Below are positions 1 to 64,000 of a stretch of DNA of 64,000 nucleotides, in pieces. The notes beneath the pieces were generated by a model. That model made no database searches and was not told the origin of the DNA. It was given only the letters and a program-made list of their open reading frames with translations. A program made the translations under genes and the position numbers. How positions within the stretch are numbered: position 1 is the stretch's first letter; every line of letters begins with the position of its first letter. The DNA lies in IMG/VR virus record IMGVR_UViG_3300024333_000005, positions 1 through 64,000 of that record; one strand, written 5' to 3'. The DNA comes from a virus.

Positions 1-2769
1 TGCCGCTGTACGGTGGACGTGGAGAAGGGGGCCCAGGTCAAGGCCCCCGGGATGCCGGCCAAGCCGGGGCCTCCGCCTCCGAAGCCGCCGCCCCCGAAGC
101 CGGCCCCTCCGCCCGCTGTACCCCCGAAGCCCCCGGCCGCGGCCAAGCCTCCGCCAGCGCCGAAGCCGGCCCCTCCGCCTCCGAAGCCAACCCCCCCTCC
201 CGGGGCCTTCCCCTGGGCGGAGAGCGAGCTGACGGCCGGCCCCCCGAAGACGAAGGGGGCGCACGAGGGGTACTTCTACCGCGCCCCCGACGGGAGCGAG
301 TGGCTGTTCAAGCCGGTGCCCGAGCAACTGGCGGTCTCGGAGCGGGTGGCTTGCCACGACCTCGCGGTCCGCCTTGGGCTCCCTGGCCCCGACGCCTATG
401 CCGTCCGCCTCCGGGGCAAGCCGGGGGTCGTGCAGCGGTTGTTCCCCGGGGTGAAGGGCGACCTCGAAGGGATGCCCTTCGAGCAGCTCACCGAGAGCGA
501 CACGGACACCATTCTTCGGGAGGCGGCCTACAACTGGCTCATCGGCGAGAACGACGGCCACGCCGGAAACTGGCTGCGGCTCGCGGACGGCCGCCTGGTC
601 GGGATCGACAAGGGGCAGGCGTTCAAGTTCTACAACGCCGACAAGCTGGACTGGGACTACCACCCGAACACTGGCTTCCACGGCGGGCAGTACGACCACC
701 TGCTCCTTCGGGCCTACGCCCAGGGCCAGGGGCCGGCCAGCATTGATCCGGCCCGGCTTCCCCAGCTTGCCGCCTTCCTGGACCGGGTCGAAGCTCTGCC
801 GGACGAGGAGTTCCTGGCCATCCTGCGGCCGATGGCGGTCGGGCTGCACGCCGCCTCGGCCGGCAAGCCCTTGCCCGGGGTCTTCGGGCAGAAGGTCGGG
901 TGGTCGGTCGACCAGTTCCTCGAAGAGGCCCTGCGCCGGAAGAAGGGCCTGCGCCGGGACTTCCTCGGCTACCTGGAGCGGGCACAGAAGGAGCGCAACA
1001 AGGCCCTGGGGGTCCAGGTCCCGGCAGCCGCAACCCGGCGGGCTCGGCAGGCCGCGGCCACCGTCGCCGAACCAGGGGTGGTCACGCCGCTCAACGCCGA
1101 GTGGGTGCGGAAGGCCAAAGCCTCGGGCTGGCGCGGCCGTACCATGTTCCTGGGAGGCCAGGACTGGGAAGACATGCAGGCGGTGGGCTACACCTTGGAG
1201 GACGGCACCTTCATCCTGGAGGGCAAGCTGCGAGAGGATGGCAACAGAAGGCTCGTTGACGCAATCCTCTCCCGCGGGATAGCCGCCTCCACGTCCGAAT
1301 CTGGCGGAGCCCTGACCCCCTCCGAGTTCCGACTCCAGGCGCTTGCGTTTGCAATCGCGAAGCACACGAACCACCACTTCGACCCGGCCAGCCTCGGCTA
1401 CGACCAGAAGATCAACCTGAACCACAAGGCCAACGCCACAGAGGCTTGGCGCCTCATCAGGCAGATGGCGAAGTCGTCCAACCCCGACGAGCGGGCGGCC
1501 GCCAAGCACTACGCCGACTATCTCGGCGGCCTGTTGCACTGGGATGCCGAGGGCAACCCGACTTGGAAGGAGAAGCCCAAGCTGGCGAGCGCCGGACACA
1601 AGCTGGTGTCCTGGGCCGACGCGCCCCAGCGGCACGGGCTGAAGGGCCCACCCACGACCTTCCGCGAGCGGCCGGTCAACACCCCCAGCCGCCGGTTCCG
1701 GCCAGACGGGCCGCCGCAGGCGACCGACGAGCCGCCCCTGGAGTGGGGCGGCAAGATGTACGAGGGGCACCTGGCCCCCGGGGTCCAGCTCCGCTACGTC
1801 CCCTGGTCCTCCCCGGGGGCGTTCGCCGGCCGCATCGAGCTGGTGCTGGACAAGGCGGAAGCGACCCCCGCAGGGATCGAGGCGGCCCTGGTCAAGCTGC
1901 GGGAGCTGGGCGTCGAGTGCCGCCTGGCGGACAAGAAGGACCTCCGGCTCCTGTACCTGCGCAAGACCACCCGGGCCGCGAAGCTGGAGGGCTACGTAGG
2001 CTTCAGCCCCAAGGAGGACCGGCCGGTAGACGAGCAGATCAAGGAACTCCACACCGCCTGGAGCCGGCGGCTGGGGCGGCCGCCCGAGCAGATGCCGGGC
2101 TACCAGGAAGCGCCGACCTGGGACCACGAGGAGTTCGACGGCCGGCCCCGGTGGCTGCGGTTTGACGTATCCGACGAAGACATCGCCGCCTACCAGGAGG
2201 AGGGCTACACCATCGCGCAGAGCATCAACGCCCTCTCTGGCGGCGGCCATTTGGACAACAAGATCGGACAGGGGCACCTGGAAGCCATACTGAGAAGCGA
2301 CTCGCTGCTGTCTTCCTGCGAGCGAATGCGAGTCGGCATCTACAATGCTGTCTCGCGGCAGGGCGAATCGGTGGACCGCGATGTCCCCTCCGGCGGCGCG
2401 GCCTACGTTTTCACCCGGCTGCGAAGGTGGCAAGGCCGCGGAGCCCCGCCCTTCGACCTGGAGTTCGACCTGCGGCTCTGGAGGGACTGCGACGCAATCC
2501 ACTACTCCGGCGATATGTTTGGTCAGACCGTAAGGGGGGCCACTTCGCGGCGGATAAATGGGAACTGGGAGGGGAGCGCGGGGGCCGCCAGGAGTTCGCC
2601 AGATAACGAGCTGGACTTCAAGAGCCGGGTCGGAATGCTGGCCTGGCTGCGGGCTGTTCATGTCCGCTCCAAAGAGAGCCGGGAAGCGGTGCTGGACCTC
2701 TTCCGAAAGCTCGGCATCAAGAGGGTCCGGGGCCGGCCGATAGAAGCGCTGGTGAAGGTCGGGGGCTAG
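1..2769 (+). CDS. 5'-truncated MuF/SPP1-gp7-like minor head protein with C-terminal effector domains (HipA/PI3K-like kinase; probable ART fold)
   Basis: The frame is open from nt 1 and reads CRCTVDVEK; CRC is the conserved end of the MuF HxxCRC motif. A Pro-rich linker (~50-205) follows, then kinase motifs WLFKP (301), DGHAGN (553) and IDKG (604). The C-terminus has ILRSDSLLS...GGAAYVFTR...DNELDF. Confidence 0.65.
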   Translation, partial: CRCTVDVEKGAQVKAPGMPAKPGPPPPKPPPPKPAPPPAVPPKPPAAAKPPPAPKPAPPPPKPTPPPGAFPWAESELTAGPPKTKGAHEGYFYRAPDGSEWLFKPVPEQLAVSERVACHDLAVRLGLPGPDAYAVRLRGKPGVVQRLFPGVKGDLEGMPFEQLTESDTDTILREAAYNWLIGENDGHAGNWLRLADGRLVGIDKGQAFKFYNADKLDWDYHPNTGFHGGQYDHLLLRAYAQGQGPASIDPARLPQLAAFLDRVEALPDEEFLAILRPMAVGLHAASAGKPLPGVFGQKVGWSVDQFLEEALRRKKGLRRDFLGYLERAQKERNKALGVQVPAAATRRARQAAATVAEPGVVTPLNAEWVRKAKASGWRGRTMFLGGQDWEDMQAVGYTLEDGTFILEGKLREDGNRRLVDAILSRGIAASTSESGGALTPSEFRLQALAFAIAKHTNHHFDPASLGYDQKINLNHKANATEAWRLIRQMAKSSNPDERAAAKHYADYLGGLLHWDAEGNPTWKEKPKLASAGHKLVSWADAPQRHGLKGPPTTFRERPVNTPSRRFRPDGPPQATDEPPLEWGGKMYEGHLAPGVQLRYVPWSSPGAFAGRIELVLDKAEATPAGIEAALVKLRELGVECRLADKKDLRLLYLRKTTRAAKLEGYVGFSPKEDRPVDEQIKELHTAWSRRLGRPPEQMPGYQEAPTWDHEEFDGRPRWLRFDVSDEDIAAYQEEGYTIAQSINALSGGGHLDNKIGQGHLEAILRSDSLLSSCERMRVGIYNAVSRQGESVDRDVPSGGAAYVFTRLRRWQGRGAPPFDLEFDLRLWRDCDAIHYSGDMFGQTVRGATSRRINGNWEGSAGAARSSPDNELDFKSRVGMLAWLRAVHVRSKESREAVLDLFRKLGIKRVRGRPIEALVKVGG

Positions 2770-2771
2770 GC

Positions 2772-3167
2772 ATGAACTGGGAGCCAACCATCGTCGCCTA
2801 CCTGCAAGAGATGCGAGGCCAAGCTCTGGTCGAAGTGCTGGACCGTTCGGCGGAGGGGCTGCTGCTCTGGCGGAGCGGCGAGCATCCCTGCGCCGCCTTC
2901 GCGGCGCGGGAAGACTGGTTCGTCTGGTGGTCGCTGGGCTCCGACGGAGAGCACGCGTTGCGAGTGCGGAAGGCCCTCCGGCAGGTCGACGACCTGTACC
3001 TGGATGGGGTGCCCTTCCCTAGCGGTGAAGTCCGCCGGCTCTGCCTCTCCCCGATCTGGCTTCCCGAGCAGCGGGCCGATTTGGCGGCCTGGGAACAGCG
3101 GAGGCCGGGCGACTGGGCCCGGCGTTGCGTACAGGAGTTGCTCGATGCCCGTATTCGTGGCGAGTAG
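2772..3167 (+). CDS. hypothetical protein (candidate immunity protein)
   Basis: 131-aa Trp-rich ORF with its ATG 2 nt after the upstream stop. Confidence 0.55.
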   Translation: MNWEPTIVAYLQEMRGQALVEVLDRSAEGLLLWRSGEHPCAAFAAREDWFVWWSLGSDGEHALRVRKALRQVDDLYLDGVPFPSGEVRRLCLSPIWLPEQRADLAAWEQRRPGDWARRCVQELLDARIRGE

Positions 3168-3489
3168 CCTGGCCCTGTCCGAGATGCCGGGGGGCGGCCC
3201 TCCCTTCCGAGTGGTCGCAGTGCTGGCGGTGGACCCCCGCAACGGGGAGCACGCGGTGGCAACCGAGCTGGGGGCGGACGTGGTCCGGGCCAACATCGAG
3301 ACCCGAGTCATGGATGCCCGGAGAGCCGGCCGATCCCTGACCGACCTGCTCGACTACCTGGCCTCCCAGGGCAACCGCTACTTCCGCTCCTGGGAAACCC
3401 CGGAGAGCGTCCAGGCGCCGACCGTCGAGGCGGCAGCCGACCGGCTTCTCCTGTCCCTCCGCCCCGAGATGGAGGTCCCGCCCCTATGA
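3145..3489 (+). CDS. hypothetical protein (candidate immunity protein)
   Basis: ATG at 3145 with AGGAG 7 nt upstream, in frame with track ORF 3004..3489; its stop overlaps the queD start. Confidence 0.55.
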   Translation: MPVFVASSLALSEMPGGGPPFRVVAVLAVDPRNGEHAVATELGADVVRANIETRVMDARRAGRSLTDLLDYLASQGNRYFRSWETPESVQAPTVEAAADRLLLSLRPEMEVPPL

Positions 3490-3896
3490 GCACCATCGTC
3501 GTCGCCTGCGAACTGGAGTTCGACGCGGCTCATCGACTGCTCGGCCACCCGGGTCGGTGCGCTTCCCTGCACGGGCACCGCTACCGGGTCGAGGTCCGGG
3601 TGGCGGGCGGACCCGGCGAGGATGGCCTGGTGCTCGACTTCTCCGACCTCAAGGGCCGGCTGCGTGGCCTGCTCGACCCTTGGGACCATGCCACCCTGCT
3701 CCAGGAGGGCGACCCCCTGCTCCCGGTCCTGCGAGCTGACCCAACCTGCCGGGTGGTCGCCTGCCCCTGGCCCCCGACTGCGGAGCGGATGGCCGAGGCT
3801 GTCCACGGGAGCCTTGCCCGCTCCCTGCCGCCGGACCTGGCCGTCGCCGCGGTGACGGTCTGGGAGACCCCGACCAGCTCTGCCACCGCGGCATGA
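3486..3896 (+). CDS. queD: 6-carboxytetrahydropterin synthase
   Basis: Motifs FDAAHRL, CASLHGHRY, DH, PTAE and WETP. Confidence 0.95.
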   Translation: MSTIVVACELEFDAAHRLLGHPGRCASLHGHRYRVEVRVAGGPGEDGLVLDFSDLKGRLRGLLDPWDHATLLQEGDPLLPVLRADPTCRVVACPWPPTAERMAEAVHGSLARSLPPDLAVAAVTVWETPTSSATAA

Positions 3897-4561
3897 GCCG
3901 GGGCTACGCCGTCCACGAGGTCTTCGCCTCGCTCCAGGGCGAAGGTCTGCACACCGGCCGCCCCGCCCTGTTCGTCCGCTTCGCCGGCTGCAACCTGTGG
4001 TCCGGCCGGGAGCAGGACCGGGCCCGGGATGCCGAGCGCCATGAGGCGGCCTGCCCAGCCTGGTGCGACACCACCTTCCGGGGGCCGCCTGGCCGCCACG
4101 GTGGCCAGCTCTCTCTGGCCGCCCTGCTCCGGGCCTGCGAGCAGGAGGCCGACGGTGTCGCCTTCGTGGTCCTGACCGGCGGCGAGCCGCTGCTCCAGGC
4201 GGACGCCGAGCTGATCGGGGCCCTGCGCCGGCGGCTGGCGCTCCCCGTCCACGTCGAGACCAATGGGACCCTGCCCCTGCCCCCGGGGGCGAACCCGGAC
4301 TGGATCGCCCTCTCGCCGAAGACGCCGCCGGACCGGCTGGCCCTGCGGGTCTGCGACGAGCTGAAGGTGGTCTACCCCTCGCCGGTTCCCCCGGTGGCCT
4401 ATGCCCAGGCGCTCCGGGTCCTGGCCCGGGATGCCCTGCTCGTGCAGCCGCGGGCGGGACCCGACTTGCCGGCGGCCGTCGGGGCGTGCATCCTGTACGT
4501 CCGGGAGCACCCCGGCTGGCGGCTCGGGGTGCAGGCGCACAAGGTCCTCGGCTTGCCGTGA
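3893..4561 (+). CDS. queE: 7-carboxy-7-deazaguanine synthase (radical SAM)
   Basis: Motifs SLQGEG, VRFAGCNLWSGRE...C...CDT, TGGEPLLQ, ETNG, SPK and QAHK. Confidence 0.95.
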   Translation: MSRGYAVHEVFASLQGEGLHTGRPALFVRFAGCNLWSGREQDRARDAERHEAACPAWCDTTFRGPPGRHGGQLSLAALLRACEQEADGVAFVVLTGGEPLLQADAELIGALRRRLALPVHVETNGTLPLPPGANPDWIALSPKTPPDRLALRVCDELKVVYPSPVPPVAYAQALRVLARDALLVQPRAGPDLPAAVGACILYVREHPGWRLGVQAHKVLGLP

Positions 4562-5220
4562 CCCCCTTCGACCTCGACCGAGTCCGCTCCCACCTGGAGC
4601 GGGCCACCGCGGCTCTGGCCGTCCCCGGCGACCCCGAGCAGGCGCGGGTGGCTCTGTGGCAGGAGGCAGTAGCCCTCCAGCTCGCGCTGATGGGGGAGGA
4701 CCCGGGGCGGGAGGGCCTGCGGGACACCCCCGCCCGGGTGGTCCGCTACTGGCAGGAGGCCCTATCGGGCTACGCCGTCGACCCTGCCGCCATCCTGGCC
4801 CGGTCCTTCGAGGAGACCGAGGGCTACGACGAGCTGGTGCTGGTGCGGGACATCGCCTTCGACTCGACCTGCGAGCACCACCTGCTCCCGTTCCGCGGCA
4901 CGGCGGCGGTCGGGTACGTCCCCTCCCAGATGCCCCAGGGCCGGGTGCTCGGGCTGTCGAAGCTGGTCCGCCTGGTCCGCTGCTACTCCGCCCGGCTTCA
5001 GCTCCAAGAGCGCATGACCCGCCAGATCGCGGCCGCCCTCTGGGAGCACCTGCGCCCGCTGGGCGTCGGGGTGGTGATCCGGGCGGCGCACGGGTGCATG
5101 GAGTGCCGGGGAGTGCGGGCGAACGGGGCCAACGCGGTGACCTCGGCCATGATGGGGGTCTTCCGCCAGGACCCGTCTGCCCGGGCCGAGCTGCTCGCCC
5201 TCTGCGGGGCGGCCCCGTGA
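4558..5220 (+). CDS. folE: GTP cyclohydrolase I
   Basis: GTG start overlaps the queE stop; motifs REGLRDTPARV, CEHHLLPF, GLSKL, QER and HGCMECRG. Confidence 0.95.
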   Translation: MTPFDLDRVRSHLERATAALAVPGDPEQARVALWQEAVALQLALMGEDPGREGLRDTPARVVRYWQEALSGYAVDPAAILARSFEETEGYDELVLVRDIAFDSTCEHHLLPFRGTAAVGYVPSQMPQGRVLGLSKLVRLVRCYSARLQLQERMTRQIAAALWEHLRPLGVGVVIRAAHGCMECRGVRANGANAVTSAMMGVFRQDPSARAELLALCGAAP

Positions 5221-5717
5221 CCTGGTTCTGGGCCGGCCTCTACCTGGCTGCGGCGGTGGCCGCGAACCTGGCGGTGGCGGCCTGGGGCCCGGCCGCCACC
5301 CTCCCGGCGGCAGCCCTCTGCATCGGGTGCGACCTCACCGCCCGGGATGCCCTGCACGAGCGCTGGGAAGGGCCGGGCCTGGTCGGGCGCCTGGGCGCCC
5401 TGATTGCCGCGGGGTCTGCGCTGACCTACCTCGCCTCCCCGGCTGCGGGCCGGGTGGCCCTGGCCTCTCTCCTGGCCTTCGCCGTCTCGGCCACGGTGGA
5501 CTCGCTCGCCTACGGCGCTCTGCGCCAGCACATTCCTCTGGTGCGGGTCAACGGGTCCAACCTGGCTTCGGCTCTCGCGGACTCCCTGGTCTTCCCCACG
5601 GTGGCCTTCGGTGCCCTGCTCCCCTGGGTGATCCTCGGGCAGTTCGTCGCCAAGGTGGCGGGCGGCGCCCTCTGGTCGCCCCTGGTAGTGGCCCTGCGCC
5701 GGCGGAGGGCAGCGTGA
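5217..5717 (+). CDS. yhhQ: VUT/YhhQ-family preQ0/preQ1 transporter
   Basis: Multi-TM protein with AN, DLTARD, RVALAS, SN...DSLVF..VAF and GQFVAK motifs, located inside the que cluster. Confidence 0.8.
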   Translation: MTWFWAGLYLAAAVAANLAVAAWGPAATLPAAALCIGCDLTARDALHERWEGPGLVGRLGALIAAGSALTYLASPAAGRVALASLLAFAVSATVDSLAYGALRQHIPLVRVNGSNLASALADSLVFPTVAFGALLPWVILGQFVAKVAGGALWSPLVVALRRRRAA

Positions 5718-6406
5718 CCCCGATGCCGGCAGTGGTGCTGCTCTCCGGCGGGCAGGACTCGACCACCTGCCTGTACTGGGCCCGGGAGCGCTTCTCCCCG
5801 GTCGCGGCTCTGGCGGTCAACTACGGCCAGCGGCACGTGGCCGAGCTGTTGGCGGCCCGGGCGGTGGCCGAGCTGGCCGGCGCCTCCTTCCGCCTCCTGA
5901 CCCTGGAGGCCCTGACGCAACTCGGGGGCTCGGCTCTGCTCCCGGGTGGCGGCGAGCTGCGGGAAGCGGGCGGCCTGGTCGACGCCGAGGCCCCGGCCGG
6001 GCTCCCAACCTCCTACGTCCCCGGCCGCAACCTGCTCCTGCTCGGGCTTGCCGGGGCCTACGCGGCCAGTCTGGGAGTCCGGGACCTGGTGTGTGGGGCG
6101 AGCCAGGCGGACTACTCGGGCTACCCCGACTGCCGGCGCCCGTTCATGGATGCGATGGAAGCGGCCCTGACCCTGGCCCTCCCGACCACCTGCGGCCCCC
6201 TCCGCGTCCACGCTCCCTTGATGAACTGCACGAAGGCCGACACGGTGCGCCTGGCCTGGGCCCTTCCCGGGTGCTGGGAGGCGCTGGCCCTGACCGTGAC
6301 CTGCTACCGGGGCCTGCGGCCGGGCTGCGGCGTCTGCCCGTCCTGCCGGCTGCGGGCCCGGGGCTTCGCCGAGGCCGGTCGGCCCGACCCTGCGGCAGGG
6401 GCCTGA
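5714..6406 (+). CDS. queC: 7-cyano-7-deazaguanine synthase
   Basis: Motifs SGGQDS, YGQRH, VPGRN, YPDC and CY...CGVCPSC..R; the start is either 5714 (GTG) or 5723 (ATG). Confidence 0.95.
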   Translation: MTPMPAVVLLSGGQDSTTCLYWARERFSPVAALAVNYGQRHVAELLAARAVAELAGASFRLLTLEALTQLGGSALLPGGGELREAGGLVDAEAPAGLPTSYVPGRNLLLLGLAGAYAASLGVRDLVCGASQADYSGYPDCRRPFMDAMEAALTLALPTTCGPLRVHAPLMNCTKADTVRLAWALPGCWEALALTVTCYRGLRPGCGVCPSCRLRARGFAEAGRPDPAAGA

Positions 6407-6407
6407 C

Positions 6408-9400
6408 GTGCCCAAGGTCCGCACCACCCTCTTCTACGTCACCCTCCCCTGGGGCACGCCGCTCCTGAAGCGGATGCGCATCGAGAACGTCATGGTCAGC
6501 TTCCGCCACTTCGGGCGGAAGCTGCCAGAGTTCCCCCGGCTCATCGTCGACTCGGGGGCCTACTCGGACGCCAAGCTGCGCAAGGGCGAAGGTGAGGGGA
6601 AGGGCCGGGAGAAGGAGGACCGGAGCGGCAAGGGGTACGCCCGCTACCTCGACGAGTCGCCGGCCGAGCGGAGCGTGGTCTTCCGCGTCATGATGGACAA
6701 GATCGGGGACCAGCCGGCGACCTGCCGCCGCTTCGACCGGCACCTGGCCAAGGGGCACTCCTGCGCCTTCGTCTACTACTCCGACGCCCGGGTGACGCCG
6801 GCGGTGGAGGCGGCCCTCAAGCGCTCCCTGACGGCCGCCGGCGCAGCGTGCTTCGCCGGCATCACCACCGGCTACCTGATCGCCCGCAAGATCGGGATGA
6901 ATGAGGTCTTCCGGGGCCTGGAGCGGTGGTGGGGGGCGGTGGAGAAGGTCCTGGGCAAGGGCCCCCGTCCCCGGACCCACCTGCTCGGTTCCTTCCGCAT
7001 CCCGGTGCTGTCCCGCTTCCCCTTCACCTCGGCCGACATCTCCTCGCACTTCCTGGCCAACCGCTACGGCCGCTTCTGCACCTACCTCCGGGACGAGCGG
7101 GGCCTGCGGGTCTCGGGCATTCCCCACCACCAGGCGAAGAACGTTGAGGGCCGGCTCTCGCCGGCCATGCGTAGGCTCCAGGAGGCCAGCTACGCCTCGG
7201 CCCGCAAGCTGGGGCTCGACCTCGACGTGGAGGACGACCGCTACTGTTGGAACATCCGGGCCTACAAGCTGCTGGAGGCGGCCCTGGCCCGGGGCGACGT
7301 GGAGAAGGCCGATGCCGGGCTCCTGCTCGACACCCCGGGCCTGACCCCCTGGGCGGAGGGGGCGGTGGCGCCTCCTTCCTCGGTGGCCTACGACTTCGGC
7401 TTCTCCCCGGGGGAGCTGGCCGACCTCGGCAAGACCGAGGACGAGCATGACGGAGAGCGGGAGGGAGCCGAGGACCCGGGGGACGAGTGGGCGGCCGACG
7501 ACGAGGCCGAGGACCAGGGCGAGGACTCGGCCGAGGCGACGGCGAAGGACGCCATCACCACCGACGCCCTGGCAACTGGCGGCCGCAAGGCCCCCGAGCA
7601 GGGCGGTCCTCCGCCCCGGCGCCGCCGGCGCCGGCAGGAGGAAGAGGAGAAGGCGGCGCCCCCGACCGGAGTGCTGCCGGCGCTCAAGATGCCGGACCCG
7701 GCCTTTCTGCTCGACCGCCTGGAGGCGGGCGAGTCGGCGGGCATCCTCTCCCGCCGGGCGCAGGCGGAGCGGGTGGGCGAGCCCGAGTTCCTGGTCAACG
7801 AGGTCGCGCCGCTCGGCTTCGACCGGGCCTTCGTCTGGGCGGTGGTAAAGCACGGAGCGGCCGAGGCGGTCGCCGACCTGTCCGCGCTGGACCCGCTGCG
7901 CCGGGCCGGGGTAGACGCTCTCGCCCGCCAGGAGTTCGCCGGGGAGCGGGACTTCTTCTACCTGCCCCTGGAGCTGGTCGAGCGCTACGAGGCGCCCCTG
8001 CCCCTCAAGCGCCCGCCGGCGGGCCGGCGCTTCGGGGCCGAGGTGGACCTGGAGCGGGACGTGGCAAAGGCCGCGGTCCCTTCCCTGCCCCCCGCCGGCG
8101 ACGACCCGCCCGAGGCCGAGGCAGACGACGAGGGCGAAGGTGAGGTTGGCAAGCGGGTCCGCCAGCCGTTCGGAGCGCCAGCCGGCAAGTCGGCGGTGGC
8201 CGGCCGGGTGGCCGCGGGGCTCCCCCGCCACCGGACCTACGTGGAGCCCTTCGCCGGCGGGGCCGCGGTCCTGTTCGCCAAGGCCCCTTCGTCGTCGGTG
8301 CGGGAGGTCCTGGCGGACCTGGACCCCGAGGTCGTCGGCGCCTTCTCCTTTCTCCAGCGGGCGACCTCCCGGGACCTGGACGATCTGCGGGCACGGGACT
8401 GGCGCTCGACCCCCGAACAGCTCCGGCAGGCGGTGGCCCTGCAACCCCGCTCCGACGCCGAGCGCTTCTGGCGGCTCGCGATGCGCCGGTACTCGGGCTG
8501 GCGAGCGGCGAGCGGCGGCTACAACCCCGCCCGGCAAGGGCGGGTCTCGACCTTGCCCGGCCGCCTGGAAGAGGTCCAGCGGCGCCTCGCCGGGGTGGTG
8601 CTGCGGCGCCAGGACTGGCGGGAGACCCTGCGGGAGTTCGACGCCCCCGACTCGTTCTTCTACCTCGACCCGCCCTGGCCCTCCCGCAAGGGGGCAGCGC
8701 CCGAGGGCCTGGAGCCGGCCACTCTGGCGGCCGCTCTGGCGACCCTCAAGGGCACCTTCCTTCTGCACTACGACCCGGCCCACGCCGACGCCTTCCGCCG
8801 GGAGGGGTGGGGGCTGCGGGAGGCCGATGGGCTTCTGGAGGTCACGAACGCCCCGGACCGGGTGGGCAAGGCCGCGGCCGAGCCCACGCCCGGGGAGCTG
8901 GCGGCGGAGTGCCGCGGACTCCTCCGCAAGCTGGCCCAGGACGCCCCAGGACGCACGGAAGCGGTCTGCCGGCTGGGGGAGCCCGGCCCGGACGATCTCG
9001 CGGCCCTGCGGGCCGCTCCGGGCCGCCTGCAAGCCGCGGCCGAGGCGCTGGCCGCGGTGGAGCTGGTGACCCCCGAGCCCTCCCCCGGCCCGGGCGACCC
9101 GGCCGCCCGTCTGGCCGCCCTCCTTCCCCGGCTGTTCCCGGCCCTGGAGGGGGCGGACGAGCTGCACAAGGCCCTGGAGGGTGGGCATGAGGCGGCCGCC
9201 CTGCTCGCCCGCCTGGGCGGGTTCTCCGGCACTGGCGACGGTGGTAGCGCCAGGCTTTGCCCCGCGTGCCTCGCTGCCCCTGCCCCGGAGGCTACCTGCC
9301 GGGTGGTGAAGGTGCTGATCGCCGGGGTGGGCTCCGTGCCTCCCGAACGGCTCGACGCCGAGAGGCTGCGGGACCTCTCCGATGGCCAGCTCCGGGAGGC

Positions 9401-12400
9401 CGACGCTTCCCTCCACGGGCTCTACGACCGGGCCTTCGGCGAGGGCGGGAAGGGCGGCGAGAACCGGGAGGTCCTGGTCAACGCCCACCTGTTCGTGCTC
9501 GCCGAGCTGCGCCGGCGGCGCCTGGCCCACGAGGGGGACCAGGGCGACCCCCTGGACGCGGCGACTCTGGCCCTGGCGCCCGACGCCTATCGGGGGACGG
9601 CGAAGGCTGCCGGACCCGCGTCAGACCGTACCACCGCCGCAGTCTACCCCGGCGGGCAGGAGGACTTCGGGAGCGAGATCGCCCTCTCCGAAGTGCTCCC
9701 CTACGCCCAGGACATCGTGCTCCGGGCGCCGGCCGTCTACGTGGTGGGCGGCCTGGCGGTCCACGGCCGCACCCGGGGCGACCTCGACCTCCTGGTGCGG
9801 GGGCCGCTCGACGAGGCCACCCGGCGGGTGGTCGAGTTCCGCCTGGGCCGGATGCTGCCGCCCGACCTCTCCCAGCGGGTGCAGTTCCTCGACGACGAGC
9901 TGGGCGGCCCCTTCACCGACCACGTCGAGCTGTACGACCTGGTGCTGCGCCGGCGGGAGGACCTGGGGGTCAAGCGGATGCGGCTGGAGAAGGCCGACGA
10001 CCCCCTGCTCGACCTGCCGCCCCGAGGGAGCCAGAAGCGGTCCTCCGCGTTGCAGTACCACTTCCGGGGCCGCTCCCTGCACGCCGACCTCCGCTTCAAG
10101 GTGGCCGACGACTACCTGGTGGGCTGGACTCTGGCCCTCCAGCGGGAGGGCCGGACCCCCGACGTGAACTCGGTCGCCGAGGCCAAGCAGATCGCGGCCA
10201 CCTTCTCCCCGGAGGGGAGCCGCTACTCCAAGCCCTTCCTCGCCCCGGCCCGACTCTGGGCTACCCCCAAGGCCCGGCAGCCGGTGGCGTGGCTGAACAT
10301 CGAGGCGGAGACCTTCGCCCCCGGCTCGGTCGGGGCGACCCGCTTCGAGGAAGGCACCATCGTCCTGGTCGACCGGCCCCGGGTCGAATGGGGGCTCCAG
10401 AAGCCCTACAGCCACGAGTACTTCCTGACCGGCAAGGGGCCGCTCGTCGGCATCCTCTTCTTCCGCCTGCTCGTCGGCGAAGGCGAGGGGGACGAGACGC
10501 CGGCTCGGACCCCGGAGGGCGAAGCCTTCTGGACCTGCACCCTGACCCGCAGCCTGCTCCCCGGGGTGCTCAAGCCGCGGGCGGTGGAGACCGGCGACGT
10601 GCCGCCCCAGCACTACTCCGGCCTGCCGGCGACCCTGGCCGAAGTGGTGCCGTCCTCCTTCCGCTACTGGGAGGCGGCGACGCCCCGGGAGCGGCGGGAG
10701 GTGCGGGACGCCCTGGTCGGCGAGCGGTTCTTCACCGAGGCCGGCATCCGGCTGGTCGACGGCGAGTTCCGCCGAGTGGTGCAGAAGCTCTACGTCTACA
10801 CGCCCCAGGCGGCCGACCTGGCCAAGGGGCCGCCGGTGGTCGACTTCGCCCTCTCCCGCCAGACCTGGCAGGGGCAGACCGTGATCCGGGGGGTGCCCTC
10901 CCGCACCGTCTGGCACCTGGTCCTCGATGGGCCGGGCGAGGGGCTGCGGGGCTGGGAGCTGCAAGCCGACCCGCTGGAGGAAGGGGAGCGAGTCGCGGCC
11001 CTGGCCCACGACCACCCGGAGAAGGAGCTGCTGCACTTCGAGGGCGAGGTCAAGCCGGGTGCCCGAATCGGGGGCGAGGTCCTGAACCCCACCCGGGCGA
11101 CGCCCTCCGACGTGGCCCTGCTCGACCGGGGCAAGGCCACCATCCTCGACGACGTGCCCGGCCGGCTGCGGGTCCGCTTCGCCGGTCGCAAGCTGCACGG
11201 CGCCTGGACCCTGGTTCAGGAAGAGGAGCGCTCGCCGGTCTGGACCCTGGGCCGGGGCGAGCTGCCCGGTCGCCGCCAGGCCGAGAAGGAGGCCGGCGAG
11301 GGGGCAGAGGACGGCCGCGGCCGCGGCGACCTGGAGAAGCGCACCGGCAGCCGAGGCCCCTACCCGCACGACGAGTGCATGTTCCCCCGCTGCTCCAAGG
11401 CCCCCGAGGTCGAAGTGGTCTGGGCCGACGGCCGCGGCCGGGCCTGGTTCTGCAAGGAGCACCTCGCCCGCTGGCGGGACCGGGGGGAGCCCGACGGCGA
11501 CCCGCCTGGCGACCGGGAGATCATCCGGGAGCGGGAGGTCGAGGGGGGCCGGGTCGGCCCCCGCTACGGGGCGCCCCCGCTGGCCAAGGCCATCCCCCTC
11601 CGAGATGGCGTCCAGGTCTGGGACCCCGACCGGCGGGACCCCGAAGCCGACCGTACCCAGCTCCGGCCCCTGGCCCTGTTCCGCCCGCAGAAGCCGGCGC
11701 CCCGGCCGACCAACGAGTTCCGCGACCCGGAGGATGCCCTGGCCTTCGCCACGCCCGCGGCCCTGCGGGACGGCATCCTGGTCGAACCCAAGTGGAACGG
11801 CTTCCGGGTAGTGGCCGAGAAGGCCGGCGGCCGAGTCCTGATCTTCACCGAGGACACCCAGCGGGACATCTCCCCGGCCCTGCCCGGGGTCACCCGGGAG
11901 CTGGCCGGGCTGCGGGGCGACTACGTGCTCGACGCCGAGCTGATGGCCTTCGACGGCGAGAGCCCCGTTCCCCGCCGGGAGCTGGCCCGCTTCCGGGGCG
12001 AGCGGCCGACCGACGACGCCCAGGCCGCGCTCTGCGTCCACGACGCCCTTTACCTCCCCGGGCCGGGGAACCTGACGGCGAAGACCAACGCCGAGCGGCG
12101 GGCGGCCCTGGAGGCGTACCTGCCCGCTCGGGCGAAGCACCTGCGCCTCTCCCCGGCCCGGCTGGTCCACCGGGAGGCGGCCCTGCGGGAGGCCCTGCGC
12201 TGGGCCTCCCATCTCCCCGGCTCCGAGGGGGCCATGCTCAAGCTCGCCGGCTCCACCTACAGCCTGGGCGGCGAGAACGACGGCTGGGCGAAGTTGAAGC
12301 TGGTGCGGGAGGTCCTGGCCATCGTCTACCGGCTGGAGCCGGTCGAGGGCTCTCCTGGCGTCCACACCCTCTACTGCGCCGTCGGCCCCATCCCCCCCGA

Positions 12401-13088
12401 CGAGCGGGACCGCTGGCGGGAGGTGGTCGAAGTCGCCGGGAAGCTGGCCACGCCCATCGGCCGGACCTTCAACACGAAGGCGGACGTTGAGGTCGGCAGC
12501 GTGGTTCGGGTGGAGGTCACCGAGCTGCTGTCCGACCAGCGGCCGGAGGCCAAGCGGTCCCTCACCTGGTTCACCCCGACGGTGGTGGAGGGCCCGGTCG
12601 AGCGGCGGCCCATGACCCCCGCCGAGGCCGAGGCCCTTCTCCTCCCCGGCGAGGTCAAGAAGCTCCTGGCCGAGGCCGCAGTGGCGAAGGACCTGGAGGT
12701 GATCGCCAAGGCCGGCGACGGCGAGCACTACGCGCTGGGGGTGGTGCTGGAGCCGACCGACGAGGCGGCCGGGCTCAAGCCCGACGCCCAGCATGACGTG
12801 TACTCGGCCGAGGAAGTCCAGCGGGCGGCCCACTACTTCATGGAGGCCGGCGGCCGGATCGGCTTCATGCACCGGGAGATCATCGGGGACAAGGCCCGGG
12901 TGCTGGAGACCTACCTCGCTCCGGTCACCTTCGAGCTGCCCCTTCCCGGCGGCGGAGTGCGGCGCATCCGGGAGGGAACCTGGCTGCTCGCCCTCCGGGT
13001 CCTTGACGCCGACCTCTGGCAGGCTGTAAGGTCGCGGAAGTTCGCCGGCCTGTCGGTCGGCGGCACGGCGCGCCGGGAGGCCGCTTGA
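6408..13088 (+). CDS. 2226-aa multidomain polyprotein: DpdA/TGT-like + possible ASCH-like + Dam-like MTase + nucleotidyltransferase + 2x LigD-PE-like + Zn-finger + ATP-dependent ligase + XkdF-like prohead protease
   Basis: A single open frame with DSGAYS (6549), EPFAGG/DPPW (8667), GGL..GDLDLL (9777), QYH..HADLR (10053), EPKWNG (11784)/EGAMLK/WAKLK, and GVVLEP..DAQHD..MH..GTW..GLSVGG (12711-13088). Confidence 0.85.
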   Translation: MPKVRTTLFYVTLPWGTPLLKRMRIENVMVSFRHFGRKLPEFPRLIVDSGAYSDAKLRKGEGEGKGREKEDRSGKGYARYLDESPAERSVVFRVMMDKIGDQPATCRRFDRHLAKGHSCAFVYYSDARVTPAVEAALKRSLTAAGAACFAGITTGYLIARKIGMNEVFRGLERWWGAVEKVLGKGPRPRTHLLGSFRIPVLSRFPFTSADISSHFLANRYGRFCTYLRDERGLRVSGIPHHQAKNVEGRLSPAMRRLQEASYASARKLGLDLDVEDDRYCWNIRAYKLLEAALARGDVEKADAGLLLDTPGLTPWAEGAVAPPSSVAYDFGFSPGELADLGKTEDEHDGEREGAEDPGDEWAADDEAEDQGEDSAEATAKDAITTDALATGGRKAPEQGGPPPRRRRRRQEEEEKAAPPTGVLPALKMPDPAFLLDRLEAGESAGILSRRAQAERVGEPEFLVNEVAPLGFDRAFVWAVVKHGAAEAVADLSALDPLRRAGVDALARQEFAGERDFFYLPLELVERYEAPLPLKRPPAGRRFGAEVDLERDVAKAAVPSLPPAGDDPPEAEADDEGEGEVGKRVRQPFGAPAGKSAVAGRVAAGLPRHRTYVEPFAGGAAVLFAKAPSSSVREVLADLDPEVVGAFSFLQRATSRDLDDLRARDWRSTPEQLRQAVALQPRSDAERFWRLAMRRYSGWRAASGGYNPARQGRVSTLPGRLEEVQRRLAGVVLRRQDWRETLREFDAPDSFFYLDPPWPSRKGAAPEGLEPATLAAALATLKGTFLLHYDPAHADAFRREGWGLREADGLLEVTNAPDRVGKAAAEPTPGELAAECRGLLRKLAQDAPGRTEAVCRLGEPGPDDLAALRAAPGRLQAAAEALAAVELVTPEPSPGPGDPAARLAALLPRLFPALEGADELHKALEGGHEAAALLARLGGFSGTGDGGSARLCPACLAAPAPEATCRVVKVLIAGVGSVPPERLDAERLRDLSDGQLREADASLHGLYDRAFGEGGKGGENREVLVNAHLFVLAELRRRRLAHEGDQGDPLDAATLALAPDAYRGTAKAAGPASDRTTAAVYPGGQEDFGSEIALSEVLPYAQDIVLRAPAVYVVGGLAVHGRTRGDLDLLVRGPLDEATRRVVEFRLGRMLPPDLSQRVQFLDDELGGPFTDHVELYDLVLRRREDLGVKRMRLEKADDPLLDLPPRGSQKRSSALQYHFRGRSLHADLRFKVADDYLVGWTLALQREGRTPDVNSVAEAKQIAATFSPEGSRYSKPFLAPARLWATPKARQPVAWLNIEAETFAPGSVGATRFEEGTIVLVDRPRVEWGLQKPYSHEYFLTGKGPLVGILFFRLLVGEGEGDETPARTPEGEAFWTCTLTRSLLPGVLKPRAVETGDVPPQHYSGLPATLAEVVPSSFRYWEAATPRERREVRDALVGERFFTEAGIRLVDGEFRRVVQKLYVYTPQAADLAKGPPVVDFALSRQTWQGQTVIRGVPSRTVWHLVLDGPGEGLRGWELQADPLEEGERVAALAHDHPEKELLHFEGEVKPGARIGGEVLNPTRATPSDVALLDRGKATILDDVPGRLRVRFAGRKLHGAWTLVQEEERSPVWTLGRGELPGRRQAEKEAGEGAEDGRGRGDLEKRTGSRGPYPHDECMFPRCSKAPEVEVVWADGRGRAWFCKEHLARWRDRGEPDGDPPGDREIIREREVEGGRVGPRYGAPPLAKAIPLRDGVQVWDPDRRDPEADRTQLRPLALFRPQKPAPRPTNEFRDPEDALAFATPAALRDGILVEPKWNGFRVVAEKAGGRVLIFTEDTQRDISPALPGVTRELAGLRGDYVLDAELMAFDGESPVPRRELARFRGERPTDDAQAALCVHDALYLPGPGNLTAKTNAERRAALEAYLPARAKHLRLSPARLVHREAALREALRWASHLPGSEGAMLKLAGSTYSLGGENDGWAKLKLVREVLAIVYRLEPVEGSPGVHTLYCAVGPIPPDERDRWREVVEVAGKLATPIGRTFNTKADVEVGSVVRVEVTELLSDQRPEAKRSLTWFTPTVVEGPVERRPMTPAEAEALLLPGEVKKLLAEAAVAKDLEVIAKAGDGEHYALGVVLEPTDEAAGLKPDAQHDVYSAEEVQRAAHYFMEAGGRIGFMHREIIGDKARVLETYLAPVTFELPLPGGGVRRIREGTWLLALRVLDADLWQAVRSRKFAGLSVGGTARREAA
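8935..8961 (+). repeat. dispersed 27-bp repeat, copy 1
   Basis: CCCAGGACGCCCCAGGACGCACGGAAG. Confidence 0.85.
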
Positions 13089-14104
13089 GTGGACCTGCGA
13101 AGGACGACGACGACCTCTACCGCCTGCGGGACCTCAAGGTGGAGGAGGTCAGCATCGTCGACCGCCCGGCCAACCGCATCGAGTGGCTCATCGTCAAGCG
13201 AGACGGGGAGGACCCCATGAGCGCAGGCCCCGAGGTCCGCGAAGGCGCGGACGGGAAGCTCACGGTCGCCAAGGCCGACCCGGCCAAGCCGGAGGACGAG
13301 GCGGCGAAGGCCAAGGTTCCGCCCGAGGACGAGGCGGCGAAGGCGAAGGCTCCGAAGCCCGAGGACGCCGAGAAGGCCGGCGGCCGGCTGGAGGCCGGTG
13401 CCCGGGAGGCGGCCGAGCGGCTGCTCTCCCTGGCCAACCAGGCCAAGGGCAAGGCCCCCGACGCGGCGATGCTCCGGGAGCTGAAGGCGGTCTCGGGCCT
13501 GCTCACCGGGCTCGCCGACAAGTACCCCTCGCCGAAGGCCGGCGTGGCGAAGGCGGAGGCCGACCTGATCGCCGAGGGTCGGACCTTCGACGGGGTGCTG
13601 CACACCGCGGCCCAGGCCATCCTCGGCGGGTCCCGGGAGCAGGCGGCCGCGGCGGTCGCCGGCGTCCGGGCCGCCATCGACTACGCGGTCGGGAAGGCCG
13701 CGAAGGTCGAGGACGAGGAGCCGGAGGACGAGGCGAAGGCGAAGGCCGCGAAGCCGAAGGACCTCCCCGGGGCCGGCAAGCGGTTCACCGCCGAGCGGGT
13801 CGGCAAGCTGACCTCGGCGCTCGGCTCGCTGCTCGACGTGCTCAAGGACCTGGGCGTCACCAACCTCCCCGCCCTGCTCAACGTGGCGAAGAGCGACGGC
13901 ACGGCGGAGGGCGAGGTGATCGCCAAGGCCCTGTCCGCGGTGGGCGTCGACGCCGAGGCGGCCCGGGCCGCCGAGGCCGACGGCAAGCTCGCCGACCTCC
14001 AGAAGCGGCTCGACCGCCTGGAGACGGCGGGCCTGGCGAAGGGCCTGGGCGGCGACGCGGTCGCCAAGGCCGTGAAGCCGGACCTCTGGAAGGGGATCGT
14101 CTAG
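13085..14104 (+). CDS. capsid scaffold protein with N-terminal protease fragment
   Basis: N-terminal EVSIVDRPAN motif of HK97-type proteases, then an Ala/Lys-rich helical body and C-terminal LWKGIV. It lies just upstream of the capsid gene and has a second in-frame ATG with RBS at 13217. Confidence 0.75.
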   Translation: MSGPAKDDDDLYRLRDLKVEEVSIVDRPANRIEWLIVKRDGEDPMSAGPEVREGADGKLTVAKADPAKPEDEAAKAKVPPEDEAAKAKAPKPEDAEKAGGRLEAGAREAAERLLSLANQAKGKAPDAAMLRELKAVSGLLTGLADKYPSPKAGVAKAEADLIAEGRTFDGVLHTAAQAILGGSREQAAAAVAGVRAAIDYAVGKAAKVEDEEPEDEAKAKAAKPKDLPGAGKRFTAERVGKLTSALGSLLDVLKDLGVTNLPALLNVAKSDGTAEGEVIAKALSAVGVDAEAARAAEADGKLADLQKRLDRLETAGLAKGLGGDAVAKAVKPDLWKGIV

Positions 14105-14137
14105 CGCCGCCGAGCGGCGCCCGTGGAGGGCTGCACC

Positions 14138-15325
14138 GTGACCAACGAAGAGCTGCTTCGCAAGGCCGTCATCACCACGGACGCCCTGGCGGCGGCCGGC
14201 AAGCTGAACCCCGAGCAGGCGGACAAGTTCATCGACTTCGTCCTGGACGAGACCGCCCTCAAGGGTTCGGTCAGGACCATCAGGGTCAAGACCGACTGGG
14301 AGATCAACAAGATCGGGGTCGGCGCCCGGGTCGCGATGCCCGCGGCCGAGGCCAAGGACCCCGGCCTCCGGCGCGGCATCACCACCTCCAAGGTGACGCT
14401 CAACGCCAAGGAGGTGATCGTCCCGTTCGAGATCGGGGACTCCTTCCTGGAGGAGAACATCGAGGGCGAGCCGAGCGCCGAGCACATCGTCCGCCTCATG
14501 GCGACGAAGGCGGCGAACGAGCTGGAGGAGCTGGGAATCCTGGGCGACGCCCTGGGCGTGGCGGCCCTGGAGTCCGACCTCATCGAGGGCGGCGACGCGG
14601 TCCGGCACGTCCGGGACTCCTACCTCGCCCTCTTCGACGGGTACGCCCGGCTCGCCGACGGCGGCAGCATCTTCAACGCCGCCGGGGCCAACATCGGGCT
14701 CTCGATCTTCGGCGGCATGCTCCGGGCCATGCCGACCAAGTTCCGCAAGGACCCCCGGCGCCTGCGCTACCTGGTGAGCCCCGACCTGGAGCAGCTCTGG
14801 CGGGAGCGGGTCAGCACCCGCGGCACCGCCCTGGGCGACCAGGCGGTGCAGGGCGACTCCCGGATCAAGGCGTTCGGGGTCGAGATGGTGCCCCTGCCGC
14901 TGCTCCCCTTCCGGCCCCGGGTGGTCGAGCACGTGGTCCTGAACGGTCTGGTCGCCGCCACCCTGCGGTACCAGAACCTCGCGAACGCCGTCGTCCACCT
15001 GGCGACCCTGGGGAACGTCCCGACCGCCCCCTACACCGCCGGCGTCGACTACACCCTCGACGCGGCGGCGGGGACCATCGTCCGCATCGGCGGCGGCGGC
15101 ATCGCCGACGGGGCGACGGTCAAGGTCACCTACGACTCGCCCCCCATCGCCATCCTGACCCACTTCGAGAACCTGCTCCTGGCCATCGGGCGGGACATCC
15201 GCATCGAGAAGGACCGGGACATCTTCCGGCGGGTCAACCAGTACGCCATCACCATCAAGGTCGGGGTCGGGGTCGAGGAGGCGGCGGCCATCGTGAAGGC
15301 CCGCAACCTCGGCACCGGCATCTAG
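14138..15325 (+). CDS. major capsid protein (HK97 fold, XkdG-like)
   Basis: GKLNPEQADKFID, EENIEG, DIRIEKDRDI and EAAAIVK patterns; GGAGG 8 nt before the GTG at 14138. Confidence 0.88.
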   Translation: MTNEELLRKAVITTDALAAAGKLNPEQADKFIDFVLDETALKGSVRTIRVKTDWEINKIGVGARVAMPAAEAKDPGLRRGITTSKVTLNAKEVIVPFEIGDSFLEENIEGEPSAEHIVRLMATKAANELEELGILGDALGVAALESDLIEGGDAVRHVRDSYLALFDGYARLADGGSIFNAAGANIGLSIFGGMLRAMPTKFRKDPRRLRYLVSPDLEQLWRERVSTRGTALGDQAVQGDSRIKAFGVEMVPLPLLPFRPRVVEHVVLNGLVAATLRYQNLANAVVHLATLGNVPTAPYTAGVDYTLDAAAGTIVRIGGGGIADGATVKVTYDSPPIAILTHFENLLLAIGRDIRIEKDRDIFRRVNQYAITIKVGVGVEEAAAIVKARNLGTGI

Positions 15326-15340
15326 CCGCCCCGGGTAGCG

Positions 15341-15655
15341 GTGCTCTGGGTCAACCGGGCGGATGGTAGTACCGCCCGGTTGACCCTGGGCCCGTTGCCC
15401 CTGACCCTTGATCCGGGCCTGCGGGGGGCCAGCCTTGGCAACGGCGAGCAGCGGGTGGCGGTGCAGGCGCCCCGGCGCTTCGGGCGGGTCGCCTACTCGG
15501 CCGAGGCCGACGACGCCGGTGCCGAACGGCTCGACGTGCAGGCTGGCGAAGTGCTCCTGACCGTGATACGCTACGCCTCCGGTATGGTCCGGGTGGGCCT
15601 GGTCCGCACCGGCCACCCCCGCTACCTGCCGGCACTCGACGGGAGGCCACTGTGA
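15341..15655 (+). CDS. hypothetical protein
   Basis: ORF in the structural operon, coupled to the next gene. Confidence 0.5.
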   Translation: MLWVNRADGSTARLTLGPLPLTLDPGLRGASLGNGEQRVAVQAPRRFGRVAYSAEADDAGAERLDVQAGEVLLTVIRYASGMVRVGLVRTGHPRYLPALDGRPL

Positions 15656-16116
15656 ACCTGACCGCCGCGTTCTGGAACCTGCTCCGGCGCCGCTCCGACG
15701 GCACCGGAATCGGCACCGACCACGCGATCCCCTTCTGGGACGCCCTGCGCAACACCCTCTGCGGCCGGCAGGCCCGCTGCGTGCAGATCGAGTCCCCCTA
15801 CGCCGAGTGGGCGGCGGGGGCGGCGAACGCGGCCGGGGCCGTGTTCTTCGTCTCCGGGGGCTCGACCCTGCGGGTCTGGGACCACGGGCTGCTGCTCGAC
15901 GACTCGAACGTCACCTGCCGCCTGCGGAACATCACCGACGGGGCCAACGTGCTCGCCGTCGTCGGCCCCCGGGCGGTGGTCGAGTCGGACGGCGAGACGC
16001 CGCTCGCGACCCTGGCCGGCGGGGGCGCGGGGAAGTTCGTCCGCTTCGAGTTCAGCAACGCCGACGGGGTCAACCCCCACCGCGGCGGGGCCTACATCAA
16101 GGCGACGCTGGAGTAG
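15652..16116 (+). CDS. hypothetical virion protein
   Basis: GGAGG RBS, strong GC3 codon bias, beta-rich sequence. Confidence 0.6.
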   Translation: MNLTAAFWNLLRRRSDGTGIGTDHAIPFWDALRNTLCGRQARCVQIESPYAEWAAGAANAAGAVFFVSGGSTLRVWDHGLLLDDSNVTCRLRNITDGANVLAVVGPRAVVESDGETPLATLAGGGAGKFVRFEFSNADGVNPHRGGAYIKATLE

Positions 16117-16120
16117 GGCC

Positions 16121-16516
16121 GTGGCCCAGGTCGAGAACACCCTGACCGGCGGCGGCGTCTTCTCCCGGCACCGCCTCAAGACCGGCGCTCCGGTGGCGGC
16201 CGATGCGGCCCCGGACGGGAGCTTCCCGAACCGGCGGGCCCTGCTCAACTGCCGGGGGTGGGACACCATCATCGGCCGGGTGGAGCTGACCGGCGGCGTG
16301 GGGCCGACGGTGGACCTGGAGCCGCTGCTCTACGACCAGGACACCGACAGCTTCGCCAAGCACACCCTCACCGGCGCCCTGGCCACCGGCGACGCCTTCG
16401 AGTGCCTGGTGGTCTCGGGCCGGGTCTTCCTGCGCATCAACGCGGTGGCGGGCGCCCCGACCGCGGTGGAGATCCGCGTGACCGGGGGAACCCGCAGCCG
16501 CCGGCCCGAGGAGTAG
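16121..16516 (+). CDS. hypothetical virion protein
   Basis: Strong codon bias and GGAG RBS. Confidence 0.6.
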   Translation: MAQVENTLTGGGVFSRHRLKTGAPVAADAAPDGSFPNRRALLNCRGWDTIIGRVELTGGVGPTVDLEPLLYDQDTDSFAKHTLTGALATGDAFECLVVSGRVFLRINAVAGAPTAVEIRVTGGTRSRRPEE

Positions 16517-16562
16517 CGCCCTGTCCCTCAAGCTCCATCCCCGGCGCTACGGCCAGGGCGGG

Positions 16563-16832
16563 ATGTTCTCCCCGCCCTCCGGCGGCGGGGCCAACCCGGG
16601 GCAATGGGAGGTCGAGCAGTGGACGGTCGCCGTCCCCGGCGAGACCCAGTACACGGTGGCGATGGCCGTGGCCCTGGACGCCGACGGCACGCCCCTCATC
16701 CGCATCGAGTACGGGGGCGTCAGCTACGGCATCGGGGACGACTTCACCCTGGCCGACAAGACGATCACGTGGACCTGCGGCATCCTCTTGGAGGCCGGCG
16801 AGGTCCTGGATGTCTGGTACGTGCAGGCGTAA
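16563..16832 (+). CDS. small Ig-like virion protein
   Basis: GDDFTLADKTITW...LDVWY pattern; may start at the in-frame CTG at 16521. Confidence 0.5.
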   Translation: MFSPPSGGGANPGQWEVEQWTVAVPGETQYTVAMAVALDADGTPLIRIEYGGVSYGIGDDFTLADKTITWTCGILLEAGEVLDVWYVQA

Positions 16833-16856
16833 CCCGCCTGCTCAAGGAGGTTGCTC

Positions 16857-18212
16857 ATGCCGCTCATCAAGGGGAAGCAGATCGCCGACAGCGCAATCAC
16901 CGAGGCCAAGATCGGGTCGGGCGCGGTCACGGTCGGCAAGATCGGCACGGGAGCGATTGTCGAGGGCAAGATCGGCACGGGCGCGGTCACGGTCGACAAG
17001 ATCGGCACGGGCGCGGTCACCGAGGGCAAGATCGGCACGGGCGCGGTCACCGAGACGAAGATCGGCGCCCTGGCCGTCTCCGACGGGAAGCTCGCCGGGG
17101 ACATCTCGGACGCGAAGCTGGCGACCCCCTACCTCAAGGCCGACGGCACCCGGGCCCTGACCGGCGACCTGTCCGCCGGCACCAAGAAGATCACCAACCT
17201 GGGCACGCCCTCCGCCACGGCCGACGCGGCCACGAAGGGCTACGTCGACGGGGTGGTCCAGGGGCTCGACATCAAGCCCTCGTCCAAGGCGGCGACGACC
17301 GCGGTCCTGCCGGACTGCACCTACTCGGGGGCGGGCAACGGCACCCTGACCGCCGACGCCAACGGCGCCTTCCCCACCGTCGACGGGGTGGCCCCGGCCC
17401 TGAACCAGAAGTACCTGGTCAAGAACCAGGCGACGGGGCTCCAGAACGGGCTCTACTCGCTGACCACCGTGGGCGACGCCGGCACCCCCTGGGTGCTCAC
17501 CCGCGTCGACGAGCTCAAGCACGGCGCGTCCGCGGCCGGGGCCTTCTCCTTCGTCGAGGAGGGCACGACCAACGGCGACGCCGGCTTCGTCTGCACGACC
17601 GGCGACGTGGTCGGGACCGACGCCCTGACCTTCACCCAGTTCTCCGGGGCCGGGCAGATCGAGGCGGGCGCCGGCCTGACCAAGACCGGCAACACGCTCA
17701 ACGTCGGCGCCGGCAACGGGATCGCGGTGGGGGCGGACTCGGTCGCCGTGGACCTGGCCGCGGCCAACCCCGGACTGGAGATCAGCGAGAGCAAGCTCCG
17801 GGTCTCCGCCCACGGCAACGGGCTCACCGGCGGCGCCGGGTCGCTCCTGGCGGTCCTGGCCGAGAACACCTCGGTCGTGGTCGGCGTCGGTGGTGTCAAG
17901 GCGGCCCGCCCGACCAAGGCCAACAAGGCGGCCGCCTCCGCCGTGACCTCGGGGAACTACCAGGACACCGGGGTCGACATCGCCGCCACGCCGGCCGGGG
18001 ACGGCTACGTCCGGGTGCTGGTGAATGGCCTGGCCTACGAGCTGGGCGACGGCGTGCGGACGAAGGACTGCTACTTCTCCGCCGACGGCGGCAACACCGC
18101 CCGGGCCATCGACGACATCGCCGCTGCCGACTCGCTCTACTGGAACGGGGTCATCGCCGGCTTCGACCTGGCGATCACCGACATCATCGACCTCGACTAC
18201 TGCACGACGTAG
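16857..18212 (+). CDS. head fibre/decoration or fibre protein
   Basis: AAGGAGG RBS; 10-aa AVTxxKIGTG repeats; DAATKGYVD and LVKNQ..NGLY motifs typical of phage fibres. Confidence 0.7.
   Translation: MPLIKGKQIADSAITEAKIGSGAVTVGKIGTGAIVEGKIGTGAVTVDKIGTGAVTEGKIGTGAVTETKIGALAVSDGKLAGDISDAKLATPYLKADGTRALTGDLSAGTKKITNLGTPSATADAATKGYVDGVVQGLDIKPSSKAATTAVLPDCTYSGAGNGTLTADANGAFPTVDGVAPALNQKYLVKNQATGLQNGLYSLTTVGDAGTPWVLTRVDELKHGASAAGAFSFVEEGTTNGDAGFVCTTGDVVGTDALTFTQFSGAGQIEAGAGLTKTGNTLNVGAGNGIAVGADSVAVDLAAANPGLEISESKLRVSAHGNGLTGGAGSLLAVLAENTSVVVGVGGVKAARPTKANKAAASAVTSGNYQDTGVDIAATPAGDGYVRVLVNGLAYELGDGVRTKDCYFSADGGNTARAIDDIAAADSLYWNGVIAGFDLAITDIIDLDYCTT
16893..17072 (+). repeat. 30-bp coding tandem repeat (6 units, A[VI]TxxKIGxG)
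   Basis: Units of the form gcggtcacnnnnnncaagatcggcacggg are directly visible. Confidence 0.9.
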
Positions 18213-18214
18213 CC

Positions 18215-19027
18215 GTGGCAGAAGCCCGCGCCGTCCTCTCCCCCTACCGCCCGCCGGGCCGGGTCCCGCAGGACGCCCAGCTCCCCCTGCGCCCGGCCCG
18301 ACGGGTGCTGCTCGACCGGCCCGAGCTGGTCCAGCTCTTCACCGGGGCAGCGCCCTACCGGGGCGGGCCCGAGCTGGCCCACGGGGAGGCGCCGGCCGAG
18401 GGCGAGCCCGTCTATGTCACCGTCGAGCAGGCCCTTGCCGGCCTGGCCGAGCGCACCCTGGCCCTGTCCTCTGGCCTGGCAAGCCTGGGGACCTTCCTCC
18501 GGCAGACCGTCCACGGCGCCATCGAGGAGGGGCTCCGGGTCGCATGGAGCGAGGGCCACCGGGAGTTGACCGTGACCGGCGGCCGGCTCTGGCAAGTCGA
18601 GATCGGGGAGGGCGGGGTCCCGACGATCTCCCTCTGCCCGGTGGTGGCGCTGGCGCCCCTCCGAGTCTGGCTGGTGGCCCACGGGGCCCTGGTCGGGAGC
18701 AATCCCCGGGAGGCGGTGCCCGACGACCTGGCGTCGAACGGAGAGGCGGTCGTCCGCCTGGAGCGGGGCGAGGTCCGGGCCGACCTCCTGGCGGTGGCGC
18801 CCCAGGGCGAAGATGGCCGGGTCGAGTGGTACCTCTTCCTTGGGCCCCGGTCCGGGATCAAGGCGACCGCCCTGGCGGCCCGGGTGCCGACCCCCGAGGT
18901 CCCTCGGGAGTACCTGGCCCGGGTCTTCCCCTTGGCCCGGGTGGTCTCGCAACAGGGGCGGTCCGGCGTGCTGGAGGTTGAGGAAGTCGCCAACCGGCTG
19001 CGGGCCCTCACTGGCACCGGGGCCTAG
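18215..19027 (+). CDS. hypothetical structural protein
   Basis: GTG 2 nt after the upstream stop; corresponds to the 3' part of track ORF 16604..19027. Confidence 0.55.
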   Translation: MAEARAVLSPYRPPGRVPQDAQLPLRPARRVLLDRPELVQLFTGAAPYRGGPELAHGEAPAEGEPVYVTVEQALAGLAERTLALSSGLASLGTFLRQTVHGAIEEGLRVAWSEGHRELTVTGGRLWQVEIGEGGVPTISLCPVVALAPLRVWLVAHGALVGSNPREAVPDDLASNGEAVVRLERGEVRADLLAVAPQGEDGRVEWYLFLGPRSGIKATALAARVPTPEVPREYLARVFPLARVVSQQGRSGVLEVEEVANRLRALTGTGA

Positions 19028-19056
19028 CTTCCCCTCGCCGGCGCCGCTCTGGTAGG

Positions 19057-20085
19057 ATGCCCCTCGTGGCGTCTACCCTGGTCCAGAGCCAGGCCCACCC
19101 GGCCGACCTGCTCGCCCTCTACCTGCACACCGACGGGGTGCTGGCCGACGCGACCAAGGTCGAGTACGCCGTCTTCGACGCCTCCGCCGGCTACCCTGGC
19201 AACCAAGTCCTCCCCGTCGCCGGCCGCACCGAGGTCACAACCGGCGCCGGGCACGTGGCGACCGGGGTGTACGGGGTCTACAACCCGACGACGCTGGCCT
19301 TCTGGGCGCCGGCCGCGACCATCAAGCGGGGCCGGGTGGTCTGGTACTTCCGCCGGACGGCGACCGCGGCCGAGGAGGTCCTGGAGCGAGCCTTCGAGGT
19401 CTTCCCCGCGGCCACCGTGCGGACCCCCTCGTCGGGGCTGGCCCTGGTGCAGGACGCCCGGGATGCCGGCGTCCCGGCGGCCCGCACCGACGCCCAGGTA
19501 TTCGCCGCCCTGCTCCGCTGGCGGGACCTGATCGAGCGCACCTGCCGGCAGCGCTTCCGGCCCGTGCGGGAGACCCGGACCCTGCGGGGCAAGGGCGGCG
19601 CCCTGCTCCAGCTCGGCGAGCCCCTGGTCGGGCTCGCCTCCTGGTCGAACGGCGGCACCACCTGCTCCCTCTCGGCCCTTCAGGTCTACGGCCACTCGGG
19701 CGCCGACCGGCACAACCCCTACCTGGAGGTGGCCCGGGAGGACGCCAGCATCTTCACCGCGGCCGCCTCATCCGAGTTCACCTGGGGCCTGCCCCAGGCC
19801 ATCGCGGGCGTCTGGGGCTTCGTCGATCCCGACTTCGAGCCGCCGCTGGAGATCCGGGAGGCGGCCCTGCGGGGCGTCTACCTGGGCTTCACCGACGCTC
19901 CGGTGTCGGCGAGCGGGGTGCGCAAGGCCGAGACCACTGACAAGCACTCGGTGACCTGGGCGCTCGACCACGCCCCGGCCCGGCCGGGGCTGCTCGCCCT
20001 GCTCCGGGACCCGGCGATCCAGGCGGCCTGCCGCCTCTACCGAGCGCCCCTGGCCCTGGGGGCCCCGGGCGGGGACAGCCGCTAG
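19057..20085 (+). CDS. head-tail adaptor/neck protein
   Basis: LIERTCRQRF, GVWGF..PLEIREA and KAETTDKHSVTW patterns; position in the operon. Confidence 0.6.
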   Translation: MPLVASTLVQSQAHPADLLALYLHTDGVLADATKVEYAVFDASAGYPGNQVLPVAGRTEVTTGAGHVATGVYGVYNPTTLAFWAPAATIKRGRVVWYFRRTATAAEEVLERAFEVFPAATVRTPSSGLALVQDARDAGVPAARTDAQVFAALLRWRDLIERTCRQRFRPVRETRTLRGKGGALLQLGEPLVGLASWSNGGTTCSLSALQVYGHSGADRHNPYLEVAREDASIFTAAASSEFTWGLPQAIAGVWGFVDPDFEPPLEIREAALRGVYLGFTDAPVSASGVRKAETTDKHSVTWALDHAPARPGLLALLRDPAIQAACRLYRAPLALGAPGGDSR

Positions 20086-20493
20086 GTGCCCCTCCCGGCC
20101 CTGCTCCACCCGGTCACAGCGGTCGTGCAGGCGGCCGACCGGGGCAGCACCCCCTACGACGACGACGCTCGGGAGCCCCTGCGCACGGTCCGCCGGACCC
20201 CCTTCTCGGTCCCGGCCCAGGTCGAGTACGCGGGCCGCCGGGAGCCGAGCTACGACATCGGCGGAGCGGCCGAGGACGTGGAGGGCTACCTCGTCCTGCG
20301 GCGGATCGACGTGGAGGCGGCTGGCTGGACCCCTCGCCGGGGCGACCGCCTGGTCAAGCTCGGCTGGCGGGACACCAGCCTGTTCATCACCCAGGTCGAG
20401 GACGCCGGGCACTACGCCGACACCGAGGGAGCCTCCCTCCTGATCGCCCACTTTGCCGACCGGCGCCCGAGCGCCGACCGGCCGGCGCAGTAG
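20086..20493 (+). CDS. head closure/neck protein
   Basis: 135 aa with a PRRGDRLV motif; synteny. Confidence 0.55.
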   Translation: MPLPALLHPVTAVVQAADRGSTPYDDDAREPLRTVRRTPFSVPAQVEYAGRREPSYDIGGAAEDVEGYLVLRRIDVEAAGWTPRRGDRLVKLGWRDTSLFITQVEDAGHYADTEGASLLIAHFADRRPSADRPAQ

Positions 20494-21146
20494 TGGCCGG
20501 CAAGGGCAAGGCGGGCATCAAGCTCACTGGCAAGTGGGCGGCCCTGTCGCACGCCCTATCCAAGTCGGGCCCGGCTATCGAGGCCGAGGTCGGGAAGGCT
20601 ACCCGGCTCAACGCCCACGTCGCCGCCGCGGGCATCCGGCGGGAGATCAAGGCCGGCATCCCGCCGGCGCTGGCCCCCCTGACCCGGCGCATCAAGCGGC
20701 GGACGAAGCCCCTGGTCGACCGCGGGGACCTCTGGCACGCCGTCACCGGGACGGTCTTCTCCTGGCGCTTGGCCTATGCCGGCATCCTGCGGACTGCCAA
20801 GGGCAAGGACGGGAAGTCCGTCTTCAACCTCGCCTACCTCCAGCACCAGGGCGAGACCATCCCCGTGACGCCCCGGATGCGGGCGATGTTCCGCCGGCTG
20901 GCCGGGGCCTCCCGGGCGAAGTCCGGCGCCGGCCTGACCGGCCGCGCCCTGGCCCTGTGGAAGCGCAACCCGAACCTGCGCTGGCGGCCCCTGAAGCCGA
21001 CCACGACCCACCTGAAGATCCCCGGGCGGCCCTTCGTGCGCTACGCGTTGCAGGACCCCAAGCTCAAGGCCGAGATCAAGAAGAACTGGACCGAGGCCGT
21101 ACAGCGAGCGCTTGAGGGTGGCGCGGCAGCGCCGGCGGCCCCATGA
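20493..21146 (+). CDS. tail completion/virion morphogenesis protein (Mu G / HK97 gp10-like)
   Basis: LAPLT..K...KPLVDRGDL and IPGRPF motifs. Confidence 0.7.
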   Translation: MAGKGKAGIKLTGKWAALSHALSKSGPAIEAEVGKATRLNAHVAAAGIRREIKAGIPPALAPLTRRIKRRTKPLVDRGDLWHAVTGTVFSWRLAYAGILRTAKGKDGKSVFNLAYLQHQGETIPVTPRMRAMFRRLAGASRAKSGAGLTGRALALWKRNPNLRWRPLKPTTTHLKIPGRPFVRYALQDPKLKAEIKKNWTEAVQRALEGGAAAPAAP

Positions 21147-22387
21147 TCCGCACGGTCGCCCGGGCCTTCGACTTCGCCTTCGGGGAGGCCGGCTACGCCT
21201 TCTCCGACGCGGCCAAGGTCCACCTCGACCCGGCCCGGCACGGGCTGGAGCTGCGCCCGGCGGCAGACGGGACCTACCCCCTGACCGCGAACCTCTGGGG
21301 TCGGACCCCGACGCTCAACCCGGAGGCGGTGCGGGCCTGGCGGGGACTCGACCTGGAGTACGCCACGCCGGTCGGCCCGGCCGGGCAGGCGGCGACCTCG
21401 GTGCGCCTGCGGCTCTACGACGGGGCGGTCGACCGCTACTGGAACGGGGCGGCCTGGGCGGCGGCCGGGGCGGGCAACTGGAACACCCTGGCCGAGGCCC
21501 AGGACCACTTTGCCACCTTCCCCCTGACCAACCGCCGGCTGGCCCTGACCCTGGGGCTGGCGACTACCAACCCGACCCTGACCCCGAGGGTCGCCCGGGC
21601 TGCTCTGCTCTACGACGTGGAGCTGGGGAGCGGAGTCGAGGATGCCGTCCTGCGCACCCTGCTCCGGGCCCTACGGGAACGGCTGCGGCCAGAGGCGGAC
21701 GTGACCGTCCGCTGGCCCGGGGGCGTGCAGTACAACTTCGGCTCCCTCGACCTGGAGGAACCCCCGGGCAAGGACCGCGCCCCGGTGGCGGCCTACGACC
21801 TGACCGCCGATCCCGGGCTCACCACCAACCTGTTCGCCAGCTACGTCGGAGGCATCCTGACCCTGACCGCCGACCCCGGCGCCGGGCACAATGTCCTCCT
21901 GCGGGTGGCCTACACCCCCCACGTCGCTCTGGCGACCTCGCCGGACTTCGACGAGGTGGCGGGGCTGCCGGCGATCCTGGGCGAGCGGGTAGCCGAGGTC
22001 CTGGTGGGGGAGGGCATTGGCCCGGAGGCCGCGATCCGGCGCTCCGACCACAGCGCCTGGTCCCTGGGCGCCCCCCGCCAGGTCCGCTACGAGGTCGGGT
22101 TGCGGGTGGTCGCCTCCCGGCTGCTCGACCTGCTCCGGCTGGGCGAAGCCCTGGAGGCTTCCCTCCGGGCAAGTCCTCTGGTACGCTCTGCGGCGCTCGA
22201 CGTGCAGTACGCAGTCACCGTCTCCGAACCCCTCTCCCTGGCGCCCCGCACCGGCGAGGCCCTGGTCCATGAAGGGGGGTTGGCCCTGGCGCTGCGCGGC
22301 GTCGAGCTGTGGTACCGGACCCCGGTGGCCGGCGCCGGGGTCAAGCGCCTGGTGCTCGGCGGAGACCTCGCCGGCGCCATCGAGTAG
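21143..22387 (+). CDS. putative tail terminator/neck protein with N-terminal extension
   Basis: Position immediately before the sheath gene; coupled start. Confidence 0.45.
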   Translation: MIRTVARAFDFAFGEAGYAFSDAAKVHLDPARHGLELRPAADGTYPLTANLWGRTPTLNPEAVRAWRGLDLEYATPVGPAGQAATSVRLRLYDGAVDRYWNGAAWAAAGAGNWNTLAEAQDHFATFPLTNRRLALTLGLATTNPTLTPRVARAALLYDVELGSGVEDAVLRTLLRALRERLRPEADVTVRWPGGVQYNFGSLDLEEPPGKDRAPVAAYDLTADPGLTTNLFASYVGGILTLTADPGAGHNVLLRVAYTPHVALATSPDFDEVAGLPAILGERVAEVLVGEGIGPEAAIRRSDHSAWSLGAPRQVRYEVGLRVVASRLLDLLRLGEALEASLRASPLVRSAALDVQYAVTVSEPLSLAPRTGEALVHEGGLALALRGVELWYRTPVAGAGVKRLVLGGDLAGAIE

Positions 22388-22396
22388 GAGGCCGCG

Positions 22397-25132
22397 ATGG
22401 GTGTCACACGGCGGTTCGGTCCGGTTCAGGGCGCAGGCGTGGCAGTGGTGGAGCGGGAGCCCGAGGAGGGAATCCAGGCGTCCGCCCTGGGCGTGGCGGC
22501 CCTGTTCGGCCAGTTCGAGCGGGGGGACGTTTCGACGGTGGCCTCCCCGAAGCTGAACCGGGTCTCCGGGCTGGCCGGCTTCACCCGCATGCTGGGCGGC
22601 CGCATCGCCGCTTCGGTCGCCCCCGACGTGGCGCAGGACTACTGGGCCCACGGCGAGGGAGCAGGCGAGCTGGTCTGCGTGCGCCTGACCGACGGGAGCG
22701 AGCTGACCGCCGAGCTGACCCTCTTCAACCGGAAGTGGGGCACCGACTGGCATGCCCCGGCCTCTGCCAAGGGCAACGAGGCCCAGCTCAAGCGGGCGGT
22801 CCTGAAGGTGACCGCCCGCAACGCCGGGGCCTGGGGCGGCAAGCGGCGGACGCTCTGCGGCGAGTTCGGGGGCGGCGAGCTGACCGAGACCACCCTGGCG
22901 ACCGGCCAGACCCTCAAGGTGAACGAGCTGGCCGGCGCCACCCTGGCCCTGGGTGGCGTCGCCTTCCGCACCTACGAGGTCCTGTCCAATACCGCCGCCG
23001 GCGTGGCCACGGTCAAGGCCGGCGCGACCATGGTAACCGACCTCGGGCTGTCGGCCGACAAGGAGTGGCGCATCACCCTGGACAACGGCATCGCCGTGGC
23101 CGGGGGGCGCAAGGCCCTGGGGGTCAAGGTGGTCGGCGCGGAGGTCGAGCCCACCCTCAACTTCGGGCTGGAGGTCTACCTCGACGGGGTCCTGACCGAC
23201 CGCTACCCGACCCTCTCGATGGACCCGGCGAGCCAGTACTACGTCGAGAAGGTGCTGGCGGCCGACGACGACGCCCTGATCGCCGTCAACGACCTCTGGA
23301 AGCTGACCGGGGAGCCGGTCGAGCCGGACACCCGGCCGGCGAACTTCCACGGCCGCCTGACCGCGGTGGACGCCACCACGGCCACGGTCGAGTGCGTGCA
23401 GGCCATCCAGGTCGACTCGGCCAACGTTCGCCTGGTCGCCGTGCGCTACCCGGCCGCCCCGGCCCTGGTCCCGCACCGGCTCACCTTCACCTGGGTCCTG
23501 GCGGACACGAAGTACACGGTGGCGGCGGCCGCCCTGGCCCGGCCGGGCGTGATCCTGACCGACCTCCCCGACTTCACCGTGGGGGCCGGCGAACAGCTCG
23601 GCAAGGACTACGACCCGGGCTACCCCTTCACCGTGGGGCTGCGCCTGGACCACGCCGCCTCTCCGGTCAACGGCACGAAGATCATCCTCGACGCGCTGCC
23701 CCTGGACGCCGCGGCCATCGCCGGCGGCGAGCTGGTCCCCAACGCGGCGAACCCCTACCGCAAGCTGCGCGTCCGGTCCGCCACCCACCGGGTCCTGACC
23801 GTCGAGTCCGGGGACCCCTCGGTGCTCGGGACCGGCTCCACGGCGGGCGCGGTCACCGGCACCATCGCCGAGCCCTACGCCATCGTGGTCGGGGTCAACG
23901 ACGCGATGCGCATCGCGGTGGACGGCCGCAAGACCGTCGCCGTGATCCTGGCGCCCGACGCGGCGAAGACGGCCGCCGCGGTCGCCCTCGACATCAACGC
24001 CGCCTTCGACGCCATCTTCCCGGCCGGGACCCTGCACCCGGCCACGGCGGTCGCCGGCCGGGTGGTCCTGACCTCGCCCGGCGGCTTCTCCGCCGGCGGC
24101 CCGGCGTCGACCGTGGAGCTGGTCGACGCGCCCCAGAACGCCTACGCCACCCTCGGCATGGCGGTGGGGCTGGTCCGGGGCACGGCCGGGTCGGAGGCCG
24201 ACGTGGGGTGGCTGGACGAGCCGGCGAACGGCTTCGACGGCGGGACGCCCGCCGACCAGAAGTACCTCGACGCCCTGTCCCTCGCCGACACCCCGCTCCG
24301 CCAGCTCGCGGACCAGGGCAAGGGCGTGATCCAGTTCGCCTGCCCCGGGACCACCGCGACCGCCGTGCAGAAGCAGATGATCGCCCTGGCCGAGGGGATG
24401 AACTACTACGCCCACCTGCTGCTCCCGGCCGCCACGACCACCGAGCAGGCGGCGGTCGACCTGATCAACACCACCATCGGGCGGAGCGACTTCGCCGCCA
24501 CCTACTTCCCGAGCTACGGCTACGTCAACGACCCCGACCGGGACGGGGTGCTCAAGCTGATCCCCCTGGTCGGCATGGTCCTGGGGCGGGACGCCCTCTA
24601 CGCCCGCCGCTACGGGGGCTACCACCGGCCGGCGGCCGGGATCGACGCCACCCTGCCCCGGGTGGTCAAGCTCCCCACCGGGGACACGGTGCTCAACGAG
24701 GAGATCCTGAACCCCCAGGGTCTCAATGTGGTCAAGAAGCTCCGGGGCAACTTCGTGCTCTGGGGCGCCCGGGGCCTGGCGAAGACCTCCGCCTTCCGCT
24801 TCCGGGCGCACCGGCTCCAGCTCTCCCACTACGAGTGGGTCTTCCGCGGGGCCTTCGACTGGGTGATCTTCCTGCTCAACACCGCCGCCCTCTGGGCGCA
24901 GCTCGTCTCCGCCTTCAAGGGCTACTTCGCCAGCGAGTTCGCCAAGGGCGCGGTCTACGGCGTCGACCTGGACGACGCGGTGACGGTCAAGATCGACGCC
25001 GAGAACAACCCGCCCGCCAGCATGGCGGCCGGGGACCTGAACGCCGAGATCGGGCTGCGGCTGCCCGACGTGGTGGAGCGGTTCGTCGTCACCGTCGGCA
25101 AGCGGGGCGTCTACGAGGGCGTCTCCGCCTAG
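22397..25132 (+). CDS. contractile tail sheath protein
   Basis: N-terminal GVAVVE..GQFERG and C-terminal PAAG, LNPQGLN, LWGAR, VKIDAENN, ERFVV; carries large inserted domains. Confidence 0.92.
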   Translation: MGVTRRFGPVQGAGVAVVEREPEEGIQASALGVAALFGQFERGDVSTVASPKLNRVSGLAGFTRMLGGRIAASVAPDVAQDYWAHGEGAGELVCVRLTDGSELTAELTLFNRKWGTDWHAPASAKGNEAQLKRAVLKVTARNAGAWGGKRRTLCGEFGGGELTETTLATGQTLKVNELAGATLALGGVAFRTYEVLSNTAAGVATVKAGATMVTDLGLSADKEWRITLDNGIAVAGGRKALGVKVVGAEVEPTLNFGLEVYLDGVLTDRYPTLSMDPASQYYVEKVLAADDDALIAVNDLWKLTGEPVEPDTRPANFHGRLTAVDATTATVECVQAIQVDSANVRLVAVRYPAAPALVPHRLTFTWVLADTKYTVAAAALARPGVILTDLPDFTVGAGEQLGKDYDPGYPFTVGLRLDHAASPVNGTKIILDALPLDAAAIAGGELVPNAANPYRKLRVRSATHRVLTVESGDPSVLGTGSTAGAVTGTIAEPYAIVVGVNDAMRIAVDGRKTVAVILAPDAAKTAAAVALDINAAFDAIFPAGTLHPATAVAGRVVLTSPGGFSAGGPASTVELVDAPQNAYATLGMAVGLVRGTAGSEADVGWLDEPANGFDGGTPADQKYLDALSLADTPLRQLADQGKGVIQFACPGTTATAVQKQMIALAEGMNYYAHLLLPAATTTEQAAVDLINTTIGRSDFAATYFPSYGYVNDPDRDGVLKLIPLVGMVLGRDALYARRYGGYHRPAAGIDATLPRVVKLPTGDTVLNEEILNPQGLNVVKKLRGNFVLWGARGLAKTSAFRFRAHRLQLSHYEWVFRGAFDWVIFLLNTAALWAQLVSAFKGYFASEFAKGAVYGVDLDDAVTVKIDAENNPPASMAAGDLNAEIGLRLPDVVERFVVTVGKRGVYEGVSA

Positions 25133-25152
25133 CTCGGAGGGGAGGAAGAAGC

Positions 25153-25596
25153 ATGCCAGCGAAGGGCACCATCAAGCCGGACCACATCCCGGTCAACAAG
25201 TTCATGCTGCTCGTCGCCGGGCTCCCGCCCCTGACCATCCTCAAGGTGGCCGGCATCGAGGAGGAGCTGGAGACCGTCGACCTGCCCGACCGCACCCGGG
25301 CCTCCGGCGGGAACACGAAGCCGTCGACCTTCGACGTGACCACGCCCCTGCACCATGTCGTCGAGCAGGCAGCCTGGGAGGCGTGGTACAAGGAGGCGCA
25401 GGACCCGACCTGGCCGACCGCGAAGAAGGTCGGCACCCTGGTCCTCCAGAGCATCTCGGGGGCGGTCTTCCGCTCCTTCTCCCTGCTCGGGGTCTTCGTC
25501 CACAAGCGGGCGCTCCCCGAGCTGGACATGGCCAACGAGGGCGAGCTGGCAACCGTGGTCTGGACCCTCTCGGCCGACGACGTGCTGCCGGTCTAG
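25153..25596 (+). CDS. tail tube protein (gp19-like)
   Basis: 147 aa directly after the sheath; WEAWY..KVGTL..ELDMANEGE pattern. Confidence 0.85.
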   Translation: MPAKGTIKPDHIPVNKFMLLVAGLPPLTILKVAGIEEELETVDLPDRTRASGGNTKPSTFDVTTPLHHVVEQAAWEAWYKEAQDPTWPTAKKVGTLVLQSISGAVFRSFSLLGVFVHKRALPELDMANEGELATVVWTLSADDVLPV

Positions 25597-25651
25597 CCGC
25601 CGGCGGCCAGCGCTCCACAAGCCCGGCCACCGGGCATCTGGGAGGCGCCGC

Positions 25652-26575
25652 ATGCCCCACCTCAAGACCCTCGACGACCTGGGACCTTCGCTGCCGGTAG
25701 GCATCGAGGGGCCTGCCGGCGACCGGCTGCTCGACTACTCCTTCCGCCCCTGGCGGACCTCGACCGAGCTGGCGGTCAGCAAGGTGCGGGACCGGGAGCG
25801 GACCCTCACCCCGGCGCAGACCGTCTCGGTGGTCCTGGCCCACCTCCTGCGGACCTGGGGCGGCCTGGACTTCGACCGGCTCACCGAGGGCGAGCGGCGC
25901 CTGGCCTTGGCCCGGGCCTACGCCGCCGACGTATACGTGGCCTGGGTGCAGCTCCGCCGACAGGTCCTTGGCAACGAGTACGAGCAGCGGGTCACCTGCG
26001 GCTTTTGCCGGCACGCCTTCGTCTACGCGGTGGACCTGGGCTCCCTGGAGGTCCGGGCACTGGACTCGGACGAGGAGGTCTCCCGGCCGGCGCTGCTCCG
26101 GGACGGGCTGCTCTACCAGGGGCAGGAGCGGCGAGTTCTGACCCTGCGGCCGGTGGCCTGGGCCACCTACGAGGGCATGGCGGCGACCTTCGACGTGGCT
26201 CGCCTCAAGCTGGGCGTCCTGGCCGGGGCCATCTGGGGGATCGAGGGAGCGGACCGGAACCCGGTCCGCCTGGTCCCCGAGCAGATCGACCTCACCAAGC
26301 GGGACCTGGAGGCGCTGGTCCGGGCCATCGACGACGAGGAGCCCGGCCCCAACCTGGCCCTCGACCTGGCCTGCCCGAGCTGCGGAACGCCCATCCGGCA
26401 GGCGCTCTCCTGGGTCTACGACCCTTTCTTCTCGGCCCGGGCCTCTGGGACTGGCCCGCGGCCGACGCCGTCCGGGAAGAGCTGTTCGTCCTCGCCTACG
26501 CGGTTCCCGGAGCCCGACTCGACCTCGATGCCTGCACCCCCGAGGACCGACGGCACTACCTCCGGCTGCTCGTAG
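25652..26575 (+). CDS. tail assembly chaperone (short frame)
   Basis: Lies between tube and tape measure; two CxxC motifs; GGAGG RBS. Confidence 0.7.
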   Translation: MPHLKTLDDLGPSLPVGIEGPAGDRLLDYSFRPWRTSTELAVSKVRDRERTLTPAQTVSVVLAHLLRTWGGLDFDRLTEGERRLALARAYAADVYVAWVQLRRQVLGNEYEQRVTCGFCRHAFVYAVDLGSLEVRALDSDEEVSRPALLRDGLLYQGQERRVLTLRPVAWATYEGMAATFDVARLKLGVLAGAIWGIEGADRNPVRLVPEQIDLTKRDLEALVRAIDDEEPGPNLALDLACPSCGTPIRQALSWVYDPFFSARASGTGPRPTPSGKSCSSSPTRFPEPDSTSMPAPPRTDGTTSGCS

Positions 26576-26628
26576 CCCAGAAGGAGCGAGAGGAGAGCGC
26601 CTTGCGGAAGGCCAGCGGCAAGCGGTAG
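26422..26628 (+). other. -1 programmed frameshift site C CCT TTC and extension frame of the tail chaperone
   Basis: X XXY YYZ heptamer at 26422-26428; the -1 frame reads PFLLGPGLWDW...RKASGKR and stops 9 nt before the TMP start. Confidence 0.75.
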
Positions 26629-26637
26629 GGTGGGGCG

Positions 26638-28950
26638 ATGGACCGGCTCGGCATCGGCGCCATCCTGGAGTTCTCGGCGGGCACGGCAGTCGCCGAGATG
26701 CTCGCCGCCGGGCGCCACGTCGAGGCCCTGAAGACCGGGTTCCGCTCCCTGGGAGCGGGCACCGCCCAGGTTTTCGGCGGCCTGATGCAGGGGCTCATGA
26801 TGGTTGCTCCGGCCCTGCTCGCGGTCAAGGCGGCCGCAGCCGGGGCGGTGGTCAAGTTCGCCCTGTTCGAGGAGGGCCTGGCGAAGATCGGGACCCTGCT
26901 CCCGGGCGGGACCCGGCAGGCCACCGAGTACGCCGACGCCATGAAGGCCCTGGCGATCACCTACGGACAAGGGCTGGCGGTGATCGGCGAGGGGGTCTTC
27001 CAAGCGATCTCCGCTTCGGTCAAGGCGGAGGAGTCCACCGCCTTCATGCACGTCGCGGCCCAGACCGCGGCCGCCGGCTTCACCGACATCAAGACCTCGG
27101 TGGATGCCCTGACGAACGTCATCAACGCCTACGGCGCCGCCCTGGGCACGAACGCCACCGCGGCGGAGAAGGCGACCCGCATCGCGGACGCGATGTTCAC
27201 CGCCAACCGGGAGGGCAAGACCACCGTCGACGAGCTGTCCCGCTACCTGGGCCAGGTCGTCTCCACCACGGCGCAGGCGAAGATCCCCTTCGAGGAGCTG
27301 ACCGCGGCCATCGCCGCCCTGACCAAGACCGGCCTCAACACCGCGATGTCGGTCACGTCCATCAACCAGGCCATCCTCGCCTTCGTCTCCCCGAGCAAAC
27401 AGGCCAAGGAAGCGGCGGCCCGCTTCGGGGTGGACCTGTCCGCGGCCACCCTGGCAAGCCGGGGGCTCCAGGGGGCGCTCGCCCTGGTCAAGAGCAAGAT
27501 CGGCGGAAGCATCGAGGCGATGGCGCAGTTCTTCCCCGAGGTCCGGGCACTGCGCGGCGCCCTGGTCCTGGCCGGCGAGGGGGCGGCCGACTTCGCCAAC
27601 ATCCTGCGCCTTACCCGGGAGGAGAGCGGCATCACCACCCAGAAGTTCGCCGACGTGGCGCAGGGGATCACCTTCCAGTTCCAGCGGGTCCTCCGGGCTG
27701 GCGAGGTGGCGGCGGTGGACGTGGGCGAGGCGATCTTCCGGGGGCTGGCGATCAAGCCCCAGGAGGCGGGCGACCGCCTGGTCGCTCTCTTCGGCCGGCT
27801 GGGGGAGAAGGTCGAGGGCTTCGTGGCCCTGGTCAAGCGCGGCTTCGCCGAGCTGGGGCTGCCCGAGAAGCTGAAGGCGGCCCGGGAAGGCTTCGAGCGG
27901 CTGGGCGCGGCCATCGACGAAGCGTTCGGGAGCGAGGCCGCAGGGCGAGCCGCGGCCATCGCCGCCGCCCTGGGGACCCTGGCCGCGGTGGCCGCGCCCG
28001 CGGCCCTGGCCCTGCTCCCCCTGGGTATGGGGCTCTCCAGCCTGGTCACCGTCGGGAGCGGCCTCTCCACCATGATCTCCGGGCTGGTCGGGGTGCTGGG
28101 TGGCGCCGCCGGCCTGCTCTCGGGGCCGGTGCTGATCGGGATCGCCGCGGTGGCGGGGGCCATCGCCGCCTTCGCCCTGAACGCTGGCGGCCTGCGAGAC
28201 GCCGTGATGGACCTGGTCGGGGCAGTGCTGGAGGCCGCCAAGCCGGCTTGGGAGGCTCTGCTCGGGGTCTGGACCGCGCTCCGGCCGCACCTGGAGATCC
28301 TGGTCGCCGTGCTCGGGTCTGCCCTGACCCCGGTGGTCCAGCTTCTGACCCCCATCGTTAGCTTCCTGGTCGACACCGTTGCCCGCTGGGCGCGGGCGCT
28401 GGGAGCGCTGCTGACCTTCCTTCAGCCCGTGAGCGCCCTGGTCGGGACCGTGTTGGTGGTCGCCTTCAAGGGGCTGGGCGTAGTCCTTGACGCCACCATC
28501 ATCCCGGCCTTCGAGGCGCTCCGCTTCTGCCTGGGGTGGGTCTTCGACAAGCTCATGGGGATCATCGGGGCGATCAACGAGGTCCTCCGCCTGGGCGGCC
28601 TGCTCGGCCAGAGCAAGGGGCTCCTGGCGTTGAGCCAGGTGACCATCGGCGGGGCCCGCCCCGGCATGCCGGCACCATCGCCGGCCCTGGCCCCGGCCGC
28701 GGCGACCGCGGTGGCCGAAGCCAAGGGGTCCGAGGTCAAGGCGGCCGCGGTGGCGGCGGGCATGGCCGCGGTCGCCCCGCCTCCGGCCCAGGTCACGGTC
28801 GAGAACCGGGTGAGCCTCGACGGAAGGGAAGTGGCCGCGGCGACTTCCCGGGCGCAGCTTGAGATCACCGAGCGAGCCGGGGCCCGGCTCACGCCCTGGC
28901 AACGGCGGCAGATCGTCGCCGGGGGCCTGACCCTGGCGGCGGCGAGGTAG
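26638..28950 (+). CDS. tape measure protein (TP901 family)
   Basis: AISA..., ANREGKTTVDEL and EELTAAIAALT motifs; Ala-rich helices and hydrophobic segments. Confidence 0.9.
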   Translation: MDRLGIGAILEFSAGTAVAEMLAAGRHVEALKTGFRSLGAGTAQVFGGLMQGLMMVAPALLAVKAAAAGAVVKFALFEEGLAKIGTLLPGGTRQATEYADAMKALAITYGQGLAVIGEGVFQAISASVKAEESTAFMHVAAQTAAAGFTDIKTSVDALTNVINAYGAALGTNATAAEKATRIADAMFTANREGKTTVDELSRYLGQVVSTTAQAKIPFEELTAAIAALTKTGLNTAMSVTSINQAILAFVSPSKQAKEAAARFGVDLSAATLASRGLQGALALVKSKIGGSIEAMAQFFPEVRALRGALVLAGEGAADFANILRLTREESGITTQKFADVAQGITFQFQRVLRAGEVAAVDVGEAIFRGLAIKPQEAGDRLVALFGRLGEKVEGFVALVKRGFAELGLPEKLKAAREGFERLGAAIDEAFGSEAAGRAAAIAAALGTLAAVAAPAALALLPLGMGLSSLVTVGSGLSTMISGLVGVLGGAAGLLSGPVLIGIAAVAGAIAAFALNAGGLRDAVMDLVGAVLEAAKPAWEALLGVWTALRPHLEILVAVLGSALTPVVQLLTPIVSFLVDTVARWARALGALLTFLQPVSALVGTVLVVAFKGLGVVLDATIIPAFEALRFCLGWVFDKLMGIIGAINEVLRLGGLLGQSKGLLALSQVTIGGARPGMPAPSPALAPAAATAVAEAKGSEVKAAAVAAGMAAVAPPPAQVTVENRVSLDGREVAAATSRAQLEITERAGARLTPWQRRQIVAGGLTLAAAR

Positions 28951-28953
28951 GCC

Positions 28954-29730
28954 ATGAGCGTCCTCCGGGGCGGCTCGCACAGGATGGCGGTCTGGACCCT
29001 GGTCCACTTGGACGGCTTGCGCCGGGGGAGCATCGTCGACGGGCAGTATGCCTGCGAGGGCTACACCGAGCGGCTGGGCGCGGCCTGGGCCGAGGTTCCT
29101 CTGCCGCAGCGGGCGCCGGCCTGGCAGTGGACCCGGGCCGAGGCCGAGGGGGCAACCTTCATCGCCCGCTTCTGGGCACCGAACGCGACCCTGATCGAGC
29201 GGCAGCGCATCCTCGACCGGGTGGCCGCCCTGCGAGAAGCGGTGCGCTCCGACCCGACCCTCGGCCGGCCGCCCCGGATGCGCTTCACCTGGGGCAGCCT
29301 GGGCTACGACTGCGTGGTCGCCGGGGTGGGGGACCTGCGCTACGAGGAGCTGTGGTCGGACGGCTCGCCGAAGGCCGTGACCTGCCGGGTAGAGCTGATC
29401 CGCTACGCCGACCCGCCGGCCCTGGAGCCGACCGACCTGGCGGCCCCCGAGCACCTGTCCCGCTACCGGCCCATGCTGGAGGGCGGGACCTACGAGACGA
29501 TGGCCCTGAAGGAGTGGGACAACCCCTCGCTGGGCGTGCTGCTCCGCCAGGAGAACGACCTGGCCTTCCCGCCGGCCGGCACCATCGTCCGCTGCCCGGC
29601 CGCTGACCACTTCACCGGGAAGGCCCTGCGGCCGGTCGCCTACGCCCTGTCCGACGCCGAGCCGGCGGTGGCGGCCCGGAACGCCCTGCTCGACGCCCGG
29701 GGCGGGGCGGTCGAGGTCGCCTACCTGTGA
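28954..29730 (+). CDS. tail tube initiator / P2 gpU-gpX-like protein
   Basis: PPRMRFTWGS and DGSPK motifs with a LysM-like C-terminal part; follows TMP. Confidence 0.7.
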   Translation: MSVLRGGSHRMAVWTLVHLDGLRRGSIVDGQYACEGYTERLGAAWAEVPLPQRAPAWQWTRAEAEGATFIARFWAPNATLIERQRILDRVAALREAVRSDPTLGRPPRMRFTWGSLGYDCVVAGVGDLRYEELWSDGSPKAVTCRVELIRYADPPALEPTDLAAPEHLSRYRPMLEGGTYETMALKEWDNPSLGVLLRQENDLAFPPAGTIVRCPAADHFTGKALRPVAYALSDAEPAVAARNALLDARGGAVEVAYL

Positions 29731-30926
29731 CCGACCTGATGGCCCCGGCCTTCGCCCTGCGGGTCGAGGGCGGCCGCCTGGGCGAAGACGTGACCCGCCG
29801 AGTGCTGGGTGTGCGCTGGGAGCACACCCTGGACCTGGCCGCGTGCCTGGAGGTCGCGCTCGACGACACCGGGCACACCCTCTCCGATGGCAAGTGGTTC
29901 GCCCCCGGCAACGAGCTGGAGCTGTACCTGGGCTACGGCACCGAGCTGACCTTCGTCGGCCGGGGCGAGATCATGCGCCACCTGCCGACCTACCCCCGGG
30001 ACGGGGCCCCGACCCTGCGGGTCCGGGCCTATGACCGGGGCTTCCGGCTGGGCCTGGCCCAGACCGAGGTGACCGGCGGCCGGAGCGACCGGCCGAAGCG
30101 CAAGCCCGGAGCGCAGGCGGGCCGGGTCCACAAGGGAGAGCTGGGCCGGGTGGTGGGCGAGTTGCTGGACGCCCACGGCATCACCCCGCTGGTCGACCCC
30201 GAGCTGGTCGGCGAGCGGGTGACCTACGTGCAGAAGAAGGGCACCACCGACCTCCAGTTCCTCCGGGCACTGGCCCGGCTCTGGGGAGCCGAGCTGGCGG
30301 TCGAGTGGGAGCCGGACTCGACGAGCTGGGTGGGCTACTTCCTCAAGCCCGGCCGGCGGCCGCAGACCGAGCGCTACACCTTCCGCTGGGGCGACGGCGA
30401 CCGCACCACCCTGCTCGCGGTGGAGCTGGAGTTCGGCACGCCGGAAGGGGCGACCGACCTCGAAGCCTACGTCTGGGACCGGGCGGCGGGCGAGTGGCGA
30501 GCGCTCCGGGAGGCCAAGTACACCGCCGGCCGCTCGGAGAAGGCCGAGCCTGGGAGCGTGGCCGAGAGCCCGGCCCTGGGGCGGCATGCCCGAGCCGGGT
30601 CCACCGTGGACCCGATCACCTCGGCCACCCGGCTGCTCCTGGCGGTCCGGGGACAGAGCGTCGAGGTGCTGACCCGACCGTTCCAGAACGCGGCCCAGGC
30701 GCAGCGCTTCGCCCTGGACTGGTGGGCGCAGCACCGGGACGCCTTCGTGTCGGCCCGGGGCCTACTCCCCGGGGTCGAGACCCTGCGAGCTGGTCAGACG
30801 CACCGGCTGGAGGGCCTGGGGGTGCGCCACGACGGGGACTACTACCTGACCCGAGTCGAGCACCGCTGGGAGCCCGGCTCCGGCTACCTGGTGAGCTTCG
30901 ATGGCCACAAGGTGCTGACCGAGTGA
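29727..30926 (+). CDS. baseplate hub (late control D / gp27-like)
   Basis: LYLGYG, TDLQFLRALA and GDYYLTRVEH motifs. Confidence 0.85.
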   Translation: MTDLMAPAFALRVEGGRLGEDVTRRVLGVRWEHTLDLAACLEVALDDTGHTLSDGKWFAPGNELELYLGYGTELTFVGRGEIMRHLPTYPRDGAPTLRVRAYDRGFRLGLAQTEVTGGRSDRPKRKPGAQAGRVHKGELGRVVGELLDAHGITPLVDPELVGERVTYVQKKGTTDLQFLRALARLWGAELAVEWEPDSTSWVGYFLKPGRRPQTERYTFRWGDGDRTTLLAVELEFGTPEGATDLEAYVWDRAAGEWRALREAKYTAGRSEKAEPGSVAESPALGRHARAGSTVDPITSATRLLLAVRGQSVEVLTRPFQNAAQAQRFALDWWAQHRDAFVSARGLLPGVETLRAGQTHRLEGLGVRHDGDYYLTRVEHRWEPGSGYLVSFDGHKVLTE

Positions 30927-31576
30927 GGCTCGACTACCGGGACGTGACCGAGGGCACGGTCACCGACATCGCCGACCCGGAGCGGCGGGGCCGCATCCGG
31001 GCGACGGCGCCGGCCCTGCTCGGGGATGGCCTGGAGCTGCCCGACTGGATCGAGCCGACCTTCCCCTTCGCCGGCCCGGGCTGCGGCCTGTTCCTGGTGC
31101 CCCCGGTAGGAGCGGCCGTCGAGCTGGAGCACGTGGTCGGGGCCGCCGACGACGACGTGCCCGGGACTGCTCCCCTGCTCAACCCGCAGTACCGCTGGCG
31201 GGCGGGGCTCTGGCGCAGCACCGCCGATGTGCCCGAGGACTTCCTGCGGGACTACCCCCGCCGGCTGGGCCTGCGCTCGCCGGGCGGGGCGACGGTGGTG
31301 CTCGACGACGCTGGCTCCCGGCTCATCCTCAAGGCCGGCACCCTGCGCCTGGGCGCCGACAATGCGGCCGAGCCCCTGGTGCTGGGCGAGGTCTTCCTGG
31401 CCTTCATGGGAAGCTTCATCGACTACTTCCTGGGGCACTTCCATGCCACGTCGGGCGGTCCCTCCGGCCCTCCCGACCCGGCGACGGTCGCCGGCATGCA
31501 GGCGCTCAAGGCATCCGACGTGACCGGCCGAGCGCTGGTGTCGGACGAGAGCTTCGCCCGCAAGGGAGGCCCCTGA
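30923..31576 (+). CDS. baseplate spike (gpV/gp5 OB-fold)
   Basis: DPERRGRI, PPVGAAV and the HFH tip motif. Confidence 0.85.
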   Translation: MRLDYRDVTEGTVTDIADPERRGRIRATAPALLGDGLELPDWIEPTFPFAGPGCGLFLVPPVGAAVELEHVVGAADDDVPGTAPLLNPQYRWRAGLWRSTADVPEDFLRDYPRRLGLRSPGGATVVLDDAGSRLILKAGTLRLGADNAAEPLVLGEVFLAFMGSFIDYFLGHFHATSGGPSGPPDPATVAGMQALKASDVTGRALVSDESFARKGGP

Positions 31577-31950
31577 TGCTCAACCCCGCCAGCCTGGAGG
31601 CGGCCCTGGAGGCGGCGCTCCTGGCGTTCTTGACCAACGCCGAGGCGGTGGCCAAGCTCAAGGTGCTGGAGGCGTTCGAGCACGGCATGACGTTCACCGA
31701 CCCCGGCTCCGGGGCCCAGGCCCGCGAGGAGGTGGCCGAGCGCATCGCCGCCAGCTTCACCGCCGACGTGGCGGCCGCAGGCCACGTCGGCACCCTGGCA
31801 ACCGCCCTGGCCGCCGCCGTGGATGCCTTCGTGCGGCCGGCCGTGGTGACGGTGCTCCCGCTCGACCTGGGGCTCCAGACCAGCACCCCGCCGGGCTCCC
31901 CGACCGCGGGACCCGCGGCGCCGGCAACCATCACCGGGGGCCTGTCGTGA
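31576..31950 (+). CDS. hypothetical baseplate-region protein
   Basis: Coupled ORF with GGAGG RBS. Confidence 0.55.
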   Translation: MLNPASLEAALEAALLAFLTNAEAVAKLKVLEAFEHGMTFTDPGSGAQAREEVAERIAASFTADVAAAGHVGTLATALAAAVDAFVRPAVVTVLPLDLGLQTSTPPGSPTAGPAAPATITGGLS

Positions 31951-32306
31951 CCGGCCTGGCCATTCCCGTCCGGGCGGCCCAGGGCCGGGTGGTGCTGGAG
32001 TCCGGCGAGCGGCAGCTTGCGAAGATCATCTCCCTCGCCCTGCTCGACGGCGACAGCGACCACCCCTACGGCGACGACGCCGGCACCGACAGCCCGGTCT
32101 TCGGGCTGCGCACCCCGGCGCTGGAGGCCCTCTACCGCCACCGCGTCGAGGGCCACTTTGCCCGGCTGGAGGCGGGCCATCGGGCCCGGCTGCTCTCCCT
32201 CGACTTCCCCGGGGCGGCCGCGGGCGAGCTGCGGGTGGCGGTACGCTACGTGAACCTGGAGACCGACCGGGAAGGCGAGGTCGTCCAGACGATTCGGAGG
32301 GCCTGA
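31947..32306 (+). CDS. baseplate wedge gp25/gpW-like protein
   Basis: Size, position and the VAVRYVNLET C-terminus. Confidence 0.65.
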   Translation: MTGLAIPVRAAQGRVVLESGERQLAKIISLALLDGDSDHPYGDDAGTDSPVFGLRTPALEALYRHRVEGHFARLEAGHRARLLSLDFPGAAAGELRVAVRYVNLETDREGEVVQTIRRA

Positions 32307-34462
32307 TGCCGACCGTCTCGCCGCCCGGGCTGCGCTACAGCGGCCTCTACTACCCCGAGCTGCTCCAGGATCTCCTCGTCTGGCGCCGGGCCAACCTCCC
32401 CGAGCTGGACGACGAGGACCCGAACGAGCCGCTGATCCAGCTTCTCCGGGCCTTCGCCCTGACGGGCCACTACAGCAACGTCCTGATCGACCATGTAGCC
32501 CAGGAGTGCCTGCTCCCGACTGCCCGTCTGCGGGAGAGCGTCCGGGGGCTGCTCGCGCTCATCGGCTACCGCCTGCGGCAGCCGTCTCCGTCCAGCCTCG
32601 ACCTGCTGCTCAAGCTGGCCGCACCCCTGACCGCGGCTACTTCCTTCCCGGCCCGGATGCGCTTCGGTACGCAGCCGGCCGGCGATGCCGCGGCGGTGGT
32701 CTTCGAGAGCGGGGCCGCGGCCCTGACCGTGGCCCGCACCGACCGGCTCACGCAGGCGTGGGAGTACGACGCCAGCGGGCCGACCTGGACCGACCGCACC
32801 GCCGCCCTCAACGGGCTGGCCGGGCCCTTCGATCCCTGGGGCGGAGTGCCGGCCGCCGGCGACTGCCTCTACCTGGGGCACAGCGGGGCGCTCTGGGACG
32901 AGGTGGTCCTGACCCTTGCCGCCCTGGGCGACCTGTTCACTGTGCCTGGCTGGTACGTCTGGGAGTACTACGACGGCCAGCTTGACCGGGCCTACCCGAC
33001 CGGGGTAGCCGACCTGGGCGGAGGGCAGCTCCGCTTCGACCTGACTGGCCTGCTCGGCGCCGTCACCCGAGCCGGAGCCCAGGTCCAGGTCCGCTGCCGG
33101 GTCACCGGCAAGGCCGCGACCGTCGCCTCTGCCTGGGTGGGCGGCAAGAACACCGCCACCACCACCTACCTCGGCCAGGGCGCCCCCTCCCTGCTCGCCG
33201 CCGACTACCTGGTGGGGGCGGCCTGGCGGGAGCCGGCCGCGGTCGCCGAGACGGTCGACGGGCTGGCCCGCACCCTGCGCTACGACCTGCCCGAGGGTCT
33301 GCTCCGGCGCTGGCAGACCGCCGCGGTCAACGGGACCACCGCCTACTGGCTGCGGCTGCGGGTGGTGGGGGGCTGCGCCGCTCTGGACTCGCCGCAGCCT
33401 TCCCGGGCGCGGATCGAGGGCCGGGGTCAGTGGCTCAAGATGCTGGGTACGCAGGGGGAGAGCGCCAGCGATGATCCGGCCGGGACCTCTTCCGGCCTGG
33501 CCGACCAGACCTTCACCACCGTCGAAGACGACGTGATCGAGGGCACCCTCGCAGCCTACGCCGACGAGGGCGCCGGCGACGTGGCCTACGCGGTGGTCGA
33601 CGACTTCCTGGCCTCCGACTCGGAGGACCGGCACGTGGCCGTCGCGTTCGACGCCGACGGCCGAGCGACCGTCACCTTCGGGGACGGCACCAGCGGGCGC
33701 ATCCCGCCGGCGGGCAGCGTGATCCGGCTCGACTACCGCCACGGAGCGAGCCCCGACGGCAACGTTGGCGCGGGCGAGGTGACGGTCAACCGGACCGGCG
33801 CGGCCTACGTCACCCTCGTCTCCAATCCCCGGCCGGGCGAGGGGTGGCAGGCGGCCGACGGGGCCGATGCCGCCGACCTGGCCCGGGTCAAGGTGGCCGG
33901 GCCGGCCTCCCTGCGCAACCTGGGCCGGGCCCTGACGGTTGAGGACGTGGACGCCCTGGCGGTCGAGTTCGCCGCGGCCGACGGGACCCGGCCCTGTTCC
34001 CGGGCCTACGGCATCGAGGAGGCCCTGGGGCCGAAGACGGTCAAGGTCCTGGCGGTCGGCACCGGGGGCGACGCGGTGCCCGACGAGTTGCTCGCCGAGA
34101 TGGACCTCTACTTCAACGGCGACCGGGCCTCCGGCGAGCCGGGGCTGCTGGTGCTCGGCACCGAGGCCACCTGCGCGAACTACACCCCGCACCCCGTCGA
34201 CGTGACCGCCACCCTGACCGGGGGCAGCGTGGCCAAGGCGGTCGCCGCCCTCCAGGCGTTCCTCAACGCTCTGGCGGTCGACGCCGACGGGAACTACGTC
34301 CACGCCTTCGGGGGCACGGTCTACCGGGAGCGGCTGGTCGCCGAGCTGTTCGCCGCCGACCCCCTGGTCCGCAACGTGGTCCTGACCCTGCCGGCCGCCG
34401 ACGTAGTGCTTGGCGCCGAAGAGCTGCCGGCGGTCGGGACCCTGACGGTCGTGGTGGCCTAG
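32306..34462 (+). CDS. baseplate J-like protein
   Basis: QECLLPTARLRESV, FGDGTSGRIP and RALTVED motifs. Confidence 0.9.
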   Translation: MPTVSPPGLRYSGLYYPELLQDLLVWRRANLPELDDEDPNEPLIQLLRAFALTGHYSNVLIDHVAQECLLPTARLRESVRGLLALIGYRLRQPSPSSLDLLLKLAAPLTAATSFPARMRFGTQPAGDAAAVVFESGAAALTVARTDRLTQAWEYDASGPTWTDRTAALNGLAGPFDPWGGVPAAGDCLYLGHSGALWDEVVLTLAALGDLFTVPGWYVWEYYDGQLDRAYPTGVADLGGGQLRFDLTGLLGAVTRAGAQVQVRCRVTGKAATVASAWVGGKNTATTTYLGQGAPSLLAADYLVGAAWREPAAVAETVDGLARTLRYDLPEGLLRRWQTAAVNGTTAYWLRLRVVGGCAALDSPQPSRARIEGRGQWLKMLGTQGESASDDPAGTSSGLADQTFTTVEDDVIEGTLAAYADEGAGDVAYAVVDDFLASDSEDRHVAVAFDADGRATVTFGDGTSGRIPPAGSVIRLDYRHGASPDGNVGAGEVTVNRTGAAYVTLVSNPRPGEGWQAADGADAADLARVKVAGPASLRNLGRALTVEDVDALAVEFAAADGTRPCSRAYGIEEALGPKTVKVLAVGTGGDAVPDELLAEMDLYFNGDRASGEPGLLVLGTEATCANYTPHPVDVTATLTGGSVAKAVAALQAFLNALAVDADGNYVHAFGGTVYRERLVAELFAADPLVRNVVLTLPAADVVLGAEELPAVGTLTVVVA

Positions 34463-34463
34463 C

Positions 34464-35735
34464 GTGGACGCCTTCGAGCTGGCGGCCCGGGAGCCCCCCG
34501 ACGCGACCGCGCCGAGCGAGCGGTTCCTCGGGGTGCCCGAACCGACCGACGTGGCGCCCGGCACCCTCTGGCCCTTCCTGCCGGGGGCTCTGCGGGAGCT
34601 GGACGACTCGCAGGGCAACGGCTTCCTGCGCCGCTACCTGCTCCGAGCCGGCGTCCTGTGGTCCCGCTGGCAGCGGAAGACCTGGCGGCTGCCGCTGCTC
34701 CAGCGGCCGGCCAACGTCCCGCCCGAGGTTCTTGATCACCTGCGGGCGCTGGTGGGCTTCGGGCGCGGTTCCGGCCTGCCCGACCGGATCGCCTCCCGGC
34801 TGGACGCGGCGACCCTGCGCAAGCTCTGCAAGCTGGCGGTCCCCTACTGGGCCCGGCGAGGCCGACGAGATGCCCTGGAGGACAGTATCCGCACCCTGAC
34901 CGGGGTGCGGCCCCTGGTGGTCCCCTGGCACGAGCTGCGCAACCTTCTCGACGAGGCGGTGCTGGGCGAAGAAGGCGGCCCGGCCGACCTCTGGATGGTC
35001 CACGACCACGTGGCCGAGGTCGGCCCCGGCGACGCCGACGGCGAGGTCCAAGTCCTTCTCCGGGTGCCCGACCCGGCCGGGACCCTCGACCGCGCCCTGG
35101 TGCAGGACCTCGCCGAGCTGGCCCGGCCCCTCTGCGACCGCTACGAGCTGGCCTTCGTGGACTTCCTCGACTCCTTCTACGACGGCCGGCTGGGGCACTG
35201 GGCCACCGGCGCCGGCGACCCGGCGCCCTGGGCGCCAGGCGAACCCGGCGACCCCGCGCTCTACCCGGGCCTGCTCCTGGGGCCCGGCTGCCTGGAGGCC
35301 GCGGTCACGCCCCTGTCCGCCGGCTGGACCGACTACATCTGGCAGGCCCTCGTCCGGCTGGAGGGGAACGCGGCGGTCGGGGAGCTGCGCTTCTACGTGC
35401 AGGCCAACCCGTTCAACCACTACTTCGTCGAGGTTGCCCTGGGTATCCTGCGCCTCTGGCGCTCCGGCCCGGGGCCGGGGCCGGCGCTGCTCGACTCGGC
35501 GGCGGTCGCCACGTACCCGGGCGTTTACGCCGCCCGCATCGACGTTGCCCCGCTGGGTGGCGGCGGCAACCTGCTCCGGGTCTGGTGGGACGGCGTGCTC
35601 GTCCTGGAGCACGCCGGCGACGCGAACTACTCGCAGGGCGGGGTGGCGGTAGCCAACGCGGGCACCGACGCCCTGCGCCTGATGCGCACCGAGCTGTACC
35701 AGCGGCCGCTTGCGACCGTGACCCTGGCCCCGTAG
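34464..35735 (+). CDS. baseplate/tail protein (P2 gpI-like) with C-terminal beta-sandwich
   Basis: LDHLRALVG and YWARRG patterns; follows gpJ. Confidence 0.7.
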   Translation: MDAFELAAREPPDATAPSERFLGVPEPTDVAPGTLWPFLPGALRELDDSQGNGFLRRYLLRAGVLWSRWQRKTWRLPLLQRPANVPPEVLDHLRALVGFGRGSGLPDRIASRLDAATLRKLCKLAVPYWARRGRRDALEDSIRTLTGVRPLVVPWHELRNLLDEAVLGEEGGPADLWMVHDHVAEVGPGDADGEVQVLLRVPDPAGTLDRALVQDLAELARPLCDRYELAFVDFLDSFYDGRLGHWATGAGDPAPWAPGEPGDPALYPGLLLGPGCLEAAVTPLSAGWTDYIWQALVRLEGNAAVGELRFYVQANPFNHYFVEVALGILRLWRSGPGPGPALLDSAAVATYPGVYAARIDVAPLGGGGNLLRVWWDGVLVLEHAGDANYSQGGVAVANAGTDALRLMRTELYQRPLATVTLAP

Positions 35736-35744
35736 GAGGTCCCC

Positions 35745-38414
35745 GTGCCGACCGGCTCCCGCTACGCCAACTTCGTCGCCAAGCGCCTCCTCGGGGTCCC
35801 GCAGCTCAAGGACCACTTCCTCGACTACCTGACCGCCCGGGTGGCCGAGGCGTTGCAGCGGCTCTACCCGACCAGCGGACTCGACCGGGCGGTCTCCTTC
35901 GGGCTGGGCGCCGCCGACGTTTTCTCCCTGGCCCCGCTCGGGCTCTCCGCCTTCGACAACGCCGGCAACGTGGTCGCCCCGCCGAACGCCCTGGTGCAGG
36001 CCGTGCCCTTCGAGAACGCGGCCACGATCAACTACCAGGTCGGCGTCGAGTACGCCCGGCGCCCCTACGAGGCGGAGACCAACCCCCGGACCGGCGCTGC
36101 CCTCTACACCGCCTGGGAGGACAGCCTGGGCCGGGACGGGGCGCCCTCGTCGGTGGCATGGGACCCGGGGCTCGGCAAGCTGACCTTCGGGCTGAACTCG
36201 GTCTGCGAGGCCGGCGTAAGCCACGCCGGCCGGACCGCGGTGGTGTGGCTGAACACCCCGGCCTCCCCGGTCGCCGCCACGGCCATCGTCTCCGGCCTGG
36301 TCACCTGGGCCGGCGGCGAGAACCGGCTGGTGGTCACCGGCAAGCTGGGGCAGAGCGGGTCGCCGTCGGTCAACCCCGCCCACTACACGGTCCTCCTGCT
36401 CGGGCTCACCGTCCGCCGCAACGAGGACCTGACCCTGCTCCCCAACGTCGCCTACGTCGGCAAGGTCGTCGGCGGCGGCCCCGGCAACCCGCCGGCGGGC
36501 CAGGACCTCACCGGGCAGTTCGTCTACTTCCTGGGCGCGGCCGGGCTCAATGAGGTCCTGGAGTTCGACGGCGCCGGGCACGTCAAGGTCCGGGTGAAGC
36601 GGTGGGCGGGCGAGGCCGGCGACGCCCGGCAGATCAGCGTGATCGACGAGGCCGGCAATGTCCTCTTCCGGGTCGAGGCCGACGGCGACCTGCGGGCGGG
36701 ACACGCCGGCCTGGCCGCGAGCCCGAAGCTCCGCCTGGTCGAACAGCACGGCGAGGGCACCCTTGGGACCGACGCCAACGTCCTGATCCTCCGCAACGCC
36801 ATCGTCGGGGGTGGCATCCAGCTCACCACCCAGAAACAGGAGAGCGCCGGCTTCCGGGGCCTGGTCCTGCTCGGCGGCTACGAGGAGACCGTGGTGTCCT
36901 CGCCCGATGCCGAGATGCTGCTCGGCGACACCCACACGCCGCTCCTGGTGCCCCTCTCCGGGGCCCCGGCCAACGAGAGCCAGCTCAAGGGGGCGAGCCC
37001 GGGCAACCTGCTCGGCGCCCTCAACTGCGTGCCTACCGGAGTCGAGAACGCCCAGGGGTCGGTCCTGGTCGAGGGCGCCAGCGGGGCCGGCTCCGGCGCC
37101 GGGAAGTTCACCGTCTCCCAGGGCGGGTTCGTGATCGACGGCTGCTACCGCTGGATGGAGGAGTACCAGTTCACCGGCATCCCGGCCGGGGCCACCCGCT
37201 ACGTCGGGCTGGACGTGAGCGGGGTCGCCTACGCCATCGGCGCCAACATCTCCAGCTTCCAGGCCGAGGACGTGCTGCTCTGGCGCTTCCAGACCGACGG
37301 CGCCGGAAACCCGATCAACCTGGTGGACCTGCGCCGGCCGCTCTACCGGGACGGGAAGCGGGTGACCTTGACCGTCGGTCCCTCCGGCACCCCGACCATG
37401 TTCCGCACCATCGGCAAGGCGGTCGCCTGCATCGGCGAGCTGCGCTCCCCCCTGGCGGGGACCGGCGACACCCGGGGCTTCGAGGTGCTGGTGGTGGGGC
37501 CGACCGACGAGGGCACAAGCCCGGTGGTCCTGCCCTGCTCCGGCATCACCATCCGGGGCCTGTCCAAGGAGCGGGCCCGGATCACCTTCACCGCCCTCAA
37601 CGGCGGCCTCTTCAACCTCAACGGCAAGGACGACCTGGCCTTCCGGGATCTGACGCTGGTGGCGGACGGAGGCGCCCCCGGCGCGGCGGACCCTCCCAAG
37701 GTAGGCTTCTACCACACCGGGGCCGGCACCTACTGCGACCGGGTCTGCATCGAGAACGTGGACCTGGTGCAGGACGGGGGAGGCGACTACTGGAACGGCG
37801 TCCTCTGGAGCGACTCCGGCGGCCTGCGGGACTGCCTCCTCGACGGGGTGCGGAGCAGCGTCGTCCGGGACTTCGGGGTGGTGGTCGCCGAAGCCTCCCG
37901 CTGCACCCTGCGGGGCTGCTACTTCGCGGCCGCCAGCACGCCGTTGCGGGCGGCGGGCGAGCTGGATGGCGTACTCATCAAGGGCGGGGGGTACTGCCAG
38001 ATCGAGGGCTGCCGCCTGACCCTCTTCGCCGAGCACGCCGTCTCCCTGGAGGGTGCTTCCCAGGCGTGCTGTGTCCAGGGCTGCTACAGCAGCGAGACCG
38101 GCACGCCGGCCTACGAGGCCACGACCGCGACCCTGCGCCATCGCTTCATCGGCAACGTCGCCGGGCAGGTTGGCCCGGCCGCGGGGACGGTCCCCTGCAT
38201 CACCGTGGATGGGCAGCGCTGCGTGGTCCTGGGCAACGTCCTCCAGCCGAACGCCGGGGCCGCCATCAAGGTCGGGGTGCGCTTCGAGGTCAACTCGGTA
38301 GGTTGCACCGCCCTGGGCAACACCACCGATGCTGCGCCTTCGGTGCCCGTCTCCGACGGCGGCGCCGGCAACCTCTGGCAGACCGCCACCGACGGGGACC
38401 CGCTCAATGCCTAG
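35745..38414 (+). CDS. tail fibre/tailspike with C-terminal right-handed beta-helix
   Basis: FRTIGKAV followed by repeated IxGN/VxGC beta-helix strands; AGGAGG RBS. Confidence 0.75.
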   Translation: MPTGSRYANFVAKRLLGVPQLKDHFLDYLTARVAEALQRLYPTSGLDRAVSFGLGAADVFSLAPLGLSAFDNAGNVVAPPNALVQAVPFENAATINYQVGVEYARRPYEAETNPRTGAALYTAWEDSLGRDGAPSSVAWDPGLGKLTFGLNSVCEAGVSHAGRTAVVWLNTPASPVAATAIVSGLVTWAGGENRLVVTGKLGQSGSPSVNPAHYTVLLLGLTVRRNEDLTLLPNVAYVGKVVGGGPGNPPAGQDLTGQFVYFLGAAGLNEVLEFDGAGHVKVRVKRWAGEAGDARQISVIDEAGNVLFRVEADGDLRAGHAGLAASPKLRLVEQHGEGTLGTDANVLILRNAIVGGGIQLTTQKQESAGFRGLVLLGGYEETVVSSPDAEMLLGDTHTPLLVPLSGAPANESQLKGASPGNLLGALNCVPTGVENAQGSVLVEGASGAGSGAGKFTVSQGGFVIDGCYRWMEEYQFTGIPAGATRYVGLDVSGVAYAIGANISSFQAEDVLLWRFQTDGAGNPINLVDLRRPLYRDGKRVTLTVGPSGTPTMFRTIGKAVACIGELRSPLAGTGDTRGFEVLVVGPTDEGTSPVVLPCSGITIRGLSKERARITFTALNGGLFNLNGKDDLAFRDLTLVADGGAPGAADPPKVGFYHTGAGTYCDRVCIENVDLVQDGGGDYWNGVLWSDSGGLRDCLLDGVRSSVVRDFGVVVAEASRCTLRGCYFAAASTPLRAAGELDGVLIKGGGYCQIEGCRLTLFAEHAVSLEGASQACCVQGCYSSETGTPAYEATTATLRHRFIGNVAGQVGPAAGTVPCITVDGQRCVVLGNVLQPNAGAAIKVGVRFEVNSVGCTALGNTTDAAPSVPVSDGGAGNLWQTATDGDPLNA

Positions 38415-39123
38415 CCCTCCGCCCGACCTCTGGAGTCCGAAGGCCACCAGCTTCTCCCGGAGTCTGCGGAAGCTCGGCGCCCGGGGAACGATGCCGCAGG
38501 CGGTGGTGGTCCACACCACCGGCTCCGGCATCCTGGTCGCCGCCCTCAAGGAAGGGCGGGACCCGCTGGCCTACGCCGCGGCCTACTACGCTCGGCCCGA
38601 CAGCTTCACCTCGGGCTACCTGGTGGGCCACGAGGGGGAAGTGGTGGGGCTGGTGCCCGACAACCTCATCGCCTGCCACGCCGGGGTGGGGCAGGGCCGG
38701 GCGGCGCTCTACGCCCGGGGCCAGGCTCACTGGACCCGGCTCGCCGGCGGGGCCGACGGCGCCTGGAGCGAGGACCCGAAGCACGAGGGACGGTACCGGG
38801 ACTGGGTGGCCCGCTGGCCGGGCCTGACCTCCCCCCGGGCCCTGCTCGACGGCTACGACCTGGGGGTCAACGCCCGCACCCTCTCCCTCGACCTGCTCGC
38901 CCCGGTGCCCGGCGAAGCGCACCCCGAGGCGCAGCTCCGGGCGGCCGCCGACCTGGCCTTCGACCTGCTCCTCCGACACCGCCACGAGCCCCCGACGAAG
39001 CGGACGGTGCTTCGGCACTCCGACCTCGACCCTTTGGTCCGCTCGACCGCGGCCGGCGGATGGGACCCGCCCCGGGCCGCCTTCGTCCGGCTCTGTGACC
39101 TGCTCGGATTCGCGGCATGGTAG
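38407..39123 (+). CDS. N-acetylmuramoyl-L-alanine amidase (endolysin, Amidase_2-like)
   Basis: VVVHTT, ACHAG and LRHSD..DP motifs. Confidence 0.8.
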   Translation: MPSPPPDLWSPKATSFSRSLRKLGARGTMPQAVVVHTTGSGILVAALKEGRDPLAYAAAYYARPDSFTSGYLVGHEGEVVGLVPDNLIACHAGVGQGRAALYARGQAHWTRLAGGADGAWSEDPKHEGRYRDWVARWPGLTSPRALLDGYDLGVNARTLSLDLLAPVPGEAHPEAQLRAAADLAFDLLLRHRHEPPTKRTVLRHSDLDPLVRSTAAGGWDPPRAAFVRLCDLLGFAAW

Positions 39124-39668
39124 AGCGGCGCCGGAGCCGGGTGCTGCCGCTGGGCCTGCTCCTGGCCTACGCCGTGGTCGACCAGGGCGGCCCGCGACTG
39201 GTCGAAGCGGCCTGCGCCCCGCCGCGCCCGCTGCTGCCCCGGCGGCCGCCTGCCCGGGCGCCGGCCCTGCCCCGGCCGGAGCCGGCCATCGACGCCCTGG
39301 CCGGCATGATCTGCAACGAGTGCCTGGTCTGCTCGCCGGCCGAGCGGCTGGCGGTTGGACAGGTTGCTCTGACCCGGGCCTCTCGGCCGGGGTGGTGGGG
39401 TCGGAACCTGGCCGAAGTCCTGGCCGCGCCGGGGCAGTTCGCCGCGCCTCACCCGGACTGCGCGACCCTGCCCGACCAGACCCGGGAAACCCTGCGCTGC
39501 GAGGCCCGGCTGCTCCTGGAGGGGCGATACCAAGGACCGGCGAGGGGGGCGGTGTTCTTTCATGCTCGGCGCCTTGCTCCGTCTCCCTGGCCCGACTTGG
39601 CCGCGGGCGAGGCCGAGGTGCCCCCGGAGTGGTACCACCGCTTCTACCGCCTGGAGCCACGACGATGA
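39117..39668 (+). CDS. SleB/Hydrolase_2-like cell wall hydrolase with N-terminal hydrophobic segment
   Basis: ICNEC, AVGQV, PGQF, GAVFFHA and HRFY motifs. Confidence 0.75.
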   Translation: MVERRRSRVLPLGLLLAYAVVDQGGPRLVEAACAPPRPLLPRRPPARAPALPRPEPAIDALAGMICNECLVCSPAERLAVGQVALTRASRPGWWGRNLAEVLAAPGQFAAPHPDCATLPDQTRETLRCEARLLLEGRYQGPARGAVFFHARRLAPSPWPDLAAGEAEVPPEWYHRFYRLEPRR

Positions 39669-40165
39669 GCGCGTCCGAGGACCGCATCCGCACCGAGGTA
39701 GAGCCCCGCTTCCGCCGGCGCCCCTGGGCGAGGATCATCGCCCTGTCGGTCGGGGCTGCGGCTCTGGTCACCCTGCTCGACGCCACCACCGATCTGCTCG
39801 GCTACTCCCGGCGGGTCCTGGGCGCCCTGACTGCCGACTCGGCCGAGGCGGTCGCCGTCCGAGTCGCCGAGTCGGCCGTGGCCCCGGTGCGGCTCCAGGC
39901 GGCCGAGGCGAAGACGGTGGCGGTCGAAGCCAAGGGCGCGGCGAGCACCGCCCTGGACCTGGCCCGGGACACCCGGCTCGCCCAGGGGGTCGGGCTCTGT
40001 GCCCAAGCGGGCGGCGTGCCGGACCTGGCCTTCGAGGTCAAGTGCGAGTGGGACGATGGCGGCGGGAGCGAGCCACTGGACGACGTGCGGGCCTTGGCCA
40101 AGCGCGTCGGCGCCAAGCTCCGCCGAGATGCCGACCGGCGCCGGCGGGGAAGGAGAACCCCATGA
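39665..40165 (+). CDS. membrane-anchored lysis-module protein
   Basis: One N-terminal TM segment followed by an Ala-rich helix. Confidence 0.45.
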   Translation: MSASEDRIRTEVEPRFRRRPWARIIALSVGAAALVTLLDATTDLLGYSRRVLGALTADSAEAVAVRVAESAVAPVRLQAAEAKTVAVEAKGAASTALDLARDTRLAQGVGLCAQAGGVPDLAFEVKCEWDDGGGSEPLDDVRALAKRVGAKLRRDADRRRRGRRTP

Positions 40166-40503
40166 GCAAGTCCGCGTTGCCCCCGCCCTCCCCGGACCTC
40201 GCGCCGGGGACCGGCCTTCCGCCCCCGAAGCCCGGCTGGAAGACCACCGAGCTGTGGATCACCCTGGCCGTCCAGGTGGTCGCCGTGCTGCTCGACTCGG
40301 GCGTGCTCGGCGAGGGCCGCCTGGCCCTGGCGGCCGGGGCCCTGCTCCACGTCGCCGGCCTGTTCGGCTACGTGGCGGCCCGGACGGTGGCCAAGAAGGC
40401 CCACGAGGCGGCCCGGGCCGCGGTCCGGGTCGAGACCCTGCGGACCCTGGAAGACATGAGCCCGGAGGAGAAGGCGGCGTGGCTGGAGCGGCTCGCCGCC
40501 TGA
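40162..40503 (+). CDS. putative holin
   Basis: KPGWKTTELW motif, two TM segments and a charged C-terminus; AAGGAG RBS. Confidence 0.6.
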   Translation: MSKSALPPPSPDLAPGTGLPPPKPGWKTTELWITLAVQVVAVLLDSGVLGEGRLALAAGALLHVAGLFGYVAARTVAKKAHEAARAAVRVETLRTLEDMSPEEKAAWLERLAA

Positions 40504-41045
40504 TCCTGCTCGGCGCCCTGCTCGGGCCTGCCCCAGCGGCGGCCGAGCCGGCCGACTGCCACCGGGCCAGCACCGACGCCTGCCTCTGCATCTCGGAGGG
40601 GGCGGCGGCCCGGCTGGGCTGGCCCGCGGAGCCCGGCTGCGGGGTCCCCCCGCCAGGTTGCCGTTGCCGGCCCCAGGATGCCCCAGGACGCACGGAAGCC
40701 TCGCCCCCCTGCCTGGACCCCTCCGCCCCCTCTCCCTATGCCCCTGAAGGCGCTGGCGGCCCCCAATCGGCCACCTACGTCGGGGAGTGCGTCTGCGCCG
40801 CAGCCGAGGCGGTCGGCCGCCTGGAGGCGCGCCTGGGCCTGACCGTGGACCGGCGGCACGAGTGCAATGCCTCCCCGCCGCCGGGCGAGGTCTGCCTGCC
40901 CGAGTCGGTTGCCGACCTGGTCCTCGCGGCCGCCGAGGCCGACCGGCAAGTGCCCGACTTGAAGGCCGGCTGGACGGGGCTGATCGCCGGCGCCGTTCTG
41001 GTTGCCGCCATCCTGCTCAACTGGCTCTTGTGGGCCAAGGGCTAG
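40479..41045 (+). CDS. Cys-rich exported protein with C-terminal TM (spanin-like position)
   Basis: Signal-like N-terminus, multiple Cys residues and C-terminal WTGLIAGAVLVAAILLNWLLW. Confidence 0.45.
   Translation: MAGAARRLILLGALLGPAPAAAEPADCHRASTDACLCISEGAAARLGWPAEPGCGVPPPGCRCRPQDAPGRTEASPPCLDPSAPSPYAPEGAGGPQSATYVGECVCAAAEAVGRLEARLGLTVDRRHECNASPPPGEVCLPESVADLVLAAAEADRQVPDLKAGWTGLIAGAVLVAAILLNWLLWAKG
40672..40698 (+). repeat. dispersed 27-bp repeat, copy 2
   Basis: CCCAGGATGCCCCAGGACGCACGGAAG. Confidence 0.85.
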
Positions 41046-41073
41046 CTCGCGGCGCGGGTAGGGCTCGGCGGAG

Positions 41074-42333
41074 GTGCCGAGCGTGGGCCAGTGCAGACAG
41101 GGGTTCCAGAAGCGCCTGGAGCTGGCACTCCTGGGCGCACCCCGAGGCGGGGGCGTAGTCCTGGAGGCCACGGCCGAAGGCGGCCGCGCCTTCACCTGCA
41201 ACGTCGTCGACTGGATGGTCGACCTGGAGGTCGGCCCCTGGCCCGAGGGCCAGGCCGTGCTCTACCGGGCGGACTACGCCAAGCTCAAGGCTCTGGGGTG
41301 GCAGGGGGGAGCCAAGGTGATCGGCGAGCACTGGGTCGCCATCGGCCCCGACGGAGCCGACCTGGCGGTGCTGCCGACGGCGATGGTGAAGCCTCGCCTC
41401 GCCGACCCGCCTCTCACCTGGGTCGCCGCCGGCCCGCGGGCCTCCACGCTGGCTGCGACCCTGCGGCACGCGGCCCGCTACGCCAGCGCTGCCAACCTGG
41501 ATCGTTCTGCGCTGGCGGCCGTGCGGATTCGGGAGCACGAGGATCACCTGTGGGCCGAGGCCACCGACGGCCGCCGGCTCTACCGCTCCCCGGAGATCCC
41601 CCACCTGGAGGCCGCGCCCGAGCTGCCCTTCTACCTCCACTGGAGCGCTGCCCGGCTCGTCGCGGCGGCGGTCGCGGCCTTCCGCGACGCCCCGGTCGGG
41701 CTGGCCACCGACGGCCACCAGACCAGCCTCCGGGTCGGGCCGGCCAGGCTGACGTACTGCCCCCCATCGGGCTTCCCCGACCTCGCCTTCGTCTACAGCC
41801 TGGCGGCCCCCGACGACCGGCCCCGAGCGAAGGTCAAGGGGCCCCGCCTGCGGGAGCTGGTCGCGGCCGCTCGGGCCCAGGGGGGCGAGTGGGGGCCGGC
41901 GAAGTTCATCGTCCTGCGCTTCGGGCCCGGGGGCCTGACGGCCACCTGGGAGGGAGGCGAGGGCCTGGTGGCCGGAAGCGTCCGGGGGCAGGGAGAGGCC
42001 CAGCTCGATGCGGGCTTCCTGGCCGACGCCCTGGACCTGTCGGCCGACGATCCCGAGGCGCTGATCGACTCCGCCCTCTTCGAGACCATCGGCCGGCGGC
42101 GGCTGTGGATGCTCTGGTTCCTCACCGCGGCCGGCGACCTGGCGGTTCTCCCGCAGCGGACCGAGGCGGACGTGGCCGAAGGGCGGCGAGCGCAGGGGCC
42201 ACACCGGCTCGACTGCGGGAGCTGCGGCGCCCGCGGCGCCCCGTACTACGAGGACTGCGCCGGCTCCGCCCCCGGGGAGGTCTGCCCCACCCGGAACGTC
42301 GAGCACAACGCGGCAGCCGCGGCCCCCTATTGA
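41074..42333 (+). CDS. DNA polymerase sliding clamp (DnaN-like)
   Basis: RSALAAV..AEATDGRRL and GFPD motifs; C-terminal Cys cluster. Confidence 0.65.
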   Translation: MPSVGQCRQGFQKRLELALLGAPRGGGVVLEATAEGGRAFTCNVVDWMVDLEVGPWPEGQAVLYRADYAKLKALGWQGGAKVIGEHWVAIGPDGADLAVLPTAMVKPRLADPPLTWVAAGPRASTLAATLRHAARYASAANLDRSALAAVRIREHEDHLWAEATDGRRLYRSPEIPHLEAAPELPFYLHWSAARLVAAAVAAFRDAPVGLATDGHQTSLRVGPARLTYCPPSGFPDLAFVYSLAAPDDRPRAKVKGPRLRELVAAARAQGGEWGPAKFIVLRFGPGGLTATWEGGEGLVAGSVRGQGEAQLDAGFLADALDLSADDPEALIDSALFETIGRRRLWMLWFLTAAGDLAVLPQRTEADVAEGRRAQGPHRLDCGSCGARGAPYYEDCAGSAPGEVCPTRNVEHNAAAAAPY

Positions 42334-43751
42334 GGCTTGTCCGCACCGGGACCTGGTGCCAGCTCACCGACCTGGGCGACCGGGAAGCGGTCGCCCGGCT
42401 GCTCGACCGGCGCTTCTCCTATCCCGTCGAGGGCCACGTCTTCGCCCCGGCCTACCGGGCCGGGACCTGGGATGGCCGGGCGCGGCTGGTGCGCCGGCTG
42501 CGGGGCGGGGGGCTGGCCTATCCGGCCGGCCTGCACCCGGAGGTCCTGCGGCTGCTCGCCGCACAGGGCCTGGCCCCCGAGGTCGTCGAGGACTTCCCGC
42601 CGGCCGAGCCGGTCGGGCCCTGGGCCTGGGCTGGCCCCGAGCTGCGGCCCTACCAGGTTGAGGCGGTCGACGCGGTCGTGGCCTACGGCGGCGGCCTGGT
42701 CCGGCTCCCGGTGCGCACTGGCAAGACCGCCCTCGCCGCCGAGCTGATCCGGCGCCTGGGCGTCCGGGCGCTGGTCCTGGTGTCGTCCGACCTGCTCCGG
42801 CGGCAGACCATCGCGGTCCTGCGGGAAGCGCTGCCGGGAGCCCGGGTCGGGGCGGTGGGCGAGGGCGCCTGGGAGGCGGACGGGGACCTGTGCGTCGCCA
42901 CCCTCCAGAGCCTCTGCCCCCGGCTGCGCACCCGGGACTTCCGGGCCTTCGCCCGGCGCTGGCCCCTGGTGGTGCTCGACGAGGTCCACCACCTCCAGAG
43001 CGAGGGCGACGCCTGGCGCAACGTGGCCCTGGCCCTGGACGCCCGCTACAAAGTGGGGCTCTCCGCCACCGTCGAGGTCGGGCGCAAGCGGCAGAACGAG
43101 ACGGGGGCAATCTGGCTGCGCGGGCTCTGCGGCCCGGTGGTCTACTCCCGGACCCTGTCGGAGATGATCGAGGCCGGCTACCTGGTCCGGCCGACCATCC
43201 GCTTCGTCCGTCACGGCGCCCCTCCCCTGGCCGCCCGGCGCTGGTCGCCGGCGGTCTACCGGGACGGGATCACCGACTGCGCCGAGCGCAACGCCCGCAT
43301 CGTCGCCGAGGCGGTCGCCTACGCCCGGGAGGGGCGGCGGGTCCTGGTCGACGTGAGCCGGGTGGGGCACGCCCGCCGGCTGCTGTCCCTCTTGCAGCGA
43401 GGCTACGAGGGGACCGTGGCGCTGCTCCTGGGCGCCTCCCCGGCCGAGGAACGGGCCCGGGTCCTGCGGGCCTGGGCCGCCGGCCGCATTGGGATCGTGG
43501 TGGGCACGATCCTGGGCGAGGGCGTCGACGTGCCCGCGTTGGAGGTCGTGGTCAACGCCGAGGGCGGCAAGGCCCGGACGAGCACCATCCAGCGGCTCCG
43601 CAACCTGACCGTTGCCCCGGGGAAACGCGGGGCCGTAGTGGTCGAGCTGGTCGACGACCATCAGGCGCAGCTCCGGGCCTGGACCCTGGAGCGCCTGCGC
43701 ATCTACCGGAGCGAGCCGGCCTTCTGCCTCCGGGTGGAGGGCCGGAGTTGA
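42330..43751 (+). CDS. superfamily 2 helicase (UvsW/XPB-like)
   Basis: LRPYQ, TGKT, DEVH, GLSAT and EGVDVP motifs. Confidence 0.9.
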   Translation: MRLVRTGTWCQLTDLGDREAVARLLDRRFSYPVEGHVFAPAYRAGTWDGRARLVRRLRGGGLAYPAGLHPEVLRLLAAQGLAPEVVEDFPPAEPVGPWAWAGPELRPYQVEAVDAVVAYGGGLVRLPVRTGKTALAAELIRRLGVRALVLVSSDLLRRQTIAVLREALPGARVGAVGEGAWEADGDLCVATLQSLCPRLRTRDFRAFARRWPLVVLDEVHHLQSEGDAWRNVALALDARYKVGLSATVEVGRKRQNETGAIWLRGLCGPVVYSRTLSEMIEAGYLVRPTIRFVRHGAPPLAARRWSPAVYRDGITDCAERNARIVAEAVAYAREGRRVLVDVSRVGHARRLLSLLQRGYEGTVALLLGASPAEERARVLRAWAAGRIGIVVGTILGEGVDVPALEVVVNAEGGKARTSTIQRLRNLTVAPGKRGAVVVELVDDHQAQLRAWTLERLRIYRSEPAFCLRVEGRS

Positions 43752-43754
43752 ACC

Positions 43755-43925
43755 GCCAGCCGAGGGAGGGTAGGCTGGCATCGACAGCGGCGTCTGCCTC
43801 CACCCAGGGCAGGCGCCGTCGGTTCGCCGGGTCGGGCGGCTGGGGTCCCGGGTCGCTGTCGGGGCGCCATGCCCTCCTTCTCCCCCGGGGTCGCCCCTGG
43901 GTGGCCGCCCGACCCGGCGAACCGA
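43755..43925. other. structured intergenic element (three hairpins)
   Basis: Stems 43755-61/43773-79 and 43788-98/43808-18, plus a perfect 22-bp inverted repeat at 43819-40/43904-25. Confidence 0.7.
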
Positions 43926-43938
43926 ACCGGAGATGGCC

Positions 43939-44895
43939 ATGCCCCGACCGTTCCGCCTGACGCGGCGCCAGCTTGATGCCCTCGCGGTCCTGGCCGCGCT
44001 TGATCCCGCAGACCTCCGGCTCCACCCGGTAGGGAGCCTGGCCGGGGCCCTGGGAGTCAGTTGCCGACAAGCCTCCTGGCTGCTCTCCGGCCTGGTTCGC
44101 CGGGGTCTGGTAGCCCGGACGGGACCGGGAAGCAGGGGTGCGCAAACGTCGGACATTGTAGGAGATGTCCTTACAAAAGTGGCGTGCACGCCACTTTTGT
44201 CGGCACCCCTTGATTTACCTAGCGATTTTCAACTCACTAGCTTAGCTCTCCCGGAGGGAGAGCTTAGTGCGCGATCCGGGCCCTCCTGCCCTCTTCCCTT
44301 CCGGGCTCCCGCGGAGGTCCGGGAGGCGGCCTGCTACGCCGCCTCCCCGGGCGAGCTGGTGGGAGCCCTCAAGAAGCTCGCCGCCCGGTCGAACTGCCAC
44401 GTCTCTCCCCGGCAGAACCGGAGGCAGGCCGGAGACCTGGACTACCTGGGGGAGCTGTACACCTCCCGGCGGCGCCGGTTGGAGCCGGAGTACAATCCTC
44501 CCCCCGGCCTGCGGCGAGACCTGGCAAAGCTCCTGGCCGGCCTGACGCGGGTCCGCCTGGGGCGGAAGCACTGGCCCCTCTACCTGGACTTCTGCTTCAA
44601 GGCGTTCCCCCGGTTCGCGCCCCTGGCCTTCCCTCCGGCGAGGGCCGTGGCCGGCGAAGCGCTGCTCGACTCCTACCTGGCTTCCCTGGGTCGGCGGAAG
44701 CTCGACCTCCGCCGGGCGGCGGCCATGCTGGCCGCCGCCGGTTACGGCGACCTGCCGGCCTGGGTGGTGGCCGACATGGCCCGGAGCGAGGCGGCCTCCC
44801 CCGGGGCCCTGGCCGGCATCGAGGACCGCCGCTTCGCCGAGGCGGCAGCCTGGCTGCGGGAGCGGCTGGACGAGGTGGGGTACGCCGATGAGTAG
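43939..44895 (+). CDS. wHTH replication initiator-like protein
   Basis: N-terminal LAGALGVS..LVRRGLV HTH; lies upstream of the helicase and primase genes; internal AT-rich palindromic region. Confidence 0.6.
   Translation: MPRPFRLTRRQLDALAVLAALDPADLRLHPVGSLAGALGVSCRQASWLLSGLVRRGLVARTGPGSRGAQTSDIVGDVLTKVACTPLLSAPLDLPSDFQLTSLALPEGELSARSGPSCPLPFRAPAEVREAACYAASPGELVGALKKLAARSNCHVSPRQNRRQAGDLDYLGELYTSRRRRLEPEYNPPPGLRRDLAKLLAGLTRVRLGRKHWPLYLDFCFKAFPRFAPLAFPPARAVAGEALLDSYLASLGRRKLDLRRAAAMLAAAGYGDLPAWVVADMARSEAASPGALAGIEDRRFAEAAAWLRERLDEVGYADE
44151..44264. promoter_or_regulatory. candidate replication origin
   Basis: Locally AT-rich; perfect 28-bp palindrome ACAAAAGTGGCGTGCACGCCACTTTTGT (44173-44200) flanked by two shorter inverted repeats. 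Confidence 0.6.
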
Positions 44896-46243
44896 CGGCA
44901 GCTTCGACGTGGAGCTGGAGCGGGACGTGCTCGCCCAGTGCCTCCGGGACGCGGCCTACCTGCGGCGGGCGGTGCCGGTCCTGCGGCGGCACGACTTCGC
45001 CTCCCCGGCCCTGCGCTGGCTGTGGGGGGTCCTGGCCGACGTATACTCGACCACCCGGGAGCTGCCCTCCCCGCACGTCTGGGGACTGCGGCTCGACCGG
45101 GACTTCGCCGAGGACGAGCAGCGGGCCTACCACGAGGAAGTCCTGCTCGGGCTCTGGCGGCGCCGCTCGACCTCGCCCCGGGCGGCGCTTGAAGAGGTCC
45201 GCCGCTTCGTCCAGATGGCGGCGGTGAGGGCTTCGGCGGCCGAGGCCCTGGGTGCCATCGACGACGGCGAAGTCGACGAGGCGGCCCGGATGATCGCCGA
45301 GGGGGCCAAGGCGGCCCGGACGGCCGGTGCCCTGGACGAGCCCGAGTCCTGGGCGACCTCGGGGGAGGCCCGCCTGGCCGGCTACCGGGCCGCTCCGGTG
45401 GGGCTGCGAGTCGCGACCCCGTTCCTGGCGCTCGACCGCGCTCTGGGTGGCGGCCTGCGGCCCGGTTGCCTGGGGCTGGTGGTGGCGACCACCAACATCG
45501 GCAAGTCAGCGCTCGCCGTGGACCTGGGCTTCACCGCCCTGACCCGGGCCAAGGCGGCGGTGGCGCACGTCACCACCGAAGAGACCAAGGCCGAGGCCCT
45601 GGCCCGCTACGACGCCCGCTACACCGGCATCCCCCGGGACCGGCTCATGGCCTCCCGCCTGCTCCCCGGCGAGGGCGAGCTGATCGAAGCGAAGTTCCGC
45701 AAGGCGGCTCGCTGGGGCCGGCGGCTTCAGGTCCAGGAGATCCCTCCCCGGAGCCCGGTGTCGGCGGTGGCGGCCTTCGTCGAGTCGGTCCGGGCCGAGT
45801 TCCCGGACGACCTGCTGGTGGTGGTGGTCGACAGCCCCGACCACCTGGAGCCCGACCGCAAGGCGGAGAACTACCGCCTGGGCGCCTCGGCGGTCTACTG
45901 GGCCCTCAAGGGGCTGGCGCTCGACCCGACCCTGGGGCCGGCGGCGGTCTGGGCGACCGTCCAGGCGCCGGCGAAGTTCGCCGGGAAGCGGTTGACCTCG
46001 GAGGCGGTCTCCGAGTCCTACGACAAGGCCCGGGTCGCGGACGCGATGGCCGGGCTCATGGAGAGCGAAGGCGACGAGGGGGAGGAAACCGAGGCGGCCG
46101 AGCGCAACCTCCAGCTCGTGCTCGTCAAGAACCGCCTGGGCGGAATCAAGCGGCTCACCGTCTACTGCGTGGCCAACCTGGGGACCTGCTCGTTCCGGGA
46201 AGTCGCCGCCCGTCGACCGGCGCCGGCGGAGGAAGGGGCATGA
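44888..46243 (+). CDS. dnaB: replicative helicase (DnaB-like)
   Basis: ATTNIGKS Walker A, TTEE, VVDSPD, TVQ and KNR motifs. Confidence 0.85.
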   Translation: MSSGSFDVELERDVLAQCLRDAAYLRRAVPVLRRHDFASPALRWLWGVLADVYSTTRELPSPHVWGLRLDRDFAEDEQRAYHEEVLLGLWRRRSTSPRAALEEVRRFVQMAAVRASAAEALGAIDDGEVDEAARMIAEGAKAARTAGALDEPESWATSGEARLAGYRAAPVGLRVATPFLALDRALGGGLRPGCLGLVVATTNIGKSALAVDLGFTALTRAKAAVAHVTTEETKAEALARYDARYTGIPRDRLMASRLLPGEGELIEAKFRKAARWGRRLQVQEIPPRSPVSAVAAFVESVRAEFPDDLLVVVVDSPDHLEPDRKAENYRLGASAVYWALKGLALDPTLGPAAVWATVQAPAKFAGKRLTSEAVSESYDKARVADAMAGLMESEGDEGEETEAAERNLQLVLVKNRLGGIKRLTVYCVANLGTCSFREVAARRPAPAEEGA

Positions 46244-46524
46244 GCGGCTACTGCCCCGGCGACGACCTGCTCGCCCGGTTGCCTGCCCCTCTGGGGCCGG
46301 CGGTTGATGCGCTGGTCCCCCTGGCCGCGGCCGAGCTGGCGACCCTGGACCGGGTGGCCCTGGGCCGGGTAGTCGAGCGGGAGCGACGGCGGGTCCTGGA
46401 GGGCCTGGCCGCGTGCGAGTGGCTGGTCGCCCCTGGCGGCGGCCGAGAGCCCAAGGCCCCCCTCGTCGCCCCGCTGGCGAAGCTGATTGCCGCTCTGCGG
46501 CTGCTCGGGAGATCGGCCGGATGA
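46240..46524 (+). CDS. hypothetical protein
   Basis: ATGA-coupled at both ends. Confidence 0.5.
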   Translation: MSGYCPGDDLLARLPAPLGPAVDALVPLAAAELATLDRVALGRVVERERRRVLEGLAACEWLVAPGGGREPKAPLVAPLAKLIAALRLLGRSAG

Positions 46525-47519
46525 GGCTGGACCTGCCCGGCTACCTGGGCGCTCGGACCACCGTGCACCACGAGGCGGCCGGGGAGCACGGCCCCGAGCT
46601 GGTCTGCGACTGCCCGCGGTGCGGGCGGGTCGGCAAGCTCTGGGTGAACGCTGCCAGCGGCCGGTGGGTCTGCTACTTCTGCGGGCAGGGGGGCGGCCTG
46701 CTCCGCCTGGTGGGTTGGCTGGACGGGCTCTCCCCGGCCGAGGCCCGGCGCACCCTGCGGGGCCTGGGCCGTCTGGCGGCGCCGGCCCTGCCGGCCGCCG
46801 ACGAGCTGGCCCGGCGCCGGTCGACCGAACCGGACGACCGCCCGGCCCCCGGGGGTCTCCCCTCCGGCTACGTCCCGGTCTACGACCCGGCCTCCGGGCG
46901 CTGGACCGTGCCCGAGTACCTGCGGCGCCGGGGCGTGCCTCTGCGGCTGGCGGCCCGCTATGGGCTGGGGGTGGTGCTGGACCCGGCCTGCGCGGACCCC
47001 GAGTGCGCCGGCCGGCCTGGCGGCTGCCGCTACGCCGGGCGCTTGATCCTCCCGGTCCGGGAGCGGGGCCGGGTCCTGACCTACCAGGCCCGCCTCATGG
47101 GCCCGGGCGAGCCGAAGTACCTGGGGCCGCCCCTGGCGAAGAAGGGCCTGCTGTTCGGGCTCGACGAAGCGGCCGGGGCGGCCGAGGCGGTAGTGGTCGA
47201 GGGAACCTTCGACGCCCTGGGGGTGGCCCGCCTGGGCCTGGCCGCGGTGGCCCTGCTCGGCAAGGTGGCTTCGCCGGCGCAGGCGCTCCGCCTGGCCCGA
47301 GCCGGTTTCGTCCGGGCCACGATCCTGCTCGACGCCGACGCCCCGGCCGCGGCGCAGGAGGCGGCCCTGGTCCTGGGCGAGCTGCTGCCGGTGCGGGTGG
47401 CGACCCTGGCCGCGGGCGACCCTGGCGGCGCGCCGCCGGAGGCAATCCGGGCCGCTCTGGCCGCGGCCCGACCCCCGAGCCTTCGGGGCCGCGGGTCGGC
47501 AAAACCCTTGGCCTTGTAG
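46521..47519 (+). CDS. dnaG: DNA primase (Zn finger + TOPRIM)
   Basis: CPRC..CYFC, PKYL, VEGTFD and LDAD motifs. Confidence 0.9.
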   Translation: MRLDLPGYLGARTTVHHEAAGEHGPELVCDCPRCGRVGKLWVNAASGRWVCYFCGQGGGLLRLVGWLDGLSPAEARRTLRGLGRLAAPALPAADELARRRSTEPDDRPAPGGLPSGYVPVYDPASGRWTVPEYLRRRGVPLRLAARYGLGVVLDPACADPECAGRPGGCRYAGRLILPVRERGRVLTYQARLMGPGEPKYLGPPLAKKGLLFGLDEAAGAAEAVVVEGTFDALGVARLGLAAVALLGKVASPAQALRLARAGFVRATILLDADAPAAAQEAALVLGELLPVRVATLAAGDPGGAPPEAIRAALAAARPPSLRGRGSAKPLAL

Positions 47520-47547
47520 GGAAAGTGAGTTGCCCTCTCTTTTCCTG

Positions 47548-47576
47548 TTGACTTCCCGCAACCCCGCTGCTATGCT
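47548..47576 (+). promoter_or_regulatory. sigma70-type promoter
   Basis: TTGACT-17 bp-TATGCT with extended TG, in an AT-rich gap; AGGAGG RBS downstream. Confidence 0.75.
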
Positions 47577-47598
47577 TGCTGATGGATAGGAGGTCGCG

Positions 47599-48522
47599 AT
47601 GGCAGAGCGGTTGCGGTTCGGGCGGTTGGAGCTGGCGGTCCGGGAGGACCTGACCCCGGCGGACGAGTTCCGGGTGCCGGCCTTCGACGAGCAGTACTAC
47701 CTCGACCCCGTCCGCCTGGAGGACCTGGCGGCTGCGGTGCAGGTCCGCATCCCCGCCTTCCTCTGCGGGCCGCCCGGCTCCGGCAAGACCAGCGTGGTCC
47801 TCCAGCTCGCGGCCCTGCTCAACCAGCCCGCGGTCCGGGTCAACCTGGGCGGACAGCCCCACGTGGCGGACCTGCTCGGCGAGAAGGCCCTGACCGTCGA
47901 GCCGGCCTCCGGGCAGGCGGTCACCGAGTGGCGGGACGGCCCGGTCACCGAGGCCGTCCGCCGGGGCTGGTGGTTGATCCTGGACGAGTACACCGCCATG
48001 CCGCCGAGCGTGACCCTGCGGCTCCAGGGGCTCCTGGAGGTCGGGGGCTCGCTGGTGCTGGCGGAGAACGGGGGCGAGGTAGTCGAGCCCCACCCGAGCT
48101 TCCGCCTGTTCGCCACCGACAACACCACTGGCCGGGGCGACGACACCGGCCTCTATCAGGGGACCCAGGCGCAGAACGACGCCAACCTGGACCGCTTCGT
48201 GGTCTTCGCCTGCGACTACCCGCCCCCGGCCGAAGAGGCGGCGATCCTGGTCCGCAAGACGGGCATCCCCGCCAAGGTGGCGAGGATGATGGTGGAGGTT
48301 GCGACCCTGGTGCGGTCCGGCATGCAGAAGTCGGAGACCTTCTGCACCCTCGGGACCCGGCGGCTCCTGGCCTGGGCCAGCTTCGCCGCGGCCTACGCGA
48401 ACGGCCACGCCTACACCGCCCCCGCGGCCCGGGCCTACCGGGTCGCGGTCCGGTCGAAGCTCGGGGCGGAGGACGCGGCCTACGTCGACGGGGTGGCGAA
48501 GCGGGTGGGGTTCGACCTGTGA
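47599..48522 (+). CDS. MoxR/CobS-like AAA+ ATPase
   Basis: GPPGSGKT, WRDGP, LILDE, ATDN and LDRF motifs. Confidence 0.9.
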   Translation: MAERLRFGRLELAVREDLTPADEFRVPAFDEQYYLDPVRLEDLAAAVQVRIPAFLCGPPGSGKTSVVLQLAALLNQPAVRVNLGGQPHVADLLGEKALTVEPASGQAVTEWRDGPVTEAVRRGWWLILDEYTAMPPSVTLRLQGLLEVGGSLVLAENGGEVVEPHPSFRLFATDNTTGRGDDTGLYQGTQAQNDANLDRFVVFACDYPPPAEEAAILVRKTGIPAKVARMMVEVATLVRSGMQKSETFCTLGTRRLLAWASFAAAYANGHAYTAPAARAYRVAVRSKLGAEDAAYVDGVAKRVGFDL

Positions 48523-50807
48523 CCCGCCCCGCTCCCACCTCTGCCGGCCTGGGCCTGCACGGCGGCTACTTCGCCCGTATCGCCCGCACCTTCGCTCGGG
48601 ACTGGGGGGTGCAGGTTCGGGTCGGGTCCTGCGCCCGGGCGCTCCTGACGCGAGGCGTCGTCGAGCTGCCGGGCGCGGTCGAGTTCCTGGAGGGCGAGGG
48701 CCGGGCGGCCCTGGAGGGGCTGCTCGACCACGAGGCGGCCGGCCACCTGCTCCAGGAGAAGGAGTGGCCCGAGGGCCAGCGCCCGTCGGACGTGCTGATG
48801 CGAGTGCTGGAGCGGCCCGACGCGGCCCGCGTGAAGCGGCTGCTCAACGTCGCCGAGGACGTGCGGGTGGAGCGGGCGGCGGCGGCCCGCTGGCCGGGGA
48901 TCGCCGCAAACCTGCTCGCCGCTCATCGCTTCATGGCCGGCCGCCTGCGGCGCACTCACGAGACGGACCCCCTGCCAGCGGTCGAGCAGGCGTTGCTCCT
49001 GGTGCTCGCCCGAGCCCGGGGCTACGCTGACCACTACGCGTGGCTCCCACCCGAGGCGCACGCGCTGGTGGACCGCCTGGGGCCCGAGGTCGAGCGGGTC
49101 CGCTCCGCCGTCACGCCGGAGGACGCCTACGAGGCGGCCCTGGCGCTCCAGGCGGGCCTGGAGCGGCTGGCGGCTCCCCCGCCGCCCCCGCCGCCCTCCC
49201 CCGCCGCCGCCCCTGCCGGGAGCGGCGAGGACGAGGACGAGACCCCCCAGACCCCCGAGGACCCCGAGAGCGCCGGCGCCAGCGAGGGCGGGGACGACGA
49301 GGACGAGGGGGATGGCGGGGACGACGAGGACGAGGACGAGGACGGCGGCGGCGAGGGCGAGCTGGGCCCCGAGGGGGAGGACGGGCTGGGAGGGGAAGGC
49401 GAGGCTCTGCCTCCGCCCGAGCTGGACGAGGCGGACGACTCGGAGCCCGGCGAGGACGACGGCGAGGGCGGCGAGGGCGGCGAGGGGGCCGAAGGCGACG
49501 GCTGTGGAAGCGAGGACGAGGGCGAGGACGAGGGCGAGGATGGGGAGGACGACGGCGGCCGCGGGAGCGACGAGGACGGCGACGAGAGGGCGGAGGGCGA
49601 CGGCTGCGGAAGCGAGGGCGATGACGAGGGGCCTGGCGACGCCGAGGGTGCCGAGGGGCAGGAGTCTGGCGAGGACGAGGGCGGGGACGAGCAGGACGGG
49701 GCGGCCGGCGAGGGCACCGACGACAGGAGCGGCGAGGGCGCCGGGGAGGGCGGGGCGGCCGGCGCCGGGTCGGGGCCTCCCGACGAGGACCCGGACCCGG
49801 CCGACAAGGGCGAAGTCGCCGGCGAGGCGCTGGCGGTCCTGACGGGCTTGGAGGACCTGGACCCGACCGCCTCCTTCCGCGAGGGCGCTCTGAATGAGCT
49901 GGTGCGGGAAGCGGAAGCGGCGGCCCGGGAGGCTCCCTGGCGGGACCTTCCCCATCCGGCTGCCGCGGCCAGGGACCGCTTCGCCAACACCTGCCCGTCT
50001 GCCCGGTCCCAAGCGACCTACTCGGCGGCCTGGGCGGCCGCGCAGAAGGTGATCGGCGGCCTCTCGGCCCGGCTGGCCGCGCTGCTGCGGACGACCCGGG
50101 AGCAGCGGCTTGCCGACCGGCGCACCGGCCGGGTGGACCCGACCGCCCTGCACCGGGTCCGGGCTGGCCGGACCGACGTTTTCGAGCAGGACCTCCGGCT
50201 GCCGGGGCTGGACACGGCGGTCGCCATCCTGCTCGACGAGTCGGGCTCCATGAGCGGCGGGCGGGCGGGCGCGGCCCGGGAGCTGGTCCTGGCCCTGGGC
50301 GAAGCGCTGCACCGGGCTGCCGTTCCCTTCGAGGTGCTCGGCTGGTGGGAGGAACCTGCCCGGGGGGCGGGGAGCGAGGGTGGCCTCTACACCCGCATCG
50401 AGGCTCGGGTGGTCCACGAGTTCAAGACCTATGGCGAGTCCTGGCCGAGGGTGCGGGGGCGGCTTGGTCACTCGGGCGGCTACGGCAACAACGACGACGC
50501 CGGGGCGACCCTCTACGTTGCCCGCCGGCTGGCGGCCCGGCCGGAGCGGCGCAAGGTGCTCTTCGTCGTCTCCGACGGCGCCCCCTGCCACGCCGGCCGC
50601 AGCACGCCGGAGGCCCGGGAGGACCTCAAGGGCGCCCTGGGCCTGGTCGAGCGGGCCGGAATCGAGACCGCGGGCATCGGCATCGCCTCCCCCCACGGGC
50701 AGGACTTGTACGGGCGGTGGGAGACGGTTGCCTCCCTGGCCGACCTGCCCGGGGCCGCGGTCCGGCTGCTCCAGAAGCTCCTGGTCCCCTGTAGGAGGGC
50801 CGCCTGA
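48519..50807 (+). CDS. CobT-like vWA protein with N-terminal HExxH-like domain and acidic linker
   Basis: DHEAAGH..NVAEDVR, an Asp/Glu/Gly tract at ~49220-49800, MIDAS DESGSM and SDG. Confidence 0.85.
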   Translation: MTRPAPTSAGLGLHGGYFARIARTFARDWGVQVRVGSCARALLTRGVVELPGAVEFLEGEGRAALEGLLDHEAAGHLLQEKEWPEGQRPSDVLMRVLERPDAARVKRLLNVAEDVRVERAAAARWPGIAANLLAAHRFMAGRLRRTHETDPLPAVEQALLLVLARARGYADHYAWLPPEAHALVDRLGPEVERVRSAVTPEDAYEAALALQAGLERLAAPPPPPPPSPAAAPAGSGEDEDETPQTPEDPESAGASEGGDDEDEGDGGDDEDEDEDGGGEGELGPEGEDGLGGEGEALPPPELDEADDSEPGEDDGEGGEGGEGAEGDGCGSEDEGEDEGEDGEDDGGRGSDEDGDERAEGDGCGSEGDDEGPGDAEGAEGQESGEDEGGDEQDGAAGEGTDDRSGEGAGEGGAAGAGSGPPDEDPDPADKGEVAGEALAVLTGLEDLDPTASFREGALNELVREAEAAAREAPWRDLPHPAAAARDRFANTCPSARSQATYSAAWAAAQKVIGGLSARLAALLRTTREQRLADRRTGRVDPTALHRVRAGRTDVFEQDLRLPGLDTAVAILLDESGSMSGGRAGAARELVLALGEALHRAAVPFEVLGWWEEPARGAGSEGGLYTRIEARVVHEFKTYGESWPRVRGRLGHSGGYGNNDDAGATLYVARRLAARPERRKVLFVVSDGAPCHAGRSTPEAREDLKGALGLVERAGIETAGIGIASPHGQDLYGRWETVASLADLPGAAVRLLQKLLVPCRRAA

Positions 50808-51181
50808 TGCCGACCTTGGACGAAGTTCGACGCCGCTTCTCGGCGGCATCGGCGCCTCCCGAGCCGGCCCCGGTTGACGCCCCGGACGGAGCGTCCGGGG
50901 TGGACCAGAGCAAGGTGCGGGCCCGGCGCAACCGGACGGCCGCGGCCCTGCACCGCAGTCCGGCCCCGGCGCCGTTCGCGCCCGGTGGCGCACCGCGCCT
51001 GACGAGCCGGCACTACGAGCTCCTGGACGGCGGGACCGACGCCTTGCTGCGCTTCGGCAAGCATGCGGGGAGCAAGGTGTCGGCCCTCGCGGCCCGGGGC
51101 GACGGACGCCACTACTTGTTGTGGCTCCTGGAGCAGGGGTTCCCCGAGGACCTGAAGGCGGTGGTGCGACGATGCCTCTGA
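50807..51181 (+). CDS. DUF3820-like small protein
   Basis: FGKHAG...YLLWL motif. Confidence 0.6.
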   Translation: MPTLDEVRRRFSAASAPPEPAPVDAPDGASGVDQSKVRARRNRTAAALHRSPAPAPFAPGGAPRLTSRHYELLDGGTDALLRFGKHAGSKVSALAARGDGRHYLLWLLEQGFPEDLKAVVRRCL

Positions 51182-51720
51182 AGCCCGAGGACGTGCTGGA
51201 CATCGCCCGGCAGGAGGTGGCCTCCCTGCGCCTCTGCCGGGTGCCTCCCGCGGACCGGGAGGACCTGGTGCAGGCGGGAGCGGAGCGGGCCCTGCGGGCC
51301 TGGGGCCGGCTCTCGCCAGACCGCACCGAGCGGGAGCAGCGGGCCTACCTGGGGGTGTGCGCCCGGTCGGGGATCTACGACGCCCTGTCGGCCCGGGGCC
51401 GGGCCCTCGCCGAGGTCCCCTGCGGGGCGGTCGAGGTCGACGACCTGGCGAACCCGGAGGACCTGCTGATCGCCCGGGAGGTCGGGCTGGCCCTGGCGGA
51501 GGTGCTGACCGAAGCCCTGGCCCGCATGGGGCCTCACACCCGGGCGGTAGCGCTCGCTCACCTGGGCGCCGAGCCCCTCCCGCAGTCCCTCCGGGCCGAG
51601 CTGCGGCCCGGGACCTTCTGGTGGCACGCCCACCGTGCCCGGGCCGTGGTCCGGGCCGTCGAACAGGAGAGAGGATGGGACGCCGCTTCCGGCACGGCGA
51701 GTGCCTTGTTGAGCGGCTAG
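51172..51720 (+). CDS. sigma-70-like (ECF-type) factor
   Basis: DREDLVQAG...AYL region-2 pattern with a region-4-like C-terminus. Confidence 0.55.
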   Translation: MPLKPEDVLDIARQEVASLRLCRVPPADREDLVQAGAERALRAWGRLSPDRTEREQRAYLGVCARSGIYDALSARGRALAEVPCGAVEVDDLANPEDLLIAREVGLALAEVLTEALARMGPHTRAVALAHLGAEPLPQSLRAELRPGTFWWHAHRARAVVRAVEQERGWDAASGTASALLSG

Positions 51721-52409
51721 GCTCGCTCCCCGGGTGCCTCGGCCACTACGCGGCCGGGGACCCCGAGTGCGACCGACCGCCGCCCTGCACCTGGGCGGTC
51801 TACTGCCGGGCCTACCGGGACTCGTGCGCCCGGCGGGGGGTGGACCCGGCGAAGGAGCGGGCCGAGCTGCCCCCGAAGCTGCTCGCCGAGCTGGTCGACA
51901 CCGCCCTCTGCCGCCCGCCCAGGGGGAAGGGCGGGCACCGGCACCAGCGGCAGCTTGCGGCCTGGGAGATGTTCGCCGAGGCGTTCCGCCAGGCGAGCGG
52001 GGTTCGGGTGGCGCAGGTAGGGGCGGCCGAGCCGGGAGAGGTCGTCTACCACGAGTGGCGGTCGCCGAGTGCCTTGTTCCGGGCCCGGGCCGCCAAGGTC
52101 GTCCTCGCCGACGGGACCCTCGCTCCCGGGGCCCTCTGGCGCTACTGGCCGACCCGGCGTCGGGTCGTGCAACCGACCATCGAGTACGCCTGCCCCCTGC
52201 GGGACCTGCTCGCCGCGTTTCCCGAGGCGGCTCGCCTCGGGGAACGGTGGCAACGGCAGGGGCCCGAGGGCCGGGGAGGGCTGGGCGCGGCGGTGCTCGG
52301 ACTGCGGCCGGAGCGCATCGGAGACGCCGGCCGACTGGCGGCTCGGCTCCTGGAGAGGGGCCTACTCGCCGGCGCCCGAGTGGTTTCTGGCGGGTGGGTC
52401 CGGCTGTGA
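51675..52409 (+). CDS. hypothetical protein with N-terminal Cys cluster
   Basis: CLGHY...EC...C...C; AGGAG RBS; GTGA-coupled to dnaE. Confidence 0.5.
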   Translation: MGRRFRHGECLVERLGSLPGCLGHYAAGDPECDRPPPCTWAVYCRAYRDSCARRGVDPAKERAELPPKLLAELVDTALCRPPRGKGGHRHQRQLAAWEMFAEAFRQASGVRVAQVGAAEPGEVVYHEWRSPSALFRARAAKVVLADGTLAPGALWRYWPTRRRVVQPTIEYACPLRDLLAAFPEAARLGERWQRQGPEGRGGLGAAVLGLRPERIGDAGRLAARLLERGLLAGARVVSGGWVRL

Positions 52410-55400
52410 GCTTCGCCCACCTGCACACCCACAGCCATGCTTCCGCCTTCGATGGCTTGGGCCGCCACGTCGAGTTCGCCCGGCGGGCGGCGGCCCTGGG
52501 GCAGCCGGCCATCGCCTTCACCGAGCACGGGTCGGTACGAGGGCTCTACGAGGCGCACCTGGCCTGCGCCGAGGTGGGCCTGCGCCTGGTCCCCGGCGTC
52601 GAGGCGTACCTGGTCGAGGACGCCGAGCGCCGGGGGCTCGCCGAAGCGGAGAGGGCGGCGCTGAAGGACCGACCCGAGGCCCTGAAGCGGGCCGAGCAGG
52701 AGCGGCGGGAGCGAAGCCACCTGACCCTCTGGGCGCTCGACGACGAGGGCCTGCGCAACCTCTACCGGCTCACCACCTGGTCATGGGCCCAGGGCTTCTA
52801 CTACAAGCCGCGGGTGGACCTGGCCCGGCTCCGGCTCTACGGCGCCGGGCTGGCGGCCTCTACCGGCTGCGCGGGCGACGGCCACGTGGTCGTCCCCCTG
52901 GCCCGAGGCGACTACCGGGAGGCGCTCGACCGGCTGGAGGACCTGCTCGCCCTGTTCCCCGGGCGCCTCTACGTCGAGGTGATGCCGCACGTCCCGGCCG
53001 GCCGGGAGGCGGTGCTGCCGGCCCTGCTCCGGCTGGCCGAGCGGTTCGACCTGCCCCTGCTCGCCACCCAGGACGCCCACTATCCCGAGGCGGCCGACGC
53101 CTACGCCCACGAGGTCCTGCTGTGCATCCAGACCCGGGGCAAGATGGCCGACCCCGACCGCTTCCGGTTCGACGGGCGGGAGTACTGGCTCCGCTCCCGG
53201 GAAGAGATGGCGGCGGCCTTCCGGGCCCGGGGGCTGCCGGGACCTGCCGTCGAGCGGGCGCTCGACGAGACCCTGGCCTTGGCCGACCGCTGCGCGGCCC
53301 GGGTGCAGACGGCGGAGGCCGGGCGCTACCTGATCGCGCCCGAGCTGCCGGCGGGGATTCCGACCTACGATGCCTGGCTGCTCCGGCTCTGCCACGAGGG
53401 GATGCGGGTCCGGGGCCTGACCGGCGCCGGGGCGGCCTACCTCGACCGGCTGGCGCACGAGCTGGAGGTCCTGTGGGAGCACCGCTTCGCCCCCTACTTC
53501 CTGGCGGTCTGGGACGTGGTGCGGTGGGCCCGGGAGCAGGACATACGGGTTGGCCCTGGCCGGGGGTCCGCGGCCGGCTCCCTGGTCGCCTACCTGCTCG
53601 GGATCACCCAGCTTGACCCGCTGCGGCACGACCTGATGTTCGAGCGGTTCATCGCTCCCGGGAGGCGGGACCTGCCCGACATCGACCTCGACTTCCAAGC
53701 CGACCGCCGGGAGGAAGTGCTGGAGTACCTGCGCCGGCGCTACGGCGAGGACCGGGTCGCGGCGATCAGCACGCAGATCACCTTCGGCGGGCGGCGGGCC
53801 CTGCGGGACCTGGGCCGGGTCTTCGCCGTGCCGGACCGGGAGCTGACCCCTGCCGCCTCTCTGCTCCCCCTGGTGCCCGACCCCGGCGACGAGCGCACCT
53901 TGGCGGAGGTCCTGGGCGAGTCGGCAGTGGGCGCGGCCTTCGTGGCCGCGCACCCGGAGGTGGCCGAGGTGGCCGGCCGCCTGGAGGGGCAGATCCGGGA
54001 CGTGGGCCTGCACGCCGCCGGGGTGGTCCTGTCCTCGGTCCCGGTCGCCGAAGTGGTGCCCCTGGAGTCCCGGCCCCGCCGAGGCGGAGCCCGAGTGCCG
54101 GCGGTGGCCTACGACATGCGGGCGGCCGAGGCCGCGGGCCTGGTCAAGATCGACGTGCTCGGGCTGCGGACCCTGGTGGTCCTCGCCGAGGCGGCCCGGG
54201 CGGCGGGCGTAGACCCGGACCGGATCGACTGCGACGACCCTGCGGCCCTGGGAATCTTCGCCGGGGGCCGGCTGGCGGGCATCTTCCAGTTCGACACCCC
54301 GACCGCCCGGCGTCTCTGCCGGGCCGCGGCGAGCCGGATCAGCTTCGAGGTCCTGGTGGCCCTGAACGCCCTCAACCGGCCCGGCCCCCTGGCCGCGGGC
54401 CTGGCCGACGCGTACGTCCGCCGGCTGGTCGAGGGCGATGCCCCACCGGCCCTGCATCCTGTCTACGACCGGATCATGGCGGCGACCCTGGGCGTGCCGG
54501 TCTACCAGGAGCAGGTAGTGGCCCTGGCCCGGGACCTGGCCGGCTACTCCCCGGAGGACGCCGACGGGCTGCGCAAGATGATCGCGAAGAAGCTCCCGGG
54601 TCTGGCGGCCGAGGCCCCGCGGTTCGTGGCCGGGGCGACGGCCGCGGGTCTGGCCGAGGACGAGGCGGCCGACCTGTTCCGGCGACTGGTGGGGTTCGGG
54701 CGCTACGCCTTCAACCGCTCCCATGCCGCTGCCTACGCCTACCTCGCGGTCCAGCTTGCCTTCCTCAAGGCCCACCACCCGGTCGCCTTCTACGCTGCGG
54801 CCCTGGCGGCCGAGCCCGACGACCGGGTGCAGATGCGACTTGCCGGCGAGGCCCGGGCGGCCGGGACCCGGGTGTCGCCTCCCGACGTGAACCGCTCCCG
54901 GGAGCGGGGCTTCGGCGGTGGCGAGGGCGAGATCGTCGGTGCCCTCTCGGCCCTCAAGGGGATCGGCCCGGCGGCTGCCGCAGCCGTGGTGGCCGCGGCC
55001 CCCTTCCGGGACCTGCTCGACTTCTACCGGCGCACGGCCGGAGCCGGCTGCCGGGCGGTGACGGCCCGGACCTTCGGGGTGCTCGCCCAGGCGACGGCCC
55101 TGCGTTCCCTCTGCCCGACTGGCGGCCCTTTCCTGGCGGCGAACGCGGCGGCGGTGTGGGCGCGGCTGCGAGCTGGCGAGCAACCCGAGCTGCGGCCCGA
55201 GGCGGCGCCGGCCTGGCGGGAGGGCGAGCAGGCGGCGACGGTGTCCGCGGTCTGGCCGCTGTTCGTCGACCTCGCCGGTCAAGGCGCCTTGGAGGGCGCG
55301 GCTGCTCGCCTGCGCTGCCTCTGGGGGCCGACGCACGACCCGGCCGACCCGGCGCTCGTCGAGGCGGGCACCTACCTGGTCGCGGGCTACCTGGCGGCCT

Positions 55401-55987
55401 GTAAGCGCTTCGATGCCGACGGCTCGGCCCGGCTGGCGCTGGCGGCGACTACCGGCGAAGAGCTGTCCCTGCGGGCCGACGCCGACGTGGCCGAGCGGGC
55501 TGGCGGTGCCCTGGACAAGGTCGGCGGGGTGGTCCTGGCCCTGGTCCACCGGACCGAGCGAGGTGCCCTGTCGGCCGAGGCACTGTGGGCGGAGGCGGCC
55601 TGCAAGAGCGACCTGCTCTTCCGGTTCTTCCGCGAGCCCTGGCGGACCCGCCCGCTCGACCCGGCTGCCGCTCTGCGGCGAGCTGGCGAGGGCCAAGCCT
55701 TCGGGGTCGAGGGGGTACTGGTCCGGGTGCGCCAGCACACCGACCGCTCCGGGGCCGCAATGCGCACCCTGGGCATCGCCGGTGCCCGGGGCTACCTGCG
55801 GGTTCTGGCCTTCGCTTCCCGGATGGGTGCGGACGTTCGCGCCCTGCGGGCGGGCGACCTGGTGAGCCTGCGGCTGCGCCGGCTTGACGGCGGGGCGGCC
55901 GCGTTGACCGATGCTCCGGCCCGCAAAGGGCCCGGGGCCTTCAAGGGTAGGGCAGTAGGAGGCCACGATGGCGCGTACGAGCGATAG
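52406..55987 (+). CDS. dnaE: DNA polymerase III alpha subunit
   Basis: PHP HLHTHS, GRGSAAGSL, PDIDLDF, HAAG, KIDVLGL and FNRSHA motifs. Confidence 0.97.
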   Translation: MSFAHLHTHSHASAFDGLGRHVEFARRAAALGQPAIAFTEHGSVRGLYEAHLACAEVGLRLVPGVEAYLVEDAERRGLAEAERAALKDRPEALKRAEQERRERSHLTLWALDDEGLRNLYRLTTWSWAQGFYYKPRVDLARLRLYGAGLAASTGCAGDGHVVVPLARGDYREALDRLEDLLALFPGRLYVEVMPHVPAGREAVLPALLRLAERFDLPLLATQDAHYPEAADAYAHEVLLCIQTRGKMADPDRFRFDGREYWLRSREEMAAAFRARGLPGPAVERALDETLALADRCAARVQTAEAGRYLIAPELPAGIPTYDAWLLRLCHEGMRVRGLTGAGAAYLDRLAHELEVLWEHRFAPYFLAVWDVVRWAREQDIRVGPGRGSAAGSLVAYLLGITQLDPLRHDLMFERFIAPGRRDLPDIDLDFQADRREEVLEYLRRRYGEDRVAAISTQITFGGRRALRDLGRVFAVPDRELTPAASLLPLVPDPGDERTLAEVLGESAVGAAFVAAHPEVAEVAGRLEGQIRDVGLHAAGVVLSSVPVAEVVPLESRPRRGGARVPAVAYDMRAAEAAGLVKIDVLGLRTLVVLAEAARAAGVDPDRIDCDDPAALGIFAGGRLAGIFQFDTPTARRLCRAAASRISFEVLVALNALNRPGPLAAGLADAYVRRLVEGDAPPALHPVYDRIMAATLGVPVYQEQVVALARDLAGYSPEDADGLRKMIAKKLPGLAAEAPRFVAGATAAGLAEDEAADLFRRLVGFGRYAFNRSHAAAYAYLAVQLAFLKAHHPVAFYAAALAAEPDDRVQMRLAGEARAAGTRVSPPDVNRSRERGFGGGEGEIVGALSALKGIGPAAAAAVVAAAPFRDLLDFYRRTAGAGCRAVTARTFGVLAQATALRSLCPTGGPFLAANAAAVWARLRAGEQPELRPEAAPAWREGEQAATVSAVWPLFVDLAGQGALEGAAARLRCLWGPTHDPADPALVEAGTYLVAGYLAACKRFDADGSARLALAATTGEELSLRADADVAERAGGALDKVGGVVLALVHRTERGALSAEALWAEAACKSDLLFRFFREPWRTRPLDPAAALRRAGEGQAFGVEGVLVRVRQHTDRSGAAMRTLGIAGARGYLRVLAFASRMGADVRALRAGDLVSLRLRRLDGGAAALTDAPARKGPGAFKGRAVGGHDGAYER

Positions 55988-56246
55988 GGAGCGGCGGGCG
56001 ACGGCGAGCGACATCGCCCGCCGGGCCGGGGTCGACCTGGCGGTGGTCCAGGAGGTCTTCTTGGCCATCCTGGCCGAGCTGCACCTGGGCCGGGAGGTGC
56101 GGATCGCCGGGTTCGGGTTCTTCCGGCGGCACTGGTCCCCGCCCCGGAAGCTCCGCACCCCGGTCGTGCCGGGGGGCATCGCCGAAGTCCCCGGGAGCTG
56201 GTGTGTCCGCTTCCGGCGGGCGCCGACGAGCCGGGAGAAGCTGTGA
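55968..56246 (+). CDS. HU/IHF-like DNA-binding protein
   Basis: VRIAGFGFF...RTP...VRF motif. Confidence 0.8.
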   Translation: MARTSDRERRATASDIARRAGVDLAVVQEVFLAILAELHLGREVRIAGFGFFRRHWSPPRKLRTPVVPGGIAEVPGSWCVRFRRAPTSREKL

Positions 56247-56740
56247 GGGCCGACCCGAGCCCGGGCCTGGTGCTGACCGGGGACCTGGCCACGGATTCGG
56301 CCGAGGCCCTCCGCGGCCTGGCCAGCTCGGTCCGCGGCCTGGGCGAGGCGACGCTGGAGATCGAGCAGGCGGATGCCCAATACCGGGCCTGGCGGGCAAC
56401 CGCGACCGTCGAGCAGCTTGCCGACGGGGCAAGCGCCGAGTGGAAGGTCAAGGCCCAGGTGGAGGCGCTTCCTGCCTTCCTGGTCCACAAGCGCCGGCTG
56501 GCCGAAGCCGAGGCGGCCTTGGCCCGGGCCCGGGCCCTGCATGATGCCCTCCGGGCCCAGGTCAACCTCATCCGGGACCGGGTCACCTTGGCAACGGCTG
56601 GTCTGGCCGCGGCCGAGGGCGACGCCCTGGACCCGCCGACCCGCTACCACGCTGCGCCCCCGGCCCCTCCGGCCGAGGCGCGGGAATCCCGAGCGGCCCG
56701 GGTGCGGGCCGCAATGCTGCGAGGAAAGGAGGCTCCCTGA
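56243..56740 (+). CDS. helical protein, possibly UvsY-like recombination mediator
   Basis: Coiled-coil with EWKVKAQVEA, located next to SSB and RecA. Confidence 0.4.
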   Translation: MRADPSPGLVLTGDLATDSAEALRGLASSVRGLGEATLEIEQADAQYRAWRATATVEQLADGASAEWKVKAQVEALPAFLVHKRRLAEAEAALARARALHDALRAQVNLIRDRVTLATAGLAAAEGDALDPPTRYHAAPPAPPAEARESRAARVRAAMLRGKEAP

Positions 56741-57954
56741 TGGCGATGGACATGGACCGCTTCCAGGCCCGCCGGGACGCCGGCAAGCGCCGGGGCGAGG
56801 GCTTCTTCCGCTTCCCCGAGGGGCACACCCTGGTCTACCTGGCGCCCCCGACCGAGGCAATGGACGGGGTGCCATTCGTCGAGCTGGCCGTCCACTACGG
56901 AGTCGGGCCGGCGAACAAGATGGCGGTCTGCCTCGACGCCTCCAACGAGGTCCTGCGCCACCCGGCGGTGGTCAAGGCGCTCGCCGCCCGCAAGGTCAGC
57001 GTCGAGGGCGGCTGCCCGGTCTGCGCGGTGGTGGACGGGATCGACCCGCTCCCCGGCGGCGGCGACTCCAAGCGCGTCGACCGGATGGCGATCAAGACGC
57101 AGTACGCCTTCGTCGTCGTTCCGTGGGCGACCCTGGAGCGGCGGGAGCGCCGCGACCTCCCGGAGGGGGAGCGGGTGCCCCGCCTCCTGCTCGCCGGCTA
57201 CTCGATCTGGGACGGCATCTGCGCCGTGATCGAGACCGAGGGCGACATCACCGACCCGGCCAAGGCGACCCTGCTCCGGGTGTCCCGCACCGGCGCCGGC
57301 CTGGCGACCGAGTACCGGGTGGCGGCCGACTCCGACACCGTCCGGGAGCCGCTGCGCCTCCCCAAGGCGCAGCGGGCCCTCCTGCGCAAGGCGCAGGACG
57401 CCGGCGGGGACTGCGACCTCCACCGGCTGGTCGCCAACCTGGTGAAGGACCGGGAGGCGGTCGTGGCCCTGCTGCGGGGCGACGCGGTGGAGCGGCGGGA
57501 GGCGGCCCCGCCCGACAAGCCCTACTGCTTCGGGCTGGACTACGACGCCGACGACGGCGAGTGCAAGGCGTGCGGCTCGGTGACCGAGTGCGCGGCCGCG
57601 ACCGGCGCCTCGGCGCCCGCCGCCGCCCCGAAGCCGACCGCCAGCGCCCCGAAGCCGGCCGCCAAGCCCGCCGCCCCCGCCGCCCCCGCCGCCCCGGCCA
57701 AGCCGGCCGCCGCCCCGAAGCCCCCGGTCGCGGCCAAGCCGAAGCCGGCGGCCCCGCCGCCGCCCCCGCCGCCCGAGCCCGACGAGGACGAGCCGGAGGA
57801 CGAGCCGGAGGATGAGCCGGAGCCGGAGGACGAGGCCCCGCCGGAGGCGGCCGCCTCGGCCCCCGCGCCCGCCGACGGCGCCGGCGACTCGGCCAGCGAG
57901 CTGGACGAGTTCGAGCGGGAGCTGTTGGCCCGCCGCAAGGCCCGCGCCAAGTGA
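56740..57954 (+). CDS. ssDNA-binding protein (T4 gp32-like)
   Basis: VHY..C...CPVC, DITDP and GAGLATEY motifs; Pro/Ala and acidic tail. Confidence 0.7.
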   Translation: MAMDMDRFQARRDAGKRRGEGFFRFPEGHTLVYLAPPTEAMDGVPFVELAVHYGVGPANKMAVCLDASNEVLRHPAVVKALAARKVSVEGGCPVCAVVDGIDPLPGGGDSKRVDRMAIKTQYAFVVVPWATLERRERRDLPEGERVPRLLLAGYSIWDGICAVIETEGDITDPAKATLLRVSRTGAGLATEYRVAADSDTVREPLRLPKAQRALLRKAQDAGGDCDLHRLVANLVKDREAVVALLRGDAVERREAAPPDKPYCFGLDYDADDGECKACGSVTECAAATGASAPAAAPKPTASAPKPAAKPAAPAAPAAPAKPAAAPKPPVAAKPKPAAPPPPPPPEPDEDEPEDEPEDEPEPEDEAPPEAAASAPAPADGAGDSASELDEFERELLARRKARAK

Positions 57955-59042
57955 GCGTTCCCTCGCACGCTCGGGCCCGGCGCCTGGGTGCCGCCCTGGC
58001 CCGGGGGGTAGCCGGCTGCGATGCCCATATCGCGGCGGCTGCTCCCCGGGCCCGGGGCGTCCTCCCCTCCGGCTGCGACGCGCTCGACGCGGCGCTGGGA
58101 GTCGGGGGCTACCCGGAGGGCCGCCTGACGGTCCTGCATGGCCCGGAAGCCTGCGGCAAGTCCACCCTCGCCCTGCACGCGGCGGCCGAGTGCCAGCGGG
58201 CCGGCGGGGTGGTCCTCTACCTCGACTTCGAGCACAAGCTCGACGAGCCCTACGCGGCCGCCCTGGGCGTTGACCTGGGGGCCCTGGTGGTCGCGACGCC
58301 GCCCCATATCGAGCGGGCCTTCGCTCTCCTGGAGCAGGCGTGCGCCAAGCTGGCGGAGGGCGACGGCGAGCCAACGCCGGTGCTCCTGGTCTGGGACTCG
58401 CTCCACGCGGCCGTGGGCCGCCGGACCTTCGAGGCGGACTGGGAGAAGGAGCACTTCTCCCCGGAGGCCCGGGCCTACTCCCTGGGCCTGGCCCGCTTCG
58501 TCCCCACCCTTTCCCGGACTCGGGCAGTTCTGCTCGCCATCTCCCAGGTCCGCATGAAGCTCGACGGCTACATGCCGGCCGAGAAGGTCGGGGTCGGCCG
58601 GGCGCCCCTGTTCTACGCTTCGGTGATCGTGAAGCTGCGGGCCAAGCGGGCCCGGGGCACGGTGCGCCGGGAGGGCGAGCTGGTCGAGGCGGTGGTGGTC
58701 AAGAACCAGGTCGCGCCGCCCTACCGGGTGGTGAACTTCCCGATGGTCTACGGCCGGGGCGTCGACGGCCCCGGCGCGGTCCTGGAGGCGGCTCGTCTGA
58801 CCGGGCTGGCCGTGCCGGCCAAGGCGGCCGGCTGGTGGGACCTGGCCTTCGACGGTGAGTCGGTCAGGGTCCAGGGCGCCGGCGGCGTGGGCCGGATGGC
58901 CGAGCGGGAGCCCGAGTCCTACGCCCGGCTGCGGGCGGCGATCCGGGCCGCCAGCTTGGGGCCGACGCTGCCGGCTCCCGCCGAGCCCTCCCCCGCCGGG
59001 GGAGAGGGCGACGCCGACGACGCGGGCGGCGCCGATGGCTGA
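57951..59042 (+). CDS. recA: RecA-family recombinase
   Basis: LDAALGVGG, GPEACGKST, DFEH, WDS, LFYAS and KNQVAPP motifs. Confidence 0.95.
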   Translation: MSVPSHARARRLGAALARGVAGCDAHIAAAAPRARGVLPSGCDALDAALGVGGYPEGRLTVLHGPEACGKSTLALHAAAECQRAGGVVLYLDFEHKLDEPYAAALGVDLGALVVATPPHIERAFALLEQACAKLAEGDGEPTPVLLVWDSLHAAVGRRTFEADWEKEHFSPEARAYSLGLARFVPTLSRTRAVLLAISQVRMKLDGYMPAEKVGVGRAPLFYASVIVKLRAKRARGTVRREGELVEAVVVKNQVAPPYRVVNFPMVYGRGVDGPGAVLEAARLTGLAVPAKAAGWWDLAFDGESVRVQGAGGVGRMAEREPESYARLRAAIRAASLGPTLPAPAEPSPAGGEGDADDAGGADG

Positions 59043-59847
59043 CCCTGCCCGCCGGCCCCAGGCTGCCCCAGGACGCACGGAAGGAGGCCCCCCCTCCCCC
59101 GGGGGCGGCCTCTGCCCTCCCGTGCCCCCTGGTGGCGTCCAGGGGCCGTTTCGGGCCGTCGGGTGGGACCAGAGCCCGACCCATGCCGGGGTGGTGTGCC
59201 TGACCCACGAGGGCCGCCTGGCGGCCCTGTATGCCGCCTGCTCGGAGGTCCGCCACGCCAAGGCCGCTGGCCTGGCCGGCGCCGAGGCGCTGCCCCTGGC
59301 GGTCCGCGGCTGCCGGTACGCCCCCCTGCGGGAGGCCCGGCGGCTAGCCTGGTGGCGGGACTGGATCGACGGCCGGCTGGCGGACCTGGCTGACCCTCCC
59401 GCGGGCGGCCCGGTCTTCGTCGCTGTGGAGGACTACGCCTACCGCCAGGGGCTCTACGCCCACCAGATCGGCGAGGTCGCGGGACTGCTCCGCCGTCTGC
59501 TCTGGGAGCGGGCGGTGCCGTTCCGGGCCATCGACCCGATGGCGCTCAAGCTAGCCAGCGGGGCGGCGGCCGGGGCGGTGGCCGAGAAGGTCGAGGTGGT
59601 GGCCGGGGTGGCGGCGACCTGGGGCGTGGACTTCGCCCGGTATGGGGAGCAGGCGGCGGCCGACCTGGCCGACGCCTACGTGCTCGCCCGCCTGGCCCTG
59701 GCCGAGCAGCTTGTCGCTCGGGGCCTGGTTGGGCTCGATGCGCTCTCCGCCGGGGAGCGGCGGGTCTTCCTGCGCACCACTCGGGCCCGGCCCCTGAACC
59801 TCCTGTCGACGCCCCTGCTCTGCCCCTCCGCGGAGGACCCGCGGTGA
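59035..59847 (+). CDS. RuvC-like Holliday junction resolvase
   Basis: GWDQS..G, VAVED, IGE..G and DLADA motifs. Confidence 0.75.
   Translation: MADPARRPQAAPGRTEGGPPSPGGGLCPPVPPGGVQGPFRAVGWDQSPTHAGVVCLTHEGRLAALYAACSEVRHAKAAGLAGAEALPLAVRGCRYAPLREARRLAWWRDWIDGRLADLADPPAGGPVFVAVEDYAYRQGLYAHQIGEVAGLLRRLLWERAVPFRAIDPMALKLASGAAAGAVAEKVEVVAGVAATWGVDFARYGEQAAADLADAYVLARLALAEQLVARGLVGLDALSAGERRVFLRTTRARPLNLLSTPLLCPSAEDPR
59057..59083 (+). repeat. dispersed 27-bp repeat, copy 3
   Basis: CCCAGGCTGCCCCAGGACGCACGGAAG. Confidence 0.85.
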
Positions 59848-60524
59848 GCCTCGCCGCCCTGCGGGCCGACTGGTCCGCCTGCACCCGCTGCCGGCTGGCC
59901 GAGGGCCGGCGCTCGGTGGTCTACGGCGAGCCCTACCAGGCGGCGCCGGGAGAGGGCGACCCGCTGGTCCTGGTGATCGGCGAGGCCCCCGGCGAGCGGG
60001 AGGACCAGTCCGGGCGCCCCTTCGTCGGCCCGGCCGGCGAGGTCTTGCGGGGGTTGCTCCGGGAAGCCGGCTGCCGGTTCGCCTTCATCACCAACCTGCT
60101 CGCCTGCCGGCCGCCGGGCAACCGGGACCCCCGGGCCGACGAGATTGAAGCCTGCCGCCCCCGGCTGCTCGCCCTGATCGAGGCCCTGGCTCCGGCCGGT
60201 GTGCTCCTGGTCGGCCGAGTAGCCGAGGGCCAGCGGGAGGCCCTGGCCCTGGGTGCTCGGCCGGTGGCCGCGGTGGTCCACCCGGCCTGGCTTCTGCGCA
60301 AGGGCTACCCCGGGAAGGCCACCGAGGCGACCTGGCGCCTCCAGGTTGGGCGTCTGCGGCGCCTCCTGGCGCAGGCGGGGGCCCCGGAGGTCCCGCCCCC
60401 CTCCGACGCCGCCGCCTGTCGGCATCGCTACGTCGAGGCGGGAGCCTGGGTAGGCGAGCGAGGTCGACGGCCGCTGCGGCTCTGTGCCGAGTGCGGCCTG
60501 TTGGAGGCGGCATGCGCGAGATGA
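59844..60524 (+). CDS. uracil-DNA glycosylase family 4
   Basis: CTRC, IGEAPG, PFVG.AG, CRPPGNR and HPA motifs. Confidence 0.92.
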   Translation: MSLAALRADWSACTRCRLAEGRRSVVYGEPYQAAPGEGDPLVLVIGEAPGEREDQSGRPFVGPAGEVLRGLLREAGCRFAFITNLLACRPPGNRDPRADEIEACRPRLLALIEALAPAGVLLVGRVAEGQREALALGARPVAAVVHPAWLLRKGYPGKATEATWRLQVGRLRRLLAQAGAPEVPPPSDAAACRHRYVEAGAWVGERGRRPLRLCAECGLLEAACAR

Positions 60525-61657
60525 CCGTGGCGGCCCTGGGCGACCTGCACCTGTGCGAGGACCGGCTCGCCGAGCAAGCGCCAGTCCTGGCCTGGATCGC
60601 CAAGGGCATCGAGGCGGCCCGGCCGGACCTGATCTTCGTGGCCGGCGACCTGTCGGGACGCACCGTCCCGCACCGGGCGACTCCCGCCGAGCGCAACGCC
60701 CTGGTGAGCTTCCTGGTCGGGCTGCCGGCGGTTCCGCGGATAGTGGTCCGGGGCAACCACGACACCCCTGGCGACTGGGAGTTCCTGAACCGGCTCCCCG
60801 ATTGCTACTACGCCGAGTCGCCGGTCTACCTCCCCTTCGCCTCGACCGTCGCCCTGCCCTGGGTGGACCGGGTTCGGGGCGAGGACCACGCCGACCTGGT
60901 GCAGCATCGCTACACCGCGGCGCTCGACGAGGCGCTGGCGGTCTCGGCTTGGAAGGCCCGCCCCCTGGTCCTGGGCCACGCGGCCCTGGTCGGGGCGAAG
61001 GTCTCCGCGTCCTGGTCGGGGCCGACCGCCGACCCAATGATCCCCGTGGGCCTGCTCCCGACCTGCATCGCCGCCTTCGGGCACTACCACCTGCCGCAGC
61101 GGCTTCCGGCCTCGCGGTCCGGCTCCCAGGCGTTTTACGTCGGGAGCCCCTTCGTCTGGCACTACGGCGAGCCCTGCACCGGCCGGGGATGGCTGCTCCT
61201 GCACCGGCGGGCCGACGGGGAGTGGACCGGCGCGATGATGGGCGCCCCAGTGGACCTGTGGGTGCCCCGGGTGCTGCTCCGGGTGCGGGGCGGCAAGGTG
61301 GTGGCGTCGGCGGGGACGCCGGCCGGGCTTGACCTGATCGGCGACGACCCTGGCCGCCTGCCCCCGGGGCTGGGCCACGTGCGACTGGTGGTGGAAGCCG
61401 AGGACGAGGCGGCCGCCGAGCGGGCGGCCGCCCTCTGGCGCCCGGCCCTGGCCGAGGTGGCCCGCACGGTCCAGGTCGTCGCCAAGGTGCCCCGGGCGGC
61501 GACGGTACGGGCAGGGGCGGAGGCGGTGGCCGCGGCGCCCTCCCTGGGCGAGAAGATGAGCCGCTTCTGGGACGGACTGGACCCCCCGCCGTCCCGCAAG
61601 AACCGCGAGCGGGCGACCGACCTGCTCGCCGAGCTGGCGAAGGAGGCAGAGGCATGA
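60512..61657 (+). CDS. sbcD: SbcD/Mre11-like nuclease
   Basis: GDLH, AGD, GNHD, GHYH and YVGS motifs; the start is 60512 or 60521. Confidence 0.9.
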   Translation: MREMTVAALGDLHLCEDRLAEQAPVLAWIAKGIEAARPDLIFVAGDLSGRTVPHRATPAERNALVSFLVGLPAVPRIVVRGNHDTPGDWEFLNRLPDCYYAESPVYLPFASTVALPWVDRVRGEDHADLVQHRYTAALDEALAVSAWKARPLVLGHAALVGAKVSASWSGPTADPMIPVGLLPTCIAAFGHYHLPQRLPASRSGSQAFYVGSPFVWHYGEPCTGRGWLLLHRRADGEWTGAMMGAPVDLWVPRVLLRVRGGKVVASAGTPAGLDLIGDDPGRLPPGLGHVRLVVEAEDEAAAERAAALWRPALAEVARTVQVVAKVPRAATVRAGAEAVAAAPSLGEKMSRFWDGLDPPPSRKNRERATDLLAELAKEAEA

Positions 61658-62043
61658 GCACGACCGCAAGCGGAACCATCACCAAGGCCGGGAAGAGGGG
61701 CCGGGCCGACTACTCGGAGAAGCCCTCCGAGTCGGTGCCGGTGGCGACGCCCGCCGCCGCGGCGCCGGGGCCGACCACGGCCGCCCTGGCCCGGGTCCGG
61801 TACGCCCAGGGCGTGACCCTGAACCTGGGGAACTACGAGTCGCAGCGCATCGACGTGGAGCTGGCGGTCCCCTGCCGCCCCGGCATCGACGCCATCGAGG
61901 CGGCCTACGCCTTCGCCCAGGAGTGGGTCGACGGCAAGCTGGCCGAGGAAGTCGAGGCGGCCCGGGGCGGCGGGAAGGAGAAGGCGACCGAGAAGGACGG
62001 GGCCGACAAGGGCGGCAAGGACGACGAGGACATCCCCTTCTGA
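61654..62043 (+). CDS. hypothetical protein with SSB-like acidic tail
   Basis: TLNLGNYESQRID motif; ends in DDEDIPF. Confidence 0.65.
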   Translation: MSTTASGTITKAGKRGRADYSEKPSESVPVATPAAAAPGPTTAALARVRYAQGVTLNLGNYESQRIDVELAVPCRPGIDAIEAAYAFAQEWVDGKLAEEVEAARGGGKEKATEKDGADKGGKDDEDIPF

Positions 62044-64000
62044 TGCGCCTCGAACGCTTGCGGCTGGCGGGCCTGACCCGGTACCGGAAGCCGGTGGAGC
62101 TGGACCTGGGCTCCCTCGGCCCGGGCCTGGTCGCTTTTGCCGGCCCGAACGGGGCCGGCAAGACCACCCTCCTGGAGTGCTGTGGTCCGGGGTGGCTGTA
62201 CCGGGAGCTTCCCACCCGGGACCCGCCCCTGCTCCAGCACTGGGCGGGCCCCGGCGGGGCCCGCCTGGAGGTCGAGGCTCTGGTCGGAGGGGCGATCTGG
62301 AAGGCCGAGGTCCTGGTCGACCGGCCCGGAGCCTCGCCGACTGCGGCCCTGGAGGTCGCGGGCCGGACCGTGGCCAGCAAGGCCAAGGAGTACGACGCCT
62401 ACGTGCGGGAGCGGCTGGGGCCGCTCCCGGCCTTCCTGGCCTCGTCCTTCGCTGCCCAGGGCGGCCGCGGGCGCTTCGCCGCGCTCTCGGTGGCCGACCG
62501 CAAGAGCCTCTTCCGCTACTACCTGGACCTGGGCCGGCTCGACGGTCTGCTCGCCCGGGTGCGGGGGCGAGCGGCCGAGTGCGACCGGGCGGGGAAGGAG
62601 GCGGCGGATCTGCGGGAGGCCCTGGTCGACACCTGGCGCCGGGAGCGGCCGGCCGCTCACGATGCCCTCCGAGCGGCCGAGGCCGCGGCGGAGGCGGCCC
62701 GCCCGGCCCTGGCCGCGGCCTCTGCCCGCCACGACCGAGTACGAGAGCTGGTCGCCCTGCGGGAGCTGGCCGGGGCCTACGAGCGAGCCCTGAACGAGGC
62801 GGCCGCGGCCGCGGACCGGCTGGCCGAGCTGGAGGAAGCCCCGCTCGCTCCGTACCCGGAGGAACCGTGCCCGGACGTGGGCGCGGCCCGCCGAGCGCTA
62901 GACGAGGCCCGGGCTGCGGCCGAGCGGCTGGCCGCGGCGAACGCGGCCGCGAACGAGGCGCGCATCCGGGCCCGCCACACCGCCGACATGGTCGCCGCAG
63001 CCAGGGAGGTAGCGAAGCTCCTGGGGGAAGTTCCCTGCGAGGGCGAGGGGGTCGGGGCCGACTGCCGGCTGCTCGGCAACGCCCGGACCTCGGCCGCCGC
63101 TCTGCCGGGCTTCCGGGAGGAGGCCGCGGCGGCGGGGGAAGCCCTGCGCCGCGCCCGGGCGGCCCAGGGGGCCGCGGCCGAAGCCTGCCCGGACGACCGG
63201 GTCGCCGCCGCGCAAGCGGCCCTGCGGGCGGTCGAGGCGGCTGCCGCCGAGTGGAGTAAGGCAGTGAGCCGGGCCGACCTGTCCAAGGCGGCCCTGGGGC
63301 ACGCCCGGACCCGGGCCGCAGAGGCCGCGGCCCGAGCCCGGGAGCTGCGGGCCCGGCTGCCGGCGAAGCTGCCGGAAGACCTCCCGACCGGGGAGGACGC
63401 CCGCCATGCCGCCGAGGCCGAGAAGGCGGCCCGGGCGGCCGTGGAACGGACGACCCGGGAGGTGGCCGAGGCGGCCGGCCACTGGCGGGCTCTGGAGGAC
63501 CGCTTGGCCGACCTGAAGCGCAAGCTGCGGGCGGCCCGCTCTACCTCGCGGGACTGGCCGGCCCTGAAGCTCCTGGAGCAAGCGCTCGGCCCCGGCGGGG
63601 TGCAGGCGCTCGAAGTGGCCGCGGCTGGCCCTTGCCTCTCCGCCACCGCCACCGACCTGCTCTCGGTCTGCACCGGCGACCGCTTCGCCGTGGAGGTCCG
63701 CACCACCCGGGAGCTGCGCTCGCGTGAGGGGCTGGCCGAGGACTTCGAGGTGGTCGCCTACGACACGGTGCGGGGCGGCTGCCGCCCGACCGCCGCCCTC
63801 TCCGGCGGCGAGCAAGTCCTGGTCGACGAGGCGGTCCGGCTGGCCCTGGGCCTGCTCGCCGCCGAGCGAACCCGAGTGCCCTGCGAGACCCTGTTCCGGG
63901 ACGAGACGGTGGGCGCCCTGGACGCCGATTACGCGGCGGCCTACGTGGCGATGCTCCGGCGAGCCCGAGAGCGGGGCGGCTACCATCAAGTCCTGTTCGT
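62043..64000 (+). CDS. sbcC: SbcC/Rad50-like ATPase (3'-truncated by the window edge)
   Basis: Absent from the ORF track because it has no stop in the window. ATG 62043 reads MRLERLRL..GPNGAGKTT, then a Q-loop, coiled coil, LSGGEQ (~63800) and LFRDE..GALD. Confidence 0.9.
   Translation, partial: MRLERLRLAGLTRYRKPVELDLGSLGPGLVAFAGPNGAGKTTLLECCGPGWLYRELPTRDPPLLQHWAGPGGARLEVEALVGGAIWKAEVLVDRPGASPTAALEVAGRTVASKAKEYDAYVRERLGPLPAFLASSFAAQGGRGRFAALSVADRKSLFRYYLDLGRLDGLLARVRGRAAECDRAGKEAADLREALVDTWRRERPAAHDALRAAEAAAEAARPALAAASARHDRVRELVALRELAGAYERALNEAAAAADRLAELEEAPLAPYPEEPCPDVGAARRALDEARAAAERLAAANAAANEARIRARHTADMVAAAREVAKLLGEVPCEGEGVGADCRLLGNARTSAAALPGFREEAAAAGEALRRARAAQGAAAEACPDDRVAAAQAALRAVEAAAAEWSKAVSRADLSKAALGHARTRAAEAAARARELRARLPAKLPEDLPTGEDARHAAEAEKAARAAVERTTREVAEAAGHWRALEDRLADLKRKLRAARSTSRDWPALKLLEQALGPGGVQALEVAAAGPCLSATATDLLSVCTGDRFAVEVRTTRELRSREGLAEDFEVVAYDTVRGGCRPTAALSGGEQVLVDEAVRLALGLLAAERTRVPCETLFRDETVGALDADYAAAYVAMLRRARERGGYHQVLF

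Follow-up and report, generated by a model that had tools for sequence, protein, structure and literature searches.

A prohead-protease polyprotein with a predicted DNA-modification and end-repair cargo in an uncultured lake phage

Why would a phage join a set of DNA-modifying and DNA-repairing enzymes to the protease that matures its head? The question arises from IMG/VR record IMGVR_UViG_3300024333_000005, of which positions 1 to 64,000 form the window analysed here (64,000 nucleotides). In this uncultured lake phage, an 85-kb myophage by genome type, a frame with a GTG start at 6408 and a stop ending at 13088 on the plus strand encodes one chain of 2226 amino acids, a polyprotein of about 240 kDa by arithmetic. 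An earlier note, made from the sequence alone, had placed this chain in the protease slot just upstream of the scaffold and capsid genes and had proposed that the protease is a handle by which the other enzymes are loaded into the capsid. We conclude that the fusion most likely serves to build enzymes into the virus head, in a general design predicted in 2017 and with a cargo that none of the papers searched describes.

Long open frames are frequent by chance in this window because its G+C content is about 74%, and opposite-strand frames of 1128 and 1083 aa are examples of spurious ones. A chance frame, or a misassembly joining separate genes, nevertheless has a negligible probability for the polyprotein. 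Between 6501 and 13100 all bins of 300 nt have a GC3 of 0.89-0.99, and the GC3 phase shifts exactly at the flanking genes. The stretch 6300-13200 is spanned by three contigs (X2, 13,986 nt; X3, 21,917 nt; X4, 40,736 nt), each without a single differing letter or gap. This comparison took in 4 out of 16 listed runs; they are lake-water metagenomes throughout, assembled separately, and some of them are possibly the source of the record itself. The polyprotein cluster has three member sequences, each of 2226 aa, on 4+9+1 = 14 contigs, and the architecture is kept in dozens of diverged homologues. The frame proposed in the earlier note is thus genuine.

The gene order (TerL, portal, a 918-aa protein without assignment, QueD-QueE-FolE-YhhQ-QueC, polyprotein, scaffold, MCP, decoration, adaptor, sheath) bears out the position in the protease slot, upstream of scaffold and MCP. 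QueC ends at 6406, right before the polyprotein start at 6408, and the scaffold-like gene start overlaps the polyprotein stop (TTGA), with GGGAGG 7 nt upstream. Judged by this spacing, the polyprotein is translationally coupled to the complete preQ0 pathway directly upstream and to the scaffold and capsid genes downstream. Coordinates of all features are collected in Table 1.

Table 1. Features of the polyprotein locus, in window coordinates
Feature	Residues	Position	Strand	Basis
QueD (6-pyruvoyl-tetrahydropterin synthase family)		3486..3896	+	Pfam PTPS 5.5e-29, phrog_2389
QueE-like radical SAM enzyme		3893..4561	+	phrog_2076 3e-23, Pfam Radical_SAM 1.9e-7
FolE, GTP cyclohydrolase I		4558..5220	+	Pfam PF01227 8.5e-64
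YhhQ/Vut_1-like transporter (preQ0 uptake family)		5217..5717	+	Pfam Vut_1 2e-13
QueC (preQ0 synthase family)		5714..6406	+	Pfam QueC 2.1e-62
Polyprotein ORF (stop included)	2226 aa	6408..13088	+	coding-like GC3, contig coverage, same-length variants
TGT/DpdA-like TIM-barrel domain	1-300	6408..7307	+	fold search, PDB profile, invariant D48, D97, D210
Copy of MCP N-terminal peptide, right after Lys380	375-398	7530..7601	+	alignment score vs shuffles
Conserved family domain d415, bounded by Lys415 and Lys554	415-555	7650..8072	+	family conservation
D12-class N6-adenine DNA methyltransferase	580-821	8145..8870	+	Pfam PF02086 4.4e-7, phrog_56 3.3e-22
Variable middle region	822-1066	8871..9605	+	only partly shared in family
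Small Pol-beta-type nucleotidyltransferase (NTase)-like domain	1067-1195	9606..9992	+	G-x-...-D-x-D motif invariant; weak
LigD-type 3'-phosphoesterase domain 1 (PE1)	1196-1473	9993..10826	+	fold
LigD-type phosphoesterase-like domain 2 (PE2)	1474-1640	10827..11327	+	PDB profile
Cys3-His finger region (C1657, C1662, C1682, H1685) and linker to Lys1727		11340..11588	+	ligand conservation
ATP-dependent DNA ligase	1728-2094	11589..12689	+	Pfam PF01068 2.5e-17
XkdF-type (Peptidase_S78_2) prohead protease domain	2095-2226	12690..13085	+	Pfam 5.5e-18
Scaffold-like protein, x-A-K|A motif-rich		13085..14104	+	gene annotation, motif content
Conserved scaffold N-terminal peptide	9-37	13109..13195	+	predicted docking on protease
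Major capsid protein (MCP)		14123..15325	+	phrog_1623 2.1e-67

The C-terminal domain is an XkdF-like protease, as had been claimed: PF14550 covers aa 2097-2224 with 65.6 bits (cut-off 24), and His2155 and Ser2216 are invariant in 22/22 sequences. We found no solved structure similar in sequence to this domain. Among prohead-protease families, PF14550 occurs at one place in the record and PF04586 and PF00574 at none, and the TGT-like domain is present in a single copy; since CheckV puts the completeness of the record at 82%, a second protease or DpdA may lie elsewhere in the genome. The distinct downstream scaffolds all open with the same N-terminal peptide motif (28/28). The predicted complex of this peptide with the protease scores 0.81 (0.81, 0.84 and 0.81 in three runs, against 0.01 for the best of three controls) and places the peptide beside the protease His and Ser, with at least 84% of contacts agreeing between runs and a partner pLDDT of at least 56; for comparison, 58 of the 80 solved complexes and 2 of the 110 mismatched pairs attain the mark set for such scores. 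The scaffold peptide is therefore predicted to dock on the protease, which would open a loading route into the head, although the score may mirror a fold that the model has memorised, rather than a tether, if other HK97-type proteases carry a docking strand in cis. Pseudomonas phage EM has a similar arrangement, with a PF14550 protein (gp EM_079) in the same slot (TerL, portal, protease, scaffold-like, decoration, MCP) and a following gene that opens with a diverged docking motif. The EM protease is, however, a cargo-free, stand-alone protein of 178 aa, whereas here about 2090 enzyme residues precede the protease.

At the opposite end of the chain, the modelled TGT-like domain (pTM 0.74) has Cap10, QTRT1, TGT and ArcTGT as its top Foldseek matches (probability 1.00), with DpdA 7UI4 at rank 12, and fold comparison by VIA gives Z of 16-17 over 250-270 aligned residues. 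In a PDB profile search DpdA 7UI4 comes first (E 0.052), and the alignment takes in both catalytic-Asp motifs. D48, D97 and D210 are invariant in 19/19 aligned sequences. The active-site residues of S. Montevideo DpdA are Asp95, Asp130 and Asp256 (PMC10164549). The motif Asp of 7UI4 that pair with D48 and D210 lie 161 residues apart, which is also the distance from Asp95 to Asp256, and we infer that D97 is the equivalent of Asp130. The fold, the three Asp and the profile match agree with the DpdA/TGT-like call of the earlier note and support the prediction that the N-terminus is a DpdA-type 7-deazaguanine DNA transglycosylase domain.

Could this domain act on something other than DNA, placing 7-deazaguanine on a protein, as Cap10 of type IV CBASS does, or on tRNA? 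The best Foldseek match is indeed Cap10 in the Cap10-CdnD complex with the NDG modification (2.5e-6), tRNA TGTs rank highest by VIA, and the structural Zn site of DpdA/TGT is absent, with no Cys cluster in aa 1-341 (Cys at 106, 119, 148, 224 and 280). We still consider such a target very improbable, as the best sequence-profile match in the PDB is DpdA, and FolE, QueD, QueE, QueC and YhhQ beside a TGT-like gene are the published signature of phage DNA modification (PMC6884629, PMC10516641). Distant stand-alone relatives of the domain likewise lie in preQ0-type gene clusters, and 3/3 matching phage-database records bear the name queuosine tRNA-ribosyltransferase, under which phage DpdA genes usually go. 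Among 1.84 billion representatives, only six relatives reach E<=0.001. The phage DpdAs described in two papers (Hutinet et al. 2019, PMC6884629; 2023 NAR, PMC10516641), together with 7UI4, share the TGT fold, three Asp and preQ0 neighbours. They are separate proteins among replication and modification genes, whereas here the domain is the N-terminus of a head-protease polyprotein, the Que operon lies inside the head module and the Zn site is missing.

The Dam-like methyltransferase suspected earlier is supported by PF02086 (30.3 bits, cut-off 22) and by phrog_56. The suggestion of an ASCH-like domain found no support: a conserved 140-aa domain, d415, is present, but it received no assignment from PDB profiles, Pfam or the Atlas. 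Pfam found ASCH in 0/23 members and the PDB profile search found none, and in the Atlas ASCH reached only 0.86 at rank 26, under the 0.9 line. The variable middle region has no Pfam match.

The rest of the cargo suggests a set for healing and sealing DNA ends, predicted from sequence and models. PE1 consists of a PE fold (aa 1210-1380) and a helical extension; its AF2 model has a pLDDT of 91, the top seven Foldseek matches are all LigD PE, and VIA aligns it with 3P4H (Z 13.4, rmsd 2.0, 117/118 aligned) and 3N9B (Z 11.3), the next match having Z 3.8. LigD PE domains carry a metal-binding His/His/Asp and Arg motif on their first strands, and PE1 carries, as a candidate counterpart, an invariant Q-x-H-x-R-G-x3-H-x-D-x-R in the family alignment, a motif that PE2, by eye, does not have. 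PE2 is recognised by PDB profile (3P43, 8.8e-6; 3P4H, 6.9e-5), so that both proposed LigD-phosphoesterase-like domains were recovered, PE1 by fold and PE2 by profile, while the Pfam LigD PE family scored 0 among 29 polyproteins at E<=0.001. The finger keeps its C/C/C/H ligands in 7/7 aligned sequences. The ligase call is supported by PF01068 (63.7 bits, cut-off 26.2); its motif I lysine, K1795, is kept in 13/15 sequences in a motif that reads K-x-N-G where K-x-D-G is usual, and the C-terminal part (aa 1965-2094) is conserved in the family. For the proposed Pol-beta-type nucleotidyltransferase the evidence is divided. Residues G48, D59 and D61 of its motif (family alignment numbering) are invariant, and 13 of 14 PDB profile matches are Pol X chains; however, their E values are weak (0.13-1.4, with ASFV Pol X at 0.13), and Pfam NTP_transf_2 appears in 1/24 members at E 0.2. 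The assignment is thus weakly supported. LigD and the archaeal stand-alone PEs (3N9B, 3P43, 3P4H, 5DMP) have the same PE fold, and LigD likewise joins a ligase and a nucleotidyltransferase; here, in contrast, two PE-type domains stand in tandem and a capsid protease is joined to the set. The LigD polymerase is a primase-polymerase, unlike the putative Pol-beta-like domain of about 130 aa found here.

The fusion is not confined to one genome. The polyprotein family comprises 80 uncultured IMG/VR loci, and 18 protein-database relatives all carry XkdF and the ligase. A PE-bearing ORF ends in XkdF at 48 loci, followed by scaffold and MCP at 35 and by MCP only at 12 (capsid genes at 47/48), and the cargo differs within the family: in 29 polyproteins we counted the ligase 26 times, XkdF 21, D12 methyltransferase 11, MBL 3, a PNK 3'-phosphatase 2 and a pyrimidine-dimer glycosylase 1. 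Protease fusions with variable cargo, which the earlier note had suggested looking for, thus exist elsewhere. The TGT-like domain occurs in the polyproteins of loci L038/L040, L055, L066 and L069, and precisely these five, out of the 80, are the loci in which we found Que genes. Three small proteins (P0021-P0023) carry a TGT-like domain and XkdF. The DpdA-protease fusion is hence seen in four distinct polyproteins and three small proteins besides the query. The NTase-PE-ligase module also occurs without a protease, at several IMG/VR loci and in ANMV-1, whose 866-aa 'ATP-dependent DNA ligase' (KP703175, AJP62006.1) matches aa 1068-1618 with 32.7% identity (4e-38). The ANMV-1 protein shares the NTase/PE block but is free-standing and not beside scaffold or capsid genes.

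Virion proteins that act with incoming DNA may be loaded by other routes (the Dar system, MuF, a capsid-targeting peptide), and to our knowledge none of P1 DarB, T4 Alt and N4 vRNAP is a base-exchange or end-repair enzyme fused to a maturation protease. These three are nevertheless comparable to the proposed cargo, as head-carried enzymes acting on or with incoming DNA (PMC5512222). Closer still are the polyvalent proteins described in 2017, which have a C-terminal assemblin-like peptidase and were predicted to be processed and packaged (Iyer, Burroughs, Anand, de Souza, Aravind; PMC5512222). Like them, the present chain joins disparate nucleic-acid enzymes (at least seven distinct domains), is encoded among head genes and has its peptidase, XkdF, at the extreme C-terminus. 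The main text of that paper, supplements aside, contains no TGT, LigD or XkdF, and its three uses of 'ligase' include a passage on RNA ligases. Compared with that main text, the DpdA, the two LigD-PE domains, the ATP-dependent DNA ligase and the NTase are found only here, as are the preQ0 operon to which the gene is coupled, the proposed lysine code at the domain junctions and the predicted docking peptide of the scaffold. The remark in the earlier note that no fusion of DpdA to a head protease had been described therefore holds for the literature searched, in none of which the present cargo combination appears, but the general design was in print in 2017 (PMC5512222).

If the chain is loaded whole, is it then cut? 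We counted 20 copies of the motif [AEG]K[ADG] in the polyprotein against 6.8 +/- 2.5 expected (0/2000 shuffles have as many), but it reaches at least 1.5 times expectation in only 7/18 relatives and falls under expectation in 3. Junction lysines are kept within otherwise variable linkers, some well (K1195 23/28, K1727 14/15, K2101 21/22, K554 11/14) and others moderately (K1473 12/25, K1066 10/18), which suggests self-processing of the polyprotein; we treat the cut sites as hypothetical because many non-junction lysines are equally conserved. The same lysine motif (x-A-K|A) fills the scaffold. With cut sites that are themselves deduced, and with N4 vRNAP as an example of polyvalent proteins packaged unprocessed (Iyer et al., PMC5512222), the chain might also be incorporated uncut or only partly cut and be ejected whole as a giant internal head protein. 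We find this quite unlikely, given the junction lysines conserved amid variable linkers, the invariant protease His and Ser and the many copies of the motif in the scaffold. The MCP-peptide copy scores 58 against 31 +/- 3.8 for shuffles, a score reached by 0/500 of them. It is preceded by an acidic tract and followed by an Arg6 tract.

We consider it probable that the polyprotein is a polyvalent cargo chain on the prohead protease, docked on scaffold and cut at lysines inside the head, with its enzymes staying with the DNA. The protease would dock on the scaffold N-terminal peptide, and the procapsid would thereby take in the entire chain as it assembles; once activated, the protease would cut after Lys in h-x-K|(A/Q/S/G/D) sites, which would lie at every domain junction, throughout the scaffold and near the MCP N-terminus, freeing folded enzymes too big to exit the shell. 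DpdA, using preQ0 from the co-expressed Que enzymes, and Dam would mark the genome during packaging or later, and the PE, NTase and ligase domains would heal and seal nicks and breaks while still in the head or, once ejected along with the DNA, in the next host. The repair core would be the constant cargo of the family, with DpdA and Dam as swappable add-ons. The idea of a capsid-loading handle fits the sole protease candidate in the record, the docking of a conserved scaffold peptide and the conserved junction lysines; release inside the head, like the packaging, cleavage and ejection of cargo, is a step that we infer. Some points count against this reading. A 2226-aa chain in many copies would take up a large share of the head volume, a DpdA working inside the shell would require preQ0 to diffuse in, and bacterial DpdA requires the DpdB ATPase (PMC10164549).

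Alternatively, the fusion may serve expression only: synthesis would be late, equimolar and high-level, the chain would be cut in cis in the cytoplasm, the enzymes would act before packaging on replicated or concatemeric DNA, and only the protease would enter the procapsid. This is unlikely in our estimation, though not to be dismissed lightly. Prohead proteases are generally kept inactive until assembly, the fusion to this particular protease persists across 48 loci as well as the three small TGT-XkdF proteins, and the polyprotein holds a copy of the MCP N-terminal peptide. The cargo is, moreover, always N-terminal to the protease, as in polyvalent proteins (PMC5512222). On the other hand, the Que enzymes, necessarily cytoplasmic, belong to the same coupled operon, the NTase-PE-ligase module can exist protease-free, and the DpdA papers, in their accessible parts, call insertion post-replicative and nowhere mention capsids (PMC6884629, PMC10516641).

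Returning to the loaded cargo chain, the timing and place of phage 7-deazaguanine insertion have so far been known only as 'post-replicative', and a DpdA built into the head-maturation machinery itself, as seen in several diverged phage lineages, points to modification during packaging or later, which is directly testable. The conserved PE-NTase-ligase core suggests that the virions of many uncultured phages hold a kit for mending DNA ends; if true, this would amount to a form of counter-defence or genome maintenance that is not yet established in phages. The docking peptide and lysine junction code, if confirmed, would offer a simple general route for loading enzymes into capsids, of practical interest for engineered phages or capsid cargo delivery. 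A more speculative extension, which we regard as doubtful, makes the capsid a reaction chamber: DpdA, first tethered and then freed, would swap guanine for preQ0 during packaging, so that only encapsidated DNA is marked and templates stay unmodified, while co-loaded PE, NTase and ligase would mend abasic or nicked by-products and environmental damage in the head or at ejection. If true, it would be the first case in which cargo of a maturation protease modifies and repairs DNA enzymatically in a phage head, or is delivered from one to do so.

The 2226-codon frame at 6408-13088 (+), which opens with a TGT/DpdA-like domain and closes with an XkdF protease, is a gene over its whole length. Open frames by themselves mean little in this DNA, because the window has a G+C content of 74% and, over this same region, open frames of 1128 and 1083 codons run on the other strand. 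Between 6501 and 13100, however, third-position GC in the frame's own phase stays at 0.89-0.99 in all 300-nt bins, and the GC3 phase changes at both of the genes flanking it. Contigs of three lake-water metagenome runs span 6300-13200 with no differing letters and no gaps, and a fourth lake-water run covers the polyprotein region in pieces, again with 0 differences; these four are drawn from 16 listed runs, none of them RNA; some are possibly the source of the record, and not all are independent. Three sequence variants, each of 2226 aa, make up the protein cluster and occur on 14 contigs in all. Taken together, the phase, the matching contigs and the variants of constant length speak against an artefact, an explanation to which we give a negligible chance. 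Short "joints" in the run contigs were rejected as noise, having sides of 20-21 letters and coming from other contigs. A megablast comparison of the polyprotein ORF with phage records gave no match.

Gene order was established by GC3-based gene calling together with PHROG and Pfam scans of the 85,241-bp IMG/VR virus contig (CheckV completeness 82%). The 918-aa ORF that follows the portal gene may extend past the contig start; it has no PHROG match and only a sub-threshold match to HipA_C kinase (E 0.0017). After it come QueD, QueE, FolE, a YhhQ/Vut_1 transporter and QueC, with consecutive overlaps of 4 nt each, and the polyprotein starts 1 nt past the QueC stop. A scaffold-like gene follows, its TTG start overlapping the polyprotein stop and preceded by GGGAGG 7 nt upstream, and beyond it lie the major capsid protein (MCP), head decoration, adaptor, tail sheath and tape measure genes. 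By this order the phage is a myophage in which the polyprotein occupies the canonical protease slot. The record contains one match to PF14550 (XkdF), within the polyprotein, and none to PF04586 (S78) or PF00574 (ClpP); in phage EM, a Pseudomonas phage, the same slot is occupied by a stand-alone 178-aa XkdF protease. A programmed frameshift fusing polyprotein and scaffold was rejected, given the variable gaps and overlaps between the two genes in related loci.

Coordinates of genes in the record and of segments of the polyprotein
Feature	Nucleotides	Polyprotein residues (aa)	Strand	Remark
Terminase large subunit	81033-82457			
Portal	82485-84212			
918-aa ORF	13-2769		+	Coding-like GC3; between portal and preQ0 genes
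MCP	14123-15325		+	
d415, conserved domain		415-555		
D12 methylase		593-760		Above Pfam cut-off
Pol-beta-like nucleotidyltransferase (NTase)		1067-1195		
PE1, LigD-type 3'-phosphoesterase		1196-1473		
PE2, LigD-type 3'-phosphoesterase	10827-11327	1474-1640		
ATP-dependent ligase adenylation domain		1788-1964		Above Pfam cut-off
XkdF protease		2097-2224		Above Pfam cut-off

The domain assignments of the earlier note have mostly stood. Its Dam-like methylase, ATP-dependent ligase and XkdF-like protease all pass Pfam cut-offs, and the ligands of its Cys3-His finger are kept in 7 of 7 sequences. Its two LigD-phosphoesterase-like domains are likewise recovered, PE1 by fold and PE2 by profile (PDB matches 3P43, 8.8e-6, and 3P4H, 6.9e-5). 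The PE1 model (pLDDT 91) has LigD 3'-phosphoesterase structures as its top 7 Foldseek matches, followed by a sharp drop, and a search independent of Foldseek brought just two chains out of 48,161 to Z 5, both of them LigD phosphoesterases (Z 13.4 and 11.3; next 3.8). The PE1 profile found no LigD match in the PDB, so that its identity is settled by structure only; there was no usable match in the Atlas, and hhalign found no significant similarity between PE1 and PE2 (E 0.13, probability 0.45). By eye, PE2 is without the His-x6-His-x-Asp-x-Arg pattern kept in PE1, and has H-D-H-P ... F-E-G-E. The two domains may split labour, or one may be inactive. The NTase-like domain keeps an invariant G...D-x-D motif, and the matches of its PDB profile are confined to ASFV Pol X and its relatives, at E 0.13; a Pol-beta identity is no more than plausible. 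The possible ASCH-like domain of the earlier note finds no support: d415, conserved in most relatives, gave no assignment by PDB profile or Pfam, and only leads below 0.9 from the Atlas. Pfam searches at E<=1 with the alignments of the NTase and of d415 were of no further help, the middle and Zn-finger regions matched no Pfam family, and single-sequence phmmer of aa 983-1640 against the PDB gave nothing useful. Motif I of ATP-dependent ligases is usually K-x-D-G; here (11790-11804, aa 1795-1799) it reads K-W-N-G-F-R, with the Asn invariant in the family alignment.

The genome has no TGT-like sequence besides the N-terminal domain, and among 1.84 billion representatives, searched exhaustively with HMMER, the domain has just 6 relatives at E<=0.001. 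Single-sequence phmmer of aa 1-400 against the PDB yielded nothing useful. An AlphaFold model from a 5-sequence alignment (pTM 0.74) has best Foldseek matches that all belong to the TGT superfamily (Cap10, QTRT1, bacterial TGT and ArcTGT, with DpdA 7UI4 at rank 12), and VIA aligns 250-270 residues of it at Z 16-17. The top PDB profile match, weak at E 0.052, is 7UI4, the DNA preQ0 insertase DpdA; both catalytic-Asp motifs are aligned, and the aligned Asp pair of 7UI4 is 161 residues apart, the spacing of Asp95 and Asp256, residues named in PMC10164549. Residues D48, D97, H191 and D210 are invariant in 19 distinct relatives, fused and stand-alone. With this fold and these invariant aspartates, the DpdA/TGT-like call can be retained. 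The domain lacks the Zn site that marks DpdA/TGT. Matches in phage databases are confined to 3 records, all annotated as queuosine tRNA-ribosyltransferase, and distant stand-alone relatives on viral contigs adjoin QueF/QueC/FolE or QueD/QueE/FolE/Gat-QueC; that the domain acts on a substrate other than DNA seems to us very improbable. An odd repeat protein of 4133 aa (P0024), with no Pfam family, resembles aa 84-167 of the domain at 16 separate places along its length (E 8.9e-15).

We consider it rather likely that the polyprotein would enter the procapsid on the back of its protease, that the chain would be cut at junction lysines, and that the DNA-modifying and DNA-repair enzymes would stay with the genome. 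Regarding entry, one conserved peptide (aa 9-37 in the scaffold here) begins all 28 distinct scaffolds, and the gene after the protease in phage EM has a diverged form of it. In a controlled complex prediction, with protease domain and scaffold peptide each supplied as an alignment, the pair scored 0.81 (runs 0.81, 0.84 and 0.81), and the best of 3 controls reached 0.01. Of the solved complexes 58 of 80 attained the pass mark, as did 2 of 110 mismatched pairs. The runs agree in 84% or more of their contacts and partner pLDDT is at least 56; the predicted contacts join peptide residues 9-37 to the strands bearing His2155 and Ser2216. No solved structure is similar in sequence to the protease domain, and a fold-level memory of HK97-type proteases is a possible source of the score. 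The prediction supports binding of the scaffold peptide to the protease. The main rival, a polyprotein serving expression only, with products acting in the cytoplasm, appears unlikely to us. A reading of the peptide as the missing strand of a "split" protease peculiar to this phage was rejected. Since Pfam XkdF is matched over positions 3-125 of 126 in the polyprotein and phage EM has the same two-gene layout, this is the normal XkdF arrangement. The peptide may either complete the protease fold or lie in the active-site cleft.

Regarding cutting, [AEG]-K-[ADG] occurs 20 times in the polyprotein against 6.8 +/- 2.5 in shuffles (reached by 0 of 2000), and the occurrences fall at breaks between homology blocks. 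Junction lysines are conserved in relatives at K554 (11/14), K1195 (23/28), K1727 (14/15) and K2101 (21/22), and less so at K1473 (12/25) and K1066 (10/18). Two points count against processing: no more than 7 of the 18 relatives show an enrichment of the motif of 1.5-fold or higher, and many lysines with catalytic or structural roles are equally conserved. An uncut internal protein strikes us as distinctly unlikely. The same motif is abundant throughout the scaffold, and every MCP has a conserved x-x-K|A close to its N-terminus. Directly after K380, polyprotein aa 375-398 (7530-7601) copy the MCP N-terminal peptide (aa 9-32, 14147-14218) with a score of 58 against 31 +/- 3.8 (reached by 0 of 500 shuffles). 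The copy comes right behind a putative cut site and is itself followed by a tract of the form Pro3-Arg6-Gln-Glu4. Copies of the locus's own MCP N-terminus occur in L028 (z 5.6) and in four other related IMG/VR loci (L043, L083, L070 and L036; z 3.0-3.5), and most loci have none. Possible roles of the copied peptide are a shared recognition element for the protease and a mimic that binds capsid or scaffold.

A protein of this general kind is already known from Iyer et al. (PMC5512222), whose main text leaves TGT, LigD and XkdF unmentioned and has "ligase" 3 times, in one passage in an RNA-ligase context. "Protease", "capsid" and "packag" do not occur in the available text of the phage 7-deazaguanine papers PMC6884629 and PMC10516641. 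A prohead protease with DpdA or LigD-type cargo is described neither in the accessible text of these three papers, PMC7824862, PMC10164549 and 10.1101/2025.02.15.638363, nor in anything found by literature searches, which also returned no experimental work on XkdF cleavage or cargo. The earlier note's statement that it knew of no described 7-deazaguanine insertase fused to a head protease thus holds for the literature covered, but the general design is in print, and what appears new is the DpdA/LigD-type cargo on a known design.

A large protein collection contains 18 relatives, 1307-2373 aa long. Each has XkdF and ligase, and the further Pfam domains differ from one to another (D12 or C5 methylase, UDG, LAGLIDADG, 2H). 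By BLAST, there is a constant core (query aa ~983-2225), a d415 module and a variable N-terminal part, the first 390 residues of the query being shared by 0 of the 18. A scan of IMG/VR with a single core sequence found no loci, and one with an alignment found 80. In 48 of these an XkdF domain is detectable at the end of the PE-bearing ORF, which is followed downstream by scaffold and MCP in 35, by MCP only in 12 and by neither in 1. In a Pfam census of 29 diverse polyproteins, further cargo comprised metallo-beta-lactamase (3), PNK 3'-phosphatase (2), and pyrimidine-dimer glycosylase, 2H and intein/LAGLIDADG (1 each); on these domain matches, the varied cargo is a DNA end-healing and repair theme. 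Some members (P0003; L017, L044) have two or three D12 methylase copies per polyprotein. An intein/LAGLIDADG insertion is present in one member, and the cargo of others includes UDG, PNK 3'-phosphatase or pyrimidine-dimer glycosylase. In ANMV-1 the repair module is free-standing, and it evidently shifts between protease-fused and free forms. The more distant loci L062-L094 have the permuted order NTase-Lig-PE1-PE1-PE2, often with no protease domain detectable by single-sequence search.

Fusion of a DpdA-like domain to the protease is seen repeatedly. The three proteins most closely related to the N-terminal domain (P0021-P0023, 543-793 aa) each have an XkdF protease at the C-terminal end; metagenome and genome scans for their genomic context found no relatives. 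The domain profile also matches the polyproteins of L038/L040, L055, L066 and L069. The N-terminal parts of L069, L066, L038 and L055, like the L049 ORF described below, match no Pfam family. The loci with a DpdA-like polyprotein are exactly the 5 of 80 with Que genes detected upstream, in flanks of up to 10 kb bounded by contig ends. In L049, a stand-alone 361-aa TGT-like ORF (1751-2833, +) lies ~5 kb upstream of a polyprotein without the domain, an arrangement resembling the fusion in split form.

What the first reader, a model, noticed from the sequence alone, without database searches (positions are those of the whole stretch)
7299..14167. Recurring x-x-K|A/G motif at domain borders: a predicted maturation-cleavage code
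Seen: linkers carry VEKA (7299), EEKA (~7645), VAKA (8061), VGKA (8862), LHKA (9162), TAKA (9597), LEKA (9984), LAKG (10818), LAKA (11580) and IAKA (12702). Variants VGKR (8145) and LEKR (11331) also occur. Most lie directly before or after an enzyme domain. The same pattern occurs at the capsid N-terminus (LRK|AVITT, 14156), many times in the scaffold (VAKA, AEKA, VAKS, IAKA, LAKG), and right after the MuF CRC motif (VEKG, nt 19). Established: several myovirus capsid proteins (for example A511/K-like phages) are cleaved after Lys near their N-terminus. Inference: the phage's own protease cuts the polyprotein into free enzymes, as in viral polyprotein processing.
Basis: partly seen in the sequence, partly recalled or inferred. 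Interest (0 to 1): 0.85.

Follow-up and report, generated by a model that had tools for sequence, protein, structure and literature searches.

The report
Lysine cut-site code in phage head polyprotein
A phage strings DNA-modifying and DNA-repair enzymes onto its head-maturation protease, and a short "hydrophobic-x-lysine" signal sits at the edge of nearly every linker, in the scaffold and at the capsid N-terminus, so it is probably where the protease cuts, although no cut has been measured in this phage.

Summary
All 13 motif coordinates check out. [LVI]-x-K-[AGS] is about 3-fold enriched in the 2226-aa polyprotein (11 seen, about 4 expected) and in the scaffold (8 seen, about 2.2 expected). 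This holds after shuffles that keep local composition, and an Arg-for-Lys control shows no excess.

Independent evidence supports function:
- In AlphaFold models, 8 of 8 motif lysines lie in or at the edge of low-confidence linkers, against 16 of 51 other lysines.
- In 17 aligned homologous polyproteins, 5 of 9 conserved hydrophobic-x-K columns abut the junctions where modules are swapped (0.9 expected).
- K-[AG] before the capsid's N-terminal arm is kept in 49 of 49 relatives.
- Published mass spectrometry of the related Bacillus phage 0105phi7-2 finds the capsid residues before the equivalent Lys11|Ala12 missing from virions.

The aliphatic P3 residue and the P1 Lys define the site; P1' is A, Q, S, G or R, not only A/G. 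The MuF "VEKG" site is not conserved.

Cleavage is inferred, not shown. Polyvalent proteins with a C-terminal head peptidase are already in print (Iyer 2017); I found no printed lysine code. This scan has noted the same code in at least seven other phage genomes.

The parts
6408..13088 (+). 2226-aa polyvalent polyprotein ending in the head protease. The modules are a DpdA-like N-domain, an acidic linker with a tag, an ASCH-like domain, a D12 DNA methyltransferase, a helical region, a nucleotidyltransferase-like module, two LigD-PE-like domains, a Zn-ribbon, an ATP DNA ligase and an XkdF protease.
   Evidence: One open frame with GC3 0.94. An identical 2226-aa protein is on record on 4 contigs (P0003). 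Pfam finds MethyltransfD12 at 593-760, DNA_ligase_A_M at 1788-1964 and Peptidase_S78_2 at 2097-2224.
7299..7310 (+). VEK|A (K300), 4 residues into the long disordered linker after the N-terminal domain.
   Evidence: It cannot be aligned in the homologues.
7539..7601 (+). Peptide resembling the capsid N-terminal arm (residues 378-398), preceded by TAK.
   Evidence: An HMM of capsid N-termini hits it (i-E 0.014 in a six-frame search of all loci; 3.5e-05 among the polyproteins). Similar peptides lie in the protease N-regions of relatives.
7644..7655 (+). EEK|A (K415), 3 residues before the ASCH-like domain begins.
   Evidence: Of the 16 homologues, 5 have K here, 2 are gapped and the other 9 have Q, E, R, M, V or A; the following A-E-P-P is conserved.
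8061..8072 (+). VAK|A (K554), the last residues of the high-confidence ASCH-like domain (419-554); a 425-residue variable insert region follows.
   Evidence: K is kept in 14 of 17 sequences and P3 is V/I/L in 17 of 17. pLDDT falls from above 90 to below 50 at residue 556.
8145..8156 (+). VGK|R (K582), in the linker about 10 residues before the methyltransferase.
   Evidence: V-x-K at the same place before the methyltransferase in L010 (VEK|A), L031 (VEK|A) and P0004 (VSK|T); L009 has FGK|P.
8862..8873 (+). VGK|A (K821), in the short low-confidence linker after the methyltransferase.
   Evidence: No homologue aligns here.
9162..9173 (+). LHK|A (K921), in a low-confidence region unique to this phage.
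   Evidence: No homologue aligns here.
9597..9608 (+). TAK|A (K1066), at the start of the linker after the helical module.
   Evidence: K is at the adjacent column in 77% of the sequences with a residue there. L010 has VRK|A. Linker position.
9984..9995 (+). LEK|A (K1195), 1 residue before the first PE-like domain becomes ordered.
   Evidence: K is present in 17 of 17 sequences, allowing a shift of up to 2 residues. It is also in L006, L010, L024 and L033. Linker position.
10818..10829 (+). LAK|G (K1473), the last residue of the linker before the second PE-like domain and a hot spot where relatives insert whole modules.
   Evidence: K is found in 15 of 17 sequences, allowing a shift of up to 2 residues (14 of 17 in the aligned column itself). 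L006, L010 and L012 also have it. pLDDT evidence.
11331..11342 (+). LEK|R (K1644), in the linker before the Zn-ribbon module.
   Evidence: L033 has LEK|A at the aligned place. The segment 1618-1655 has low pLDDT.
11580..11591 (+). LAK|A (K1727), 2 residues before the ligase becomes ordered.
   Evidence: K is kept in 14 of 17 sequences. Linker position.
12702..12713 (+). IAK|A (K2101), at the start of the protease domain.
   Evidence: It lies in the low-pLDDT linker 2085-2104. It also aligns with the conserved [IVL]-x-K of the first strand of XkdF domains.
12696..13079 (+). XkdF-type (Peptidase_S78_2) head-maturation protease domain, with His2155 and Ser2216.
   Evidence: Pfam 65.6 bits against a cut-off of 24. 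PHROG head maturation protease. H2155 and S2216 are invariant in 17 sequences.
13085..14104 (+). Scaffold protein with 8 [LVI]xK[AGS] sites. Its N-terminus carries the EVSIVDRPAN segment.
14123..15325 (+). Major capsid protein.
   Evidence: phrog_1623, E 2e-67. Relatives are annotated as major capsid protein.
14156..14167 (+). LRK|A, the predicted maturation cut that removes 14 N-terminal residues of the capsid protein.
   Evidence: K-[AG] is kept in 49 of 49 related loci and P3 is L/V/I in 47 of 49. The same site occurs in Bacillus phages 0105phi7-2 and PBP180. Mass spectrometry of 0105phi7-2 is in PMC10219371.

Best explanation
The window is the head module of an 85-kb high-GC phage. Gene 6408-13088 encodes a 240-kDa 'polyvalent' protein whose last 130 residues are the XkdF-type serine head-maturation protease.

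The proposed mechanism runs as follows.
1. The protein is built into the procapsid through its protease end, together with the scaffold that is encoded immediately downstream (inferred).
2. Once the shell is closed, the protease cuts after Lys in the context [D/E]-[V/L/I]-[A/E/x]-K|[A/Q/S/G/R] (inferred from sequence statistics, conservation and one mass-spectrometry study of a relative).
3. The cuts remove 14 residues from the capsid N-terminus.
4. They chop the scaffold at about 8 places so that it can leave the shell.
5. They sever the polyprotein at the edges of its linkers into separate modules: DpdA-like, ASCH-like, Dam-like methyltransferase, nucleotidyltransferase-like, two LigD-phosphoesterase-like domains, a Zn-ribbon, ATP-dependent DNA ligase and the protease.
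6. The freed enzymes stay in the head and are presumably delivered with the DNA to protect, modify or repair the incoming genome. This step is inferred by analogy with P1 Dar proteins, T4 internal proteins and the polyvalent-protein hypothesis.

Because each module is bracketed by a cut site, modules can be swapped between phages without disturbing processing.
For: 1. Enrichment in this genome. [LVI]xK[AGS] occurs 11 times against 3.9 expected in the polyprotein and 8 times against 2.2 in the scaffold under local-composition shuffles, with no excess when R, E or D replaces K. Per Lys the rate is 19 of 111 against 22 of 371 in the rest of the genome.

2. Position. In AlphaFold2 models of residues 290-2226, 8 of 8 motif lysines lie in or within 2 residues of segments with pLDDT below 50, against 16 of 51 other lysines (p=3e-4). 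Six of the eight lie within 4 residues of a linker's edge.

3. Conservation at borders. In 17 aligned polyproteins there are 9 conserved [LVIM]-x-K columns. Five lie within 3 columns of a variable-insert junction (0.9 expected, p=9e-4), whereas conserved columns in general are depleted there (27 against 49.7). Sixty aligned site contexts give P3 V/L/I in 43, P2 A/E in 37 and P1' A/Q in 37.

4. Family-wide enrichment. In 31 protease-fused polyproteins the count is 260 against 141 expected, and 29 of 31 exceed expectation; the Arg control ([LVI]xR[AGSQ]) gives 204 against 177. In 42 related loci the rate per Lys is 15.4% in scaffolds and 9.6% in protease proteins, against 5.8% in other proteins.

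5. Capsid. K-[AG] is invariant before the N-arm in 49 of 49 loci and is present in Bacillus phages with the same type of protease.

6. Experiment on a relative. In 0105phi7-2 virions the capsid protein gp6 lacks residues 1-10, the peptide 12-38 is abundant and K11 is retained in a few cases (PMC10219371).

7. Protease. The domain is intact and His2155 and Ser2216 are invariant.
Against: - No proteomic or biochemical datum exists for this phage.
- The 0105phi7-2 study digested with trypsin, which also cuts after Lys. Its authors say the status of K11 cannot be settled and that the loss could have occurred after assembly.
- The related sequences share ancestry, so the pooled counts overstate independence.
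- The tighter motif [LVI][AEG]K[AGS] was defined after seeing the examples.
- Some regex matches are clearly fold elements, such as the conserved KVKK|G[ST]W strand inside the protease domain and M-L-K in the ligase, so a match is not a site.
- Several conserved lysines (K1195, about K2100) begin conserved domain sequence and could be conserved for structural reasons.
- Depletion of the motif inside Pfam-matched stretches of 7 more distant polyproteins is weak (20 of 92 against 208 of 679, p=0.05).
- About half of the N-terminal model has low confidence, so a 'linker' call there discriminates less.
- Some large virion proteins, such as N4 vRNAP as cited in PMC5512222, are packaged uncut.
Confidence: 0.62

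Rival explanations
1. The conserved hydrophobic-x-Lys elements are junction cassettes or domain caps. On this view they are short conserved ends of modules kept for folding, or as landing points for module exchange. The polyprotein then works and is packaged as one uncut giant protein, and only the scaffold and capsid are cut.
For: The conserved lysines sit exactly where relatives insert or delete whole modules. K1195 and about K2100 open conserved domain sequence. Some large virion proteins are packaged unprocessed (N4 vRNAP, as cited in PMC5512222).
Against: A three-residue element with a free P2 is too short to guide recombination. The same element is enriched in the scaffold and sits at the capsid N-terminus, neither of which has modules to swap. 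The sites fall in low-confidence linkers rather than in ordered caps, with the exception of K554. Unique linkers that have no homologue (K821, K921) carry it too.
Confidence: 0.15
2. The pattern is a by-product of composition and helix periodicity. Ala/Glu/Lys-rich helical linkers and coiled-coil scaffolds naturally give h-x-K-A, so it has no signal function.
For: The scaffold is 21% Ala and Lys-rich. An A-rich, Lys-rich gene elsewhere in the genome (77911-78753) has 7 matches to the looser pattern. K followed by A/G alone is only mildly enriched.
Against: Block shuffles that keep local composition still give p of about 0.001. Arg, Glu and Asp controls are flat. The gene at 77911-78753 has only 1 match to the strict pattern in 23 Lys. 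The enrichment persists in relatives with 38-68% GC. Individual sites are conserved while their flanks diverge.
Confidence: 0.08
3. Cleavage occurs at these places, but by another enzyme or at a neighbouring bond. Examples are a cut one residue earlier (before Lys), or a cut by a host trypsin-like protease after lysis.
For: In 0105phi7-2 a few capsid peptides retained K11, and the authors allow that the loss happened after assembly.
Against: The residue before Lys (P2) is variable, taking Q, R, E, A, S, N, K or D in the capsid alignment, whereas Lys is invariant. The sites travel with an XkdF-type protease in every locus where one could be found (48 of 49). A requirement for an aliphatic P3 is not a property of trypsin-like host enzymes (recalled).
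Confidence: 0.1

Closest known systems
Phage-type polyvalent proteins with a C-terminal assemblin-like peptidase (Iyer, Burroughs, Anand, de Souza, Aravind 2017, J Bacteriol; PMC5512222)
   Same: Many unrelated enzyme domains lie in one late-gene polypeptide next to virion genes. [quoted passage not shown] A relative here (L031) carries the InPase domain, which that paper lists as specific to phage polyvalent proteins.
   Different: The passages I read give no cleavage motif, no link to scaffold or capsid sites, and do not name XkdF or PF14550 (a 'find' returned 0 hits for XkdF). I could not see the paper's supplementary architecture files, so I cannot say whether this exact family is listed there.
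T4 prohead protease gp21 with its L/I-x-Glu sites and the capsid-targeted internal proteins; phiKZ/SPN3US protease with A/S/G-x-Glu sites
   Same: A head protease recognises a three-residue code with a hydrophobic or small P3 and a fixed charged P1. It uses the code on the capsid, on the scaffold or core, and on packaged ejection proteins. The motif details are recalled; the listings and abstracts of PMC5694885, PMC10052503 and PMC9026906 were seen.
   Different: P1 is Lys here, not Glu. The protease belongs to another Pfam family (Peptidase_S78_2). The cargo is not a set of separate tagged proteins but is strung on the protease itself.
Bacillus phage 0105phi7-2 gp5 (XkdF-type protease fused to a scaffold-like C-terminal half) and gp6 capsid (PMC10219371)
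   Same: The capsid is homologous (34% identity over 60% of the query). The N-terminus has the same I-x-K|A before the N-arm. The scaffold-like half is full of [LVI]xK[AGS] and ends in the same W-x-G-hydrophobic tail. Virion mass spectrometry shows that the first 10 capsid residues are missing.
   Different: It carries no enzyme cargo. The protease and scaffold are one polypeptide, and the EVS-x-VD-x-AN segment lies in front of the protease domain rather than after it. The authors did not propose a Lys code.
Phage P1 Dar system (DarB, 250 kDa, methyltransferase and helicase; PMC9024508)
   Same: A very large DNA-modifying protein is packaged in the head through a short targeting peptide and is believed to enter the cell with the DNA to defeat restriction (abstract and passages read).
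   Different: DarB is a separate gene with an N-terminal targeting signal and is not fused to the protease. The P1 capsid is cut at E120|S121, not after Lys.

Membership tests
XkdF-type head-maturation serine protease (Pfam Peptidase_S78_2, PF14550) | A match to the family profile above the curated cut-off | tested here: met
   65.6 bits against a cut-off of 24, residues 2097-2224 matching profile positions 3-125 of 126. PHROG head maturation protease phrog_3017, E 2.6e-19.
XkdF-type head-maturation serine protease (Pfam Peptidase_S78_2, PF14550) | Conserved candidate catalytic His and Ser | tested here: met
   H2155 (in M-H) and S2216 (in G-x-S-x-G-G) are invariant in 17 aligned sequences. 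That these two are the catalytic residues is inferred.
XkdF-type head-maturation serine protease (Pfam Peptidase_S78_2, PF14550) | A position between the portal/MuF genes and the scaffold/capsid genes | tested here: met
   The scaffold gene overlaps the ORF's stop by 4 nt and the capsid gene follows. The same order is seen in 48 of 49 related loci where a protease was found.
XkdF-type head-maturation serine protease (Pfam Peptidase_S78_2, PF14550) | Proteolytic activity with P1 Lys specificity | not testable with these tools
   There is only indirect evidence: motif statistics, and the trypsin-based virion mass spectrometry of 0105phi7-2.
Phage-type polyvalent protein (Iyer et al. 2017) | Two or more biochemically disparate effector domains in one polypeptide | tested here: met
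   D12 methyltransferase and ATP DNA ligase by Pfam. An ASCH/PUA-like fold (prob 0.99, TM 0.45-0.61 on the target) and a Dam-like fold. A DNA ligase fold, E 9e-16. A weak LigD_N hit, E 0.004, below the cut-off.
Phage-type polyvalent protein (Iyer et al. 2017) | Late or virion gene context and a peptidase at the C-terminus | tested here: met
   The paper's statement on the C-terminal assemblin-like peptidase was read. Whether its 'assemblin-like' set includes PF14550 was not verified.
Phage-type polyvalent protein (Iyer et al. 2017) | Packaging into the virion and delivery into the host | not testable with these tools
   No virion proteome exists for this uncultured phage.
T4-type (S77) prohead protease processing system | A protease of the gp21/S77 family that cuts after Glu | tested here: not met
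   The protease is Peptidase_S78_2. [LVI]xE[AGS] is not enriched (13 against 9.9, p=0.19). It works like this system but is not a member.
LigD-type end-healing and sealing module | A phosphoesterase domain that matches LigD_N above the cut-off, together with a ligase | tested here: inconclusive
   LigD_N scores 17.7 bits against a cut-off of 31.1. The ligase domain is met.

The most novel reading that the evidence does not exclude
Hydrophobic-x-Lys may be a portable 'cut here' signal of the whole XkdF family of head proteases, one that turns the capsid into a modular delivery vehicle. On this reading, any enzyme inserted between two such sites of the protease-anchored polyprotein is packaged, released inside the head and injected with the DNA. 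This would explain why relatives swap whole methyltransferase, ligase, pyrophosphatase and Zn-ribbon modules exactly at these sites. In addition, a peptide that copies the phage's own capsid N-terminal arm (7539-7601 here) may serve as the docking or priming signal of the protease. It follows a Lys, and in several phages it shares residues with that phage's own capsid N-arm.
Probability: 0.3. Interest if true: 0.75.

Novelty: new variant of a known kind. Interest (0 to 1): 0.58.

Why it matters
If the code is real, three things follow.

- It gives the first substrate specificity for a very widespread head-protease family (PF14550). That family has hits in hundreds of cultured phages of Pseudomonas, Streptomyces, Bacillus, Lactococcus and Vibrio.
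- It lets one predict from sequence alone which proteins ride inside these capsids and in what mature form.
- It explains how enzymes for counter-defence and DNA repair are exchanged as cassettes.

The code also offers a natural design rule for loading foreign proteins into phage heads. It is directly testable with one virion proteomics experiment that uses a protease other than trypsin.

Tried and rejected
- MuF site. The VEKG after the MuF CRC motif is present, but none of 23 related MuF proteins has the motif within about 25 residues after CRC. They share a conserved T-V-D-V-S-D-E tail instead, and two have it about 60 residues further on. I do not count it as a site.

- K|A/G as the defining feature. 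Rejected in favour of P3 plus P1.

- Frameshift reading of the split. I first read the protease/scaffold split as a possible frameshift. The same two-ORF split occurs across the related loci with differing frame relations, so it is the normal arrangement.

- An error in my notes. My note said that Iyer 2017 does not cover head-protease fusions. That was wrong: a later 'find' for 'assemblin' showed that the paper does describe C-terminal assemblin-like peptidases.

- Pfam-envelope test. The test on 7 distant polyproteins gave only weak depletion (p=0.05). Pfam covers too little of these proteins to be a good map of their borders.

- Literature. Searches for XkdF with protease and capsid, prohead protease cleavage with lysine, PF14550 (0 papers), ejection proteins with cleavage motif, XkdG and head maturation protease fused to methyltransferase found no paper that states a Lys cleavage code for this protease family. 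Subscription journals and supplementary files were not searchable.

- Fold search of the N-terminal model. It gave no match at E of 0.001 or better. The ASCH-like and Dam-like assignments rest on probability and TM-scores of a multi-domain query.

- Classification gaps. Several loci had their scaffold, capsid or protease ORFs left unclassified (zeros in the table) because overlapping longer ORFs won the greedy gene call. Those proteins fell into 'other' or were dropped, which works against the enrichment if it has any effect.

- Dropped rows. P0020 and P0021 were left out of alignments A1-A3 because their similarity is low. L040 had no detectable protease.

Full report
**What is there.** The window is the first 64 kb of an 85,241-bp single-contig genome with about 74% G+C. 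All large genes lie on the + strand, and the head and tail gene content is that of a tailed phage.

The finding lies in one ORF, 6408-13088, which encodes 2226 residues. Its third-position G+C is 0.94 throughout. An identical 2226-aa protein is on record on four contigs (P0003), so the giant frame is not an assembly accident.

Pfam places three domains:
- a D12 DNA adenine methyltransferase at residues 593-760;
- an ATP-dependent DNA ligase at 1788-1964;
- an XkdF-type phage serine protease (Peptidase_S78_2) at 2097-2224, the extreme C-terminus.

PHROGs calls the last domain a head maturation protease. The next gene, 13085-14104, overlaps the stop codon by 4 nt and is the scaffold. The major capsid gene follows at 14123-15325.

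AlphaFold2 models were built from a 17-sequence alignment. Fold searches of those models add an ASCH/PUA-like domain at 419-554 (pLDDT above 90), a Dam-like fold, two beta-rich domains with a weak LigD phosphoesterase signal, and a DNA ligase fold (E 9e-16).

The polyprotein has 76 lysines, and 11 of them sit in [LVI]-x-K-[AGS]. The scaffold has 8 such sites among 35 lysines. The other called genes of the genome, leaving aside the capsid and MuF genes that were counted separately, have 22 among 371 (Fisher p=5e-4 for polyprotein plus scaffold against the rest).

The linkers are Ala-rich, so I shuffled residues within 20- or 40-residue blocks to keep local composition. Expectation then stays near 4 for the polyprotein (p of about 0.002) and near 2.2 for the scaffold (p of about 0.001). 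The same pattern with Arg, Glu or Asp at P1 is at expectation. The signal is therefore specific to Lys and is not a matter of composition.

**Are the sites at domain borders?** Three maps made without reference to the motif agree.

First, local BLAST alignments to related protease-fused proteins with different domain orders end near residues 569-586, 791-808, 995, 1182-1194, 1461-1479, 1600-1606, 1640, 1706-1724 and 2077. These bracket the motif sites at 554/582, 821, 1195, 1473, 1644, 1727 and 2101.

Second, in the AlphaFold models 8 of 8 motif lysines between residues 290 and 2226 lie in or within 2 residues of segments with pLDDT below 50, against 16 of 51 other lysines (p=3e-4). With the strict criterion the figures are 7 of 8 against 15 of 51 (p=0.003). 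Most of these sites lie at the very edge of a linker:
- K1195 is 1 residue before order begins.
- K1473 is the last disordered residue.
- K1727 is 2 residues before order begins.
- K2101 is 3 residues before order begins.
- K554 is the last residue of the ASCH-like domain.

The caveat is that 49% of the N-terminal model has low confidence, so the test is less sharp there.

Third, a multiple alignment of this protein with 16 homologous polyproteins of 1307-2373 aa contains 18 regions where sequences carry long private inserts. In some cases the insert is a whole extra methyltransferase or Zn-ribbon module. Of the 9 alignment columns with conserved Lys and a hydrophobic residue two places before it, 5 lie within 3 columns of such a junction, against 0.9 expected (hypergeometric p=9e-4). 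Conserved columns in general avoid junctions (27 against 49.7 expected), and conserved R, D, E, G, P, L, A, W and F columns show no such clustering.

**Refining the motif.** I took the Lys found within two residues of the aligned position at the four best junctions (554, 1195, 1473, 1727). This gave 60 of a possible 68 site contexts:

| Position | Residues seen (of 60) |
|---|---|
| P4 | D/E 29 |
| P3 | V/L/I 43 |
| P2 | A/E 37 |
| P1' | A 22, Q 15, R 5, S 4, G 3, V 3 |

EEKA (7644) and TAKA (9597) do not fit at P3. At the EEKA position, 5 of the 16 homologues have Lys, 2 are gapped, and the other 9 have Q, E, R, M, V or A.

**The family.** A scan of viral contigs with the capsid protein gave 49 related loci with 48-61% capsid identity and G+C from 38% to 68%. 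Most have a free-standing protease of about 200 aa, a scaffold of about 300 aa and the capsid. About a dozen carry the protease at the end of proteins of 470-1780 aa with other domain sets: D12 and class I methyltransferases, ligase, and an InPase pyrophosphatase.

In 42 non-redundant loci the motif takes the following share of lysines:
- scaffolds: 15.4%;
- protease-bearing proteins: 9.6%;
- all other proteins: 5.8%.

In 31 protease-fused polyproteins it occurs 260 times against 141 expected from block shuffles, and 29 of the 31 exceed expectation. The corresponding Arg control ([LVI]xR[AGSQ]) gives 204 against 177. These sequences are related, so the pooled p-values should not be taken at face value. 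The direction, however, is consistent across a wide G+C range.

Individual linker sites are kept while their flanks diverge:
- V-x-K about 8-10 residues before the methyltransferase in the window, L010, L031 and P0004 (L009 has F-G-K);
- [LVI]-x-K 6-8 residues before the second PE-like domain in L006, L010 and L012;
- LEK before the Zn-ribbon in L033.

**Capsid and scaffold.** The capsid N-terminus reads N-E-E-L-[VI]-x-K-[AG], followed by a conserved arm, in all 49 loci. P3 is L/V/I in 47 of them. The same I-x-K|A opens the capsid proteins of Bacillus phage 0105phi7-2 and of the PBSX-like element PBP180 (in the latter it lies upstream of the annotated start). In both, the XkdF-type protease is fused to a scaffold-like half packed with the motif.

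For 0105phi7-2 there is published virion mass spectrometry (PMC10219371; passages read). No peptide covers capsid residues 1-10. The peptide 12-38 is abundant, and K11 was retained in a few cases. The authors conclude that about 10 residues are missing. They also note that trypsin was used, so the status of K11 cannot be settled, and that the loss might have followed assembly. This is the only experimental datum bearing on the code. It is consistent with a cut at K11|A12 but does not prove it.

**What did not hold.** The VEKG after the MuF CRC motif is private to this phage: none of 23 related MuF proteins has the motif within about 25 residues. IAKA at 12702 lies in a linker, but it also aligns with a conserved [IVL]-x-K in the first strand of XkdF domains. 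It may be an autoprocessing site or simply part of the fold. Some matches are certainly fold elements, such as K-V-K-K-G-[ST]-W inside the protease.

**Mechanism.** These points are shown:
- an intact XkdF-type protease domain with invariant His2155 and Ser2216;
- its fusion to enzyme modules;
- the placement, enrichment and conservation of the motif.

These points are inferred:
- The protease end anchors the polyprotein in the procapsid beside the scaffold.
- After assembly the protease cuts after Lys in [D/E]-[V/L/I]-x-K.
- The cuts trim 14 residues from the capsid, fragment the scaffold and free the enzyme modules.
- The modules remain in the head and enter the host with the DNA.

The closest worked-out parallel is T4 gp21 with its L/I-x-Glu code acting on capsid, core and internal proteins, and the phiKZ/SPN3US equivalent (motif details recalled; abstracts seen). 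The closest parallel in cargo is P1 DarB. I put the probability that the motif is the protease's cut site, and that at least several polyprotein sites are used, at about 0.6.

**What is known already.** Iyer et al. 2017 defined polyvalent proteins. They state that an assemblin-like peptidase, when present, is always at the C-terminus and probably processes proteins during virion assembly. They also compare the whole arrangement with viral polyproteins. The architecture and the idea of self-release are therefore in print. In six full-text searches I found no statement of a Lys-specific code for this protease family. Supplementary files and subscription journals were out of reach.

This scan has reached the same reading on at least seven other phage genomes. 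Those are AI notes and not independent evidence.

**Verdict.** It is a new variant of a known kind of system, and it can be tested with a single proteomics experiment that avoids trypsin.

Noticed in passing
window 7539-7601 (polyprotein residues 378-398); L001:8329, L016:2878, L049:8228, L006:1145 and others: A peptide that copies the capsid protein's N-terminal arm and follows a Lys sits in the polyprotein's acidic linker. It also sits near the N-terminus of many free-standing proteases of relatives: 14 of 42 by regex, and more by an HMM of capsid N-termini. Sixteen of the 18 non-capsid hits with i-E below 4 are in protease-bearing or neighbouring head ORFs. Several copies share residues with their own phage's capsid; here both read I-T-T-D-A-L-A and P-E-Q. 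Only 2 of 19 distinct close polyproteins carry it. It may be a docking or priming signal.
   Followed up: partly
window 13007-13220: The protease ORF ends just after G-L-S-V-G-G, and the scaffold ORF starts in another frame with the E-V-S-I-V-D-R-P-A-N segment. The same two-ORF split is seen across the related loci. In Bacillus phages 0105phi7-2 and PBP180, by contrast, that segment lies in front of the protease domain in one protease-scaffold polypeptide (phrog_3017 positions 3-33). This looks like a permuted or trans-complemented arrangement.
   Followed up: partly
genome 84214-85241 joined to window 1-2769: The MuF gene runs off the contig's end and resumes at window base 1 (…P-P-Y-H-G / C-R-C…), but the frames differ by one base at the join. 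The contig is probably a circularly permuted assembly with a one-base error or gap.
   Followed up: partly
window 7662-8069 (residues 419-554): A very confidently modelled domain (pLDDT 91-98) with an ASCH/PUA/EVE-like fold. The best matches are 2ar1, 2kku, 2dp9 and YqfB ac4C amidohydrolase, with prob 0.99. It is conserved in nearly all 17 aligned polyproteins. Such domains bind modified bases, which fits the neighbouring preQ0 pathway noted by another reader.
   Followed up: partly
alignment A1 junctions at polyprotein residues 557-981, 1169, 1467-1469, 1630-1724: Relatives insert whole modules at a few fixed junctions. Examples are a complete D12 methyltransferase in P0016 and a Zn-ribbon plus a long linker in P0017 and P0018, all at the 1467-1469 junction.
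   Followed up: partly
window 14080-14104 and the scaffold C-termini of relatives: The scaffold ends in a conserved [FLIV]-W-x-G-[VIL]-[VIL] tail, L-W-K-G-I-V here. The tail is shared with the Bacillus phage protease-scaffold fusions. It is probably the capsid-binding end.
   Followed up: no
L031:5207-9046, L009, L024, L029, L047: Related protease-fused polyproteins carry other cargo: an InPase pyrophosphatase (L031) and class I SAM methyltransferases (L009, L024, L029, L047), beside D12 methyltransferases and ligases.
   Followed up: no
window 1-2769: The C-terminal extension of MuF gives only a sub-threshold HipA_C hit (E 0.0017, 18.5 bits against a cut-off of 30.5). A 50-residue Pro/Lys-rich linker follows the CRC motif. 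Several related MuF proteins also continue into Pro/Lys-rich linkers and long extensions.
   Followed up: no
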